NCBI GenBank assembly: GCA_963924565.1
Contig: OZ004608.1
Location: 23,560,001 to 23,624,000 of the forward strand
Source: Ascidiella aspersa
Lineage: Eukaryota
Direction: 5' to 3'
DNA: 64,000 nucleotides
Shown here: positions 1 to 64,000 of the stretch, in pieces
Numbering within the stretch: the stretch's first letter is position 1
How the letters are laid out: every line of letters begins with the position of its first letter
Position numbers and translations under genes: made by a program
The notes under the pieces: generated by a model
Told to the model about the DNA's origin: nothing
The model's input: only the letters and a program-made list of their open reading frames with translations
Database searches by the model: none

Positions 1-3000
1 AAGTATTCGACCAAGCTCCATTGGCTTCACATATAAATTTACCGGTTCCTTGCAATGTGTACCTAACAGTTAAAAATATGTTTACGTCCATCTTCGCTAA
101 AAAAATATATTGAAACATTACCATACAGTCATCACTCATCAGTCAACATACCCGTTATCGCAGACCAATGACATTTCGTCAAGATAATGTCCGGTGTTTA
201 TGGTTAATTGTCCGTTTGCTATTTCTGGCATTGGTGGACACTCGATAGGAGCGCACTCTGTCGATGGCTGTGTAAAGGTGCCTGATCCGGTGCATTCCAA
301 TACTATCACTTCATTCGTTACCACGTGACCTTTTGCACATGCGTACATTACCTTGTTTCCATATCTCGCGTTGGTGTGGTTTTCTAGAACATGGAGTGGG
401 CTTGCTTATTTTGTAGCACACAAATTTCGCAAATATATTTTACGCATTCTTCAGTTGATTACGTGTTTCAGTCTTATTTTAAAGGACAGCCTGTGCGCAA
501 CATTTTGCCCATTGAAAAAACTATCAATAAAGAACTATAAAGTTATCTAGTTTTAATCAAACCTGAAACAAGATAAGCATTTTTGAGATCGGGTGGCGTC
601 CCGCAGCTTCTGGGCTGGCAGGCGGGTGGAAAGTTGTCAAAGAAACCATCGCTTTCGCATCGCAGGACCAACGGCGTGTGAACCTCGTGACTTGAAACAC
701 AAGACATTAACAAGGAGATAAAATAATACGCCAATACGTAAAACTCAGAAGAAACTCCGAAGTGAAAAAACATGGTCCCCTTAATAACCCGCCAGCACTT
801 AACAAATAGCCCATTAAACCTAAACTAAAAAGTAAAATTCCAAGATTCCGTTCGTCTAAAACTCCTAATCAATTGTTCTACTCTGTAAACAATTTGTAAC
901 TAAAAACAATTTGAACCTGATAAACAGAACATATTTTTCGCTTTGCACACCAAATTTTGTTTTTTAGTAACTTGTTTCATAATATTACTTTAGAAGTCGG
1001 ATGCGGTGGCGTCTCTGAAATATTCCATGCCCTCAGGAACTAAATTCCTTTAGCTGTTTTACATGACGATAATTACATTTCGAATTTGTTCTTACTAGCT
1101 GATCTTATATAAACTGTAGCTATTAGAATTACCAGAGGAGCAGTTTTTGATTTATATAGCTGATCTTATATTGACGATATGACATGATCACGCTCAATAC
1201 ATTAGTTAACATACAACAAAATTTGCCACAGTTACCTACCCAAAATCGCATTCATAAGTAACGTTGTCGCCGTATCGCACTTCGTGGTGTGACGGAAAAA
1301 CAATTCTTGCTTTAGCCACTGTCGGTGCGTGGCCGCATGACACCCGGGTACAAGCTGGAATCTGTGCTGACCAGTTGCCGGTGGCAAGACACATAGTGAT
1401 CATAGACCCGAGTAAATCGTAACCTTTAGATGGAAAATGAACTTTTGTTGTATTCATTTATAATGATCCAACATTGAATCATCATATTACTCGCGCATTG
1501 AATCACCGCATTACTCGCCAAGAGAGTATATCAATTATTTTGAAACTTAACAGGCATATCCCTCGTTATTTACCATGCATTTCAGTTTTGGCATTTATGC
1601 AATCCGAGGGATTAGATTATTTCGTAATCTCGGTTCACAATAAAACAACGGCTGTGACTTAACTTACTCTTCAGTATTAATATGTTGATTAAGATTTGAC
1701 ACATAAAACGCAAAATTAGAAGATCAATAATTATTTTTGATAAGCGTTTATTTCTGGAATCTAGACTCTATAGGCTTGATCTATAGTATTGTGAAGTAAT
1801 TATTTGTAACTGTCAACCTAACAGATGCTAACTTGTGTTTGCAATTCGCCAAATGCGCTTGTTCAGTAGATAGCTTACCACTATCACAATTGTAAATCAC
1901 AATCTCTCCGAAAGTGTAGTTGCCCTGGGGAAGAATATTGCCGTGTGAAGGCTCGTTGGGTGGTCCGCAGTCCACTGGGCTGCACACAGGACAAGTGGCA
2001 GACCATTCCCCAGTTTCTTGACAGACGCGCTCAAAGTTTCCCGACCTTATATATCCAGGGTGACAATGATATACTGCCAAGTCGCCGAACTTGGTGCCGT
2101 TTATATCTAAACATAAACGGATAACCGTTTAAAATCTCAGTGAAATCCGTGGCCTGGTTTAAAAAAAAACTTGATCTTTTTCTTTGAGAGGTATAACAGG
2201 ATAAAACGTGTAGCTACTTTTTGACAAACGCTAAGTAGTCTTGTCAATATCTTCGGACCTGACAAGAGTGACGAGGTCCTCTTTAAATCTTTATTTGATT
2301 TCCACTTTAATCATTTAGGAGCTATGCGTATCTTGGCACTAAAAGTTATGCAACTTGAAAACAATGAAAGCAATTTAATATAAAACCATAATAGCCGTGG
2401 TACAAATTAAAATCGATTTAAAAAAATAAAGCAGCCAAGTGTCATAATATCGAGTAATATGTATTTTTTGTAGACATATAGCGTCACGTGTTCTTTTAAA
2501 ATAAGTTTTACTCCATCCAACAGTTAGCAACGTATATGTAACGCGAACACAGCCCATTTTGTACCTACTACATCTTAAAACCATAAACCATTTTAACATC
2601 AGTCAACTACCTACAGATCCAAAGGTAATAGTGGGCGGGATGTTGCAATCGACTTTCTCGCAAGTAATCGATGACGTGGACCACCTTGCATCTGCTTGGC
2701 ACGTAATTTGACCAGTCGTGCCAACAAAACCAGTCGCACAGTGATAGGTGGCGATGCCCTCATAATCCGTTGAGCCGACTGGAAACAAACATTGTATTGC
2801 GCAGTTCTTAGGATGCTAAAATTGAAGTTGTTACAAGTAAGATAAAAGTAACAAAAATTTTACCTTACAATTATAGCTTTCGTATATCCCAAACAAAAAG
2901 TATTGACAATGTGGCTTTTACTGACTATTTCGTTATGCGCGTAGTAGGGTAATATTTGTTTACCATATTGAACGGTATTAGGTACTATCGGAGGTTGGCC

Positions 3001-6000
3001 GCAAGAAATGCGCTGACAGGTTGGTAAAACTCCGTCGAACTTCTTGTTGGCATCACATCTAAGTTCTGGTTCCCCAATCATTCTAAAACCCGGTTTACAT
3101 ACATAGTGCAGGACTTCCTAAAAAAACATTAAAATACCTTATTACCGACATACAACCTATATAACGGTAAATAAAATGTAAATCTTTTTATTACCATTTT
3201 ACATTCATATAAAATTATTTCAGCTCTTGAAATTCTTTATTTTCAGGAGGAACAATACTGTTCAGCTAGTGAGAAAATGCGAAGATTAAACCCATAGTTG
3301 TTTAATTTTATATATGTATGTGTCAATTGCGACTGTTAGTGTTATTACCTCAAACACATAGTTGGTGATATTTCCGCTAACGAAACCATGAGCGATACCA
3401 CTTGGCTCACCACAAGAAACTCGTTGACAGCTAGGTCGTTGAAGTTCACCATGAGTTGTTATGGTCAGTGGTTGAAACTGGCCGTCCGCATTACAAGTGA
3501 ACGAAAGTTCACTATTTCCGGTTGGCTGAAATCCCTCGTCGCAGGTATACGAGATTTGGCCGCCAAAGGTGAAACTGTCGCCGAGCCTCTTTGCGTTTTT
3601 GCTTTATTTTTTAAACACAGTTACGTACATGGTAACAAATCAAACAGATCTACTGTAAAGCATTAAAACCTTCAATGATATGGTTGTTGTTAACTAGTGT
3701 AAGGACAATAATTCATTAAATTGTCGGAATCGTGTAGTAAAGCCTTTGCGGACAATACCGGATATATGGTAAAGTCAAAATATACTCACATAGGTGGCAT
3801 TGGTTTGCAGGGCACAGGCTCGCATTTGGGCAGCGGCCTAATCCATTCTCCATCCGGACCGCAAGTAGCGGAAGTCCATGCAGACTTGTTATTCACGTAA
3901 CCGTGATCGCACTCAAAGTGCACGACATCGCCGAACACATAGGTAGTGCCAATATGGCCAAAAGCCGATCGTGGCGCCAAACGGGCTGCAGCATCTATTT
4001 GCCAATGCGCCTTCTCAGGCAACGGTTCTGCGCTACCTTCGCCACTACCGTGGGAGAATGCGTTCGCTGATCTTACCAATATTGGCATGGCGGTTCGCAC
4101 GACACTTGCGTGGTTTAAGTGGGGAGCTTCACCACATGGGACAGGCACACAATTTGGTGGAGCAGGCGACCAAGCTCTATCCGAGGTACATTCGATTGTA
4201 GCTAATCAAACAAAATTTGAACATGATTATAAAAAGCCATGAAAGAGCGTTTGAAGAAAAATCTCATACTTTTGTGAAAAAAACACTTTTTTTTAGCTTT
4301 TTAACAAAAAAATCTTGTAGGTATTATATTAATTACAAACTGACGGCATCGATATGTGTTGCTGATAATAAGATTTACCAGAGCCCAACAGGAAATATCC
4401 TCGCTTGCAGCGATATGTGATAGTTGAGCCGAATGTTCTTCTTGATGGTGTTCCCCCATCCGAAGCTATAATCTCAGAGTTTGTCACATGAAGATCTGCT
4501 CCACAAGTGACTCGATAACACGCTGGTGCCTCAGACCGCGACCATTTTCTTGGTAAAACATATATGTAGTCGGAATTTTTTTCTCAAAATTACGAACATT
4601 TTTATTGTTTTTGGTCATAGATAGATATTTTTAATGTTTTGGAAAAGGATTTCCAGGGAGCAGCGAAAGACCGTTAGGATATCAAAGTCAGCTGCTCCCA
4701 CGTGATTCAAAGAACAAAATGCGTGTTTTAAACCACGATGAAATTATGACGAGTATTAAGTATTTGATGATTCGGAAGCAAAGTCGTATAACCTAATTTG
4801 TAAATTATTCGAGCGGTCAAGACTATACACACAAAAAACAAAAGACGTAACCAGATATAGTTGTAAAACCAACACCATGGTTGTAAATTTACCCGTTTTG
4901 TGTGCAAGTTAGAGATTCCTCCATTTTTGATCCTGTGAACTCATACCCGAGGTCACACGAATATGTTGCAGTTTGGCCGTAAACGTAGCCCCCTGTGACT
5001 TTATTTACATCTGCTGATTCGAGGCGCCCGTTTTGTCTAGGCGGTGCGTTTCCGCAAGGCACGGGTTCACAAATCGGAGTTTCCTGGTCCCACGTGGCGT
5101 TAGCACGGCACAACAGCGAACCAACCGTTTCCGATTTTTTAGGATTAAAAAATCTGTACCCGGAATCACATTCGTACTGTACAAGGTCCTCAAATAAATA
5201 TACACGATGACTGGTCCGTTTGTCTGCGGAGGATGTCAGGTCAACTCGGTGGAAACTGCCGTGGTTTATGGGGAAGGGCGCTTGGCAAGACACCCTGCGG
5301 CATATTGGGGCGGGCTTGGGTCCCCATTGGTAGTTGGCCTGGCACGATTGGTGGCTGTCGGTGGCCGGGTAAAGCTCGTATCCATCGTCGCAAACAAACT
5401 GAAGGACACTTTCAAAAGTGTACGAGTCCACAATTGTCCTAGAACAAAAAAAAAATATATTTTAAAGACCTTTCCTACAGATCATATTTAAACAATTGGT
5501 ATTCAAATCTTAAATCGAGAAACTCATGGACGATTTTGCCATACTACAAGTAACAAATCACATATAGGTACACATTTTAGAAGTATATTTTGCATATGTA
5601 CAATCTTTTAAAATGTCATGCTATTTTGTTACTTGTATTAATGACATGCATGCCAATTACCTAACAATTTGCGGTAAAAGTGATTTGCGTGATTTTAATC
5701 TGCGGTAAAAGTGATTTGCGCGTGGAATCTAACATGTTACTGCCTGTTTAACAAAATTCTTTATATATTTCGTACAAGCCGCGAATGTTGACTTACCTTC
5801 CGTTTTGTATTCTTGTCGGCTCCACGCACGACAAAGCGTTACATCGTATGGGGATAGCTTCTGCGAGCGCGTTGCCGAAACCCCAAACCTTGTTAGCCTG
5901 ACATACCTTACACAAGTTGCCTGAAGGGCACCCTTCGTCACTGCTCGATCCGCTCAGTTCATAACCTCAAATATAAAGTAAGTTTTTGAGGCGTTGGTTA

Positions 6001-9000
6001 ATTCCATATAGTCACATCTTGGCCGTGTACTGCCGCTCTGAGCCTCTGAGTAGATATACTATGGTTATTATTTAAAATCACCGTAAGAGTATCCTATAAG
6101 CATTTATGGTGGCCAGGGATTTTGGTTGGGGAGGCATAGAAAAATTCAGAGATGACGTCACAAAATTACTTGTTCTCGAGCGAATTCGTGCGCAAATATG
6201 CAGATGAATCAGCATAATTACGCTGAAGCGCTTAAACAATTACGGATACTTGGATTAAATTAGCATAACTTAATCTGAAGGTGAAGAGACTCGCATATTG
6301 CTCCATATTATGATATTTATATAGTTTAGTTTAAAATAAATTGCAATATATAGAGTTTACACAATGCCAACATGATACAATATACATGGCACCTTTCAGC
6401 GAAATACACTTTCTGATAGGACAAAAACAGTAAAACATATAAATAGTAGAGAAAAGAAAAGAATGGCTTGCATTCCCCATGTGTACGCCCTTGTTTATAG
6501 GTCACATAATATTGTGCTATAATGCCATGTGTTCCAACCCAAAATATAAACAAGTAATATATAACGAAGATGAAAGTAGGTTCAACATTTTATTTTGCTC
6601 CAACAATGTGTGCTTTTCAAAAGCCTTAGCAGTTTAGTGATAAATCTACCTGGATGGCAAGAATATGAAGCTTTTGATGAGTAAGTCTCTGTCGTAAACG
6701 CCACATCACCATTCTGCAAAATCATGGGTGCGCCGCAAGTTATAGGATGGCAAACAGGTAGACTGCTGCTCCAGGATTTGCTCGCAGTGCACTTGATAGT
6801 TTTGCTTGCCAAGCCTGTCCAACATAATATATTAATGTCTTAAAAAGCTGATTTTTTTACAGTATCACACTTAAATCATTTACTATAGTATTAAAATGTA
6901 AATACCCTTAAATCAACCGCGCGCAAATGTTAAGTTATTTTGTTGGGAATCGTTTCGCATTTGGACAATGCTGTACACTTACCGTTCTTCATTTCATGTC
7001 CGACGTCACATGTGTAGGTTAGGTTATGACCGAAAGTGTAGGCGCCACTGCTAGCAGACACAACCCCGTGATCAATGCTGCCAGGATCGCCGCACGACAC
7101 CGGAATGCAGGTTGGGGGTGGGTGGTCAAATACTCGTGTCGCAGTGCAGGTCAGTGTCGATTCTCCTGACATTTCGTAACCTACGACAAAAAGACAGAAA
7201 AATGAGTGTAAAATGTTAAAAACTGATTTACGACCTTTTTGATAATAATAAAGTTTAAATAATTTCCATCTTAGAGCCATGGTAAAACACAAAATCGCAC
7301 AAAAATCGTCGTATTAGCCAAGAGTAAGCTGACAAAACGTTTTGAGTAGGAAAATATTTTGTCTCACGGTAAGTTGATATAAAAAAATAAATCATTCCGA
7401 GGCAGAATATAGTGCTCTGTCACGTGTATACTTGCAGTGCGATTTTCTAAAACGCTGTTAACGTGAAGCTAAAAATGTGAAAGGCTCAGTGCTTACCGGA
7501 ATCGCAGACATAGGAAACGGTGTTTCCAAGAAAGAGAGCGGAAGACAGTTTATACTTGCTGTTGGTCACATGGGGGGCTCGGTCACATGACACCGGGGAA
7601 CAAGTGGGCAGTGGGCCAGACCAGGTTCTGTCTGCTTGACATATCGAAACTGGGTCGCCCTGAAATAAACCAATGAAGCTAACTTTCAAAGCTATAGTAA
7701 ACTTAGATTAGCTATGTATTTCAATAACCTTTCACTTTTCATTCAATGAAACATGCACACACAGTGTGCTAACAATTCAGATCTAGCCCCTTGAAGCTGC
7801 TTTTTGACCAACGACTGATCTATGTTGCAAGCAGGGCAGGTTAGAAAAACAACTAGCCTGCAGTGAGGTTTGAACTCACGACCTCCGGTCAAGCCGGGCC
7901 GGTCCCGGCGTTTTTTCAGCCTGCCCTGCTTGCATCATAGATCAACAGATTCGGTGAGTCTGCAATGGCTTTCGTGGTACTTTCACTTTTCAGTTATTAT
8001 TGTTGTAAATGTGACAACTTGCTTACTGTCATTTCGTATCCGACGTTGCATCCGTAAGTTACTTGCTTGCCAAATGTATGTACGCTGCCATTAAATTGTC
8101 CATTTAAGATAGACGACGGTGTGCCACAAGAAACTGGAGGGCATCTGGGTGGCAGGTTTGACCAGATGCCGGTCGACTGACAAGTTAAAATCGCGTTTTC
8201 GTTTGCACCGCGATCGAGTTCGAGATGGTATCCAGGTTCGCATGAGTAAGTCACCGAACGTTTGAACGTAAAGTCGTTTTCGTCTTGTGATTGTTGGTTG
8301 GTATAGGAAGCATGTAAAACGATATTTGGACGACCGCACGAAACCGCCGCGCATGTTGGAGCTTGTTCTGGCGACCAAACTCTATAAAATACAGACATAA
8401 TGTGGGCACTGAATCTCGATCTTCATACAGTTTTACAAAAATAAGGACGTATGTGCCACAGTGCAAATGAGCTATTTGAAAAACAAAATTTAATATGTTT
8501 TTAGACTGGAATCAGCACGATAAAATTATTCTTACGCCTTTGGGATATGCTTGGCGTGAAGTTACTTGCGTAACTGAGCAATCAAAAATAATTAAGTAAA
8601 TATAGTGGACTGGTACTTACTTGCCCGCAGTACATCTCGCATTGACGCTACCGACCAGTCTGTAACCAGGCTCGCAGTTGTAATCGACACTGCTGTTGAA
8701 CGTGTATACATGACCAGTTGTTAAAATGTGATCGGAAACTGGTGGAGTTCCACAAGAGACGGGGTGACATTTACTAGGACCCGACGTGGGTTCCCACCGT
8801 TCCTGATCGGTACACGTGAGGACTTTTACCGGAGACGGTTCCTGATGTTCGTAGCCAACATTACAGTTGTACGTCACAACGTCCTCGAACACAAATAGTG
8901 CTGTGCCTCCTGCATGTTAAAAAAGATTACTTAACAGGTTTTCGACGGGGCCACAACAGCAGTAATACTGTGCAATAATAATTTATATTCTAATTAAGCC

Positions 9001-12000
9001 TGAAAACGTGTATGGCGCAATTACCCGTAGATTCATAAGAAAATTTAAACAGAAAAATAGTACAATGAGTGAGATATTTGCTAAATTAGTTCGATTAAGT
9101 GTGGTGATGGTCCCGAGCAATCGTATTAGCCGACCTTATCATAACCCACGTTCTGCAATACAAGCTATATTGGCACCAGTCAATACTTTAGAGCAGTGGT
9201 TCTCAACCTTTTTAGCTTACGGACGGGTAAAATTCCCAAACAAAATTTGCGGACCGGTGGACCTTCAAAAATCAACTCAAAAAGTATTTACGACAAAAGT
9301 ATGCCTCTTAAAAGCAAAGAATGGGAACTTCAATGTAGCCTAACGACCAATTTTCTTCTTTATACGCGGTTCGTTTTTCACATACAACTGTTTTTTTACG
9401 TTTAAGACTTAAACGAATTGAAGCCTGCTTTTAAACAGTTGGCTACAGCACAACTGCAGCATCGTGACGTACGATAAAGTCCAAATCTGACCATTATTCT
9501 ATGTTACGCCACAATGGTGCAAATAACGGAACTGTCGAATTCAACATCTTTCATTTTGCAATTGACATATAAAATTGTAATATATTTGGCGGACCGGTAT
9601 GAAAGTTTACGCGGACCGGCGGTTGCGAACCACTGCCTTAGAAGGCTTATTTACCTGTGACTGAAGCTGCAGTGTAAGTGCCGTGCATGAGGGAAAGGGG
9701 TTCCCCGCATGACGTCCTTTGGCATGAGGGAGGCGACGAAGGGCCGAACGTGCCATCTTCAAGACAGGATAATGAACTTGATCCTATAGCGAAAAGATAA
9801 TTATGTTTAAAAGGCGTTGTCTTTTTACCTCTCTCCAAAAAATTGTAAATGGTGTATTTACGATTAGAAAATATACTCCTAAAAACGATGATAATCTGTA
9901 CGGCTAATTTGAACCTTTCAAAAAGAAACCATCGTCGCAGATGTACGAAACAGACTGTCCGAAAACGAAGTCGATTGTTATGTTCACTTGGGTCCCGTGC
10001 ATCAAGAGGGGCGCTTTGCCACAAGAAATTGGTTCACATGTTGGAAGAGCTAAGATATCTGGGACTTCAAAAACAAAATAAATAAAGGGTTATACATTTG
10101 GTATTGCTTTTTTAGTTCTACATCCTGTAAACTCGGCATAGTTGATTTTAAAAGGTCGTGAACTTTGATGGCGTTAAAAGAAAGGAATATTTCACCCACA
10201 GTTTGGTTTAGGCTGTTTTTTACACATACTAATCAACTGTGGTTTTAAAGTCGGGCAAACTTTACGGGAAATATGGTTGTAAAATTACCATTTGGTTTAA
10301 TTAGGGTTATACTATGTTGAAGCCTGTAACCAGGACACAGTCATTATATCCAGCGTTTTGTTAGTTGGTATACAAATATTACGTCACAAAAACAAAGAGG
10401 CATGGGGCGAATTAGGAAGTAAAATAATGTTTGCGACGAGTTTAAATTAGTTGGAAGGTAAGACGTTGTTTACATCTTGTTCTGGCGACTTTAATAGATA
10501 TTAGTCTAACAGGTTAAAGTCTATTTTCGATGTAGGATAGGTGTTATTCTAACTTCATTTTTTGCGTTAAAAAAATCAGTACTGAGTCAATAACCTGTTA
10601 CAATAATAGATTAATTACTATCACAATAAAACAAAAAACACTTTCGTCATGTTATAGCACAAAAAATTGTTACAATTGGCTTATGCTAAAAATAAAACAC
10701 TGGTTGACTAAATTTAAATTACCTGATAGAGCGCTGCGAAAGTGAATACTTTTAGGTGCATCTAAAATAGAACAAAACACATAATAATTAGACTTTAGAA
10801 AAGACTTGTAATGTAAAAGATTATCATACTTGAATGTGATAGACCAACATAACTTGAAGCCGATGCGTCTATTTCACCAGACCCCAGTTCTATCGCATCA
10901 CCGCTTCCAGAACCTTCTACAGATCTACGTTGCCGTTGTATAAGTGGAAGGACTGCAAAGTTTCCAATATTAATAGAATTAAAACGTTCGATATATATTT
11001 CAAGATAGTTGTAAAACAATACTCGCGAAAGATTTACGCGACAAATGAGAAAACGATACAAAATAAGCAAAACTAACATAGGGTTCTAAATAATACAGTT
11101 TAAATCGAGGCTACTTAGTCGCCGTTGGCAATAGTTATAATAAAATCAAACCTTATTTTACTGTCAAGAATTAGCAACGGAAATGACTGCTATTTTATAT
11201 AAACGCCTTTATCTTACCAATTGGTGGATGAACAAGGTCCGAACGTAAAGGAATCCACTTTCGTGTATGTGAACAAACCCAGTTTCCGTTGCCCAATAAC
11301 TTGTAGCCAGGTAAGCATTTGTAACTTGCTCGTCTTTCGAATGTTAAGCCTGTAATTTAAATCCCAAAATATCTGACATGTTGGCTCAGCATTAACTGAG
11401 TATGTCCAAGCACCGTCCTGTCACTACTGCGACTTTCTCAAACATACAATAGTTTCCAGAACTCGGGTCACCCTATGCTTTTTCGTGGCACGATAGGTCT
11501 ACATAGATAACACTTGGGATCGCAAAATGTTTCTATAAATTAAATGTGTTAGACAATTAATAAACCCTAAAGTATCTTTTTTTATTTTTATACAGAGTTT
11601 TACTATTAACAACTCACCCAATAAAATGTTTTTTTTATCATATAATCTTAAATATTTGTTGCTTAAATCAGATCAACACATCTACCGTAGTTTGGAAACA
11701 GTTAAAATTAATTATGATGGAGTAAGCCCTATAGATCAGCCTTTCGAAGCAAACTAGAAACAACAAACGTACCGTCAAAATTGGAAATTCCATGTTGGAG
11801 TAAGGCGGGTGCTCCACACGACACAGGCAGGCAATGAGGCAAATTGTGCGAGTAAGTGCGTGTCGACGTACAAGTGCGTTGGGACTTTCCCAGCATGTAG
11901 TAACCCTCGTCGCACTCGTAGTTCACCACTTCGTTGTACTCTGGTGAACTGTTGGAAAACACCACGTTTGTTTATACGTAAATTAAAAAAACAAAATTGT

Positions 12001-15000
12001 TTTAAACAAAAATTAAAGAAAGCTATAAAACTGTTACAATTCTGTTTTAATTATTATTAACTGAGCTTCAGTCACGTAACCAAACGATTACACCTACATA
12101 TTGCTATTATGTGTCGTGATTTTGCCGAAGCTGATAGGCTGGGGTTTGGGACACTTGACCGGTTTGCAAATAAGATCATAAGGAATTGTGGACCAGGTCC
12201 CTGTGTCAAGGCACGCCAGGGATGTATCAAACACGTCATAATGAAGCTCGTAGCCAACGTCACAAGTCACGTGGAAGGTGGAAAGATAAGTTGTCCCATC
12301 AGATTTGCAAGCAGCTGCACATGCAAGAAATAATAAGAAAACTTTTAGTAAATATATAATAATGTGTACAACTACATAAGGTGCTACACTTTAATTAACA
12401 TAGTGAATGTTTATTTCAGGAAGTTCTTTTCACAATATACAGCTACAATCGGTGTAACCCTGGGGTTAGATTGGTTTTGTCAGGTTTTTCCTACACCTAA
12501 TAAAGCTTTGTTTTCCGAGCTAGAAGGCTAGTATAAGATCCCTAAAGTAACGTCTTGAAGCAATTACATGTAAAGGGTATAAAAAAATATTGATACATAT
12601 AGATTATACAAACATGATTCTAATATCTATACAGTTTAGAGCTTATCACTTGCAATTATTTTAAATTTTAGTCCCTAATTTGGTAGACCTCTGTCCCAGT
12701 TTTATCAGATATGTTTAGAGGTAGTGTAGTGTAGATCACTCGGTGTTAGATTACCATTTTGTGGGCAAACAAGGTGACCACAATTTTTCGCCTGGCAGGC
12801 TGGAACAGATGATGGACCCCACATTTTGTTGCTTAAACAACTCATTGTATCGACAGAGTTGGGAGTAAACTCATAACCACGGTCGCAACTGTACGTCACA
12901 TTTTCCTGATAGGTCACTCGGTTGTTGCGAAGTCTGTATGTTCCATGATCAATGACTTCAGGGATCCCGCATGAAATTTTGCGGCATGTACTGGCGTCCC
13001 CTGTAAAATCATGACAACAGAAAATGGCAAAGAATGAAGCCAACTAAGAAAAGGACACTAATCACAATACCTCTTCCAAACTTTTATAGTGTGTTAACTC
13101 ATAACAGTACCTTAATATTTTATGGCTGATATTGGTAACCTTAATATAAGCTGAGGCATAAGTAACAAAGTAATCCCTATAGAGATGTATTTAATGTTTA
13201 TGATTAAAATAAAGATAAACTTTTTTTAAACCACAAATCTGCTTAAATTATACCATCGGGCGGCATTTCTGGAACGGTCCATTGGCGATCAGCTGCACAC
13301 GTGATCTTGTAGTTGATGACGTTAGAACTGAACTCGTGACCCGTAAGACATTGTGCCGTAGCGATATGCTGGTAGGTGGTGCCGGTATAATGACAGGATG
13401 ACAGCCCTGGACAGACTGGTATACCACAATCAACTGGCGAACACTGCGGTTGGCTGCTCCACTCTTTATTGGCCTGCGCGAAACCCATTTATGAACAAAT
13501 GTATACCATAGAATTTATTTTGGGTGTAATTACATTACAACGTGCTGCTAAATCAGTGCTTCTCAACCTTTTTTTGCGGCGACCCAAATATTAAACGTAA
13601 GTATGACAACTAAGCTTTGGCGACCCAGTTGTTTTTGCTTGTAAGAGAACAAAAAATAGGCATTAGATGATTAGCATAAAGAATTTCGAATTTTAATAAT
13701 TATCATTAGACATTACTTGTATTGCTTCCTTAATTTTCTTAATTGGGAAATATTGCTCAGAACGAATCTCAATTAGTATAAACAATTAAACATGTGAATT
13801 ACTGCAGTCAGCGACCCAATTTTGGGTCGCGACCCATAGGATGAGAAGCACTGTGCTAAATGCTCAACATTATGGATAGTTTATCGCAAAAATCGCTATG
13901 CCAGTGGCGGATAACAAATCGAAACAACTACAAATCCTGAGAAAGGTATATACAGGCTGTCTATGTGACAAATCGTAAATATAACACTGTCGTTGTCGGA
14001 TGGCATACAAGCGTTTTACCATCGTAAATCGTATTATTGTTACTATACCTGACATCGAATGTCCAAGTCTCCAGACGACAATTCATAGCCGACATCACAT
14101 TGGTATTTAACTACGTCTTGGTAGAGGTTAACTTTAGAAGGCAAAGTGGTCATTGTGACGTGTTCGATAACTGGTAAGTCACGACAAATTACAGGTTGGC
14201 ATCCACCAGCTGGTACAGCTGGATACCAAACCTCATCTGACGTGCAGGTCACATGATGCGTATTTGTCTCTGTTTCAGCGGATCTGGGAACAGAGTTAGG
14301 TTTTTGTTATTCTGTAGTTTTTTTACAGTTGTTCGGTTATTTAGGGCAGGGTTTAAATAGTTGGTCTTGGTTCGCGATATCATTCACTTTGGATATCGAA
14401 ACTCTTTATATATCAACAGCAAAATTTCATGTAAGAGACTTGTCTTCCTTTTTAGTTTTACTTAGTTTGAGCGCGGTTAGCGTTTTCACACGTCACATAC
14501 ACAAAGCCTCGTCGAATATCGCGACGACCTAAAAAAGTTATATCCAGGTGGGGGATAAGGAGTTGCAATCTGATCTTTTTACAACAACATTTTATGCTAA
14601 CGTAAACTTCATGCATTTTTCGCAAACTGTAACTAGAAAAACGCATCATATTTAAGCGATTTATAATGTTCTCGTATCTACATTTATATTTCACAAATAA
14701 ACACTTTAGTGAACACCTTTAAATAAATATTCGAAGCCCAGAAGAAAAAAAACGATTAAATATTAATAAAAACACAACACAATTTTAGTGGGTTAGATGA
14801 AGTTATTTTTGCTCTACCCGTTGTTCGATGCGAGGAATCACTTTGCTAGCAGCTCATCGTAAGACACGGATTTACTAGGTAGTAATAAGTGACTTAACGA
14901 GACTGTTCACCGTTCAACTACCTAACTGTACAACGCAATTAGGTCACAAAGGAACCGTTTTTTTTCACAATGTAAAGCATTAATGGATCATGTCTTGAAG

Positions 15001-18000
15001 TCTGTCGCCCCCTAAACCAAATCCTAGACTCGCACCTGCGCTTGCTGTTAAGTAAGTTTTTGCCCTATCGCGAGACGTCGCGCATTTTTTGTGGGTTGTG
15101 CCAAAAAGTATTTGTCAGCATAATTAATTTTTCTATAAGAATAAACAAAAGCAGAACACAAATTTGTAATTACTTTTATAAGTTGTTAAAAAAAATTGTG
15201 ACAAACATACAGTTTTAACAGAGCTATTCAATTAGAAACAAAATAATTTGGCACTGGTAAATTTGGGTCCTGGTAAAAAGTATTTGCCCTAGCTTTAAGT
15301 GTAGTTACGTCAGCCATTAATAGGACTATTTAACAAACATGTTAAAAATAAATATGGACCAATCGTAATCCATGAAGTTTTTTAATCTGATTTATTTACT
15401 ACACACAGTAATATTACGAAAATAAACAATAAACAATGAAAAAAATAGCACAACTTTACCTTATCTTGTGACCAACGTTGCAAGTATAAGTTGCTTTGTG
15501 ACCGAAAGTAACGCCATCCGCGCTAACTGTAGCCATCGGGATCGGTTCCGGTGCTCCGCAAATGACAGGTAGACAATACGGAGAAGCCAAACTAAACGTA
15601 CCTATATAGTAAAAATGGCATCAGTGAATTGCGCTCAGGAATTATTCTATGGTATAGTTTTTCCATATGTTATTTTTACAAACAATTAAGATAATGTTAT
15701 TTTACAATTGCAATTACATCTCTCATATTAATAAACCATGAATCAAAGTTAGGCGATTAAGTTGAACTATGAGATTTTTTATCAGTTGGTCTAAACTAAC
15801 AATAAGGCTATATCATTATGCTTAAAAAGTTGCTTCATTCTTTCCCAGCCTAAATTGGTCACGCATAATAAGTACTAATCCCAACCATTGTTTGTGCAGG
15901 AAATTCGTGGCACGCCCTCCATGTAGTAACCGATGTCACAAGAATACTCCAAAACATCTGGATAAAAGACTGATTCCATGCTGGTGGCTGGCCAATACGC
16001 TTGAGTAAATTGGACCTTTCTGCAACAGGTAAAGCAATTTGAATATATTCTATTTTTGTTTACAAATGCCAACAAAACTACGTTTTATGCCAACATTTTC
16101 TTTCATTGCAAGATATAAGCTTTTTTTAACATAAGTTATTACCCGTTCGTGATAAGCGGGACAGCGCCACAAGAGACTGGTTTGCAGTGGAAATCGGGCA
16201 CTTCCCAATGACCACTTGATTGACAGGCTAGACTTCGTTGGTGGCTTAATGTGGGAGGTTGTAATAAAAAACCGCTGTCGCAGGTGTAAGTCACCTGCAT
16301 GGAAAACAAGTATTATGAATTGTATGGATTGACATTTGCAAACATTTGTATCCATTTCAGGAGTTGTTAGTTACACAAAAACGCGATTTAACAACTTGGC
16401 CAAGCGAAAATATGAAAATTCTTGCAATTTGTTAATATTTATTTAACTCCTTTATTGAAACAACTTAATAATTAGTGTTTGAAGATATTTTTTGAAATTA
16501 TAAAATATCGAGCATAACGCCCATGTCCGTTATTTATCAGATGTAAAATAAAAATCTATTTCGCCTGCAAAGTAACCTACTATCAGTCTCTAGAAAACAT
16601 TACAAACAATACAATGAAAACATAAATTGGGTTCCATTAATAATTTAATATTGGAAAAAGAAAACATTTCTCACTTTGATATTATGCTAGATCATTTCAA
16701 AGAAATGTTTGTCGTAATTTACTTAAAAATGGGAGGCTATACAATGTACATTTTATAAACTAGCATGCTACCTTTTTAGAAATATTTTCTCTCGGGATTT
16801 ACAAACAAACAACATACCAACACAATTTTCTACCTGTTTTAAGCTGAAATTTATAAGGCCGAAATAAAACCATGCAAATGTTTTCATATGTTTTACTACA
16901 TCGTTTTTATTTGTTAACTTTTAGCCAATAAGCTAAAAATCACTTACCGAGTCTCCATAAACATGTCCGGTACTCGCAAAAGTGGAATTTACAACCGCGG
17001 TTGGTTCTCCACATGGGACAGGATCGCATGACCAATCACTTACATCAGACCAAGCGGCCGAGCCAAGACACTCTGTAGTTCCCGAACCTAAAATTTCGGC
17101 AAAAATATAGGTATTATTTAGATTGACATATTAACTTATGTGTGTTGATGCCCGATGCCATGGACGTTGCTGCATCAGACGTTAAAAATACAAATTGGTA
17201 GACTGTTGAAACAGCCCTACAACTTCATCAAAAAACAAAAATTATATACCTTGAACACTTGGGCTTAAATGATATATCTTTTGCTTTCAACCATGTAACA
17301 ATCTTTGCGATTGTAAAAAAATTAATAACAAAATCAGAACATACCACATTTCGAAATTTATATTCAAGGGTCAAATATAATCTTACGATGATTACCATGC
17401 AGGTCATATCCCACATCGCATTGATAATTCAGTACAGATCCGAAAATTGTTGACGTCACATTAACTCGTGCATGTGCGACCTCAGGTGGCTGTTTGCAAT
17501 CGTGGGGTAAACAAGCTGGAGAACTCGACCACGTCCGATTTGCTTGGCATCGAATCTCAACAGGACCTAAACGGAACACTTTATCTGAAATGCGTTCTGG
17601 TAAAAATTATTTAACAAATAGTGAAATAGGTAAATTCCGGCAAGATACATTACTAAAAAAAAAAAATATTTTTTTTAAAAAGCTCATCTGGGGAGGCATA
17701 TAAAATTATCTTACAAATATACACAACTAATTTTTATAGATTACGGGAAATTATGTTTTCGCGATGGAACTGATATACCTGCGGCATAATGACCGTGATT
17801 GCAAGAATAACTGGCAGATTTCGTAAAAGTTGTTCCTTTTGAAACAAAGAATCCGTTTTTGATTGTCTTTGGCATTCCACATGACACAGGCTCACAGATC
17901 GGAGGAACTCCCATGTAAAAACCCTACAAAGAGTCATTTCTTTGAACAAATGTTGGACAATAACTGGAAGTCATAAGGTTGTTATGCGGCAAAATTTAGT

Positions 18001-21000
18001 CAAAGTGATGCCTATTCAACAAAAAATATCAAAACATTGCGTTAATGATAGTGTCGCGAAAAACTTAAAAAAGATCACAAAAACAATATAAGATAGCATA
18101 AATACCCCCCAAAAACATATATTTTAATTTGGGCAAGATTATTATCTTACTCTTGCTTTAACCTAATTATACGCGATTGTGCAAAAGTTTGTCAACATTA
18201 ACATTCGTCAGCGTAACACCTTAATTTAAGAATTTGCTAAAGACAAATACCGCGATTTACGAAGAAAATAATTATAAACTTAATCCAACTTTCATTTAAG
18301 CAAAAATGTAACTTTTAACCTTAAAGTCTCCTTCGAAAGCCGTGCATTCGAATCTTTTTGACAAATTGATCAAGTCGTGACCTCGGTCGCACATGTAGAC
18401 AACCTCCTCGCCGTACGTATAGTTGCGTTGTGAGAATGTACCGTTAGCGACCGCCGGGGGAAGAGGGCAATGGACTCTCCGGCAGGTGGGCAAGTGGTTG
18501 ATTGTGGCACCGCCGGGTCCTAGCTCAGCGCCAAACTGCCAGCTTTTGTCAGCTCCGCATACGGCATTAGTAGGACCGGTTAGATAGAAACCTTGAGATA
18601 TAAACAATCGGAAATGACTGCGCGGTATAAGCCAAACTTTTAAAGTTACACTAAATGTAGTGTTTTACATAATAGAAATTATCCTTTTGACCACGACTGT
18701 GCGGTAGGACACAAATGGAAATGTTTATGCATAAGGCAAATAAAAAATACCTTTATTGCAATGGTATGCTACCAGGCTCTCGTAGATTTGCATGTCTGGA
18801 CTGCTTCCTCCAGTACTTGTGCTGTGCCGTACAGTGGGAGGCGGCCCGCAACTCACTGGACTGCACACGGGAATTTCCCGGTCCCACCAGCCCGTATGTA
18901 GGCAAGTCAAGGTCATGTTCGATTGCGATTCGAAACTGATTTGCAATTTGAAATTAATTAGTTTACCACACAAACAATCTTAAATATTGGGATGGTTTTA
19001 AATTTATACAGTGAATTTTTTAACAAGATTTTTAAAGAAAGTTACAAAAAGTATCTATACCCAGGGTTACAGACAAACGACACAGTTGCCATAAACAAGG
19101 TATCGTTTCCCGTCTTTTTGGAATTTCGTACAGTTGGCAATCTTCCGCAATCTTTTGGATTACAAGATGGCGATGGACTGCAAATAATATACAACATGAT
19201 ACATAGCACATATATATATTTACAGAGAGAAATATACTTCCATGTGTCTTACATAAAGTTAAAAATCCAGGTGCATATTAAAATACAAAAAGCTTCAGAC
19301 GCTGTGCATAAGAAAATATTGTGATGTGAGCCATGACAATACGCTGCGAAACTATTGTTCATACAAGCTTTTTACAGAAATTAAGACAACGCAAATAACT
19401 TAAGTCACTAACATATAACATTTTAAAGATAAATATAGATCAGATTTTATAGTGTGTTTTCAACCTTTTTTCTTGTGACGTTTTTTAAAAAAAATTGGAT
19501 TTAGGAAGCACCTAACGATAGGAATTTTACTAATTCTTTTATTACCGTAATTAAGTTTAGATACAAAACGAAATATCTTTAAAAAAGGAAATTGAAATGG
19601 CACACCGGGCCGAGGCGACGTTCAGTTTGAGAACATCTGGGCTATGGTAATTTATCGCATACCAACCTAGACCAAGTTTTTTCAGCAGTACAGTTAGCGG
19701 TGGTTTTCCCGCTTGGTAAGTATCCTTTGTCGCAGCTAAAGTCGACCGTTTCTTGGTACAAGAAAACGCCTTGTTCAGACACAACAAGCTAAAATAAACA
19801 GTTGTTATAAATAAAGGTTAAAAAGAAAATTGTGGTTACAGGGCTTTTCAGATCTGAGTACCAGTAGGCTACTCGACATCAAAATATAATACAAAAATAA
19901 AACTGCTTTATATAAAATTATAAAAAGACCTATTACTTACAGGACAATATTAACGAATTTACAGTACAAGTCATTTACATTTTACAGGGTTATAGGTCCG
20001 AAGAAATTGATTTGACGAAAATCGTTCAGGTTGATAAACAAATAGGCCAAGGCACAAGTTACTAAAAAATAAATCGTCAAACGTATGCTGGGCATAAGAC
20101 AATGTTTGCATTCTTAGGAAAAATATTTACCAAATGTAAAATGTTGGCGCTGCTCTTGTTTAGCATGCTACCTTTCTTTAAAAATCTACCTGACAAATTG
20201 TTCGACTTAAGATACTATAGGTGAATAAAACTCCCAATTGAACCATTATGGTAAGTCAAGTTTGATTTTCCATTACAAGGTAAGACAAGGCTATATAGCT
20301 ATATTAAGTGTAAACGGCTTATTAAAAATACCTACCCGACCATGTTTAGGTGTCTCGGGTTTGGGACATTTTACCCTAGAGCATTGCGGTGACGGGCTCC
20401 ACATACCATCGGCCTGTATTGAATAATGAAATTTTATTGGGTTAGTTATAAGTACGTTAAATTATAACAGGGATAAATTGAAGTTGTAAAAGTGCTGTAA
20501 GCGCAGCAATAAAACGGAACAATAATCAGTATAAAAAAAATAGATTTTGTAACCTTGATATTATAAAACAATTATTTTACATACGCAAGATTAATCGTTT
20601 TATATAGGTTATAATTACTACTTAAAACAAAAAATACAAACCAAGCATTCGACAGACGCGAAAGTTGGGTCTACCAGTTCATATCCTCGGTGGCATTTAT
20701 ACATGACAGTGGAATGAAAAGTGGTCGAAGTGCCGTCCCACAAAATATCAGAGTGATCGATCTCCGGTGGACCTTCGCAGTCAACCGGATGACACATCGG
20801 TGTCGAATGATCCCAAAATCCGTCAGGCAAGCATGTTGCGTTTTCGGCTCCGTCCAAAATATAACCGTCATGACAGGCGAAGAAAACTGTCGCTCTGAAG
20901 ACGTGGGAATCCCCTGGAAAATAAAGCGTAATTTAAATTGCATTTGACATTCAAGCAAGGTGAACAGGCATTGTGTGATCAGATATACACTGATCAGTAA

Positions 21001-24000
21001 AATCGGCACAACTCAACTGAACACAGAAAATCGCTTCTTTTTTGACAGTGGTTTTACAGGAACCTGGGTGATTGGCGAACGAAGCAACATTGACGTTGTT
21101 CATGTCGCAACGACACGCACTATTACAATATAACCGCTTGCTGCATTTGGCACCTTTTGTGATTTAGATCTTTTCCCATTTGGGTATTTATAAAACTGCT
21201 TTAACGAAAATATGGAACCTGATCAGGGTTGGGCTTAAGCACTCGCCCGCTCGCCAATGCGAGTACAAATTGCTCCTAGCGAGTGCTGATTGACACCCAC
21301 TCGCCCGACTGGCGAGCGGCTTTGGCGAGAAATTTAATTAGTTGGTGTAGGTCAGAACAACTTGTGTTAAAGCACCACTACTAAGCTAAATATTACTTAA
21401 CGCCAGTTATTTCCTTAAACACTAAAGACACAAATACATTTAGCACTACACAATCAATAAGGTCAATGGAAGTCATGTTCGAAGCTTGTAACAAGGACTC
21501 TCTGTCCCGTTGTATGATCGTAATAATGATTCTTTGTCCTGTTTTAAAAAACGCTTACCGGCAAACCAAAGACGTCATTGCTGCAGTGGTTAATAGTTTT
21601 AGAAAAAAGGAAAACAGGCAGGCCGTGGCTACTAAATTGTCAGTGTTATTTTTTCACTAAACATTTTATAAAATATTTCGGCTAAAAAACATTGTTTTAA
21701 GCGTAAACTGCTTTATGGGTCGTTAATTTGTTCATCCACGCATGAAAATAAACGACCAGACTTTTAGAAAAACTAATGTTTACGTATAGAAACCAAAAGA
21801 CAGCTTAACGATAACCAAATAAATGACCGCGCTAGGACGTAAATGGGCAGGCGGCGTGCCAACAAATTTGGCGAGTGTTATTTTGTTCGGGCGAGTGCTG
21901 ATTGATAAGCGCTCGCCCCGCCGGCGAGTGTAAATTTTTGCTTAGGAACAACCCTGCTGATGCAACAAAACGTTGTGAAAAGGGGGTTTCACATCCGTGT
22001 GTTTCACGCCTTGTCTGTCACACACCGAATACCTACCCATTGCGTCTCCATTTAGAGGAGAACCTGGCGATCCGCAGTCTACCGGAAGACACTCCGGGGG
22101 TTCGTAGTCCCACAGTTCGTCCCACTCACAAAATAGGATGTTTTCTCCAAACATTTCATGTCCAGGTAAGCAAGTATAAGTTGCAGAAGATTGATAATAA
22201 GTAGCTAAAGAAACAAAAACATAACGTAGACCGAAACGCTTTACCATGCATTATACGCATTTCCTATTTTTTAAGTTTTAATGGATTTTTATCAACAAAA
22301 AATCAAAAAGTTGATTTATCGCCGTCAATGTAATTACACGTTAAACTTCATGTTGCGGATTTGCCTGTCTGAACATAATAATTTGTACATTCAGCTACCA
22401 TTTGATATTATTTTATGAGAGGAAACAGTCATTCAGCTAAACAGAGCATTTAACATTATAACTCACGTTACGGTTCTAAATAAATCTTAATAACGTTAAA
22501 AGCAATAAAACAAAGACGTTATCATTTTCATTTAACTTCAGTAACCTATATAACCAACTAAACAACAGTATATTAGTTCAACTAAAATGAAAATCTGTAA
22601 GATCACTTGTTGTGTTGAGTACGGCGTTTTCAATGTCGGGAAGCATACCACAATCCACGGGCACACATTGAGGGGCCGGCTTGTTCCATTCGCCTGACAA
22701 AGACCAAGCAAAAGTTGCAATGACAACAAACATTTCCTAAATAATAGCAACTATGTGTGGTGTTTTATTTATACAGTTTAACACCGACAATCATGCGATT
22801 GTATGTTTATTTAGGGTGATTTGGTTGGGTAGGGTAAATCGATTGATTCTATCGTTGTTAGTTTAAATCTTGCTTAAGCAACATTCGTTATGCTGCTTTA
22901 GTTTTGCGATTGGTATTAAAATAATAATGACGGCAACTGTGTCAAACACTTTTTTATATTTTGTAGTCAGAAGAGTCGACACCACTGACGAAAACCTACC
23001 TGACGGTTCGCAAAACGCATGGTCAGCTCCGAGCAAGTCGTACCCTTGATCACAGGTGTAATTAACTCCGAGTGGAAAGTGGTAAGCGTCGCCGGTGTGA
23101 TGTCCGTTGTGGGGATCAATTGGAACTTCACATTGCACTGGCAGACAGGTAGGAACACTAGAAGCAGACCAGACCCCTGCGGATTAGAAGTTTTTTTATT
23201 CATTAAAGTGCATTCATAGAACGTTTTCCGTACTGATTGTGAGTAAACGTAACTATGCCATTACCAAACGTTTCACGATAGTACACTGGATTTCTCCGGG
23301 GAGGCTTATTGAAATCAGTTTATCTAAGAAAGTAACAAAGCGCTCCACTAACACAGCGGCTTTCCCTTTTTTGTGCACCAAAATGTGGTTCGGCATTACT
23401 GTTTTAGGTACAACAGAACGGCGGACTCACACTGGTAGATATAGAGTTATTTCTAGGATAAGGACTTGTCATTTCGATCCAAAACTAATTTTAATTATTG
23501 TAACAAAATGATTTGGTTTACTATCATTCACCATGACGATGACTATTCCTAACATTCTTCAACCTTTTTTTTTAAACAAAGTTGCCCTGGTTTGAATGTA
23601 TAACTTTTGGAAACAATTTTCCATAGACTCCATACCAGTGATTTTTAACCTTTCATGGCTTACGGCGCCCCTCAAAAATAATAAATAGATATTATCGGCA
23701 CCCGACTGGAAATTTCGAGTATTATATTGAAATGTCACTATAAATGGAACTGGAACAACACAGTCAACTTTAAAACATGCAGGAAAATGTCATTTAATGC
23801 AATGGTATCTTATCGTTCAAAAATAGGCTAGTCGATCAAAAAGGTTAGGCTATCAATTGAGCAAAAATTAGATTCTTAAAAATTCTCACATACCTATCGG
23901 CACCTTTGAGCATTAGGCCTAGAATTGGCACACCAGGGCGCCGCGGTACGCCGGTTGAGAACCACTGCTTCTACCCTTTCACTTACAGCTTGCTCTGTGA

Positions 24001-27000
24001 TGCTAGTTCTATTAGGTTCTGTGCAGTGCATGCCTACTTCATCACAATACAATATTTACACAACAATGGATTTGTTCATTCGTGTAATATAGGCCATTAA
24101 ACGGAAAAACACGTCCTAATCACGTCATCCATATTCCACGTGGCCTGAAAAGTTTAAAATGCCGATATACGCTCTAGATTGGTCTTACATTGAAGAGTAC
24201 TAGTAGACAAAAAAGATTAGTCCAAGTTATGTCATAAAGGAGGTATCAAAAAATTCATAGAGGCTGTCCTGATACCGCAGTTCCATAGCGTTTCGCGCGC
24301 ATTTGAAATCGCGTGGCAATCAGAAGTGAATGCGTCAACGAGTTGTTGCATTTTTCTAGCGTTAATCAGGCGATTTTAAACAGCCGCAATCTCCTAATAA
24401 TCGCCGTTTTTAGCGTCTAGAATACACGGAACGTGATTTTTTTCGGACTCCGGCCGTACCCGCCGGGGGTGTTCCCGCCACAGCCCCGTTCCACCTATAT
24501 GTGATTTAAGTTGTTAATCATGTGACATCTCCCTTTGAAAGCGAAAACTGGCCACACATGTCAGCTAAACTCTACAAGAACAAAACATGACGTAGTTTCA
24601 CTTTTAACTAGGTTAAATACAGTAAATAAAGTCATAAATTACAATTGCTTATATTCAATGTTAAAAGGTATAATCATAATACGGTTCCCGTCGACTCCTT
24701 TAACCGCTATTCAAAATTTCAGACTTTTAGTGCGCTATATTACTACCGATTTTTTTAATAGCCACTTTTTATAATTTATATTTTAATAAAAATAATACAG
24801 CCCACTGCGTTGAAAAGCACACATACAGTCGGTGCTGATCCGAAACCAAATTAATGTAGGAATCTCGTCTATGATTTTCGATCCATACTTTAGGAAAAAT
24901 ATGAAGTATAGGACATATCTACTTGTGTGCATGACTGTTTGTGATAAGATTGTTTTTTTTTGCAAAATTACAACAAAGTTCCGCGGCAAACTTAACAAAC
25001 CCGGATGCGACTTGTCCCGCGGCACAAGGTTTTAAGAAACATCGGCTTAAAAAAATGCCTAAAATTAATTGCAAAGAACACAAATGTATTGTTAAAGCAG
25101 TTTTACATACTCATTCATAGGGCATTTATCATTCATTAAAAAAGAATAACTAACTTAATAGTTCGATTTGCCACTCGTGTGCTATTTATACGGATATATC
25201 TCAGCAAAAATAAAGACAAAACAAGACCTTTTTTGTCCAGTTATAAGTACTAACCATTTTCAGTACAGTAGATTTTAATTGAAGAGGCAATCGTGAAGTA
25301 GCCGAGGTTACACTTGTAGTTGTAATGATTTCCGTAAGTTGTGAGTGAACCTTCTGAGTAGCCATTTACGTCTGCGTTCGGTGCCGGTCCGCAATCTTTT
25401 GGTTTGCATACTGTAGATTCCCCTGAGTAAGTACAGTTAGTAGTTAAAAATCACTGCCAAAAACAGCTAAAACATAATTGTAAAATTTACTTTATATATA
25501 CGTTAACACACGAATTGCAGTTAAAAGTGTTTTATAATATTCGAAACAAAAACACTTGTTCCTTCCGTCGTTATATAAGAAGTCACTTTTATATTAAAGA
25601 TTTTAAGTTTGTTCTCACTTGACCACAATTCGTATTCGGTACAAATAGCTCGTATTGGATCAATTTCGTCTGTTTTGTATCCAGTGTTGCAAGTAAAGTG
25701 GATAGCAGTCTCGTAAACATACGAGTATCTGTTTGTAAAATTATAGGTTAATCATTAAAAGGTCTAAAAATGTGCTTTATTTTTAGATAAAAGTTAATTA
25801 GGATAGATTTTAATCAAAGTATGTTATAACTCCAATATATTAAAACTTCGCTAAGTGAGACCTGGCATAAACCTTATGTCGGTTAAACAAAAACAAACAG
25901 GCCTTGTTTAAGAAAATCGGTTTAACTTAAAATTACCAATTCAATACTTTGGTCGATATTTTCTATCATACAAGTGAAGGAGTTCGTGCGTGGAACGAAA
26001 AAGTGGTGCTTTCTCGAAATCAATTTACGTAAAATAAACTTACTCGATAAACTGCGATACTGTCAGGTCAGTCAAATTTGTCACATCCGGAAATGACGCA
26101 ACGTGGAATGAAGCATGGTCGTTTAAAAGCGGTGCGTGGCACTTGATACGTATGCACTCCGGAAGTTGTGGAGACCAGGCACCTGTTTCGTCGCAATTAA
26201 CGTAGTCGGAGCCGTTAAGATAAAATCCAGGATCACATCTGTTAGATTTGTAAGACAGTAAAACACCATTATAAAATAAATTACGAGTTTCATTTTAAGC
26301 AGTAGACCGCTTTCAGAACAATTTTCTTCTATTTTACACGGAAAGCCATCGCGGACTAACTGAATCTGTGCATCAATAATGCAAGCGAGGCAGGCTAGAC
26401 AAACAACTAGCCTGTAGTGCGGTTCGAACTCACGACCTCCGGTATACCGCTACCGTGGCTATCAACTGCGCTACACAGGCTCAAAGGGGAGCGAGTGGAG
26501 AAGTAATCAAGATCCCAATCCTTGCTACATTTATTCAGTTTTGTATTGCATATATTCAATCTTCCTTACCAATGTAAAAAGTTTTATAAAAAACTTTTGA
26601 ACAAAGTATATTTTAAAACGCCACTGCTTTACATAAATTTATGGTATCTTTACAACGAACCTTCAAATGCTTCAAAATGCAATTGTTGATTCAAGATAGC
26701 GGTGCAGACGCAGAAAAACCAGCATCTTATTATACCAAATTAAAAAGGGGTCTCACGTATAGGTAGCCTCTCCTCCAAAGACCTCAGACGTGGTTTCCGA
26801 CGTGGCATGATTGACAGGCGGGGACGGGCCACAAGGAATGGGGTCACAGGAGGGGATAGGGGAACTCCAGGATCGGTCGGCTTCACAAGTCGCGGTGTTT
26901 TCTCCGTGCATCTCGAAACCCGGGTTACATCTGTCATTCCATATTTATAGTCATACATAAACGGAAATGTCTAATAGAAAACAAGTTTTAGCGGATGTTT

Positions 27001-30000
27001 ATTTGCCGTAAGATGCGGTTATTTGGGCTGTTGGAGCAACTAAAAAAATGATTTTCTAAGGCAGCATGTGAATGACTGATTTGCTAAGACAGCATGTCAA
27101 TATTTCGTTATTTCAGCAAACAGTAATTGAAGTTCTAAACTTGCTTTTATATTAAAACATCAAAATGGCAGAAAAACACTTAAAAGTAAGAGCTAGCACA
27201 ATTTTTGTTACTTATAGAATTTAAAAATGTTAACTCAAATTGTTGCAATAAAATATTAGGTGATAATTAAACTATATGTGCTATAATTATTTAAACACAT
27301 AAATTCACGGAATACAAAAGTTAAAATAAACAAGGAGAATAATGGTATTAATCTTGGCGGTTTGGAAAAATGAATATACGAGTTTTGAGTTCTCACGTAT
27401 ATGATACGGTTGACTGAAAGGTATTCGATGTTTGGTGCACGAATCCATGATCAATAGCTTGGATAACAGGGCATTCGACTGGATCGCACAATGGGGGAGG
27501 GTGGCTCCATAACCCCTGGCTGGTACAGAACATGTTCGCTTTCCCAATTAAGTCATACCTAAAATCAGAATAACAAATTTTGTCGATCATTATCGAAGTT
27601 ATTTCCAGACACTTCCTTAAATCGAATAACAAGCAATGAGGATTACGGTACTTGAATTTATATGCAGTATATTATTGTGTCAATTAATTTAAGAATTTGT
27701 AGAATTATTTCGTCCAAACAAATAAAGGATTAACAGAAATCGCTACCCGGGTGAACAGCTGTATGAGATGGAATCCATGAATGTAAAGGACAATCGGCTG
27801 TCGGTGCTTGTGTCAACCGTGTAATTACTGTGCTCTGCAAGCAGAGGTTTAGGACAGGGGACGGGATTACATTGCTGCAGTTGGGTCCACTGCACTGTCC
27901 CCACTTCATTCATCCACTCGCAAGTAATCGAAGTGCGATTTTTTCCGTTAAGCATCTCGTATCCTTCGTCGCACTTAAAGTTCAGTTGACTTTGGTAGTG
28001 GTAGGTTTGAGCTGTATCTGTTATAACAACGAACAAAATGATATATGTTATTTTATTAAAACTTGTCAAGTTTGGTGATTGTTAAGCGTATTATCCTACT
28101 ATTTAATGTTTGATATATTTATTATAACATAATAAAATTTGGCAATTTATCAAATATATAAAACTAGGAGTAAGAATATGATTTGAAATTAAACAAAAAG
28201 CTTTATAGCTTTGAACGAAAAGTAAAAAAAATTGTTTAGCAATCAATCTGTCAACAGTGTCATTTTATATTTGAACAATTTTTTATCATATATACGTATA
28301 AATTTACTTATGACGACATGTCCGTGGATTTGGTCGGGTGGAGGTGGGCACATCATAGGCACACAACGTGGGGCTGAGCGTAGCCAAGCACCTACCGGGG
28401 AACAAGTGCGCACCTCGACATCAGGAGACCTTATGTTGACTGATCGAAGGGTTGCTACCTCTTTTGTTTTAGTTTGACCAAAAAAGCGTTCGAGTCCGGC
28501 CGTTAACTTTGCCTTTTGCGTTAAAGACAACTGGTCTCCAACTGCAAACAGATACAACTACACTGTTAAAAAAATTTGTAAATTTTACCGTTAGAACAAC
28601 GGTAAATATTTTACATTGGTGATTGTAAAGCGTTTTACTCTAAAATAGTGTAAAAATGTTTAATATGTTTGGCGGGAACTTTAGGCCGACCAATCAAATC
28701 GCTCGTCTCAAACGAAAGAAAAAAGTCGGTGACGTAACAGTGAAATGGAAATATTTATTTGAGCATCCAAAAAAAACGTGGTTAGTAGAACCGGAAAAGT
28801 AAAATATTTTGTTGGTTGTTAAATTCTTACGAAACGTTAAGAAAATAATTTAATTAGTTAATATGTTTGTAACTTAAGGATAGCAAAATAGACTCTGGTT
28901 TGGTTTATTTTAATGAGTTCATAATTTTTATAAAAAAATATCAGTGTTAAGTTAGCAGTCCTGCATCGAGGTATATTGATTTGATAAAACATATAACATG
29001 TGCCGAACTGAAATATTTGAGTTTAGTAATAAGAGAAGAAATGTTTGTGTATAGTCAGGGTTAGTGCAACACATTTTTTGAGCTGTCAGATAATCAAGAG
29101 AAGATAATCAATTCTATTTGATGCTTTTTAGGTTGTGGTTGTTCAGTCAAATATGTAAATTTATGTATTTATATTGTAGGTTACTTGCTGCTCATTTCGT
29201 AATTCGAAAGTTTAAAATGAATCTTAAGTGCAATTTACAAATATGTCAAAAAACCTTATGTGATTCCAAGTCTTTGCTTAGGCACCTAAAACTGCACATC
29301 CGGACTGGTTATGAGGTAAAATGTCCATTTGATAATTGTTTTATTTCACATTTTACTTGTGATTATGGATGACGCCATGTGCACTCAAATTTTACACATT
29401 TTTTGTGCCAATGCATTACCACCCTCTTAAATGTAATTAGACCTAAGTTCAGTTGTAAATGTTTTAAGAACTTCAGGTTATAACAACAAAATTATCACTT
29501 AGAATTTATCTTGCCTGCCAAAACCTTTTGAGTGTTTTTTTTTTGGGCCTGTGACTATCAAAATTTCACCAACCTGTTATAACGATAGTTTAGTGTAAAG
29601 ATGACATTTTTCCTTAGTGCAAGAAAATCTTGTCGTAGCGTTAATTCTTATAAATTCAACTTTGTAAAGTTAGTGACTTTTTACAGAACTTTTGCTGAGT
29701 TGAACATTAAAGAAATAAAAGAAAAACTGAAATTAAAACCAAACACAGAGTTGGCCAAATCATATAGTTTGTTTGATATTCTGTCAAGTTTTTTTAAAGA
29801 AGAGGTGTCCGATTTATACAAATGCTATTCGGTAAGTCTATCTGATTTGTTAATTTTATGACATCTAAATGCTAACCATTTAAACCAGATCAATTGCTAT
29901 AGTTTGAATTTAAAGGAAATTTAATAGTTATGTAAGGTTGGATAAAAGTTTTTAAGAATAATAATTGTACATTCTTAGGGTCAGATATTTGATGTAATTT

Positions 30001-30147
30001 ATTACATAAGTTTTATTTTGCAGAGCGACACTCTTTTTGAAAATATAGTTGAAGATGCACCAGCGACACCTTTTATTGTAGTGCTAGGTAAAGTTTTTGC
30101 TAGTAATAATGTTGTTACAAAATCACTTAGTAAACATAACTAATTAC

Positions 30148-30180
<33 letters not shown>

Positions 30181-33100
30181 TGGTTGCGCTATGCGATCAT
30201 TTTATGAGCATGTATGTTTTCTCAACTTGAAACCTGAAACCATAAAACCAAACAAGTTGCTTGTGCAGTGCAACTGTATTACCAAGGCAGGCTACAATGC
30301 TGTTAAAGCCTAACTTTAATCTTTGCCTTTTTTGATAATGGTTGTTGAATAAAGATAGGTTGATGGGTTTTAGCATATTACTTTTGTCAGTTAAGTTATG
30401 CTATTGTTTGTTATGTTGAATAGGTATGACTCCTGTTGATGCCACAAAATTTGTTGTCTTGGTAGAAAAAAATTTGGCCTGCACATTCAGTGACTTTTTT
30501 CAAGCATTTGTCTACCAATTTTGCTCATTTTATGTTTTCAACATGGTATATCCAAAAAGCTGTGAAATATTGCTGGAGTTTGTGCAAAGGTATGGTTTTA
30601 CTTTGTAATTTATCATTTTTTAATTTAATATTTAAAACAGTGCTTCCACTGGATGATAATAGTAAAAGTTACACATATTTTCGCCTTGGGAAGTTTAACA
30701 GAAATAACTTGACTATATCTTAGACTTTTTGCCTGTAGGTTTTTTTACTTTGCTTCATCGTTATCATATTGATTAAATTTTAATTTTAAATATACTAAGC
30801 CAATTTGCGAATTCAATAGATGACGCCAGTGAGTAATAAGTTACCATAAATGCACATGTGTAAATGTATTAGGTTAATAATCGTCATAGTTTTGGTTAGG
30901 GGTTGTTAGTGGTAACCATCCTTTGTATAGCCTACCGTTTAACCTGCAGTCATGTTACATTATTAAATTTTAAACAGAAAAAAAATACAATCTGTAGCGG
31001 TATTTTATTGTTTGAGATACAATCACTTTGGCTTTTTGTTATTTTCAGATACTTTGCGGCATTAGATAGAAGAGGTATAAAGCGGAAGCGGAAGGATGTC
31101 CACCCAAGGGTTTTACGCCTTTGCAATTTGATTGCAAAAGGAACCTAAATCCAATTCCAACCAATAAACGTCAAACACAGTGTTCAGTATCGTGTTTGCT
31201 TGCCTATTTAAATAAAAAAAAAGGAAAGTGGGGTACTAAAAAAATGAAATTTAGTGTTATTAGAATTACAGAAAAAATCCTTAAAATTTTCCAGACTATA
31301 AATTCTGTAAAAATTACACGAATTTCCCGTGCAGCAGTTTTACCTCAAAATCTAGTAATAATTACCTGCAAAAATGGTGTGGAAATTACATTATTACGCA
31401 GTAAATTTTACAGGCAGAAATCCATATTTACAAAAATTAGTCAGTAATTTTTACCAGTTATTCAACAGTAAAATTTTTACAGTGTTTCCATGTAAAACTG
31501 CTGCACAGGAAAATCGTGTAATTTTTACAGAATTTTTTTAACAGTGTACCATAAAAACTTTGTTGTTTAAAGTATGACTGTTTTGCATACCTGCACAGAA
31601 CAGGGTTTTGCAAAAAGTGGGTTACCAAACAGTTATAACTTTTACGATACGTTTAAATTTAATAACTTTTTAATTAAGGTACACTCTTCACATATCTGTT
31701 ATGTAGCTTAAAAATGAAAGTTAAAGCCAATAAGATCGAGTAAATCGACATCCTAATAAAGACGTTTCGACATTACACATAAATTATTATGTAGTTTTTA
31801 CTCACCAGTTTGTAATTTCTCGATTATCTGTTGCTTAGTCATGTGTGACGACGAAGAGAGGTCCGGGGAAGAAGAACGTAGGCCGACCTCAGTTGCTTCT
31901 CGTCCGGCGATCTACACAGTTAATTAACACTTTTTAATCAAAACAATACGAAACGTCTAAAAATGAATCGAACATAGTTACCTCATATCCGTTGTGGCAG
32001 GCTGACAGAATCGCAGATCTTGGTGCAAAGCTTTCTTTGCCATAAAGATATGGGTATTGAGCGTCAGAGGGAGCAACGAAGGAGAATCCATTCTGAATCG
32101 AGCCTTAGGAATACAAAGTGATCTTTATAAAAAAAATGTATTATTCCAAGAGTATGAAACAAAAATAAAGAATGACATTATTTTACATATTCGCTGTTTG
32201 CCAAAAAACATTTGTATATATTTTTATTCAATGAATATACTGTTGCAGCTGGCATTGTATCGATTATAAAATTGTTCTCCCTTTTGTTACCGACGATTTG
32301 ATAACCTATACAAGAAATCTTTATCAGGACAATAAACTTGCAACTGGGCGAAAAAATATATATCTCAGCAAAACAATAAAGAAAAAACACGATGGAAATC
32401 GGTTTACTACAAGAGTAAACCATGTTCCATTGTGTTTTTCTTTGTTGTTTGGCTGCTATATATGTTTTTCGCCCAGTGAAAGTACATTGCCCTGATGGAG
32501 ATTTCCTGCATAGGTTATCAACACTTCATTAGATCTATTAATAACACATGTTTGCAAAGAACAACATTTTTATTTAACAGTTAAGACCAAATGAAGTTGT
32601 ACGTACTCTATGGATGACTAAACATTTATTGTATCGTTAAAAGATAAAAAATACGCAACAGTTGCATATACGCCAACTGTAAAGTCACGAAACATACCAG
32701 GTTTCACACAAGCAATATGCTTGCACTTTGGCAATGCGTTAGACCATTTTCCAGTGTCGAGGCAGGTCACGGTGGAAATTCCAATTATTTTGAAGTCTCG
32801 CTCGCAACTGTAATGGATGGAGCTCTCGAAGGCGTTGTTTGCGTGTGGGTGTTGAACTGTGAGGGTCGAATATGGAACAGTGCCCGGTTCGCCGCACAGC
32901 AGAGGTTCGCATACAGGAAGCCTGGAAAACTCTCCTCTCCATGTGCACTGTTTAATAATTTTGCAGAATTGTTTTAAAACTGAAAAAGCCCAAGCGAATA
33001 TAACGAGTTAAAATCTAAAGTTGGACAATTTTTATTTCAGTTTGGTGAATTGGCTATAAGACCAAACGTTCGCGGTATTCACAAACGGTACTATGGCGTT

Positions 33101-36100
33101 TAAAACAAACGTCACCAAAGTTTATTTTGAGGGGCGAATAACTGTAAATACTGCCGGTCGCAAGTCAGATAATTGTAAACGTTGGACATCACAGGCCGGA
33201 AATTAAATTTTGCATTTATCTAATTTGACCTAATTATTATAAAACGAATAAAAATAAAAAATGTTTAAAAATAGTTTAAACTTTCATCAAAGTTTGCTTA
33301 GTTTTGTATCTAACAAGCATTCCGCCTATTAATGTATTAATCACCTATTTTAGGATCATCTCAAAAGTATGCCGCAGGCCGGAAGGATTTAAACGGCGAG
33401 CAGGATTTGTCCCAGGGCTGTAATTTGATGAACCCTGGTTTAAATCAACTGAAGTCTAACTGCGGCCGGGAAACTAAAGTCGAGACCGACTCTGTCCTCC
33501 TCCCCTTTTCCCTTTTAGGATTTACACTTTTACTGGGTGGCTTTGTCTGTTGCGAACGTCAAACGGTGCAAGAGCACATCTGTCGTGTCCTAAACTGGGT
33601 TGCGACTCCCCAGTCCTGCTGACAAATCACACAACATTTAACATTACCTGTACTTTATCAGAATCGTTCGCGGCCATCTGAAAGCCCACGTCGCAGCTGT
33701 AAATAGTAACGTCGCCGAACAGCAGTGTGTCGTTGGTACTGGGATACCCGTGACTGATAAGAGTAGGTTTTCCACACGAAACCCTTTCACAGGCTACTTT
33801 GTTATCTAAATATAACATTAAAAATATAAAATGTAGTTAACTGTGATAAATAAATAAAAAATAGTTTGTCATGCGGTATTTTAGCCAGCGCAGAGGTTGA
33901 AAACTATTTAAAAACAGCTGCAGATGAAACTGGTTAGCAATTAAAACTATATACATTTACTTATACACGACCATTTAGAACTCGTAGCGATATGTTACAA
34001 AAACGCTACTACCAATTCAAGTTCAAGGGCTTTACATACCTGCCCACATTGCGTTACTCTGGCACATCTTTATTCCGTCATTCTGAGTTATTAAATAGTA
34101 TCCCTGGTTACAAGTGTACTTGACGTGACTCTGAAAGTGAGGACCTGGCTTGTGCGGACCATCGTGTATCCTATTAATAAAATGAAAAGCAGTTAACAAT
34201 CGTATACAAATAACCAGTTTCAGGCCAGATAACATTTGCCTGCTGCTCTAGACTCACTCCAAGTTAGCGTTTGAGATGTTGGGAGGTTGTCCACAATGGA
34301 CCGGATGGCATTCAGGTACTTGTTTAGACCAGGTGCCGTTAGATATGCACTGTATCGTGTGCGCACCCACTCTGTTGAAACCCTCATTGCAGTCGAAGTC
34401 CACAACATCACCGAAGATGTAGCTGATACCAGTGTGATCCTGAAATATTGCATTGTGGTATTAGAAATTCTTAAACTTATCCAACGTCGTTTCAACTATC
34501 TGATGTGATTATGAAAATTAACAGTTTTGTAATAACTCAAGTCAAACAAGTGCACTTTGTTCATTTTCTTTAAATAACTTGACTTGACTTGACTTACTTA
34601 AATCGTTAAAATTACGTGATTTTTATTGGGACACTTCCTCGAAGGTGTTTCCAGAGTAGGTGTAGGCTCATTTGGCGTTTATATTGTTGAAAATCGTACC
34701 ATTTGGTTGTAAAAAATATGTAATCTCGTTTGTAAGTCATTTTAAGGCGTAAAACGTTTGTAAGTCATTTTAAGACACAAATTTTAAACAAATTTACACA
34801 ATTTTAAAGAAATTTCAAAATATTTGCAACGATATATAACAAATATGTGAAACGATATACATAAAATTGGTGTCGATATATTTATAATCCCGGTCTTGAG
34901 CACATTTCAACGTTTCTCCTTGACCCAATTTCCACTCTAAATTCCCAGACAAGTCAGATAAATCCTGACGAATAGGAACCCTAAAGAAGATTATTGACAA
35001 CGTTTATCGCTCTTTGAGAGCAATGTTTTTTCAGTATTTTTGCGATAGGTGACTAGAAACTCTAGAGCTCAGTCTCTTTCCAAGATGAAAAATATTTTTT
35101 TCTTATTTGCAAGTATACTGGCAATATGCGTTAAACATTCATTTGTTAAACATAAAAAACCTTTTTGATCTGGACGACGCCCTTTTTTATACCACTTTGA
35201 TTGAAAAATTACCAGTTTAAACAAAAATCCACCCGTGAATAATCTTACCCCTGCGTTAACAATTCGCCCGTGTTTTGGAGCACCTGGATGAGAACACGGT
35301 ACGGGGTCACAGCGAAATGGATGAGAGGAAGATATATTCCACGAACGGTCAGCTCCACAGCTTAATATGTTTGCATTTACAGGAAAATATCCCGTTTCGC
35401 AAGAATATCTGTAATGTTTTCAAAATTTAGATTGACGAAAATAAATAAATACTTTAAGATTACGTTAAATCAAAGTATAAATTTTCATTACACTGTGTAG
35501 ATTCGATATCCAGTCGTTTTAACGTCGAATAAAGCAGTTCCGTCAAAATATCCTTATTCTTTTAGCATAAACCTTACTTAATATGACTGCCGTAGACAAA
35601 GTCGTCGGAACCAAATAACTCGTAGTATCCATTTCCAACTTCAGGTGGGGGACCGCAAGGTACAGGAAGACACAATGGGGCTGATTCGGGCTGATCTGTT
35701 ATTATTTGGGGAATGTAAAGATAAACAATTAGTTTTAAACACTGAGAGGACCATTGGTTTGTTTGAAATCATTTATTTTTCTATATGTGGTTGTTTTAGG
35801 TAGACATAATTGGACACCATGTGTTAGCAAATTGTTTACTATAGCCAAATCTAAGTTTAAAATGTCTCCGAGTCATCCTACTAGTAAATTTGTCGCCCCA
35901 AAGGCCCGAAGACAAGCAGAACAAGATTTCCTTTCCGACCATGTAGTACCCTGGCTCGCATTGATACGTCACTTGATCTCCAAAAACAGTTCCCATCTCT
36001 ACAAAACAACATATTGAAGTTAAAATGGTATTAATAGCGATAATCGTCTTTTGTAAATAAAAAAAAATAAAAATATATTACGTACAGTTATAGCTATACG

Positions 36101-39100
36101 CCACTGATAACATGGTGCTAGTAAACAAACTCCAGCAAATCAGACATCACCGTTAAATCCAACTTAGTTTGATGTCGTAAACCGCGTGTCTTCATAAATT
36201 AGGCCAAATTCAGTTACCCTAATCAGGATTGTCGTACCACGAAGGAAAAATTATATGGGGATTTAACATATAGGAAAGCACCCGGTATATTTATTGTGAT
36301 TAAGTCGTAAACCTTGGCCCCGACTGTATCACTGGCACACTAGTGGAATTTCACTAATAAGTATTCTAAAAAGGCAATGGAAAAACAACTGTTATACTGC
36401 CAATGTACTATTAAAGTACTAACCATAGTGATTTCCATGTGGTATAGCTGTAATCGCTGGACAGGGCACAGGTTTGCATTGTGGCGCCTCGCTGCTCCAC
36501 ATGGGTCCTTCTAGGCACGTGATGATCCCCGTTCCATTCAGCAGGTAACCCACGTCGCAAACGTATTCGATTGTGCTCATAAAGGCAAAGTTTGTCCCTA
36601 CGATATTGTCTTGTAAACTTAACGGAAATATATTTTTTTTTTACGAAGAAAACGAATTTATAAAGAAAACACAGGGCCTAATTAAAAAAATATCCAAACA
36701 TGCTATGAATTTACCTTATTAGGCGAAATCGCAGTAAATTTGATTCTACGTTTCTGTCTTACAGAGTGGTTAAAGTATGCCGGAACTATCCGGAACGTGA
36801 CGGCTTTCTGGTAAAATAATTGCTGGCTTGGCGTACCAGGAAAAATAATTATTGATATACAGACGACTCGGTTAAAATACATATACATTTTACGGGGCCG
36901 TTACCCAAAACTAAAGTATTGCCTTTTTCAATTATGTTAATCAAAAAGCGTTTCTTTCGTGAAACCTTTTTTGCTTTTTGTTTAAACTTTTTGTATTCAA
37001 CCTTTTTCGATGTAATAACACAAAAGTCCGTGTGTCTAATCTAATGGTGATTGCACTGGGCGCTAACTTTTTACGTGGTTTCTGTGCTCCTAATTATTTT
37101 TTGACAATTTAACTGAATACACCACCGATGCTCGACTGTACAGTAAGTATTAGCAAAGAGAGAGGAAAGTAGACAAGTTATTTAGGTTGATGAATGCGTG
37201 AAAAAAATTAAAATTGTACGAAGCTGTCTCGGAAGCTCAGGCAATTTACTGTTCTGCTAAAAAAATGTCACCTGAAAGTACAACAAAGTAGGTAATCATG
37301 TTTTCAGTAACTAAGACCTGCGATATAGCAAAGTTCGCTCTGTACAGCTTTGTGCCATCTCTTTGAATAGTTACCTAAGATTTTTAGTTGCATATTCCGC
37401 ACGTTATTCACCAAGAACAGCCGGTTTATTGTGGCTGCCTGTTATGTGTTCCGGCAATAAATTATTCTACTTTCAGTTCTAGATATACGTCTTTTATTTG
37501 ACAGCAAAGCTTACCTTGAATTTGACCGTTGGCGACATCTAGTGGTGGATCGCACAAATCTGGTACACAAGAGGGTCTGTGACCCTCCCAACTGGCGTCT
37601 TCATTGCACCGTAACGTTGGGTCGCCTTCGATTCTATAGGCACAATTATGTTTTTCTTTTTTTAAATCGGCCGACGTTACATTTAATCACAATACATTTC
37701 CTTGTTAAAGGAGAAGAAAATTAAACACATTAAGAACTTCTGCGTGAATTTAGATTGTTCCTATGCACTATCTCTTAACTCAGTGGTTCTCAACCGGGGT
37801 GCCGCTGCATTCTGGGGTGCCATTTCTATTGCTCAAGTGTGCCGAGAGATATTTGACAGTTTTTCAGAATCTAATTTTTTCTCAACCCTTACAACTTTTT
37901 TTGTAAAGATTAGAGTGGAATAAATCAAAGATAAGTTCCTACGCTGTGTAGAGTTAGGTTGTGTAAAATAACGAATTTTCACTATTCTCATAATTTAGTG
38001 ACCCGTCCGTCCCTTTGTTGCCTTCTTTCTTTTTCGTGCAATCTTGACATTTAAATACAATTATGGGTAATGATGAAACCGAACCGTGAAAGAGGTCTAG
38101 CATTTTGCTTGTCTCACAATTCTGAGTTTTTGAGCTGTCTATTTTTGGTGCAACGATAAATTAATAGGAGTTTAAAATTGAAAAAAAGGGTGAAAATATT
38201 ATGAAATGAAAACCCTTTTAATATGAATATCATGACAAATAAGGGTAACTAAAATTGTGTCCGTACAAAGTTTTAATAAAATGCTATACTAATTAAGCAT
38301 GTATGCTTTCATTTTCACTTATATTTCCTAATATCCTTCCAACTGTAATCATGGTTAATGTGTTTTTATTTTTTCAATGTTACATAATAATTAATGTTAA
38401 TAATATTTGAACCTGTATCCTTTGTCGCAAGTAACATGGACTTGATCGGTAAAGTAGTAGGCAAGCTCGTAAGGCTCCACACTTCCGTGGTCAATAAATG
38501 GAAAATCGGGACACTGGACCGGTTCACATACTGGTACCTCCCCTGACCAAACCTTTGTTTCAAGGCAAGCTGTCAAAAGAGAAAGCAGTATTATAAACAA
38601 CAAGCGACAAAGTTGATTTATTAACCATGTCTAAAATTAAAGGAAAAAATCTGTAACGTCCAAAAAACTTTACTTCGATTATGGTCGCCATTCAAAATAA
38701 AGCCAGGGTCACACTCGTAAATCGCTTTGCTGAGATAAGTAATGGATTCCGTAGTCACGCGGCCATGGGTAAGTGGGATCGGTTCAGGACACTCGATGAC
38801 GTCACATGTTGGCGGATGTCCAGACCAAGTTGCTGCGTAGACATAAATTAATCACTTGATATCATTGAACAAAAAAACAACAAAATAAAACTGCTGAGCT
38901 TAGAAAACAGAAGTAACAAGATTCTTAACATGAAATTACAGCAATCAATTTTAAACTTGTTACCATTCTCTTGGCAGCTCCTTTCTTCCGGACCGTTTAA
39001 CTCATACCCAACATCACACTCGTGTTCTATGATGTGTTCAAGATGGTGTGAGTGGTCGTGGATCGTTCCATGTTCTAACTTGGGGGGATATCCACAGTCG

Positions 39101-40789
39101 ATCAATGTGCAGTTGAATCCGTCTCCTGCACAATTTCAAACAATAAGCTCGAAAAATTTAAAACAGGATAAGATTTGCAAAAGCATATTTTTGGTTGGAA
39201 TATGGATCAACAGAAACAATTAAGACAGGGTTTCTTAAACTTTATTTCCCGCGGACCCCTAGAATATTTTCTGCTTAGCGTGGACCACGGTAGGCAAGAA
39301 CTTTTCAAAAATGACGTCATAAATTGACATCACAATCAAAATGGACTTCAGAAATATGCTGATTTTATTTTTATAAATTTAGGTCACAATATAAACAGAA
39401 TTTTTAGAAATATGATGATGGTTTAGGTAAAATTCTGAATGATTCAGTGCTAAAACGTTTAATTTTTAATTAAACTCTTTTCTTTGAAAAATTGATTACT
39501 TAAAATACACTTAGGTTTCATTTTGGCCTTCGTGGACCCTCAAGAGGTCCATGGACCCCAGTTTAAGAACTCCTGACATCAGACGTTTAACTGCAAAAAC
39601 ATGCAAAATTGATCAGCATTGTTTAATTGGAATAAAAAATAGCTCTTGTGTGGCCGAAACACTAAGTAAGCGGTATGAAGCAGACTGTTTCTAAGTGTAA
39701 CAGACCTGTGTATCCCCAGTTGCAGTAGCACTCGTGGCTTCCCTCCGTGTTTATGCAGTAGGCGGTATGATGGCAGAGATGATCATTGACACACTCATCA
39801 ATATCCACACAAGTTGGAACAGGCGCTGACCATTTCTAAAAATATTGTAGTCGCTTTATGTTATAATATCTACAATACAAAGAGAAAGCGGTAATTACGC
39901 CTTATTTATCAACTGCAAAGCCCTTAAATTTTTTTAACAGTCTTAAACAGTAGTTCTTAACCGGGAGGTTGCGATCTCTCCTATACACATTCTTTTTTTT
40001 TCTTCTTGAGTTAACAGTCTTTTTCTTCTTGAGTTAACAGGCACAAATTTGATTATACGATGTATTGTGTGGATCGATACGTTTCAGAAATCGCAAGGTA
40101 TAACACGGTATATCCGATTATTATGTTTGTATTGTCATGATATCTAAAACCCTGTGTTATAGGGCTCTATGCTACATAAATAAAAAATTCTAAATAAACA
40201 AACAAACAAAACTTCGATAAAAGTGATCTTACATGTCAATAATAAGCATCTAAGGTAAACTGACGTTCCATACCTGATCAGCCTGGCATCTTATTGCGGT
40301 TGCCCCGTGCAGTTCATACCCAATATTGCACGAAAAGTGTACAGTGTCGTTGAATTGGCGGCTGGTTGAATCCGCAATAACCAGCGGAGGCTGCATAAAG
40401 TTTAAAGCAACATGAATACTTTACAACAAACATTATACATCAACGGGTTGCCAGTGTGTATAAAACAATAACAACAAATAAACGCTGACTTATTTCGAAG
40501 GCATTTTTAAAAGTGATTTAATTTTACGCGTTGCTGGGCTTTGCCAATCTCAAACGAAACTCAGCAATAGCGTTAAAATAGGAATTTAACTTACTGTACT
40601 AAAAGCTTTGCATCTCGTCCTGACACAAAAGAATTTCTGAGATGGCTGTTGCACTTCAGATCCTGCGTGCTTCCACAGACCTCTGTTTCCGCAGCGCAGC
40701 AACGTAGTCTTGGCTCGCCTGCTTCCAATCCCAACCCTCGTGTAAAGCTGAAAGCCATTCTGGCACGACACCCAACTCTTGTGCGCACC
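1..40789 (-). CDS. SVEP1: SVEP1-like CCP/Sushi array (2 CCP + cbEGF + about 56 tandem CCP modules; runs off the window)
   Basis: Recurrent C-x-x-P..(N/H)G..(Y/F)xC..GY...C...W...P.C modules joined by 4-residue linkers (e.g. CEPVSC), counted manually over 65 exons. Confidence 0.93.
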
Positions 40790-43700
40790 CTAACGGACAG
40801 ACGCATATTAAACAAATATATATTAAATTAAATTAGGTAAATCGTTTAAAACACAAAAAGGAAAACACTCACTTGGTGTGACATACCTAAGGATACAGAT
40901 GCAATAATTCATACATAAACGAATCATTTTTAAAAAAACATTTGTTCATCAATTTGACACAAAAAACTAAATACTTTTGTAAAAGAGTTTCTTACTAAAC
41001 GCCAATGTTGATTATTACAAAAAAAAATCAGCCTAATAATTCATAAAGAGGTATCTTTTAAATATAGATATACAATCAACCTATAACAGCGCAAACTGTT
41101 CACATCTGCAGGGAGGTTTGAATACCGGTCGCGTGGTTCAAACATTAAAATTTTAACTAAATTTAAGTACACAGACATTCTAACCCCAGATGTATAGAGT
41201 AACTAAGGTGAATAAAACCGTTTTGTTAAATATTTGACCTGCTTTTGAACTGACAAGTGATCAACTTCTTGGATAGGGTTACATGATTGACAGAAGGTTC
41301 GAGGACGAATGGTTACAATTTGACCTTTGATACCTCCAAGGGCGTCAGGCCAGGCCCTTACGTTGCCCTCATTGGACAGACAGTTGAAATAGAGGCTGAA
41401 GACTTGACGTTTGTCCATGACATAATCGTATACGTTAAACTGCGAAATTTCCCCTTTGAAATATAAAAGATTAATCTTTAGATTTTTCTATGGTTAACAT
41501 TGTTATTAAGTGTTAATGTGTTATTTTACTTTTCTAAACCATATATCGCAAACACTTAAATATAAAAAGAATAGTTTTTCGAGTCATTTTTAGTTAAACT
41601 AAATTAAACTTTTTATATTATCAATTTTTAACGCAAAAGTGAAAGTTTTCCTCTACCTATAAACTCCTGAGAGGAAGAGAAACAACCTCCGAGACAATCT
41701 TGCTCCTGTCCAATAACCATTATGCCTCCTCCTGGGATGACGCTTCCATTCTGAAGCCCAGTTCCGCTTGCCTCGAGATGCTGGTTTAGGAAAATTTGCC
41801 AGGATCCGTCCTCGCTTTTCCACGTTACAACCACGTGATACCACGTCCCGTCATTTAATTTCCTTGTGTCCGTCACCACGGATTCGCCATTAACGTACCT
41901 GGCCGAAAACGCGCTTGCCAGTTAAGTTTTTCAAGTGCCACTTTAGATACATTTAAAATTTAACACTTTTTTCAAATGATTGATATTAATGCATTTCTTT
42001 CTGCGGATTCATATAATAGCTTTCTGGACCCATATTGGTAATCTTGTTTGTTGTTTTAAGCTGGCCAAGAGCTTTCCAATGGGATGTTCGTAAATAGTTT
42101 GAAAGAACATCTCATAATGATTAACTAAAGAAAAAAGTTTTACTTTGAAATAATATTGAGCGATCTTTTAATGCTTTTCCGTTTTGATCATTGTTGCTGA
42201 AATAGGTAGTTAGATTTAATTCTATAAAATAAAATTACAGTGTTAAAGCCTCGAGGTTTGTAAGAGTGAAGACGTCGGCCAGTCGTTTCTTGCCAATCGC
42301 ATAGGAGAAAGGTGTCCCCTGACTTTCTGTATAGTTGGAGAACATGTAGAACGCAACAGTAATTTCGGTCATGTTGTTACCAAATCCATCTTTAAAGTGA
42401 ACGTGGTGGTAGGTATTGGGATTGCTGAACGAGAGATCGAAGTCCGGAAGCAGTTCTTACAAGAAAAACACATATCACTCACTAAAAGCGTTATAACTTG
42501 ATGTTTTTAGTACCATTTCAGATGTAGTACACCAAAAGCCATCGCAGACTCGCCGAATCTGTCGATCAAAAGCCATCGCAGACTCGCCGAATCTGTCGAT
42601 ATATTATACAAGCAGAGGATGCCAGAAAAACAACTGGCCTGCAGTGAGGTTCGAACTCACGCCCTCCGATCAAGCCGGGACCGTCGCTCTACCAACTGAG
42701 CTATGCAGGCTCAGAGAGGAGCGAGTCGAGAAACAACCATGCGCCAATACTTGCACATTCTGTTAGTACAGTGTTTCCCAAACTTTTTTTCTCGCGTACC
42801 ATTTTGAGCTTTTGTACAGTGTTCATGTACCACCTAAGTTACATCTGACTAGAATATCTCAAACTATACCTATTTTAGCATATAGATAAGAAAATGAGCA
42901 TGTAGCTGTATTAGAGTTTAACAACTATCATTCCAGGAAGACTTAAAAGCCATAAATTAAGCAAAACACAGCAAATAGTTGTAATGCGATGGATGTAGTT
43001 GTTTTTTTCGCGACCAGCTGGTTGAGATGTCGTCGGGAGTATGCTTGGTTTCATAGCTGAATTAGCAAGCGCCTTCATACAAACAACATATTGCGGAACA
43101 GCTTCTCTATTGTGTTCAATAGCGATAAACCCGTAGTTTATGTAGCTTAAGTCTGGCTGTACTTTCGTTTAGACATGTTCCTAGTATAGTTAAATTAAAC
43201 AAAATTAAATTCTCACACTATTCCTCTATTTTAAAAGAAATTACAGTAGTTCAATATGTACGAAATATCATTATACATATGGCAATACTACACTGCTGCT
43301 CTTCAGTTTATTACTACTTACATATTAAACCAGCCAAAAATTAACGATTTATTATCTTCAACAAGCTAAGTGTTACGTCATAAACGTACGAAACCTCAAA
43401 TTAAAGGTAATTAAAACGCAACATTGCAAATACCCAATCTGAAAGTTTTAAAAGTTGAAAGTTTTCGCAAGTTTATACATATATGCTTTAAAAAGTTTTC
43501 GCAGATTTATACGTAGTCGCGTACCACCTGAAAGACTCTCGCGTACCACAGTTTGGGAACCACTGTGTTAATACAAGCAACTTCACATTGGGGGATCATC
43601 AATCCGTATCAATCAATGAAAGACACACACACATATGTGTTTAATAACAACTGTGATCTAGCCCTTCGGAAGCTGCTTTATGACCAACGATTACGGCTTC

Positions 43701-46700
43701 CGTATCAATAGTACACCGAAAAACCATCGCAGACTCGCCGAATCTGTCGATCTATGATGCAAGCAAAGCAAGCAAAAAAAACAACTGGCCTGCAGTGAGG
43801 TTCGAACTCACGACCTCCGGTCAAGCATTTCAGGTGTATTGAGGTATTTATGAGTCAAACGCACTTTTCGAAATACACTCGATATGCTGACTGAATTTGG
43901 TGCTTGCAAGCATAGTTTCACGTTAAATATTACTCACTCGTCTCGCAGCTGGCTCCAGTGAACGTCGGGGCACAGGCACACCGGTGAGAATCGACGCCGT
44001 CGACACAGGAACCCCCGTTTGCACACGTCACACCAACACAGTCGTCGACATTAACCTCACACAGTTCGCCAACGAATCCGCTTTTACAGTGGCAACTAAA
44101 AGCAGTTCAGGTCATAAAGTTTTTGGATTTTTTTTTTGCACTAACTGTATATTTGTAACAATAAATGCAATCGCTTAATAACAAAACGATTTATCACTAA
44201 GGCAAAAGTTTTTTTGATAACACCAAACCAACCTATGAATAGCTGAGCAACTTTGTCTTTACTAAATGTAAAGAAGTAAAAATGCCCAAATGTATTTGTA
44301 TAAAAAATTACATTCCTTATGAGAAAAGTTTTAAATACATTGCGCGGTGTATTAACTTGTCGGACGGTCGAATTTGCAACAAAAAGCCTTGTCAAAATAA
44401 GACGTCTCGGTCACCCCTTGACGTTTTGCATTTCAAAAATTTCAGTAACGTGCAAATCGCCAGTGGTTTATTTCTTACATGGCTCCCTAAAATATTTATT
44501 TATTTTAATCTGTTTTACAAAATACCGTGCTGAAAATAACTTGCACTCACTCAAAAGCATTGGTATGGTCATGGCAAGTTCCTTGGTTGAGGCATGGCCG
44601 ACCTATGCAGTCGTCGATATCGATTTGGCAGTCGGTGCCGGTGAATCCAACCGCACACATACAAATGTAATGCGCCACCTTGTCTATGCAAGTTGCGCCA
44701 TTATCGCAAGGGGAAGTAGCGCATTCGTTGATGTTTATCTCGCAATTGGAACCTGGAAGAAATGAAATAAAACAAATGTCTTTATAATGCGCAAGTCTTG
44801 TCGGCAAAACTTTGCAGGCCACTATAGGTTGTGTTTATCAATGTATCTTCCCCCGAGACGTGTTCCGATTGGGAATGGATATAGTAACAGTCTTCCGAAA
44901 TGCTATAGCTTGTTCATTGCTCCAACGCCTCCAACAGCAAACTCCAAACACAAAATCAGTTTCTTGGTTCGTAAGCAACACTGTACACTAATTTACTGTG
45001 TTAAAAAAGTGGTAAGAATGCAGTATACAAAATACGAGTAGCAACGAAGTTGCTGTGCCCACCTACATTCTCGCTACATTACCCAGACATACCTGAGAAT
45101 CCGGCAGAGCAGTGGCATTGATATGTGGCCAACTTGTCTATGCACGTTGCGTTGTGTTGGCACGGCGTCGACTCGCACTCGTTTGTGTCGGTCTCACACT
45201 GAGTTCCCTCGTAACCAGTTTGACAGCGACACCTTAACGTGAAATAATTATACAGCCACTCAGTTTACAGGCATCAATGTCGTTATGAACTGTGATGTTG
45301 TCGCATAAAAGTGCTGCTGAGTTAAAGTCATAAGTGAAAGTCCAGATTTACGTCGAACTAACGGTCAAAATCACAAAGCAAAAATGAGTAATAGACTCAC
45401 GTGTATCCATTGATTTCATCTGTACAGCTTCCTGCATTGTAGCAGGGATTGCTCAAACATTCGTTGATGTCCGTCTCACAGTTAACTCCTGGTTGTGATA
45501 CAGTTTGTAAAATATATTATGTTAGAATAATAGAGTAAAACAAAAGCACAATCTTATGAAATGTCAAGTAAAAACAAAGTATAGTGGATTGCAGAAACAA
45601 GGGACTTACCTGTATACCCAGGAAGGCACACACAAACATGACCTGCGCTACCAGATTTACATCGCGCGCCGTTCTTGCAGGGATCTTTAAAAAATAAAAA
45701 AAAGTTATAATAGCGACCAATTTTGAGTTAACCATTACAAGGCATATTCATCTTACCGAGAAAACAGCTGCTAAACGGTAAAGTGCTGTTCACAACATGC
45801 AAGCCCAATATCTGCTCTTCTGAAGGTATACCACGTACGTGTAATTGAATGCCTAAAGCAGCAAAATAAAGTAATAATCAAATAAACTAAACATTGTATA
45901 CAAATAGCAAATCTTATTGTTAAATTAGAAAATTTTGATATTATTTCACAAACCAAACGCGAAGATATTCCATGACAGTGTTGTTGCAATATAAGCGACA
46001 AAACAATTAGACTGGTGTCTATAAAACATTTGTAAAGATTCCTCCCTTGGTTAAAGGACGTACCGTGTTGAGCTGTGTTTAGGCCGTTTTACTTCCCATA
46101 CTTGTAGGTGAGCGAGGAAAATCAGCGAACTTTAATGCGTCTCGTATACATTATATATTATATTGGTGATTTTAGGGCGTACACTACAGCCAGATGGTCA
46201 ACCTATGGCAAATTGCGCAAGGGGAGCGTTGTATAGGCCTACCCAAGAAATATTACAAGTAAAGTAGGCCTATACCTGATACCGATTTTCTAGTTCAATA
46301 GAAAATTATGCAATAGCTGAAGAATTAGTTGTACTGAGATTACTTCTAATCTATAAAAGAATAATCATTGTCATTGAATATATTCTTTGGTGTGCATCTG
46401 TTAGCCATGTTTCCTTTACAATAATACGTTATCGCTGTAATTATATACACTTTAGTATTCTTTATATACACTTCACTTTAAGACACAGTAACATTAAGTA
46501 AAAAATTGTGCTATTAGTCGCTGACTGGTTGGCCACCCTCGCGATGGGATAATCGCTTTCTCACAGAGAGACGAGCGGAAGCTATCCAAATCAATGTGAA
46601 CTCAAGTTTGCCAGCCGCTCACAGTCGGTAATGTAAAAGAGTAGCGAAACAACCGAAGCACTTTCAAGAGAAAAAGTTCTCCACCGTGTTCCTGATTTGG

Positions 46701-49700
46701 CAGATTAGCACCGAGTATGCTTTCCTGTGTTGCTGTCATAAAAAAGCCGGTTGGAGTTGGCCTGAGCTGGTAAAATGGAACCGAAATCAACGTATAAAGA
46801 AGAAGCACAGTGGATATATGTTTCCACTGGACAAACTCAAAAAGATAGTTTTTCAAATATAATGTGGTTGTTTATTGTGCTTTTTCATATGGCTTTGGCA
46901 GTGGACTGCTGTCTTCACGATGGTTGCGACTGTTCGAGCACAACTGTTATTTGCGAATCAGTGGGGCTAAGCTCATTGGTTGCAGTCAAATATCTCCCAA
47001 GCGACACCAACACGATGGTTATTACCGGCAACAGCATAGATGAGGTAAGATTTTTGGTTAAAACTATCGCCAAAATAACTTTCCTAACTTTTATTCAAAC
47101 AAAATAAGTTTATATTTATTTTTTATGTATAGTTGTTGTGTTTATTACATTTTCGTTTAATACAGAAAAAATGACACATTTTGGCTTATTGATATCCTGT
47201 GTTGACCTGTAGGCCTAGAAGTTTTACTTCCACGTAAAATTAAAACGAACGTTCATAAAATGTTATTGGTTGTCAGTATATCAAAAGATCTGCGATCTAC
47301 TTGCCAACCGGTTAAATAAATGCGAATTTATTGTATTTGTGCAGATTACAAAAAAATCCTTCTTCAACCTAACTCAGCTTCACACGATTTATTTACAAAA
47401 AAACAACATTGCGAAACTAAATATCGGAAGCTTTGAGAGTGCTCCAGTGCTGAAATTGCTTAATCTTAGCAGCAATAGAATGACAAGCATTGTTGATGGA
47501 ACCTTTAGAGGACTTGATCGACTCACTTTTTTGGATCTAACCAATAACGAAATTACAGGTTGGCCTTTTTTATAGCTAACATGTAGAAGAGAAGAGTTCG
47601 GGAATTCAAATTTACCTAAAGAACACTTTATATCATCGTACATAGACAGAGGTATTTTTTCTTTGCTTCATGGTATTCAGGTTACGGCCCAACCATAGGC
47701 TTAGTCAGGGCTAAAATAAAATAGTCGAGTATCTCTAATGTATAATGACCCGCAGAGATTGTGCGACCCATCAAGAAGTCGCACTGTGTTTTCTGATTAT
47801 TTCTAATATTTAATAATTTTTTACAGCTTTAGAAGAAAATGCGTTCAAGGGATTACTTTCTTTGAGTGAGCTATATTTGTCCGACAACGGCTTGGCCAAT
47901 ATTCCTAATGGGGTGTTTGCCTCACTGCACAACCTGAACCACCTCAAACTGAATGGAAATAAGATGGTCACATTACCTGACGGCGTGTTCAGTACACTCA
48001 ACAAACTAGCGGAGTTGTACCTCAGCTACAACAGGTGAGTAAGCGGTAATGTACTTTACGAGAGTATACAACGCAGCCCGTGACTATACGTTTACTCGTC
48101 AATGTGTAAGATGTGGATTTTGCAAATAAATGTAACGTAAATTGTTGCAAGTTGTAAAATGTTTACGAGACATAGTGTGTTACTATATGTTATTTCCGAA
48201 GTATGTTACCTTTTGCCTTGTAAATGTTGTTGAAAACAGAAGCGGGCGAGTGAGTCCATACCCCTATTTTTTGCCTAATATTAGCTTTTTAAAGGCTACG
48301 CTCGTTTACTGCGTGACATTCTTGTTAAGTTTTATCAACCTAATGTATATGTGGCATGTGTGTTTTGCGCTTCACGCATATGGGTTACCTAATTATTTTG
48401 TATAGCCACAATACATAGAATAAAGAGTAGGGCGGCCGACCCTATTCATAGGACTTTAATTACACTTGATCTATATTACCAAAAGCTAGTACCGTCAGCC
48501 CAAAAAATCAAATAATCGATTTTTTAGCAACGTTTTGCGGACATCTCTTTGAATGCCTTCAGACTCGATTTCAGTTCAACATTTGCGCACGAGTAATTAA
48601 ACAGAATTCTTAAGGTTATTTGTTTGTGATGCCAAATTATGACGTAAACGAGGTTTTTATCTCTCAACATTTTCAATCCTGAATCCAATCCTGGTTGTAA
48701 AACGTGTAATATGGAGTGAAGTCAGTTAAAGATAATTTTTAAGTCGAGGTAGATTTTAAAGTTTTTATATTTAAGCGATTCATTGCGAATATCATTACTA
48801 ATCCATGACATATAAATATTAAGCGTGTATCGCATACCGCTTTGACTCGATAACCTAATATCTGGCGTCATCCGAGCAACAAAACCTATTTTAGATAGAT
48901 TACGGCGTGACAAAATTTAGCGAGTAAGCAGCCCAGGAGATGACTTTCAATTGTACAGCTTCCCTAAGTATTGGAATTTTCTTGTTACAGACTGCACACA
49001 ATAACTTCCGCCCAGTTTGAGGGCCTGGGCAAACTAGAGCGGCTCGACATGCAAGGAAACCGCTTGCTAGAGCTCGATCCAGCGGCTACCGAGGGAGAAA
49101 ACCTAAATCGCAGGGCATGCCTTCAGGTACCGGTATAGGTTGCATTTTTTTGTTATGAACACAGATAAACGAAAGTTAGTTTTATTGCACATTATACTTT
49201 CATACAGTATAACATAAAACCCATGGTCTCCCAACATAAACCAGTGAACCGCTGAAGTGTAATTCTAGATTGTACCGTAATTCATGAGGCTGTTTTTTCG
49301 TGTCTTTACACTACGTGCCTATATCCCGGTTTCATTTAAGTTATTGCATAATTTTTTAGGTTTCTAGAAATATTTCTCATGACGAGAAATTAAGAAATTC
49401 AGGCGTTTGAAAAAAAAATAAGAGAAGGTGTCCTATTGAGTATGAATAAAATTATGTGACACAGAAGATTGGTATTAAGCGTATCTAAACTGACAAAAAA
49501 AGAGTTACAGTTGTCATATTATCACGAAAAATAAACCCGAGTTTAGAATATCAAAAGTTGATTGATTTTTTCTTATTTATTGAAGACGAGCGATTTGCCA
49601 CAAAGTCAATTCCACCAGCCAGGTCTTCTTTCTGGATTAAAGCAGCTTAAACATTTGGATATTTCCAATAATTCACTGACGACGATGAGCGCATTATCTT

Positions 49701-52700
49701 TCATATCTCTAAGAAAACTAACCTTGCTCAAAGTATCGGCTAACCACTGGAGGTATTAAAAGTTGCCTGGACAGCTATATAACTAAACTATTTGTTATCT
49801 GCCCTTTTCGTGAGGTTCACTTTAAAAAAAACGTTAAATACTTGTTTTTGCATCTGTATGCTCTTTAAAAGACTTTAGCTTTCGTGCTATATTTTACAAA
49901 ATAGTAATACTATATGAAGCTACCTGCCATAACGTATGGAGTACTTCAATAATATTGCACCATTGCTCTAAAGGTGCGATTGCAAGCTCAAACGAACTTT
50001 ATTCCACATGCGACAAGAACATGACGACGATGTCCCCAGACACCATCACGTGATATGTTGGCTCCCGGTGAAGTTGCGAGGTGTTTCAATCGACGATCTC
50101 AAGTTTGTAGATTTAGAGGACTTCGCCAACACAACTCGTCGTAAAAAAATTTCACATTCAAGCGTATTAACAAACCAGCCCACGACTTTATCAACGGTGA
50201 GTAAAACTGAAGTTTATCGCTAAGCTCTGGTTTCCTTGTTGCACTACTTGAATGCAATGTAACCCTTTATGCAACGTCAACGTCGTTTGGTGCAGGCTGA
50301 AATCCAGACAAAGAAAACCTTTTCCAGCGACCTTTCCACAACCTTCAACGTTTTGCTAGGCACGTCTGGACAGCGCTTATCGCCGAACAAGCCGCCAGCG
50401 TGGAGCCGCCAGCCAGTCTCATTTCCTACCTTCAATTTACGTCAAAACGCTGCAACTGCAACGTCACACGACAGGGTCGACGCAACGGCTGATGGGAATC
50501 GATTTAGGAAATTGGTAAACAAAAGCTGGGTACTTCAGTAAGTATTTCCAAATTATAAACACAATTATGCGGATTGGGTAGCATATTGATGCATAGCGAT
50601 ATTAGTATCTTGTAGTCCAAAAAAAAAACAAAGCTTTGAGAACGTAACAATAACATGCTTTGAAAATCGATGTAAAACAAGAAAGTGCAGTTGGTAAACG
50701 TCCAAGACCAGTGGTTGGTCATTTAAGGTATTTTCGGGGACCGTAAAACTTGCATACACAAGACCAATTCAAAATATACTAAAAATAAATTTCCCACATG
50801 AATTGCTTAGGTATCTTAAAAACAGGCCAAAATTGAAGCAATTTAAAAACAAGGCTATAGAGCAGTGGTTCTCAACCTTTTTAGCTTACGGACCGGTAAA
50901 TTTGAAAACAAGTTTTGGTGGACCTTCAAAAATCACAATCAACGCAAAAATGTAATTACGACAAAACTATATGCAACTTAAAAGCAATGAACGGAAACGT
51001 CAATTTAATAAGCAATTTGCTACTGTCTTTTTGATATCACACGTGTTTTACGTGGTTCATAGAAGTTTTTGGTTTCAAAGCTTAAGACTTAAACGAGTTG
51101 TAGCCTACTATAAACACTTGCACCATTGTGACGAACAATAAAGTCCAAAGTAAAACATTAACTCTATGTTGCGTCACAATGCAGGAAATTACGGAACTGG
51201 CAAAGTTCTACATTTGATCGAACCGGCGGTTGAGAACCACTGCTATAGAGCAGTGGTCCCCAAGTGGGGTCATCTGACATTTTTGTGGGGTCGCCATAAA
51301 CTCATCATATTTCCGTTTTAGTACGATTTATGTATTTCGTTTTCTTTACAATGACGTCACACTAATAAACGTGACTGAGTGTACCTTCTACATAAATTGC
51401 TGCTATAGCTCTAAAGAGCTGCTAAATCACCTAACGTGACATTTAGCAACAATTAGCTTTGATTTAGCGCAGCGAGTATGGCACTTTTGCTCGCAATTTG
51501 TTTCACTATGACATTCTTTTAATGAGATATAAAGGGATGGTTTTTCAAAAATGGTTCGTGAAGCGGGATTTCAGCGCAATGAGGTTATTAAAAGCGAACG
51601 TGTGCATATAAAGGGTTGGTTGGTCAAAATGTTAACTTTTTGTTATTTAACTTGGGAACGTAGTTTGCAGATATAAGGAGTTCGCTTTATATTCCTAATT
51701 ATGACAGCGGATGCAGCAAACCGTATTTATTTTAACTCGTCTAAAGCCACACAATCAAAAGTTTCAGTAAATATTTTCGTAATGACTTCGATGCAATCAA
51801 CTTACCCGACTCTATTCAATTTTGTTATTAAAACCCCATCCCGTTTTTAAACACATGATTTATGAATCTGGACAAAGAGCAATGAGCATATTAATCACTA
51901 AACATCGTAGGCCAATATTGCTTGGAAGTAGAGCATGAAATGCGGTTATGCTTATATAAAGTGGATGCCAAAACTAGTGGAAATACTATGCAACCGCAAC
52001 CATAGCACTGAATGCAATTTATTGTTGAAACAAAGTGAATTTTTTATGTTCGTTCGTGTGTTAAATCAAATTAATTTTGTTGTGAACAATTTGCGCTCGT
52101 GCTGCTTTATTCAAGCATTATCTGGATTTTTTTTATTCGTGTCTCAAAACTAAATGGGGTCGCGATGTGAATTATTAATTGCATTTTATTTAAATTGGGG
52201 TCGCTTATTAAATAGGTTGGAGACCACTGCTATAGAGCACTGGGATTTCACTTGCTATTTGTTAAGAATATTTGACTAAAGCTTTTTTTGCAGATGACTT
52301 GACTGTGTATTATGGGTCATTTAAAATATTTTTTTTACAATACTGGATTATTTGTTCTTTGAAAAATTCTACTTACTTAGTTTTAACCATGAATCTTATT
52401 TCGCGTTTTTTAAGTGTCTTTAAGTCTATCAAAAGTGCTGTTTTAGCCATACAGGTATTCGGTCGTTTGTGTAGCGAAACGGGTGTTGTATCAATATGTA
52501 TAGCTCTAACAACTTTTGTGATTTGGTAAAATCATATGAAAGGCATGACATTATATAGAAAAATGTGTGAACGTATGTTGTGTGCTTAATGCATATTTTT
52601 GCGCTTCGCGCGAGCTTTAGGTAAAAATTTAGCACGACTTTATTAGACAACAAGAGCTTTCCTAAGGGTTTTTGCTTAAAGACATGTTATAAGGTAACCT

Positions 52701-55700
52701 TGTGATGTCATCTTTGAAAATTACGTGGCCAACTTTTGTTCTTGACGTCGATATAGTAACGATTACAACGTTTTCGGATTTTAAAAAAGCAGTAAATAGA
52801 TTTCATTTTGCACAAGCAATTTTAGAAAGACAAGTAAACAAGTCTATTCCTCTCGGCGTCTTTACTGTCTGAAATTATAAGATAAACGCCAAAGATCGTA
52901 AGGCTGTAGGCCCATGTTTCACGTCTTAAACTAAGCAATGAAAAAATCCACATGTTTGAAAAACACCTATATTCGAATTAAAATATGTCCAGCTTAGGCC
53001 TATACTATTGATTTGCTCATGTTATTCGTTAAGGTTCAACAAAAGAAACAACAACCTATTTGACTACTCAGACACTGAAGGTTTGTGTGAAAAATAAGCT
53101 AAATTTCTCTATTTAAATAATATCTACATTTTTTTATATTACCGTTTTATTCATAAACCGTCCTTATGGTGTCCATATGACTGTTTTGTTGCTATATTTG
53201 CAAGTTTAACACTTAACGAACTGGCAATGTTTTACTGATATATTTACAATTGTAAATTACATTTATATATGTACAATAGTAAAAAAATTAAAATTAAAAA
53301 TGGCGTTAGTCAAGCAATGACAGTTCAATTGCTGGTCATACACAATTACACAACCAAAATTGTTAGGAACATTAAATGTATGTCAAGCTAAAAATATATA
53401 GGTATATCATTAGATTTGGAGCCATAGCGAAACGCAACCCATTTTTTTTAGACTTATTTCGAAAACAAGTCAATCTTTTAAATGAAACTAGTGTTATTTT
53501 TTTTAAGTCAGGTAAAGTTAATGCAAGTTTAATTAAAACCCCTTTGTCATTATGGCAGCACTGGAAGTCCAAATGCAAAAGCATATGTACCTTTCGCAAC
53601 CTACGCGACTTACGCGTGCTTTTAACTGTCCCGCTTCAGATAAGAAATATCATTTAACTGCAAGACATTGACAATATCTAAGTTTAGATATATTTTAGTT
53701 TTCATGATTGCTTAATAGATTTTCCACCGTATGAAGAAAACAAGCCAGCACTGCAGCAAAATGAGTTAATATCATGGCTCATGTTGGTGGCAGCCATTTT
53801 CACCGTGTTTGCCGTAGTGGTTTGTGGAGTGGCATTTAAAAGGAAACACGACCAAGAAGGCGGAAGCTTATGCGGGTAACCTGGAATACTGTATATGATT
53901 TTTACTACTTATCTTATTAGCGTAAAAAGCTGAAGATTGTAAAACCGTTTTTAAATATCATATAAAATATATCACCTTGTACAGAGGTTAATATAATATG
54001 GTCTTGGAAATTACAAGTTTTACCAAGGGAAACGTTACGTAAGATTTACACCATTATTAAGCAATTTCTATTTGCTCATATTAGCAATGGGCGACTTATC
54101 GCTTACAAATTGGCAATTATGTTTTTTTGGATAGTACTAAATAGAAAATACTATAAAAAAGTTTACGTAGCAATATTTGTATAATCTAGCGTCAGAGTCC
54201 CTACTGCTCAAATGACATTAGCATAACCAGTGACTTTACACTTGGTAATCGTTACTTATAGCAAAGCAAAACAAAACATATGTAACGTAAAGCTAACAGT
54301 TTTAATAACCACGGTTTATTTATATAGATGTTGTTTTGGATCGGACAAGACATCAGGGCCATACCCATCAGACTCTGTAAGGTAATACCATGCAATTCAA
54401 GTAAACAAATCTCGTAAAATATTCTGTCGTAAATCATCGATGCTTAAAGGATAACTTTACATGATAGATCCTTCAGCAATTATCCTCTATTATATGACAA
54501 TCCACTTGCCCGAAGACCGCTTCCCCGACAGCCAGCAGTCACACGCCGTGATCACCGCAACCAAAGTCTAAGTGCGATGAGTGCCTTGCAAAATGGCATC
54601 GATGTAAGATGGACATGCGGTGGCTCGTTCGGCATCGGTGACTCGCGCCCACGATCGGTAATTCCTGGACGCTTTATATCCCGACTCGGGGCGGTGTGTA
54701 CTCCTCCCATTATTCCGCCACGAGATCCACTGGATTCAAGCTTGGAAGACGAGGACACAGGTAGCTCAAATAGCGACCGAACGCGGGCTTCGACACGTCG
54801 TGAGGAGTTGCACAGGCATCTACACCTCATGTCCAATAACGGCGCGAGCGCTGCGAGTTTATCGGACATTAGCACTTTATCACCGCCCTTACACAGCTAT
54901 TCGAACAGACGATCGTTGCAGATTCATGTGATTGAAAAAGAGAAGCGATTGAAACGGGAGGGTCCACGGTCGTCATCTGAGAAAAGTTGCAGGCGTCAGC
55001 CAGGTTGCGTTTCCAATTCGGTAAGCCGTAACGGAAGTGACGTGTCAAGGAAGAGCAGGCACTTGTCGAAGAGAAGTACAAAGCGCGATCACGACATGGC
55101 GCTGGAGGTCTTAGATGAAGGCAAAACGGCTCGTCACAACAAGAGGGACAACTACTCAAAAGTGCATTGCAACAGACGGTCAAGGGCACCAAAAACAGCG
55201 AGCATTGGTTCCAAAATGCTGTTGGAAATACCGCCAGAGAACAAATATCGCACATATTTAGATGACAATTGCCTTCTTGGATCTGTGGCGCCGCGTAAGA
55301 AAGTTCGACGGGGTGCATCTGCGCGCTACTGCGGAGAGAAGCCGGTCGATTACTTTTACCAACAATCCAACAACCGAAAAGTGAACGCCAAGTCCAACAA
55401 ATATTCGCCCGATTGTAAAATAACCGAAGTTTCTTCTGTGCGTCGCTCACAGAGTATGAATCATAACAAAAGAATGGATGAGGTTGATTTCAAGTTTCCA
55501 CCACCGCCACCTTTACTGAACATAAGCAGTGAAGCAGGTAGCCAAGCAGAGAGTTTATCACTATCGGAAAAGTCGTACAACTTGAATTTGCCGTCTCCGC
55601 TGCCATGTGGAGATGGCGAGTTCGATACACCAACTTTAATTTACAGAGATAGCTCATCAAGTCTTTCCTCTAATGATGTGCGAAACTACTCGATTCTGGC

Positions 55701-58700
55701 GCTTTGCTCAAGCGGACACAAGGATGACGCCAACTTGACAAGTAAATCCACCCACAAATCGGAACGCAAGTTCAGGTCTGCTTTACACTGTCGATTGGAT
55801 TCTGTTGATTCGATGCACGCATCACGCGACACAAATTGTGAGTCCCTTTCCGAGGATTCCAGTGCTGACTTCGACAACAACAAAATACAAGCGTTTGATG
55901 AAGTGGTGTACCGTGACCCGAAACCCTCGCTTGACGTACCGCGTTATAAACACGACCATAGAAAGTCGATGCCAATCTTTGATGAGGTTATGAGATACGC
56001 ACAACCGTCATATAAGAGTAGCTTAGCGGCAAGTGAGATTACTTGCATGGGATCGGACAGCTTTATTAACAAATCTGTCTCGCGTTACCCCAAATACCAT
56101 CAACTGCTTGAAAATCGAAGTCATCGTCTTGATCTTTCTCTCACTGATTCGGAATGGGAAACTACAGTAGCTGGAAGTCGAAAAATTCTGCCTACCAGAA
56201 GCCAACATGGAAGGTCAACCTCTGGGTCATCTGATAACAAACAGTTACCGGAGGCAACACAAGAGACGGAATCTAACTCATATAAAACAAAATTGCAGCG
56301 ACGTCAGTTTAGCGGACTTTTCACAAAACAAAGTTGGGGTTCTCAAAGCAAATCGGAGTCTAGTCAAGGTTCGCAGAGTGTTTCTTCCATTGAGTTTGAA
56401 ACCCGGAAATTGGACGAAGACGGAGATCGGGCTAACACATACCAAGCGCTTCACCAAATGTATTCAGGCGAAATGTTACAAAGCACTAAACCCGCGGATT
56501 CACGGGAAAACAAAAGCAGATTAAGGGCGCCACCCCCGAGGCTTCTCATAAACACTGGTAAATCTACCACTGTTGACGTCGCCGGGTCGTCAACTGATGA
56601 TGTTTCGACAGACATTGAAATGCTTGATTTAGGACCTGCCTAGGTTTTATTATTTCATTTGCTTTTAAACTTGGAGGAAATATCACATTTCTTGATTATT
56701 ATTGTAATATGTTTCACTATTGCTGCTCGTTTTACGAGTAACACAGTTTTAAAGAATAGTAACTGTTTTGTTTGGCTTTTGGGTATATTTTGATGCTAAA
56801 AAAGACGATTTTAAACAAAACTACTAACCGCTGCAGTTTTGGTAGCTTGTGGACCCTTTGCCATCTGTATGGGTTGTTGCTGGACATTTATAGCACGATT
56901 GTTGCCCCGTCTTAAACTGATATGTGTTTAGAGGACAAGGGTAGCAAGGCTCTATGCCAGTCCAGGAGGCTTGACCAGCAGTACAAAGAGCTATAACACA
57001 ACACATAAAAATGTTTAAAAAATCAGCAAGTTAAAAAAGGGTGTAGCATATTTAACTATAAGAAGGCTAGACTAGAGATGCGATCGATCTATCTTTAAAA
57101 TAAGGATGTCTGTAAAAAGAGATTTCCATAGCAAAACGATAAAAAAAAAAATTAAAAAAAAAATTAGATAATATAAAATGACTTGCATTTACAGTTTCCC
57201 TTTGTTAAGAATTAGACAAAATAATTCTCAAAAATACAAACAATAATTTTATAAGATGCCTTGAACATAAGGATAAATCTAAGAATTAAGGACAATATGG
57301 AAGCTGATCTTATTGACTTGTTTGTATCTGTAGACAACCGACCCGAACCTATAGCACTTAATTTAAAACTGTCCCAAAAGCCACTTGATTCATTTGCCAA
57401 CATCGATATTAGCCTAATTAATTAAACAACTCGAACTTAAATCGGTGCATAAATAACGAATATATTGCTTCATAACAAATGGACCCTTCGATGGGTCATT
57501 AAAAAACATTTTTTGTGAGAATGCCTGTTGAGATATTTTTTCCAGTCAGCCAAAAAGTTTGGCCTACTTACGACCGCATTCCTGGTATGAACTGGTTCCA
57601 GTGGCTGTTGTTCCAGTTTCTGGGGGGCACAAAGTACATTCCACTTCACCAAATACGTCACTATAGGTGTGTACTGGACAGGCGATGCAAGTCTCAAGTC
57701 CGTTGTGTGAGTGTGTACCAGGCGCACACAGATCTAAAAAAATAATGTCATTAACTCTGCATGGAAATATAAGAAATAATGGAATTTAACTATGTGCTCA
57801 AAATGTTTTACTGTTAAATTTTTTTTTTTGGATATGTAGCCTATTTTCGAAATGAAACTAAATCGCGCTGTTGGCAACAAAATGTTATCATCCTAAAGTC
57901 TAAGGGCTTACAAAAATACCGACTCACCTTTGCATTCTGCCCTGGATCGTGCATGAATGCCAGGCGTGGAAGTGTCGTCGGGACAAGCCTTACAGGATAA
58001 TTGCGCTTCAACATCCTGATAATACCCTTCAGCACAACTTACACATTCCGCCGTTGTGACGTCATAGAAAGTGCCGATTGGACAATTTACTGTAATGGAA
58101 TAAAACAAAGCGTTGTTTCCTTGAGTAGCCTACTGCAATTCAGTACTATGCCTATTAGTACCAGATTTTTATCGTCGTTAAAGTTAAAATTTTGTAGATG
58201 TACGTAGAAAATTTGGCGCTAGTCTAGAATCCTACCTCAGCGTTGAAACGATATTAAAGCAACGCACATTACTTGGGTGTTGGTGGGTTAAGTATTATTA
58301 TATTTATTATTTAATAATATTGCTTAACCTACCCAAACCTAAACGCTAACCCAAATAATATTTGTTTTGGTAGGATTCTAAACCAGCGCCGAGAATTGTC
58401 AACCATGTTTATTTTTTGCAAAGTTTAACCAACTAAGTAAATGAATTTTTGCTGGTTAATCGTGCATGAATTTTTGCTGGTTAATCGAATCTTAATTATT
58501 TTTATATTGTATCCGAGATAATTTTTCTAAAAAAATCGTTATGGCCCAAAGGCGTCGTGCGTCTCATAGCACCCTCGATTTCAAAGTTTTGGCAACTTAT
58601 ACAAGATATTACATTTTTTTCACTTTGCGCGAACCGATAACATCTATGTTACGTAGCTTTTGTATATAAAGTACCTAACATATTTTCAACCAAAAACGTT

Positions 58701-61700
58701 AACAAAATAAACCTTTAGTGTAGTTTTGTTTAGGTACTTTATTCTGACGTCACGTTTATATGTACCTTTCTGACGTCACATAATGACGAACGTCTCATCT
58801 CACGGTCATAGGAAATGTCTCATATAATTTAAATTTTAAACAGTTCACTTTCTTTTAGCTTTTTGTTGGCATTACTTAATAACTTTTAGACTTTGAATTT
58901 GTTTAGAATGTTTTGTTTGTTAATTGCTACTTGATGGCAAGCTTTTGTAACAAATTTACTTCATTTGTAGTTTCTACATTTGCAGGTATTTTTAAGATTT
59001 CTATGTTGTTAGAAAAAAATCGTTTCAACATCTACAGCAGTAGTGCCAGTGGAATAAGTGGATCTAAAATTTTTATTCGCGGCACACTTTCTAAAAAAAC
59101 AGCAATTTTCTAATGAATTAGCCTTAACACATGGCAAGACAAGTCAACGTATTAAAATTACCAGTTTTCTGATGGACTATGTGCATTCAAGTCCAGCATG
59201 CTTGCTCGCATTTTTGTGATTTTTATTATTGTTTATCGCCGTTTACCACAACGTTAGCAATAGCAGCTGACATGTTCAAATGGTCTGGCCAAAGAGATTA
59301 TAACCATGAGTACAAACTGTGACGCAGCCCATTGTTCTACTTTCGACAGCGTTCCCCCAATGCATATAATCTTTTTGGCCCGGCTAATAAAAAATTACGA
59401 AAATTCCGTCGTTAATATTATTGCGCATTTGACTTTATTATGCAGATGGTCTTAATACTATTGTTTTAACGATTTTTCTGCTTAAGGTTTTGTTGCTTTT
59501 TATTTTTAGGTCTTATAGTCCAAGACTCCAAGCTATAACAATTGCCACGTTATGGTAAACCGCATTAAAAAGAAAATAAATTTTCGGCCCATATAATTAA
59601 CAAAAACATATTTCGCTCCATGAAGTATTGCTTTAAAACGTAAGGAAGGGGCGCATGATTTTTTCAAATAAAAGTATGGACGAGGCTATTAGACAAGCCG
59701 TTACAGAACTTGAAAATTCAAAGTACGGTAACGGTAGCTGGTCTAGAATTCTAACACATTTTCGTCCGGGGGTTATATTGCGGGTTAGGGTGAGATTTAG
59801 TGTTTGGGTCAAGTATTATTATTTTAAAAATTGACATATTTATATGCCTTTCCTTACAATTTTAACATTGACCACTTGTTTCCTTAATGTTAAATAAATG
59901 TGGTAGGATTGTAGACCTACCCCCCACCGGTCCATTGTGGTAGGATTCTAGACCAGCGCCCATTTTCCATATATGGAAGAATGGACCGGTCCCCAAAGTT
60001 CAATAAACGGCATTAGAATTAGTTTGCAACTAACAAATAACTTCAGCAAATTATTTGGGTTAGGGTGTCAGTTCGTGTTTCAGTGAGTGTGGGTCAATTA
60101 TTATTATATATATTTTTAAAACTATTGCTTAACCTACCTAAAAGCTAACCCAAATAATGTTTGTTGTGGTAGGATCTAGACCAGCGCTGAATTTTTCCAA
60201 CCCGTTGACCGACCTTGAATTCGGGCGCTGGTCTAAAATCCTACTACATTTTTGTCTGGGTGTATAATATTTCCCAATGCTGTAAAATAGTGTAGTGTAG
60301 CCACTAGCCAGACACCGTTGAAAAAAGCATCAGTCAATTGAGTGTGATTGATTTCCAACAGGCCACATTCTTGTGTGAATGTTTATGTTACCAGTCATCA
60401 CATTAGGAAAAAATGGTAAAATGATTTTTAGCAGGAAATTTCAGAAGACATATTGAGCTGAACAATATCAGCAAATTTTAGAAAGCTGTATTTCGCCATA
60501 TATTTGACTGATTTTGGCAAAAAGTTTTAGCTTGACAGACACTGGTGGTTTTATTTAACCCTGACACACAATTAAGATCAGTAAGATATAGACTGTTTTG
60601 CTACCTATACTTTGTCCTATTAAAAGTTCAAATAGATTATTAAGAACTAGCACAGTCTGGTTTGTTATATTAGTACATAATTAAAAAGTTGGGCATTTTT
60701 CTCTTTTTAGTTGCTCAGTATGTACAAAATTGCAGACTTGTTGAAATGCATTAAATCGCAGGTGCACAAAACATCGTCGTGCTTACAGTTTTCTGTAGTT
60801 GTTCATTTATAGCTTGTCAAATTGTAATTTTATTTCAGCTAGCCACATGTTCAGAAGTAGGTTTTGCCGTAAAATTTTAATCTGCATAAACATCTCCCAT
60901 GAAATATCCGAAGGTTCCATCTGGTCAGTGTCTAATAAAGGGCCATCTGCTTAAAAGGGTTGTTATTCATTTAAAATGATAATAGAGTGCTAGTTTTTAT
61001 TTATAGAACACATCATTTTACACTTTGTAAAAATGTTATAATCACAATAACTGCAGAAAGTGGTATAAATTAGTTCAATTACTGCAACACAATTTTTAGC
61101 TTATGTACTTCTGTTTTTTATTTATGATAACTAGGGCGATTGTTTTCATTGACTTCATTTACAAAATGCATAAAAATCATTTACAAAGGTTACAAAAGGA
61201 GCTCAGATTGGAGACTTTGGATTTCACATGGGGGAGACGATTTTGCAGCTTGAAATTGCGCGACTGTAATAATATTTCTTCCGAAATTTGTGTGTATGTA
61301 ATAATCTTATTTGTCAAATTTGCACCGCTGAAAATTAAGTACTGTACTGAAGTATTATACCTTCTTTAAAGCAACATACAGTATCAAGGGGCCGACAAAG
61401 TTAACCACACAGACCAGGTTTATTGTATTACATTCAGCTCAAGTATTTTGCTCCATTTTTCGGAATTGATTTCCAATTACCCCATTTACTATCTCAATAA
61501 TATGCCAGCTCTTTTTGATTTGCTATAAATATAAAAAATATAAGCATTTTTAACAGATTTGCATAAACCCAAGAAAAATAACAGATTTGTGTTATTTTTG
61601 TCGGGTTATCAGTAAAGCATGAAAAACAAGTGACTGACAATTCCAAGACACCAATCCAGTACTTTATACAACAAAACAGTGATTGAATTAAGTATTCCTA

Positions 61701-63850
61701 ATAGATACCCTAATTATTTTAATATTATTTGTCAAAATTTCTTATTTTTTTTTAGCTGAAAAAATGGTCACCCTAGTCCAGTGGTTCTTAACCTTTTTTC
61801 AGCCGCGCCACCCTTTGGTAATTTTCTCATGCCTTGCGCCCCCCTATGAAAATATTTCGACATTTTGCAATTAAATATCACTGAGAAAACAGGAAAATAG
61901 TAAAGGGTGGCACTGGTCGCACGAAGCGCGAAAAATTTTGAGTTTTATTTGGTCGAATTGGCTAAACTGCAACCGAAGAGGCATTTCGCATTGGGCACTC
62001 AACAAATTGCGCGAGCTCGACACATTGATTTTATCGAGCTGATTTTGACAAACGTGTTGCAAGGGCATTTACTCCACAGTTGTAAGAGTTATGATGTCGA
62101 GCACAGAAAATGTCAAGCGCAATATTAAACATTGCGTTATCGTGTTTCCAAAGATGTAACGACACACAATACAACGGCAATATTGCAAAAACAATATAGT
62201 TTCGCGCAAAAAAAGTTCGACTCCCCCTGTTGCTATAGCCTGTTATCATATATAAAATATGGATGGAAAATAGTCCGAAAGGGCGATAGCTTTTATCGTT
62301 TATCTATAAGTTAATTTAATAGGGCGGTGATACCGTTGATTTTCTAAAAGGGTGTTAGAAGATTGGCGCGCAGCGCGAAATTTTTTTCAGTTTTAATGTT
62401 AAAGTTGGCAAAAAACATAGTTTGTATGTAGGAATTATGCCTAACCCAAACGAAACCATTAAAATCACTGCAAAAAGTTAAAATATTGAAGTCGAGCTTG
62501 CGCCCCCTTAAGATTCCTTGGCGCGCCCCCCCCCCCGGTTAAGAATCGCTGCCCTAGTCATACAAATAGGTAAAAATTTGTTTGTGCTTGGTGATAAGTT
62601 GAATTAAACTAGGCCATGTCAGCCTTTAAACTGCTAAACTTACAAACATTTGATTTTAATTGTTTATAATTCGCAAAAGATTCGCAACTTGACAAGTTAT
62701 AAAATGTGGGCTGATTCAGGTGCAGGGTTCACTGCAATAGAAAGGCAGGTTAAATTGTTTGAGAAAGACAATTATGTAATTAGGAAATTTGCTTATATTT
62801 TTGGCGAGTTTGATTTTGAAAGGTCTGATGAGTGCAAAATTTTATAATAACTCGATAGGTGTGTGTACTTTTTACTCTATTGTTGTATACTAAGTATTGA
62901 AAATATACTTTTTTGGCTAAATACTTAGCACAAAGGTGCTTTCTGAAGTATTATGTAAATTTTGATTTGATATACAACTTCATTCGGATAAAGTAAATTA
63001 TATCATGTTGTGTCATAATTTTAAGACACCCTTTCTTAAAATATTCAAGCCTAATCAACTAAAAATCCTCCCTAGACAGATTATTGTAACTACTCTGGAA
63101 GTGAAAGATATCGATCCTGTGAAAGAAGTAATAACGTATAAATTTAAACTTTCATTTAACTTTCAACAATAAAAGATCATTTGTCTTCCGTATTCTAACT
63201 TGTTCCCAACCAAACAGTGTTTTAGAAAATGGCTGAATAAAGATAATATATCTAACCTATTGGTTTTGTTGTAGTTGCAGTAGTCCTCAAACCCCCAAAA
63301 TGTTTTGCTACCCAATTAGTTGACTAACCAAAAAACATTCAGTGGTATAAGATTGCCTTTTGTTTTTGTAGTGTAAATATATAAAAATGTTGTTAATATC
63401 AAATTCAATTTGCATATCGTACAACAATAAATGTAACAAGTTAAAATTTTATTAGTAAACGCTTTATTTTCCATGCATAGCTGCCTTGGATGGTTGCAGA
63501 CGGCAGTGCAACGAGAAACAGTTTTTTTCTCTTGCACTTTTTGTCATGTACCGTCTAAAACTCAGTAGTATAATCAATTTTTTAGGGTACTGAAAAGCCG
63601 CAAAATATTTAGTGCCAATTTTTGCCCTTTCAATGGTTTTAACCATAAAACTTTCTCTATCTTTTAGCTGCCTAAGCTAAGTACCCATGAGCTACTGTTG
63701 TTTTAGGTATATTTTTGTAGGTTTGTAGCTAAAAAGTTAAACCATGTTAGTTTTCCTCAAGGGAAATCTTTAAATTTACTCTATATTAAATAAAATACTT
63801 ACCACAAGTAGCTGCTTCACGTAACACAGCACCTAATGGGCATTTAAGTT
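1..63850 (-). CDS. SVEP1: SVEP1/polydom-like giant extracellular protein (partial at both ends; 78 exons in window)
   Basis: Domain order ephrin-receptor-like x3, EGF x6, pentraxin, CCP x2, cbEGF, long CCP array matches the central and C-terminal part of SVEP1. Exons in transcript order, all GT-AG and phase-consistent: 63803-63850, 57928-58089, 57572-57733, 56829-56990, 45757-45852, 45610-45684, 45401-45488, 45093-45232, 44551-44752, 43938-44095, 42239-42455, 41657-41898, 41239-41453, 40595-40789, 40274-40390, 39706-39835, 38964-39125, 38674-38832, 38413-38569, 37515-37633, 36424-36597, 35882-35998, 35578-35695, 35249-35408, 34258-34439, 34040-34170, 33648-33805, 32698-32947, 31982-32103, 31806-31911, 28308-28541, 27747-28017, 27397-27558, 26044-26238, 25619-25728, 25255-25422, 23000-23176, 22607-22693, 22037-22204, 20642-20913, 20336-20413, 19667-19788, 19061-19177, 18751-18935, 18320-18591, 17779-17923, 17396-17566, 16948-17087, 16143-16294, 15886-16019, 15460-15601, 14049-14283, 13254-13473, 12755-13000, 12098-12314, 11773-11948, 11218-11349, ~10854-10952 (donor ambiguous), 10723-10761, 9915-10058, 9655-9783, 8621-8909, 8027-8381, 7497-7659, 6983-7180, 6650-6814, 5797-5965, 4893-5438, 4379-4548, 3790-4201, 3349-3601, 2964-3117, 2611-2778, 1879-2106, 1240-1423, 563-690, 152-404, 1-62. 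Confidence 0.92.
7740..7980 (-). repeat. Rearranged (foldback) copy of the tRNA-like repeat
   Basis: Partial tRNA-like core at about 7857-7905. About 7817-7849 and 7910-7942 are inverted copies of each other. The left flank matches 43610-43690. Confidence 0.75.
9194..9635. mobile_element. hAT (Charlie-type) MITE
   Basis: TIR CAGTGGTTCTCAACC / GGTTGCGAACCACTG, degenerate 8-bp TSD ctttagag/ccttagaa. Internal sequence homologous to 50863-51242. Confidence 0.85.
13554..13853. mobile_element. hAT MITE
   Basis: TIR CAGTGCTTCTCA / TGAGAAGCACTG, perfect 8-bp TSD tgctaaat, subterminal gcgaccc motifs. Confidence 0.9.
21224..21956. mobile_element. Non-autonomous hAT-like element with a 5-bp TSD
   Basis: TIR CAGGGTTG / CAACCCTG, flanking direct repeat ctgat, multiple subterminal ctcgcc/ggcgag motifs at both ends. 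Confidence 0.8.
23636..23967. mobile_element. hAT MITE (diverged)
   Basis: CAGTGATTTTTAACC ... GGTTGAGAACCACTG, subterminal cggcacc/cggcgcc motifs, degenerate TSD. Confidence 0.75.
26335..26530 (-). repeat. Diverged copy of the tRNA-like repeat
   Basis: Cloverleaf-like core at 26410-26480, with both flanks alignable to the 42.5-kb copy. Confidence 0.75.
26742..26921 (-). ncRNA. Candidate structured Pol III-type small RNA (180 nt), family unrecognised
   Basis: GC-rich island in an AT-rich intron. TATAAATA begins 28 nt upstream of a G start, the 5' end GGGTTTCG pairs with the 3' end TGAGACCC, and TTTTT follows. Nested internal stems present. Confidence 0.4.
29217..29372 (+). pseudogene. Truncated C2H2 zinc-finger ORF (probable transposase N-terminus remnant)
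   Basis: [41 protein letters not shown]: one complete C-x4-C-x12-H-x3-H finger and the start of a second, then an early stop. Confidence 0.6.
29687..31148 (+). CDS. Transposon accessory gene, 3' four exons (resembles the SAMD3-like C-terminal domain of animal EnSpm accessory ORFs)
   Basis: Exons 29687-29831, 30024-30087, 30424-30589, 31049-31148 splice in frame (TPFIVVLG...[26 protein letters not shown]...KRKRK...stop). AATAAA at about 31163. 5' exon not identified. Confidence 0.65.
30148..30180. repeat. (TA)n microsatellite
   Basis: About 16 TA units with one interruption, inside an intron of the transposon gene. Confidence 0.9.
39226..39575. mobile_element. hAT MITE (diverged)
   Basis: CAGGGTTTCTTAAACT ... 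AGTTTAAGAACTCCTG, subterminal ggaccc motifs. Confidence 0.75.
41239..42455 (-). CDS. SVEP1: SVEP1-like pentraxin domain exons
   Basis: GTPFSYA..., [21 protein letters not shown]...[37 protein letters not shown] is a pentraxin signature. Three exons. Confidence 0.93.
42525..43826 (-). repeat. tRNA-like-gene-containing repeat, head-to-tail tandem units of about 345 bp, interrupted by a hAT MITE
   Basis: Cloverleaf at 42637-42710 (GCCTGCATAGCTCAGTTGGTAGAGC...GTGAGTTCGAACCTCACTGCAGGC) with A and B boxes. The unit restarts at 43709 (tagtacacc...ccatcgcagactcgccgaatctgtcgat), with a partial second cloverleaf at 43788-43826. Confidence 0.8.
42769..43565. mobile_element. hAT MITE inserted into the tRNA-like repeat
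   Basis: TIR CAGTGTTTCCCAAAC / GTTTGGGAACCACTG, TSD tgttagta/tgttaata, subterminal cgcgtacc motifs. Confidence 0.88.
43938..45852 (-). CDS. SVEP1: SVEP1-like exons encoding six EGF / Ca-binding EGF repeats
   Basis: Repeats of the type [68 protein letters not shown] across six phase-compatible exons. Confidence 0.92.
46862..56643 (+). CDS. Nested antisense gene: LRR single-pass transmembrane receptor-like protein (about 1,274 aa; signal peptide, LRRNT, 10 LRR, LRRCT, S/T stalk, TM, long low-complexity tail)
   Basis: Exons 46862-47044 (in-frame upstream ATG at 46775), 47345-47558, 47827-48034, 48991-49126, 49586-49752, 49974-50196, 50296-50537, 53034-53080, 53719-53875, 54328-54381, 54450-56643. 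All GT-AG, total 3,825 nt (multiple of 3), no internal stop. Signal peptide [16 protein letters not shown], 24-aa LRRs (LxxLxLxxNxLxxLPxGVF), WRCDC cap, [26 protein letters not shown] followed by KRK. The two small exons and the last acceptor (alternatives at 54468 and 54477) are inferred from phase. Confidence 0.85.
50863..51242. mobile_element. hAT (Charlie-type) MITE, same family as 9194-9635
   Basis: Perfect TIR CAGTGGTTCTCAACC, TSD ctatagag. Confidence 0.9.
51251..52229. mobile_element. hAT non-autonomous element abutting the previous MITE
   Basis: CAGTGGTCCCCAA ... TTGGAGACCACTG, TSD ctatagag on both sides, subterminal ggggtcgc motifs. Confidence 0.88.
56829..63850 (-). CDS. SVEP1: SVEP1-like exons encoding three ephrin-receptor-like (GCC2/GCC3) Cys-rich repeats
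   Basis: A 48-nt exon ([15 protein letters not shown]) splices to three 162-nt phase 1-1 exons: [26 protein letters not shown]..., [20 protein letters not shown]..., [24 protein letters not shown]... Confidence 0.88.
58215..60260. repeat. Cluster of short foldback repeats with degenerate telomere-like motifs
   Basis: The 22-bp motif GGCGCTGGTCTAGAATCCTACC and its reverse complement bracket 58215-58390 and about 59735-59960, and recur at about 60168-60187 and 60225-60245. Internal gggttagggt / cctaaacgctaaccc. Confidence 0.65.
61779..62551. mobile_element. hAT MITE
   Basis: CAGTGGTTCTTAACC ... GGTTAAGAATCGCTG, perfect 8-bp TSD ccctagtc, subterminal gcgcccc motifs. Confidence 0.9.
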
Positions 63851-64000
63851 CTGGGTGTGAAGAGGTATAAGTATTGGGTTTGTACACAATGTAAATTTTC
63901 TTTGTCTTGTTTTTGTTGTAGACAGAATACCTAAACAGAAAAATATTGGTGGTTAAACAATTAAATCCTGCTTTGTGTAAATTGCATCTGCTTTTCTGCA

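Follow-up and report, generated by a model that had tools for sequence, protein, structure and literature searches.

A conserved loop with furin-type and Ser-Gly motifs within one CCP module of ascidian SVEP1/polydom

In vertebrates SVEP1 (polydom) is a disease-linked protein of the matrix, with tail modules that bind Tie1 and integrins; the sister group of vertebrates is the tunicates. The domain order of SVEP1 is described as VWA, ephrin-like, CCP, HYR, SEA-like, ephrin-like, EGF, pentraxin, CCP tail and three EGFs (PMC12549020). Mouse polydom is reported to be cut into pieces of 115 and 270 kDa (PMC10281526), and a furin site of the N-terminal part was placed shortly before R997 (PMC13722417); the accessible part of PMC7545080 does not mention cleavage. 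The insert of vertebrate CCP21 is described as functional and carries the integrin motif EDDMMEVPY (PMC10281526); an insert of this type was also seen in protein P0227. The human enzyme SULF2 has a disordered hydrophilic domain in which furin cuts at Arg538 and at Arg565; its subunits are disulfide-linked, and it bears chondroitin sulfate on Ser583, 18 residues past the second cut, a modification that requires a cluster of five acidic residues in the seven before the serine (PMC13405426). Domain V of beta2-glycoprotein I is cut at Lys317-Thr318 by plasmin or factor XIa, with altered function (PMC11416255). LEV-9 and the proteins Hig and Hasp are secreted CCP-array scaffolds that are proteolytically processed, and LEV-9 needs its C-terminal cleavage (PMC9083331). 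With regard to glycosaminoglycan (GAG) attachment, [ED][GA]SG is reported as a stringent chondroitin motif of C. elegans, with the caution that motifs alone mislead (PMC8418075), and human chondroitin sulfate sites are said to sit in disordered regions (PMC10424144). Literature searches, which covered titles and abstract starts and few subscription journals, returned no title that deals with SVEP1 of ascidians or with a loop for furin or a glycan inside a CCP module.

Host gene and parts of module 36

The window is the whole stretch of 64,000 nucleotides of Ascidiella aspersa DNA that was analysed. The genome around it measures 308.6 Mb; its mitochondrial COX1 has AGA/AGG where glycine is conserved, and its nuclear part gives a match to GH6, a domain of tunicate cellulose synthase, both of which point to an ascidian. 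Judged by domain order and sequence similarity, the host gene of the loop is the ascidian SVEP1/polydom. A splice-aware gene model, trained on the same region, gave an open frame of 5,237 aa on the minus strand, which runs from EGF repeats through a pentraxin and the CCP tail to three terminal EGFs, these last lying about 12 kb outside the window. Pfam matched EGF, Pentaxin and Sushi in the window part, and the closest BLASTP match was the Clavelina SVEP1(-like) protein (39.5% over 4833 columns). VWA, ephrin-like, CCP, HYR and SEA-like parts were placed by an exon scan on exons upstream of the modelled frame, and the exons of the N-terminal VWA, ephrin-like, CCP and HYR domains were matched in order upstream of the window by tblastn with four annotated or architecture-matched SVEP1s. 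Full-length ascidian SVEP1s were recovered by profile search; single-exon homologue searches among proteins of up to 2,000 aa gave no match, the pentraxin exon yielded no family of use in the ESM Atlas, and comparison of that exon with representative proteins returned no full-length ascidian protein. After the EGF the model has a CCP tail of about 73 modules; module numbers are approximate because the model has small faults (modules 11 and 19 lack pieces of exons, and the donor in module 37 is weak). The parts on which the analysis centres are as follows.

1..58129, minus strand: part of SVEP1/polydom in the window (ephrin-like repeats, EGFs, pentraxin, CCP tail); the gene extends past both window ends
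11773..11948, minus strand: exon closing module 35 and opening module 36, with Cys1 at 11818 (gene model; RNA depth 2.8-3.9)
11218..11349, minus strand: exon A, phase 1-1, with Cys2, Cys3, the conserved Trp and the first 12 loop residues
10830..10952, minus strand: exon B, 123 nt, phase 1-1, with the furin motif and three Ser-Gly dipeptides
10924..10935, minus strand: furin-type motif RQRR; the cut is predicted to fall between 10924 and 10923, ahead of Ser
10897..10917, minus strand: EGSGSGD, with the serines at 10911 and 10905 as candidates for xylosylation
10873..10890, minus strand: ELGSGE, third candidate serine at 10881, with four acidic residues within 8
10723..10761, minus strand: exon C, 39 nt, phase 1-1, with RNA joints on both sides and an Arg-Ser dipeptide
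9915..10064, minus strand: exon D, phase 1-1, with the loop end, Cys4 at 10038-10036 and the first half of module 37

Exon A gives a Pfam Sushi match (E 1.3e-5); in exon D the acceptor 10064 comes from RNA and the 3' end 9915 was inferred from the corresponding exon of the orthologous metagenome locus L019 (see below). Module 36 has the four cysteines and the conserved Trp of a CCP (minus strand: Cys1 11818, Cys2 11317-11315, Cys3 11275-11273, Trp 11257-11255, Cys4 10038-10036). The insert contains no cysteine, and the Cys at 10038 is therefore the fourth of module 36. The spacing from Cys3 to Cys4 is 81 residues, against a median of 12 and a next largest value of 24 among the 73 modules. An earlier note on this DNA had described about 60 residues inserted between Trp and the fourth Cys of about the 35th array module. 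The long insert in a single module stands, and the position holds roughly, at module 36 of 73 in the gene model; the length was corrected because the RNA uses donor 10830 and acceptor 10064, so that the stretch from Trp to Cys4 measures 75 aa, about 69 above the usual.

Elsewhere in the modelled SVEP1, RX[KR]R occurs only twice, both times adjoining a structural cysteine. The strict motif [ED][GA]SG occurs only 2 times in the whole of the 5,237 modelled residues. RX[KR]R together with three Ser-Gly was obtained in 1 of 10,000 draws of 75 residues from the array composition, and shuffling the loop itself gave it about once in 1,000 trials, for motifs chosen post hoc in both cases. Counting 8 residues to each side, the loop serines have 3-4 acidic neighbours and no dense cluster, and the SULF2-type chondroitin sulfate sequon (five acidic residues in the seven just before the serine) is absent from the loop. 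At 10914 both DNA runs carry an allele that changes Gly to Ser and breaks the first EGSG; two RNA reads have the reference base.

A 43-nt exon outside the window (L005 4792-4834, minus strand, approximately window 68792-68834) carries RKRR and, past the next joint, RLRR, in a loop of the SEA-like region that is acidic and rich in Tyr; this is the N-terminal furin site of the family. Styela and Clavelina have this site as well, and the neighbouring tyrosines in the present gene resemble sulfation sites. Both the SVEP1 identity and this site are additions to the earlier note.

Other modules of the tail also depart from the standard form. Module 49 (window 3790-4201, minus strand; 109 aa) has a second long insert, between Cys1 and Cys2, with HGSGEGS; its orthologue in Clavelina has a 121-aa gap with RRVR followed by Ser and two Ser-Gly in acidic context, and that in Styela a 68-aa gap with two Lys-Arg pairs. 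This insert may be a third loop for processing or for a glycan. A self-comparison gave no recent duplication that would tie module 36 to module 49. In Clavelina and Styela, Cys2 and Cys3 of module 11 are separated by a conserved insert, about 60-70 aa long, and a matching stretch, partly missed by the gene model, lies at window 28384-28557 and 31979-32101 (minus strand). Modules 32 and 34 (window 13428-13254 and 12782-12309, minus strand) have an extra cysteine pair after Cys1 and thus six cysteines. The SVEP1 introns host nested genes on the opposite, plus strand: a leucine-rich-repeat gene by Pfam (window 46766-47572), a 731-aa frame with no Pfam match (54448-56640), a Pro-rich WW-type frame of 898 aa (63981-66674), which we take to be PRPF40-like, and frames resembling membrane receptors at about 80294, 92148 and 93565. 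Locus L003 (approximately window -11348 to -21831) has two near-identical copies of the final EGF exons with their adjoining frames, at a distance of 6.6 kb, and is either a recent tandem duplication or an assembly artefact. Locus L013 (G000 contig C7), on a nuclear contig, has a fragment resembling COX1 that is probably mitochondrial DNA copied into the nucleus.

Splicing of the loop exons

The RNA evidence covers about 6% of run X3 (50 records, many on a repeat), with three reads needed for a joint. Joint 10830/10761 has 4 reads and joint 10723/10064 has 6, and both small exons, B and C, are therefore expressed. The earlier note had placed the core of the insert on these two phase 1-1 exons and had named their inclusion in transcripts as a check. 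RNA depth is 2-6 reads in the region of module 36 and about 0.3 over the furin codons. The joint between exons A and B is not among the RNA joints listed, and a coverage hole lies there (depth 0.01-0.3). No skip junction is among the joints listed, against 6 and 4 inclusion reads, at thin coverage in about 6% of the run. Of the three donors proposed for exon B, 10830 is the one in use (4 reads); 10854 and 10845 rank at the 2nd percentile of the donors of this gene and are used by no RNA joint. Donor 10878 was rejected as the main site since the RNA joint uses 10830, and acceptor 10058 since the joint uses 10064, 6 nt upstream. A mis-predicted exon or intron read-through was ruled out by the RNA joints and by L019. 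The splice sites of the loop exons are ordinary for this gene (33rd-86th percentile; exon B 33rd and 35th). RNA depth of at most 1.6 in the intron before exon A (window 11386-11573) represents unspliced precursor or intron retention, and window 9600-9650 is a short high-copy intronic repeat at which contig depth reaches tens of thousands.

All four inclusion and skip combinations of exons B and C stay open in frame. Skipping exon B would delete the furin motif and all three Ser-Gly, and skipping both exons would leave 21 residues from Trp to Cys4. The exons are thus skippable in frame, as the earlier note had put it; skipping itself was unseen. Phase symmetry is weak evidence of skipping because phase 1 is the commonest intron phase of the gene (43/82 array introns; 21/82 exons are 1-1) and because the flanking core exons A and D are also 1-1, though unskippable without breaking a module; it was rejected as a sign of regulated skipping. 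In Styela and Clavelina all 6 models that extend across the module include the loop (another four cluster members do not reach across it); where RefSeq has isoform pairs for these orthologues, they differ outside the loop. The earlier proposal that splicing toggles the loop is unsupported by these joints and models, and in the preferred reading inclusion would be constitutive.

Conservation, fold and readings of the loop

The profile search returned 348 proteins, and the best 120 of these, the basis of the survey, include two full-length ascidian SVEP1s, P0163 (Styela clava) and P0165 (Clavelina lepadiformis). A pattern scan of metagenome contigs gave 7 matches, namely the orthologous locus L019, another CCP array (L015) and 5 unrelated ones. 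The source of L019 is taken as an ascidian because the flanking core is identical at 18/28 and 21/38 residues and the intron positions are identical. By collinear module matching, module 36 is the insert-bearing module in both Clavelina (Z 5.2) and Styela (Z 5.0). The motifs were defined from the window before the orthologues were compared. RX[KR]R and [ED][GA]SG are found in a loop of the orthologous module in 3 of 3 other ascidians (Clavelina, Styela and L019), so that the furin-type and Ser-Gly motifs of the looped-out insert, whose conservation the earlier note had named as a check, both recur. The furin position reads RRRR in L019, RARR in Clavelina and RSKR in Styela. From Trp to Cys4 the loop measures 77 aa in L019, 55 aa in Clavelina and 106 aa in Styela, with identities to the 75 aa of the window of 31/75, 20/55 and 12/75, respectively. 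GSG lies 5-13 residues past the cut in 4 of 4 ascidians (12-13 in the three others), and the strict [ED][GA]SG is present in all four loops, before the cut in Styela and after it in the other three. The four cysteines and the Trp are kept in 4/4. L019 has the same four exons and three phase-1 introns, the counterparts of exons B and C being 99 and 51 nt long, and its exon A is identical at 25/44 residues. RX[KR]R came up in 1.0-5.9% of shuffled loops, and together with a GSG at most 20 residues further on in 0.006-0.03%; the odds of the four species do not multiply because the loops are homologous. The divergence between Styela and Clavelina is dated to about 389 +/- 32 Mya (PMC5899321). Near the loop end (exon C, 10723-10761) an Arg-Ser is present in all four species, with Arg-Ala in one Styela allele, and may point to a further cleavage by a different protease. 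Among the matches listed, no model of Ciona, Phallusia or a larvacean was identified.

The wider survey comprised 121 SVEP1-like proteins: 116 of 118 new rows from the best 120 of 348, after two non-SVEP1 rows were dropped, plus 6 found earlier, minus one without a pentraxin. The tail was located by a BLAST anchor, and the sample is vertebrate-rich. In this set a Cys3-Cys4 gap of more than 30 aa is found in 2/121, both ascidian, and in 0/119 non-ascidian SVEP1s. RX[KR]R occurs in any tail insert in 4/121, the two ascidians and P0146 and P0152, which are two models of one gene. A cysteine-free N-terminal region with RX[KR]R, counted by motif only, is present in 113/121, and cysteine-free tail gaps of more than 55 residues in 60/121. 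Module matching was too weak to name a counterpart of module 36 in amphioxus or vertebrate tails.

CCP disulfides join Cys1 to Cys3 and Cys2 to Cys4 by established CCP chemistry. As a stand-in for the window module, a three-module stretch of Clavelina was submitted to AlphaFold with a 4-row alignment. One of five models exceeded a mean pLDDT of 50, at 64. In this model residues 117-162 are unstructured and a strand at 166-169, with Cys4 at 167, is ordered. It aligns with CCP2-4 of CD55 at Z 11.5 (rmsd 6.2, 179/230 aligned), and its modules 2-3 align with domains 3-4 at Z 10.0 (rmsd 2.5, 118 aligned, range 63-230). The prediction is consistent with an ordinary CCP from which some 50 residues loop out, with the strand of Cys4 back in the core. 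The genome encodes a xylosyltransferase and several convertase P-domains. Features of furin/PCSK substrates are found in the RQRR followed by Ser, with its counterparts in 4/4 species, in a loop predicted to be disordered; those of proteoglycan cores are found in the Ser-Gly, the nearby acidic residues and the predicted disorder.

The loop is real, conserved and probably functional. With confidence a little on the favourable side of even, we read it as a constitutive second furin-type nick in the middle of the rod, with the halves kept together by Cys2-Cys4 and GAG likely on Ser-Gly. Both loop exons are present in mRNA, in a handful of reads. The module is predicted to fold around the loop, its last strand and Cys4 rejoining the core. 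Xylosyltransferase would prime at least one GSG serine in the disordered loop, as the motif, its conservation and the enzyme gene suggest, and a convertase would cut after RQRR in the Golgi, in addition to the N-terminal site of the family. The presence of that N-terminal site makes the loop the second one, near the middle of the remaining rod: furin-type sites lie at residues 902/917 and 3914 of 6505 in Clavelina and at 913/934 and 4304 of 6634 in Styela, and the ascidian CCP tail is more than twice as long as the vertebrate tail. From these positions the secreted pieces would be an N-terminal one of about 900 aa, a middle one of about 3,000-3,400 aa and a distal one of about 2,300-2,600 aa, the last two joined by one disulfide plus one strand. 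A likely use would be that of a polyanionic anchor and a flexible or releasable joint midway along the rod. Cleavage, GAG and the Cys2-Cys4 tether are all inferred, and GAG is the weaker half of the claim because the serines have only modest acidity around them and SULF2 depended on a dense cluster of acidic residues.

An unlikely reading, though one to be taken seriously, is that the loop is cut by a convertase and stays GAG-free, its Gly-Ser runs merely a flexible spacer for access to the site. The modest acidity, the polymorphic first EGSG and the strict motif preceding the cut in Styela while following it in the other three would fit such a spacer, as would SULF1, which stayed unmodified when given Ser-Gly alone (PMC13405426). 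It accords poorly with a GSG with acidic neighbours 5-13 residues past the cut in 4/4 species in a loop that has otherwise diverged, and with the rarity of the strict motif in the modelled protein. Other accounts stress separation of the chains. As a disulfide latch, an idea to which only a small chance is given, furin would split the module and a GAG-tipped chain of 37 CCP and 3 EGF would become releasable, a single disulfide reduction or mechanical load freeing it from the matrix-bound half, with a crustacean latch arising independently. It is quite unlikely that Cys2-Cys4 is absent, or is reduced after one or more cuts, so that the distal 37 CCP and 3 EGF or a glycopeptide part from the rest. 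Such a release point would make use of a cut at module 36 of 73, of a single disulfide as the sole covalent link and of the Arg-Ser that all four species have towards the loop end, with Ala instead of Ser in one Styela allele; that second Arg-Ser lacks a furin consensus, however, the four cysteines and Trp are retained in all four species, and the strand of Cys4 returns to the core in the predicted model.

That exons B and C are alternative cassettes toggling a cleavable proteoglycan state is improbable. Their shared 1-1 phase with every skip combination open, the loss of the furin motif and all three Ser-Gly on skipping B, the lower-middle splice sites of B and the exon borders kept in L019 would suit a switch, but the listed joints give inclusion only (at low power), 6/6 spanning orthologue models include the loop with RefSeq isoform differences elsewhere, phase 1 makes up 43/82 introns, and 21 residues would still stand between Trp and Cys4 without the two exons. 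It is very improbable that the loop is a neutral insertion that is tolerated and has motifs that go unused: tail inserts are indeed tolerated, as the long cysteine-free gaps in 60 of the 121 surveyed proteins (from the best 120 of 348 plus 6) indicate, but two motifs have been selectively kept for about 390 million years in a loop that otherwise diverged.

Comparison with known systems

On the sequences compared, what is new here is a loop of the SVEP1 family with furin and GAG motifs, absent from vertebrate SVEP1. The novelty is one of combination and not of principle, because SULF2, nicked beta2-glycoprotein I and the N-terminal site of SVEP1 are precedents. If the preferred reading of a tethered mid-rod nick is true, the SVEP1 tail was re-engineered module by module in each lineage, with an integrin loop in mammals, a furin and glycan loop in ascidians and a furin loop in a crustacean, and SVEP1 would be an added candidate core protein for ascidian glycosaminoglycans. 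Module 36 and its neighbours would serve as a three-module construct for a disulfide-tethered split CCP.

The vertebrate and ascidian proteins have the same domain order, and the vertebrate N-terminal furin site is matched here by the RKRR and RLRR at and after the 43-nt exon. They differ in the tail, which has 28 modules in vertebrates and about 73 here, and in the insert, which in vertebrates lies between Cys1 and Cys2 without RX[KR]R, whereas the ascidian loop lies between Cys3 and Cys4. The crustacean case is that of P0146 (residues 2120-2336) and P0152, presumably lobster from the accessions, in which one tail CCP has a 215-aa insert that opens with RRKR followed by Ser and goes on in Ser/Gly/acidic repeats. 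A cut there would likewise leave a one-disulfide tether. The insert, known from a database model only, lies between Cys1 and Cys2 of another module in another lineage, and because of these differences the furin-in-CCP arrangement is probably independent.

LEV-9 of C. elegans and Hig and Hasp of Drosophila differ in that the cleavage described is C-terminal and not in an intra-module loop, and the accessible part of the source mentions no GAG site. Beta2-glycoprotein I is likewise cut within a CCP-type domain, and its nicked pieces stay disulfide-linked; the cut is extracellular and not by furin, it lies in a short C-terminal extension of a protein of five modules, and there is no GAG. SULF2 works like the mechanism proposed for the loop, with a furin cut, disulfide-linked chains and a GAG shortly after the cut, yet it is an enzyme without CCP, needs an acid cluster and is cut outside a small disulfide module.

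What the first reader, a model, noticed from the sequence alone, without database searches (positions are those of the whole stretch)
46775..56643. Complete orphan LRR transmembrane receptor gene nested antisense in an intron of the SVEP1-like matrix gene
Seen: host intron 45853-56828 (about 11 kb, the largest in the window) contains an 11-exon plus-strand gene that splices into an unbroken ORF of about 1,274 aa. The ORF track splits it into unrelated pieces, including an apparently orphan 688-aa ORF. Its architecture (signal peptide, LRRNT, 10 typical LRRs, LRRCT, stalk, TM, tail of about 760 aa with no recognisable TIR or kinase) matches no family I can name. Known: vertebrate SVEP1 acts as a ligand for cell-surface receptors (integrin alpha9beta1, PEAR1). 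Inference: a secreted multidomain ligand and a surface receptor sharing one locus could be a co-regulated or mutually exclusive pair, although nesting alone does not prove a functional link.
Basis: partly seen in the sequence, partly recalled or inferred. Interest (0 to 1): 0.85.

Follow-up and report, generated by a model that had tools for sequence, protein, structure and literature searches.

The report
Nested tunicate LRR membrane-protein gene
A real, intact gene for a leucine-rich-repeat surface protein with a long disordered tail lies backwards inside an intron of a sea-squirt SVEP1-like matrix gene; it is not an orphan, because Ciona and Clavelina carry the same uncharacterised gene, and nothing yet ties its function to its host.

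Summary
The plus strand at 46775-56643 splices through GT-AG introns into one open frame. I find 10 coding exons and 1,294 aa (1,276 aa without a 54-nt microexon). The layout is signal peptide, LRRNT, 10 LRRs, LRRCT, stalk, TM and a tail of about 760 aa.

The gene fills 90% of the minus-strand host intron 45853-56828. That intron lies between the Ephrin_rec_like exons and the EGF exons of a sushi-rich SVEP1-like gene.

"Orphan" is wrong. An exhaustive HMMER search with the tail exon found collinear full-length orthologues in Ciona intestinalis (LOC100176386) and Clavelina lepadiformis (LOC143460540). Both are annotated "uncharacterized". It also found a third tunicate in metagenome contigs. 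In that species the same three host exons lie antisense just beyond the tail exon, so at least that side of the nesting is old.

The tail has no Pfam domain and is predicted to be disordered, but it carries about 12 conserved short motifs, including an FPPPP motif and proline-rich SH3-type motifs. The ectodomain resembles many LRR families and belongs clearly to none.

The ligand-receptor pairing idea remains untested. LRRTM genes nested in alpha-catenin genes are a known precedent. The scan also flagged this same tail separately (s1-794463).

The parts
46775..47044 (+). Exon 1: start codon (alternative in-frame ATG at 46862), signal peptide, four-Cys LRRNT cap, LRR1
   Evidence: Sequence and splice donor GAG|gtaaga. 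Weak LRRNT match in Pfam. Cys pattern C46-x4-C51-x-C53-x6-C60. tblastn of Ciona P0003 begins at 46925.
47345..47558 (+). Exon 2: LRR2-4
   Evidence: Pfam LRR_8 E 1e-17. Acceptor tgcag|ATT, donor CAG|gttggc. Matches P0003 residues 71-163.
47827..48034 (+). Exon 3: LRR5-7
   Evidence: Pfam LRR_8 E 1.3e-23. 43% identical to P0002 137-205 and P0003 163-232, ending at the exon edges.
48991..49126 (+). Exon 4: LRR8 and first half of the inserted loop
   Evidence: Pfam LRR_8 E 1.6e-4. Matches P0003 234-262 and L014 989-1111.
49586..49752 (+). Exon 5: rest of the loop, LRR9-10
   Evidence: Pfam LRR_8 E 8.9e-10. 47% identical to P0003 296-333. 49% identical to L014 1586-1714.
49974..50196 (+). Exon 6: LRRCT cap (W-R-C-D-C ... 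C-W) and start of the stalk
   Evidence: Matches P0002 305-347 and P0003 333-408 and L014 4145-4357. No close paralogue in the own genome.
50296..50537 (+). Exon 7: Ser/Thr/Pro-rich stalk. The 3' end is uncertain (50514, 50529 or 50537).
   Evidence: Open frame and splice signals only. The stalk is not conserved in the orthologues.
53699..53875 (+). Exon 8: membrane-proximal segment and transmembrane helix (alternative acceptor at 53688)
   Evidence: Hydrophobic window at aa 508-535. Matches P0002 553-597 and L014 6579-6710.
54328..54381 (+). Exon 9: 54-nt frame-neutral microexon coding the juxtamembrane Cys-Cys ... S-D-S-V-R segment
   Evidence: Splice signals. The equivalent residues are present in the Ciona and Clavelina proteins. 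A matching open segment lies at L014 8409-8567.
54450..56643 (+). Exon 10: cytoplasmic tail of 730 aa plus stop codon. It contains the 688-aa ORF that the ORF track shows alone.
   Evidence: Open for 731 codons. GC 45% against 32-39% in the flanks. Single copy in the genome. HMMER hits to tunicate tails at E 1.5e-42 to 1.7e-29. 642 of 730 residues have pLDDT below 50.
54475..54534 (+). Conserved juxtamembrane motif ([20 protein letters not shown]), holding a Y-x-N and an R-x-x-P-x-x-P
   Evidence: Identical in the window, Ciona and Clavelina. Partly present in fragment P0005.
54604..54729 (+). Conserved R-W-T-x-G-G-x-F-G-x-G block and P-x-x-P-P-R-D-P block
   Evidence: W, T, G, G, F, G, G are invariant in all five sequences of alignment A1. 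Coordinates.
55483..55512 (+). Conserved acidic F-x-F-P-P-P-P-P motif (form of an EVH1 ligand)
   Evidence: Present in all four full tails. The partner is inferred, not tested.
55075..55146 (+). Predicted helix 1 of the tail (tail residues 209-232, A-L-E-V-L ... A-R)
   Evidence: AlphaFold2 block pLDDT 75-80. E, L, E invariant in A1, P0005 included.
56437..56472 (+). Conserved T-Y-Q-A-L-H-x-M-Y-S-G block, within predicted helix 2 (tail residues 660-671)
56587..56640 (+). Conserved acidic C-terminal motif ([13 protein letters not shown])
   Evidence: Nearly identical in all four tails.
45853..56828 (-). Host intron of the SVEP1-like gene. The nested CDS span takes up 9,869 of its 10,976 bases.
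   Evidence: Minus-strand donor GTTAGT starts at 56828 and the acceptor AG ends at 45853.
56829..57030 (-). Host exon: third Ephrin_rec_like module. It ends 185 bases beyond the nested gene's stop codon.
   Evidence: Pfam PF07699 E 2.8e-13. 56% identical to L014 12820-13008 on the minus strand.
57567..58129 (-). Host exons: first and second Ephrin_rec_like modules (57911-58129 and 57567-57785)
   Evidence: Pfam PF07699 E 1e-14 and 1.3e-12. 70% and 63% identical to their positional counterparts in L014.
43933..45727 (-). Host EGF exons on the other side of the intron. Further on come EGF_CA (39665-39835) and dozens of Sushi modules down to position 142.
   Evidence: Pfam EGF E 1e-8 to 1e-11 and Sushi E 1e-16 to 1e-22. 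Cys-rich minus-strand segments.

Best explanation
This is an intact single-copy protein-coding gene. It is the orthologue of Ciona intestinalis LOC100176386 and Clavelina lepadiformis LOC143460540. It sits on the opposite strand inside the intron that separates the Ephrin_rec_like exons from the EGF exons of a SVEP1-like gene.

Shown: it encodes a type I membrane protein with a capped ten-repeat LRR horseshoe, a poorly conserved Ser/Thr/Pro stalk, one transmembrane helix, a juxtamembrane cysteine cluster, and a tail of about 760 residues. The tail has no globular domain, but about 30% of its residues lie in about a dozen short blocks conserved across distant tunicates.

Inferred: it works as a cell-surface adhesion or recognition receptor. 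The LRR module binds an extracellular partner. The disordered tail acts as a docking scaffold. Its conserved proline motifs (R-x-x-P-x-x-P, P-x-x-P-x-R, acidic F-P-P-P-P) would recruit SH3 and EVH1 (Ena/VASP-type) proteins and so couple contact to the actin cortex, as the Robo tail does. The cysteine cluster is a likely palmitoylation site.

The nesting is an old piece of synteny held in place by the intron. It is not evidence of a functional pair.
For: Gene integrity:
- 1,294 codons with no stop and all introns GT-AG.
- GC rises over the tail exon.
- Single copy in the genome.

Orthology:
- An exhaustive phmmer search of 1.84 billion representatives with the tail gave four related hits, two annotated as tunicate and two unnamed metagenome proteins, plus one hit I judge spurious.
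- Sources and names are given.
- Ciona and Clavelina proteins map collinearly onto exons 1-6, 8 and 10.
- The microexon residues are present in both.

Domains:
- LRR_8 and LRRNT are the only Pfam families.
- The Clavelina ectodomain aligns cap to cap with FLRT2; its LRRTM2 alignment (residues 25-310) stops short of the LRRCT.

Tail:
- No Pfam family.
- 642 of 730 residues have pLDDT below 50, with two short helices.
- 81 columns are identical in four species and 216 residues lie in conserved blocks.

Nesting:
- L013-L015 carry the gene with the three Ephrin_rec_like host exons antisense just downstream, in the same order, at 56-70% identity.

Precedent:
- LRRTM1-3 lie on opposite strands of a conserved alpha-catenin intron (PMC3933685).
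Against: - There is no transcript evidence for this genome.
- The start codon and the exon 7/8 junction are therefore unresolved.
- The motif-to-partner assignments are pattern recognition from general knowledge and were not tested.
- The AlphaFold model used only five sequences, so a small folded module could have been missed.
- The window's own spliced ectodomain was never searched or folded as one piece.
- Only the 3' side of the nesting was seen in the other species, and its taxon is unknown.
Confidence: 0.65

Rival explanations
1. Host and guest form a functional unit. Either the LRR protein is a receptor for the SVEP1-like matrix protein, or antisense nesting couples their transcription, for example by interference or mutually exclusive expression. 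A guest 3' UTR that runs into the host's Ephrin_rec_like exon could help this.
For: The guest fills 90% of the intron, and its stop codon lies 185 bases from a host coding exon with no canonical AATAAA in between. The same tail-to-host-exon apposition is kept in a second tunicate whose tail is only 32% identical. From general knowledge, vertebrate SVEP1 is a ligand for surface receptors.
Against: A gene inside an intron cannot easily leave, so conserved nesting is expected without any functional link. LRRTM/alpha-catenin shows this (PMC3933685). No expression, co-expression or binding data could be obtained here. Only one flank was seen, and in one other species. No complex prediction was run because there is no specific reason to expect binding.
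Confidence: 0.1
2. It is a fast-evolving tunicate member of a named vertebrate or insect LRR-TM family (LRRTM, FLRT, Slitrk, LRRC15, or Toll-like without TIR) whose tail has diverged beyond recognition.
For: The ectodomain has the size and layout of LRRTM2 and FLRT2 (LRRNT, ten LRRs, LRRCT). It aligns from LRRNT through most of the LRRs with LRRTM2 and cap to cap with FLRT2. Single exons give their best PDB scores to an LRRTM-derived chain, IGFALS and LRRC15.
Against: The similarity is the generic typical-LRR consensus. Slit, chaoptin, Toll, LGR and SHOC2 score alike. There is no FN3, Ig or TIR. The tail has no match outside tunicates. A dedicated study found no lrrtm gene in Ciona or lancelet (PMC3933685).
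Confidence: 0.12
3. The model is an artefact. Either two separate genes (a secreted LRR protein and an unrelated tail ORF) are wrongly joined, or the gene is decaying.
For: There is no RNA evidence for this genome. The stalk exon and its junction rest on splice signals alone. The stalk is about half as long as in Ciona and Clavelina.
Against: Independent public models in two species join the same parts in the same order. There is no stop in 1,294 codons. The TM exon, microexon and tail are conserved in L014 in the same order.
Confidence: 0.04

Closest known systems
Ciona intestinalis LOC100176386 (XP_002122405.3 and isoforms) and Clavelina lepadiformis LOC143460540 (XP_076814213.1), both 'uncharacterized protein'
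   Same: Same architecture from signal peptide to C-terminal motif. They map collinearly onto the window's exons. The tails are 33-36% identical and share about 12 motif blocks.
   Different: Their stalks are about twice as long. Their inserted LRR loop has two cysteines where the window has one. Their genomic context could not be read here.
Vertebrate LRRTM1-3 nested in alpha-catenin genes CTNNA2/1/3 (PMC3933685)
   Same: An LRRNT, ten-LRR, LRRCT, TM protein gene lying on the opposite strand of a large conserved intron of a bigger gene. The ectodomain aligns with LRRTM2 from the LRRNT through most of the LRRs.
   Different: From general knowledge, LRRTM tails are about 70 residues and end in a PDZ ligand, and the genes have one or two coding exons. 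Here the tail is about 760 residues, there are ten coding exons, the host is different, and no lrrtm was found in tunicates.
FLRT1-3
   Same: Ten-LRR capped ectodomain. The Clavelina orthologue residues 24-347 align to FLRT2 3-321.
   Different: FLRTs have an FN3 domain and a short tail. No FN3 is detected here.
Roundabout (Robo) cytoplasmic tail (general knowledge, not tested)
   Same: A long disordered tail whose function lies in short conserved motifs, including a proline motif that recruits Ena/VASP, and SH3 ligands.
   Different: Robo has an Ig/FN3 ectodomain and no sequence relation to this tail. The likeness concerns how it may work, not membership.
Toll-like receptors
   Same: LRR ectodomain, single TM, and exon-level LRR similarity.
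   Different: No TIR domain in the window or the orthologues. The horseshoe is much shorter.

Membership tests
Tunicate LOC100176386/LOC143460540 orthologue group | Homologous cytoplasmic tail with the shared motif blocks | tested here: met
   phmmer E 1.7e-29 to 1.5e-42. Alignment A1. Conserved blocks listed.
Tunicate LOC100176386/LOC143460540 orthologue group | Collinear SP, LRRNT, 10 LRR with inserted loop, LRRCT, stalk, TM, Cys cluster, tail | tested here: met
   tblastn of P0002 and P0003 hits exons 1-6, 8 and 10 in order. LRR count.
Tunicate LOC100176386/LOC143460540 orthologue group | Single-copy, reciprocal relationship | tested here: inconclusive
   Single copy in the own genome. The reverse search in the Ciona and Clavelina genomes was not possible with these tools.
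LRRTM | LRRNT, ten LRRs, LRRCT, TM | tested here: met
LRRTM | Short conserved tail with C-terminal PDZ ligand, and specific sequence grouping with LRRTMs | tested here: not met
   The tail is about 760 aa and ends in D-L-G-P-A. LRRTM2 scores below IGFALS, LRRC15, LRIG1 and LGR4/5. No lrrtm in tunicates according to PMC3933685.
FLRT | FN3 domain between the LRR module and the TM | tested here: not met
   No fn3 hit in the window exons or in P0002/P0003.
Toll-like receptor | Cytoplasmic TIR domain | tested here: not met
   No TIR in Pfam. The tail is predicted disordered.
Different-strand nested gene | The whole CDS lies inside one intron of a host gene on the other strand | tested here: met
   Host splice signals at 45853 and 56828. 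Host exons on both sides. The transcript ends are not known.
Different-strand nested gene | Nesting conserved in other species | tested here: inconclusive
   In L013-L015 the host's three Ephrin_rec_like exons lie antisense just past the tail exon. The other flank lies outside the fetched DNA. Ciona and Clavelina could not be read.
SVEP1-like (host gene) | Ephrin_rec_like x3, EGF array and a long Sushi array on one strand | tested here: met
   Pfam on minus-strand exons. Exon series. VWA, HYR and pentraxin modules were not looked for.

The most novel reading that the evidence does not exclude
The antisense nesting may be a conserved regulatory module. The guest almost fills the intron, and its 3' end abuts a host coding exon and probably overlaps it. 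Transcription of the LRR receptor and of the SVEP1-like matrix gene would then interfere with each other. That would make cells either secrete the matrix ligand or display the receptor. The LRR ectodomain might even bind the host protein.
Probability: 0.07. Interest if true: 0.6.

Novelty: new member of a known kind. Interest (0 to 1): 0.3.

Why it matters
It gives a clean gene model and a motif map for a conserved, unnamed tunicate surface protein. ORF-based views break this protein into pieces. It also shows that the LRR-gene-in-an-intron arrangement known from vertebrate LRRTM/alpha-catenin arose separately in tunicates, with a different host gene. The conserved short motifs in an otherwise disordered 760-residue tail are directly testable docking sites. 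None of this overturns current understanding. LRR single-pass proteins with lineage-specific tails and nested genes are both common.

Tried and rejected
- **Genomic context:** The genomic context of the Ciona and Clavelina orthologues could not be read.
- **Tail word search:** The search for homologous proteins with the tail exon found nothing. It even missed P0001, which HMMER later found at E 1.5e-42, so that blank is a candidate-selection failure and not evidence.
- **ESM Atlas:** no usable hit for the Ciona tail.
- **Ectodomain searches:** these gave only promiscuous LRR similarity and no family assignment.
- **Spliced model:** Exons were joined only inside local scripts, to check the frame and to count repeats.
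- **Folding the ectodomain:** it was not folded. The only referenced full-length proteins exceed the 1,200-residue limit.
- **P0004:** this cockroach mariner-type repeat protein (E 3e-14 summed over four repeats) was rejected as a relative. Its score is spread over four repeat copies, so the per-repeat similarity looks weak.
- **Possible eleventh exon:** the open frames in intron 7 (about 50700-51140) were rejected as extra exons because the stretch is an interspersed repeat with over 1,000 candidate copies.

Full report
**What is in the sequence**

The plus strand between 46775 and 56643 holds a chain of open segments bounded by GT and AG signals. I read ten coding exons:

| Exon | Coordinates | Content |
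|---|---|---|
| 1 | 46775-47044 | start, signal peptide, LRRNT, LRR1 |
| 2 | 47345-47558 | LRR2-4 |
| 3 | 47827-48034 | LRR5-7 |
| 4 | 48991-49126 | LRR8, first half of loop |
| 5 | 49586-49752 | rest of loop, LRR9-10 |
| 6 | 49974-50196 | LRRCT, start of stalk |
| 7 | 50296-50537 | stalk |
| 8 | 53699-53875 | transmembrane helix |
| 9 | 54328-54381 | microexon |
| 10 | 54450-56643 | cytoplasmic tail |

- A local frame check gives 3,885 nt, that is 1,294 codons with no internal stop.
- Leaving out the 54-nt exon 9 keeps the frame and gives 1,276 codons.
- The 688-aa ORF that the ORF list shows alone (54577-56643) is the ATG-bounded part of the 731-codon last exon.
- GC content rises to 45% over that exon, against 32-39% around it.
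I found no eleventh exon.
- The tempting open frames in the 3.2-kb intron 7 belong to an interspersed repeat with more than 1,000 candidate copies in this genome.

Two details stay open without RNA data:
- The start codon. ATG 46775 has a 29-residue hydrophilic leader. ATG 46862 sits directly before the hydrophobic signal core.
- The exon 7/8 junction. Either 50537>53699, or 50514/50529>53688. The two solutions differ by a few residues.

**Architecture**

- Pfam finds LRR_8 in exons 2, 3 and 5 (E 1e-17, 1.3e-23, 8.9e-10), a weak LRRNT in exon 1, and nothing in the stalk, TM or tail exons.
- In the local translation the LRRNT has the usual four-cysteine pattern.
- Seven LRRs follow each other at exactly 24-residue spacing. 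With the first repeat and two more after a 27-residue insertion there are ten.
- The LRRCT begins with the usual W-x-C-x-C.
- There are two hydrophobic stretches, the signal core and a TM at residues 508-535. The TM is followed by a Cys-Gly-Cys-Cys cluster.

**The host gene**

- On the minus strand, three Ephrin_rec_like exons (57911-58129, 57567-57785, 56829-57030) lie on one side of the gene.
- On the other side come EGF exons (45557-45727 and onward), an EGF_CA exon, and dozens of Sushi modules. This is a SVEP1-like layout.
- The nested CDS span covers 9,869 of the intron's 10,976 bases.
- The nested gene's stop codon is 185 bases from the host exon, with no canonical polyadenylation hexamer in between. 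An antisense overlap of its 3' UTR with host coding sequence is therefore likely, but unproven.

**Not an orphan**

- A word-indexed search with the tail exon gave nothing. That was a failure of candidate selection.
- An exhaustive phmmer pass over 1.84 billion representatives found five proteins:
  - P0001, a 728-aa tail-only ORF from metagenomes (E 1.5e-42);
  - P0002, 1,419 aa (E 3.5e-30);
  - P0003, 1,341 aa (E 1.7e-29);
  - P0005, a 213-aa metagenome fragment (E 5e-4);
  - P0004, a repetitive cockroach mariner-like protein that I regard as spurious.
- The cluster look-up names P0002 as Clavelina lepadiformis XP_076814213.1 / CAK8675858.1, "uncharacterized protein LOC143460540".
- It names P0003 as Ciona intestinalis XP_002122405.3, "uncharacterized protein LOC100176386 isoform X2", with isoforms X1 and X3.
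- Both have only LRR families in Pfam.
- By tblastn they map onto the window in order: exons 1-6, the TM exon and the tail.
- The microexon residues (C-C ... S-E-S-I-R) are present in both, so the 1,294-aa form is the one supported by orthologues.
- Ciona isoform X3 differs from X1 by a 29-residue segment exactly where the window has its exon 1/2 junction. This suggests a shared intron position.
- The gene is single copy here. The nearest LRR paralogues share only about 40% identity over one exon.
- The two named hits are tunicates.

**The tail**

- Alignment A1 shows 81 columns identical in the four full tails. It shows 216 residues in conserved blocks separated by unalignable Ser/Arg-rich sequence.
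- The blocks are, in order:
  - the juxtamembrane [20 protein letters not shown], identical in three species;
  - R-W-T-x-G-G-x-F-G-x-G;
  - P-x-x-P-P-R-D-P;
  - an A-L-E-V-L...A-R helix;
  - L-G-S-V-A-P-R-K;
  - an acidic F-x-F-P-P-P-P-P;
  - Y-S-x-L-A-L-C-S-S-G;
  - D-S-x-D-S-M...N-C-E-S-L-S;
  - R-L-D-L-S-L-x-D-S-E;
  - T-Y-Q-A-L-H-x-M-Y-S-G;
  - the C-terminal [13 protein letters not shown].
- AlphaFold2 on A1 gives mean pLDDT 41.9, with 642 of 730 residues below 50. Only two short helices are predicted, and both fall in or next to conserved blocks.
- With five sequences this is a shallow model. It does agree with Pfam (no domain) and with the ESM Atlas (no usable neighbour).
- I read the tail as a disordered scaffold of short linear motifs.
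- From general knowledge, R-x-x-P-x-x-P and P-x-x-P-x-R are SH3 ligand forms. Acidic F-P-P-P-P is the Ena/VASP EVH1 ligand form. Y-x-N is a Grb2-type SH2 site if phosphorylated. A Cys cluster just after a TM is a usual palmitoylation site.
- These assignments are inference. None was tested.
- The scan's other note on this same stretch (s1-794463) reached a similar reading from the sequence alone.

**The ectodomain**

- Single exons and the full Clavelina and Ciona proteins hit many LRR families at similar strength: IGFALS, LRRC15, an LRRTM-derived chain, LRIG1, LGR4/5, SHOC2, TLR3, Slit, chaoptin and Toll.
- A collinear cap-to-cap alignment exists with FLRT2; the LRRTM2 alignment runs from the LRRNT through most of the LRRs but stops short of the LRRCT. 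These have the same ten-repeat size.
- There is no FN3, no Ig and no TIR. A dedicated study found no lrrtm gene in Ciona or lancelet (PMC3933685).
- I therefore do not file the protein under any named family. It has the general build of an LRR-TM adhesion or recognition protein.

**Is the nesting conserved?**

Their tails are 32% identical to the window's.
- In L014 the plus strand carries counterparts of exons 4, 5, 6 and 8, the microexon and the tail, in order.
- On the minus strand, starting about 570 bases past the stop codon, lie three Ephrin_rec_like exons. Each matches its positional counterpart in the window best (56%, 63% and 70% identity).
- So the apposition of the guest's 3' end to the host's Ephrin_rec_like exons is shared by two tunicates whose tails are only 32% identical.
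- The other flank (guest exons 1-3 and the host EGF exons) lies beyond the 10 kb that could be fetched.
- Nesting is thus probably old, but only one side of it is shown.

**The pairing idea**

- Conserved antisense nesting is what one expects once a gene sits in an intron.
- It is documented for LRRTM1-3 in CTNNA2/1/3 across jawed vertebrates (PMC3933685).
I have no binding evidence either.
- I did not run a complex prediction, because nothing specific points to binding.
- I put the functional-unit reading at about 0.1.

**Verdict**

- The "orphan" label is wrong.
- "No named family" is fair.
- The ligand-receptor suggestion is unsupported, but it is not excluded.
- The finding is a new, uncharacterised member of a familiar class, in a familiar kind of genomic arrangement.

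Exons were searched separately by reference, and full-length analyses used the database orthologues.

Noticed in passing
window 50855-51000 (also 9008-9343): An interspersed repeat of about 145 bp lies inside intron 7 of the nested gene. It has over 1,000 candidate copies in the genome at 83-89% identity, and it produces a misleading open frame ([11 protein letters not shown]).
   Followed up: partly
window 43700-43827 (similar at about 26126-26449 and 7746-7934): A 127-bp element has over 1,800 candidate copies at 97% identity. Elsewhere in the genome it often stands in tandem arrays with a 348-bp period (for example G000:C1:37350699-37353609). It is a young SINE-like or satellite-like repeat sitting in host-gene introns.
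   Followed up: partly
window 56644-57030: There is no canonical AATAAA between the nested gene's stop codon (56641-56643) and the host's Ephrin_rec_like exon, which ends at 56829 on the other strand. The guest's 3' UTR probably overlaps host coding sequence in antisense.
   Followed up: no
window 54604-54729 versus P0004: The tail block R-W-T-x-G-G ... P-P-R-D-P-L-D loosely resembles the C-terminal motif of mariner-type transposases. A cockroach protein made of four such repeats scored E 3e-14. I judge this a chance likeness inflated by repetition.
   Followed up: partly
P0011/P0003 versus P0010 (Ciona isoforms), residues 67-95: Ciona isoforms X1 and X2 carry 29 extra residues exactly at the position of the window's exon 1/2 junction. 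Isoform X3, which lacks them, matches the window's splice form. The extra segment looks like a retained or alternative piece of intron in the public models.
   Followed up: partly
The word-indexed protein search missed a 728-aa relative that exhaustive HMMER scored at E 1.5e-42. For Ser/Arg/Pro-rich queries a blank from that tool carries no weight.
   Followed up: yes
PMC12816324: In Ciona robusta haemocyte single-cell data, a Svep1-like gene (KY21.Chr14.130) is used as the marker of refractile amoebocytes. It is not known whether this is the orthologue of the host gene here. If it is, that atlas could test co-expression with LOC100176386.
   Followed up: no
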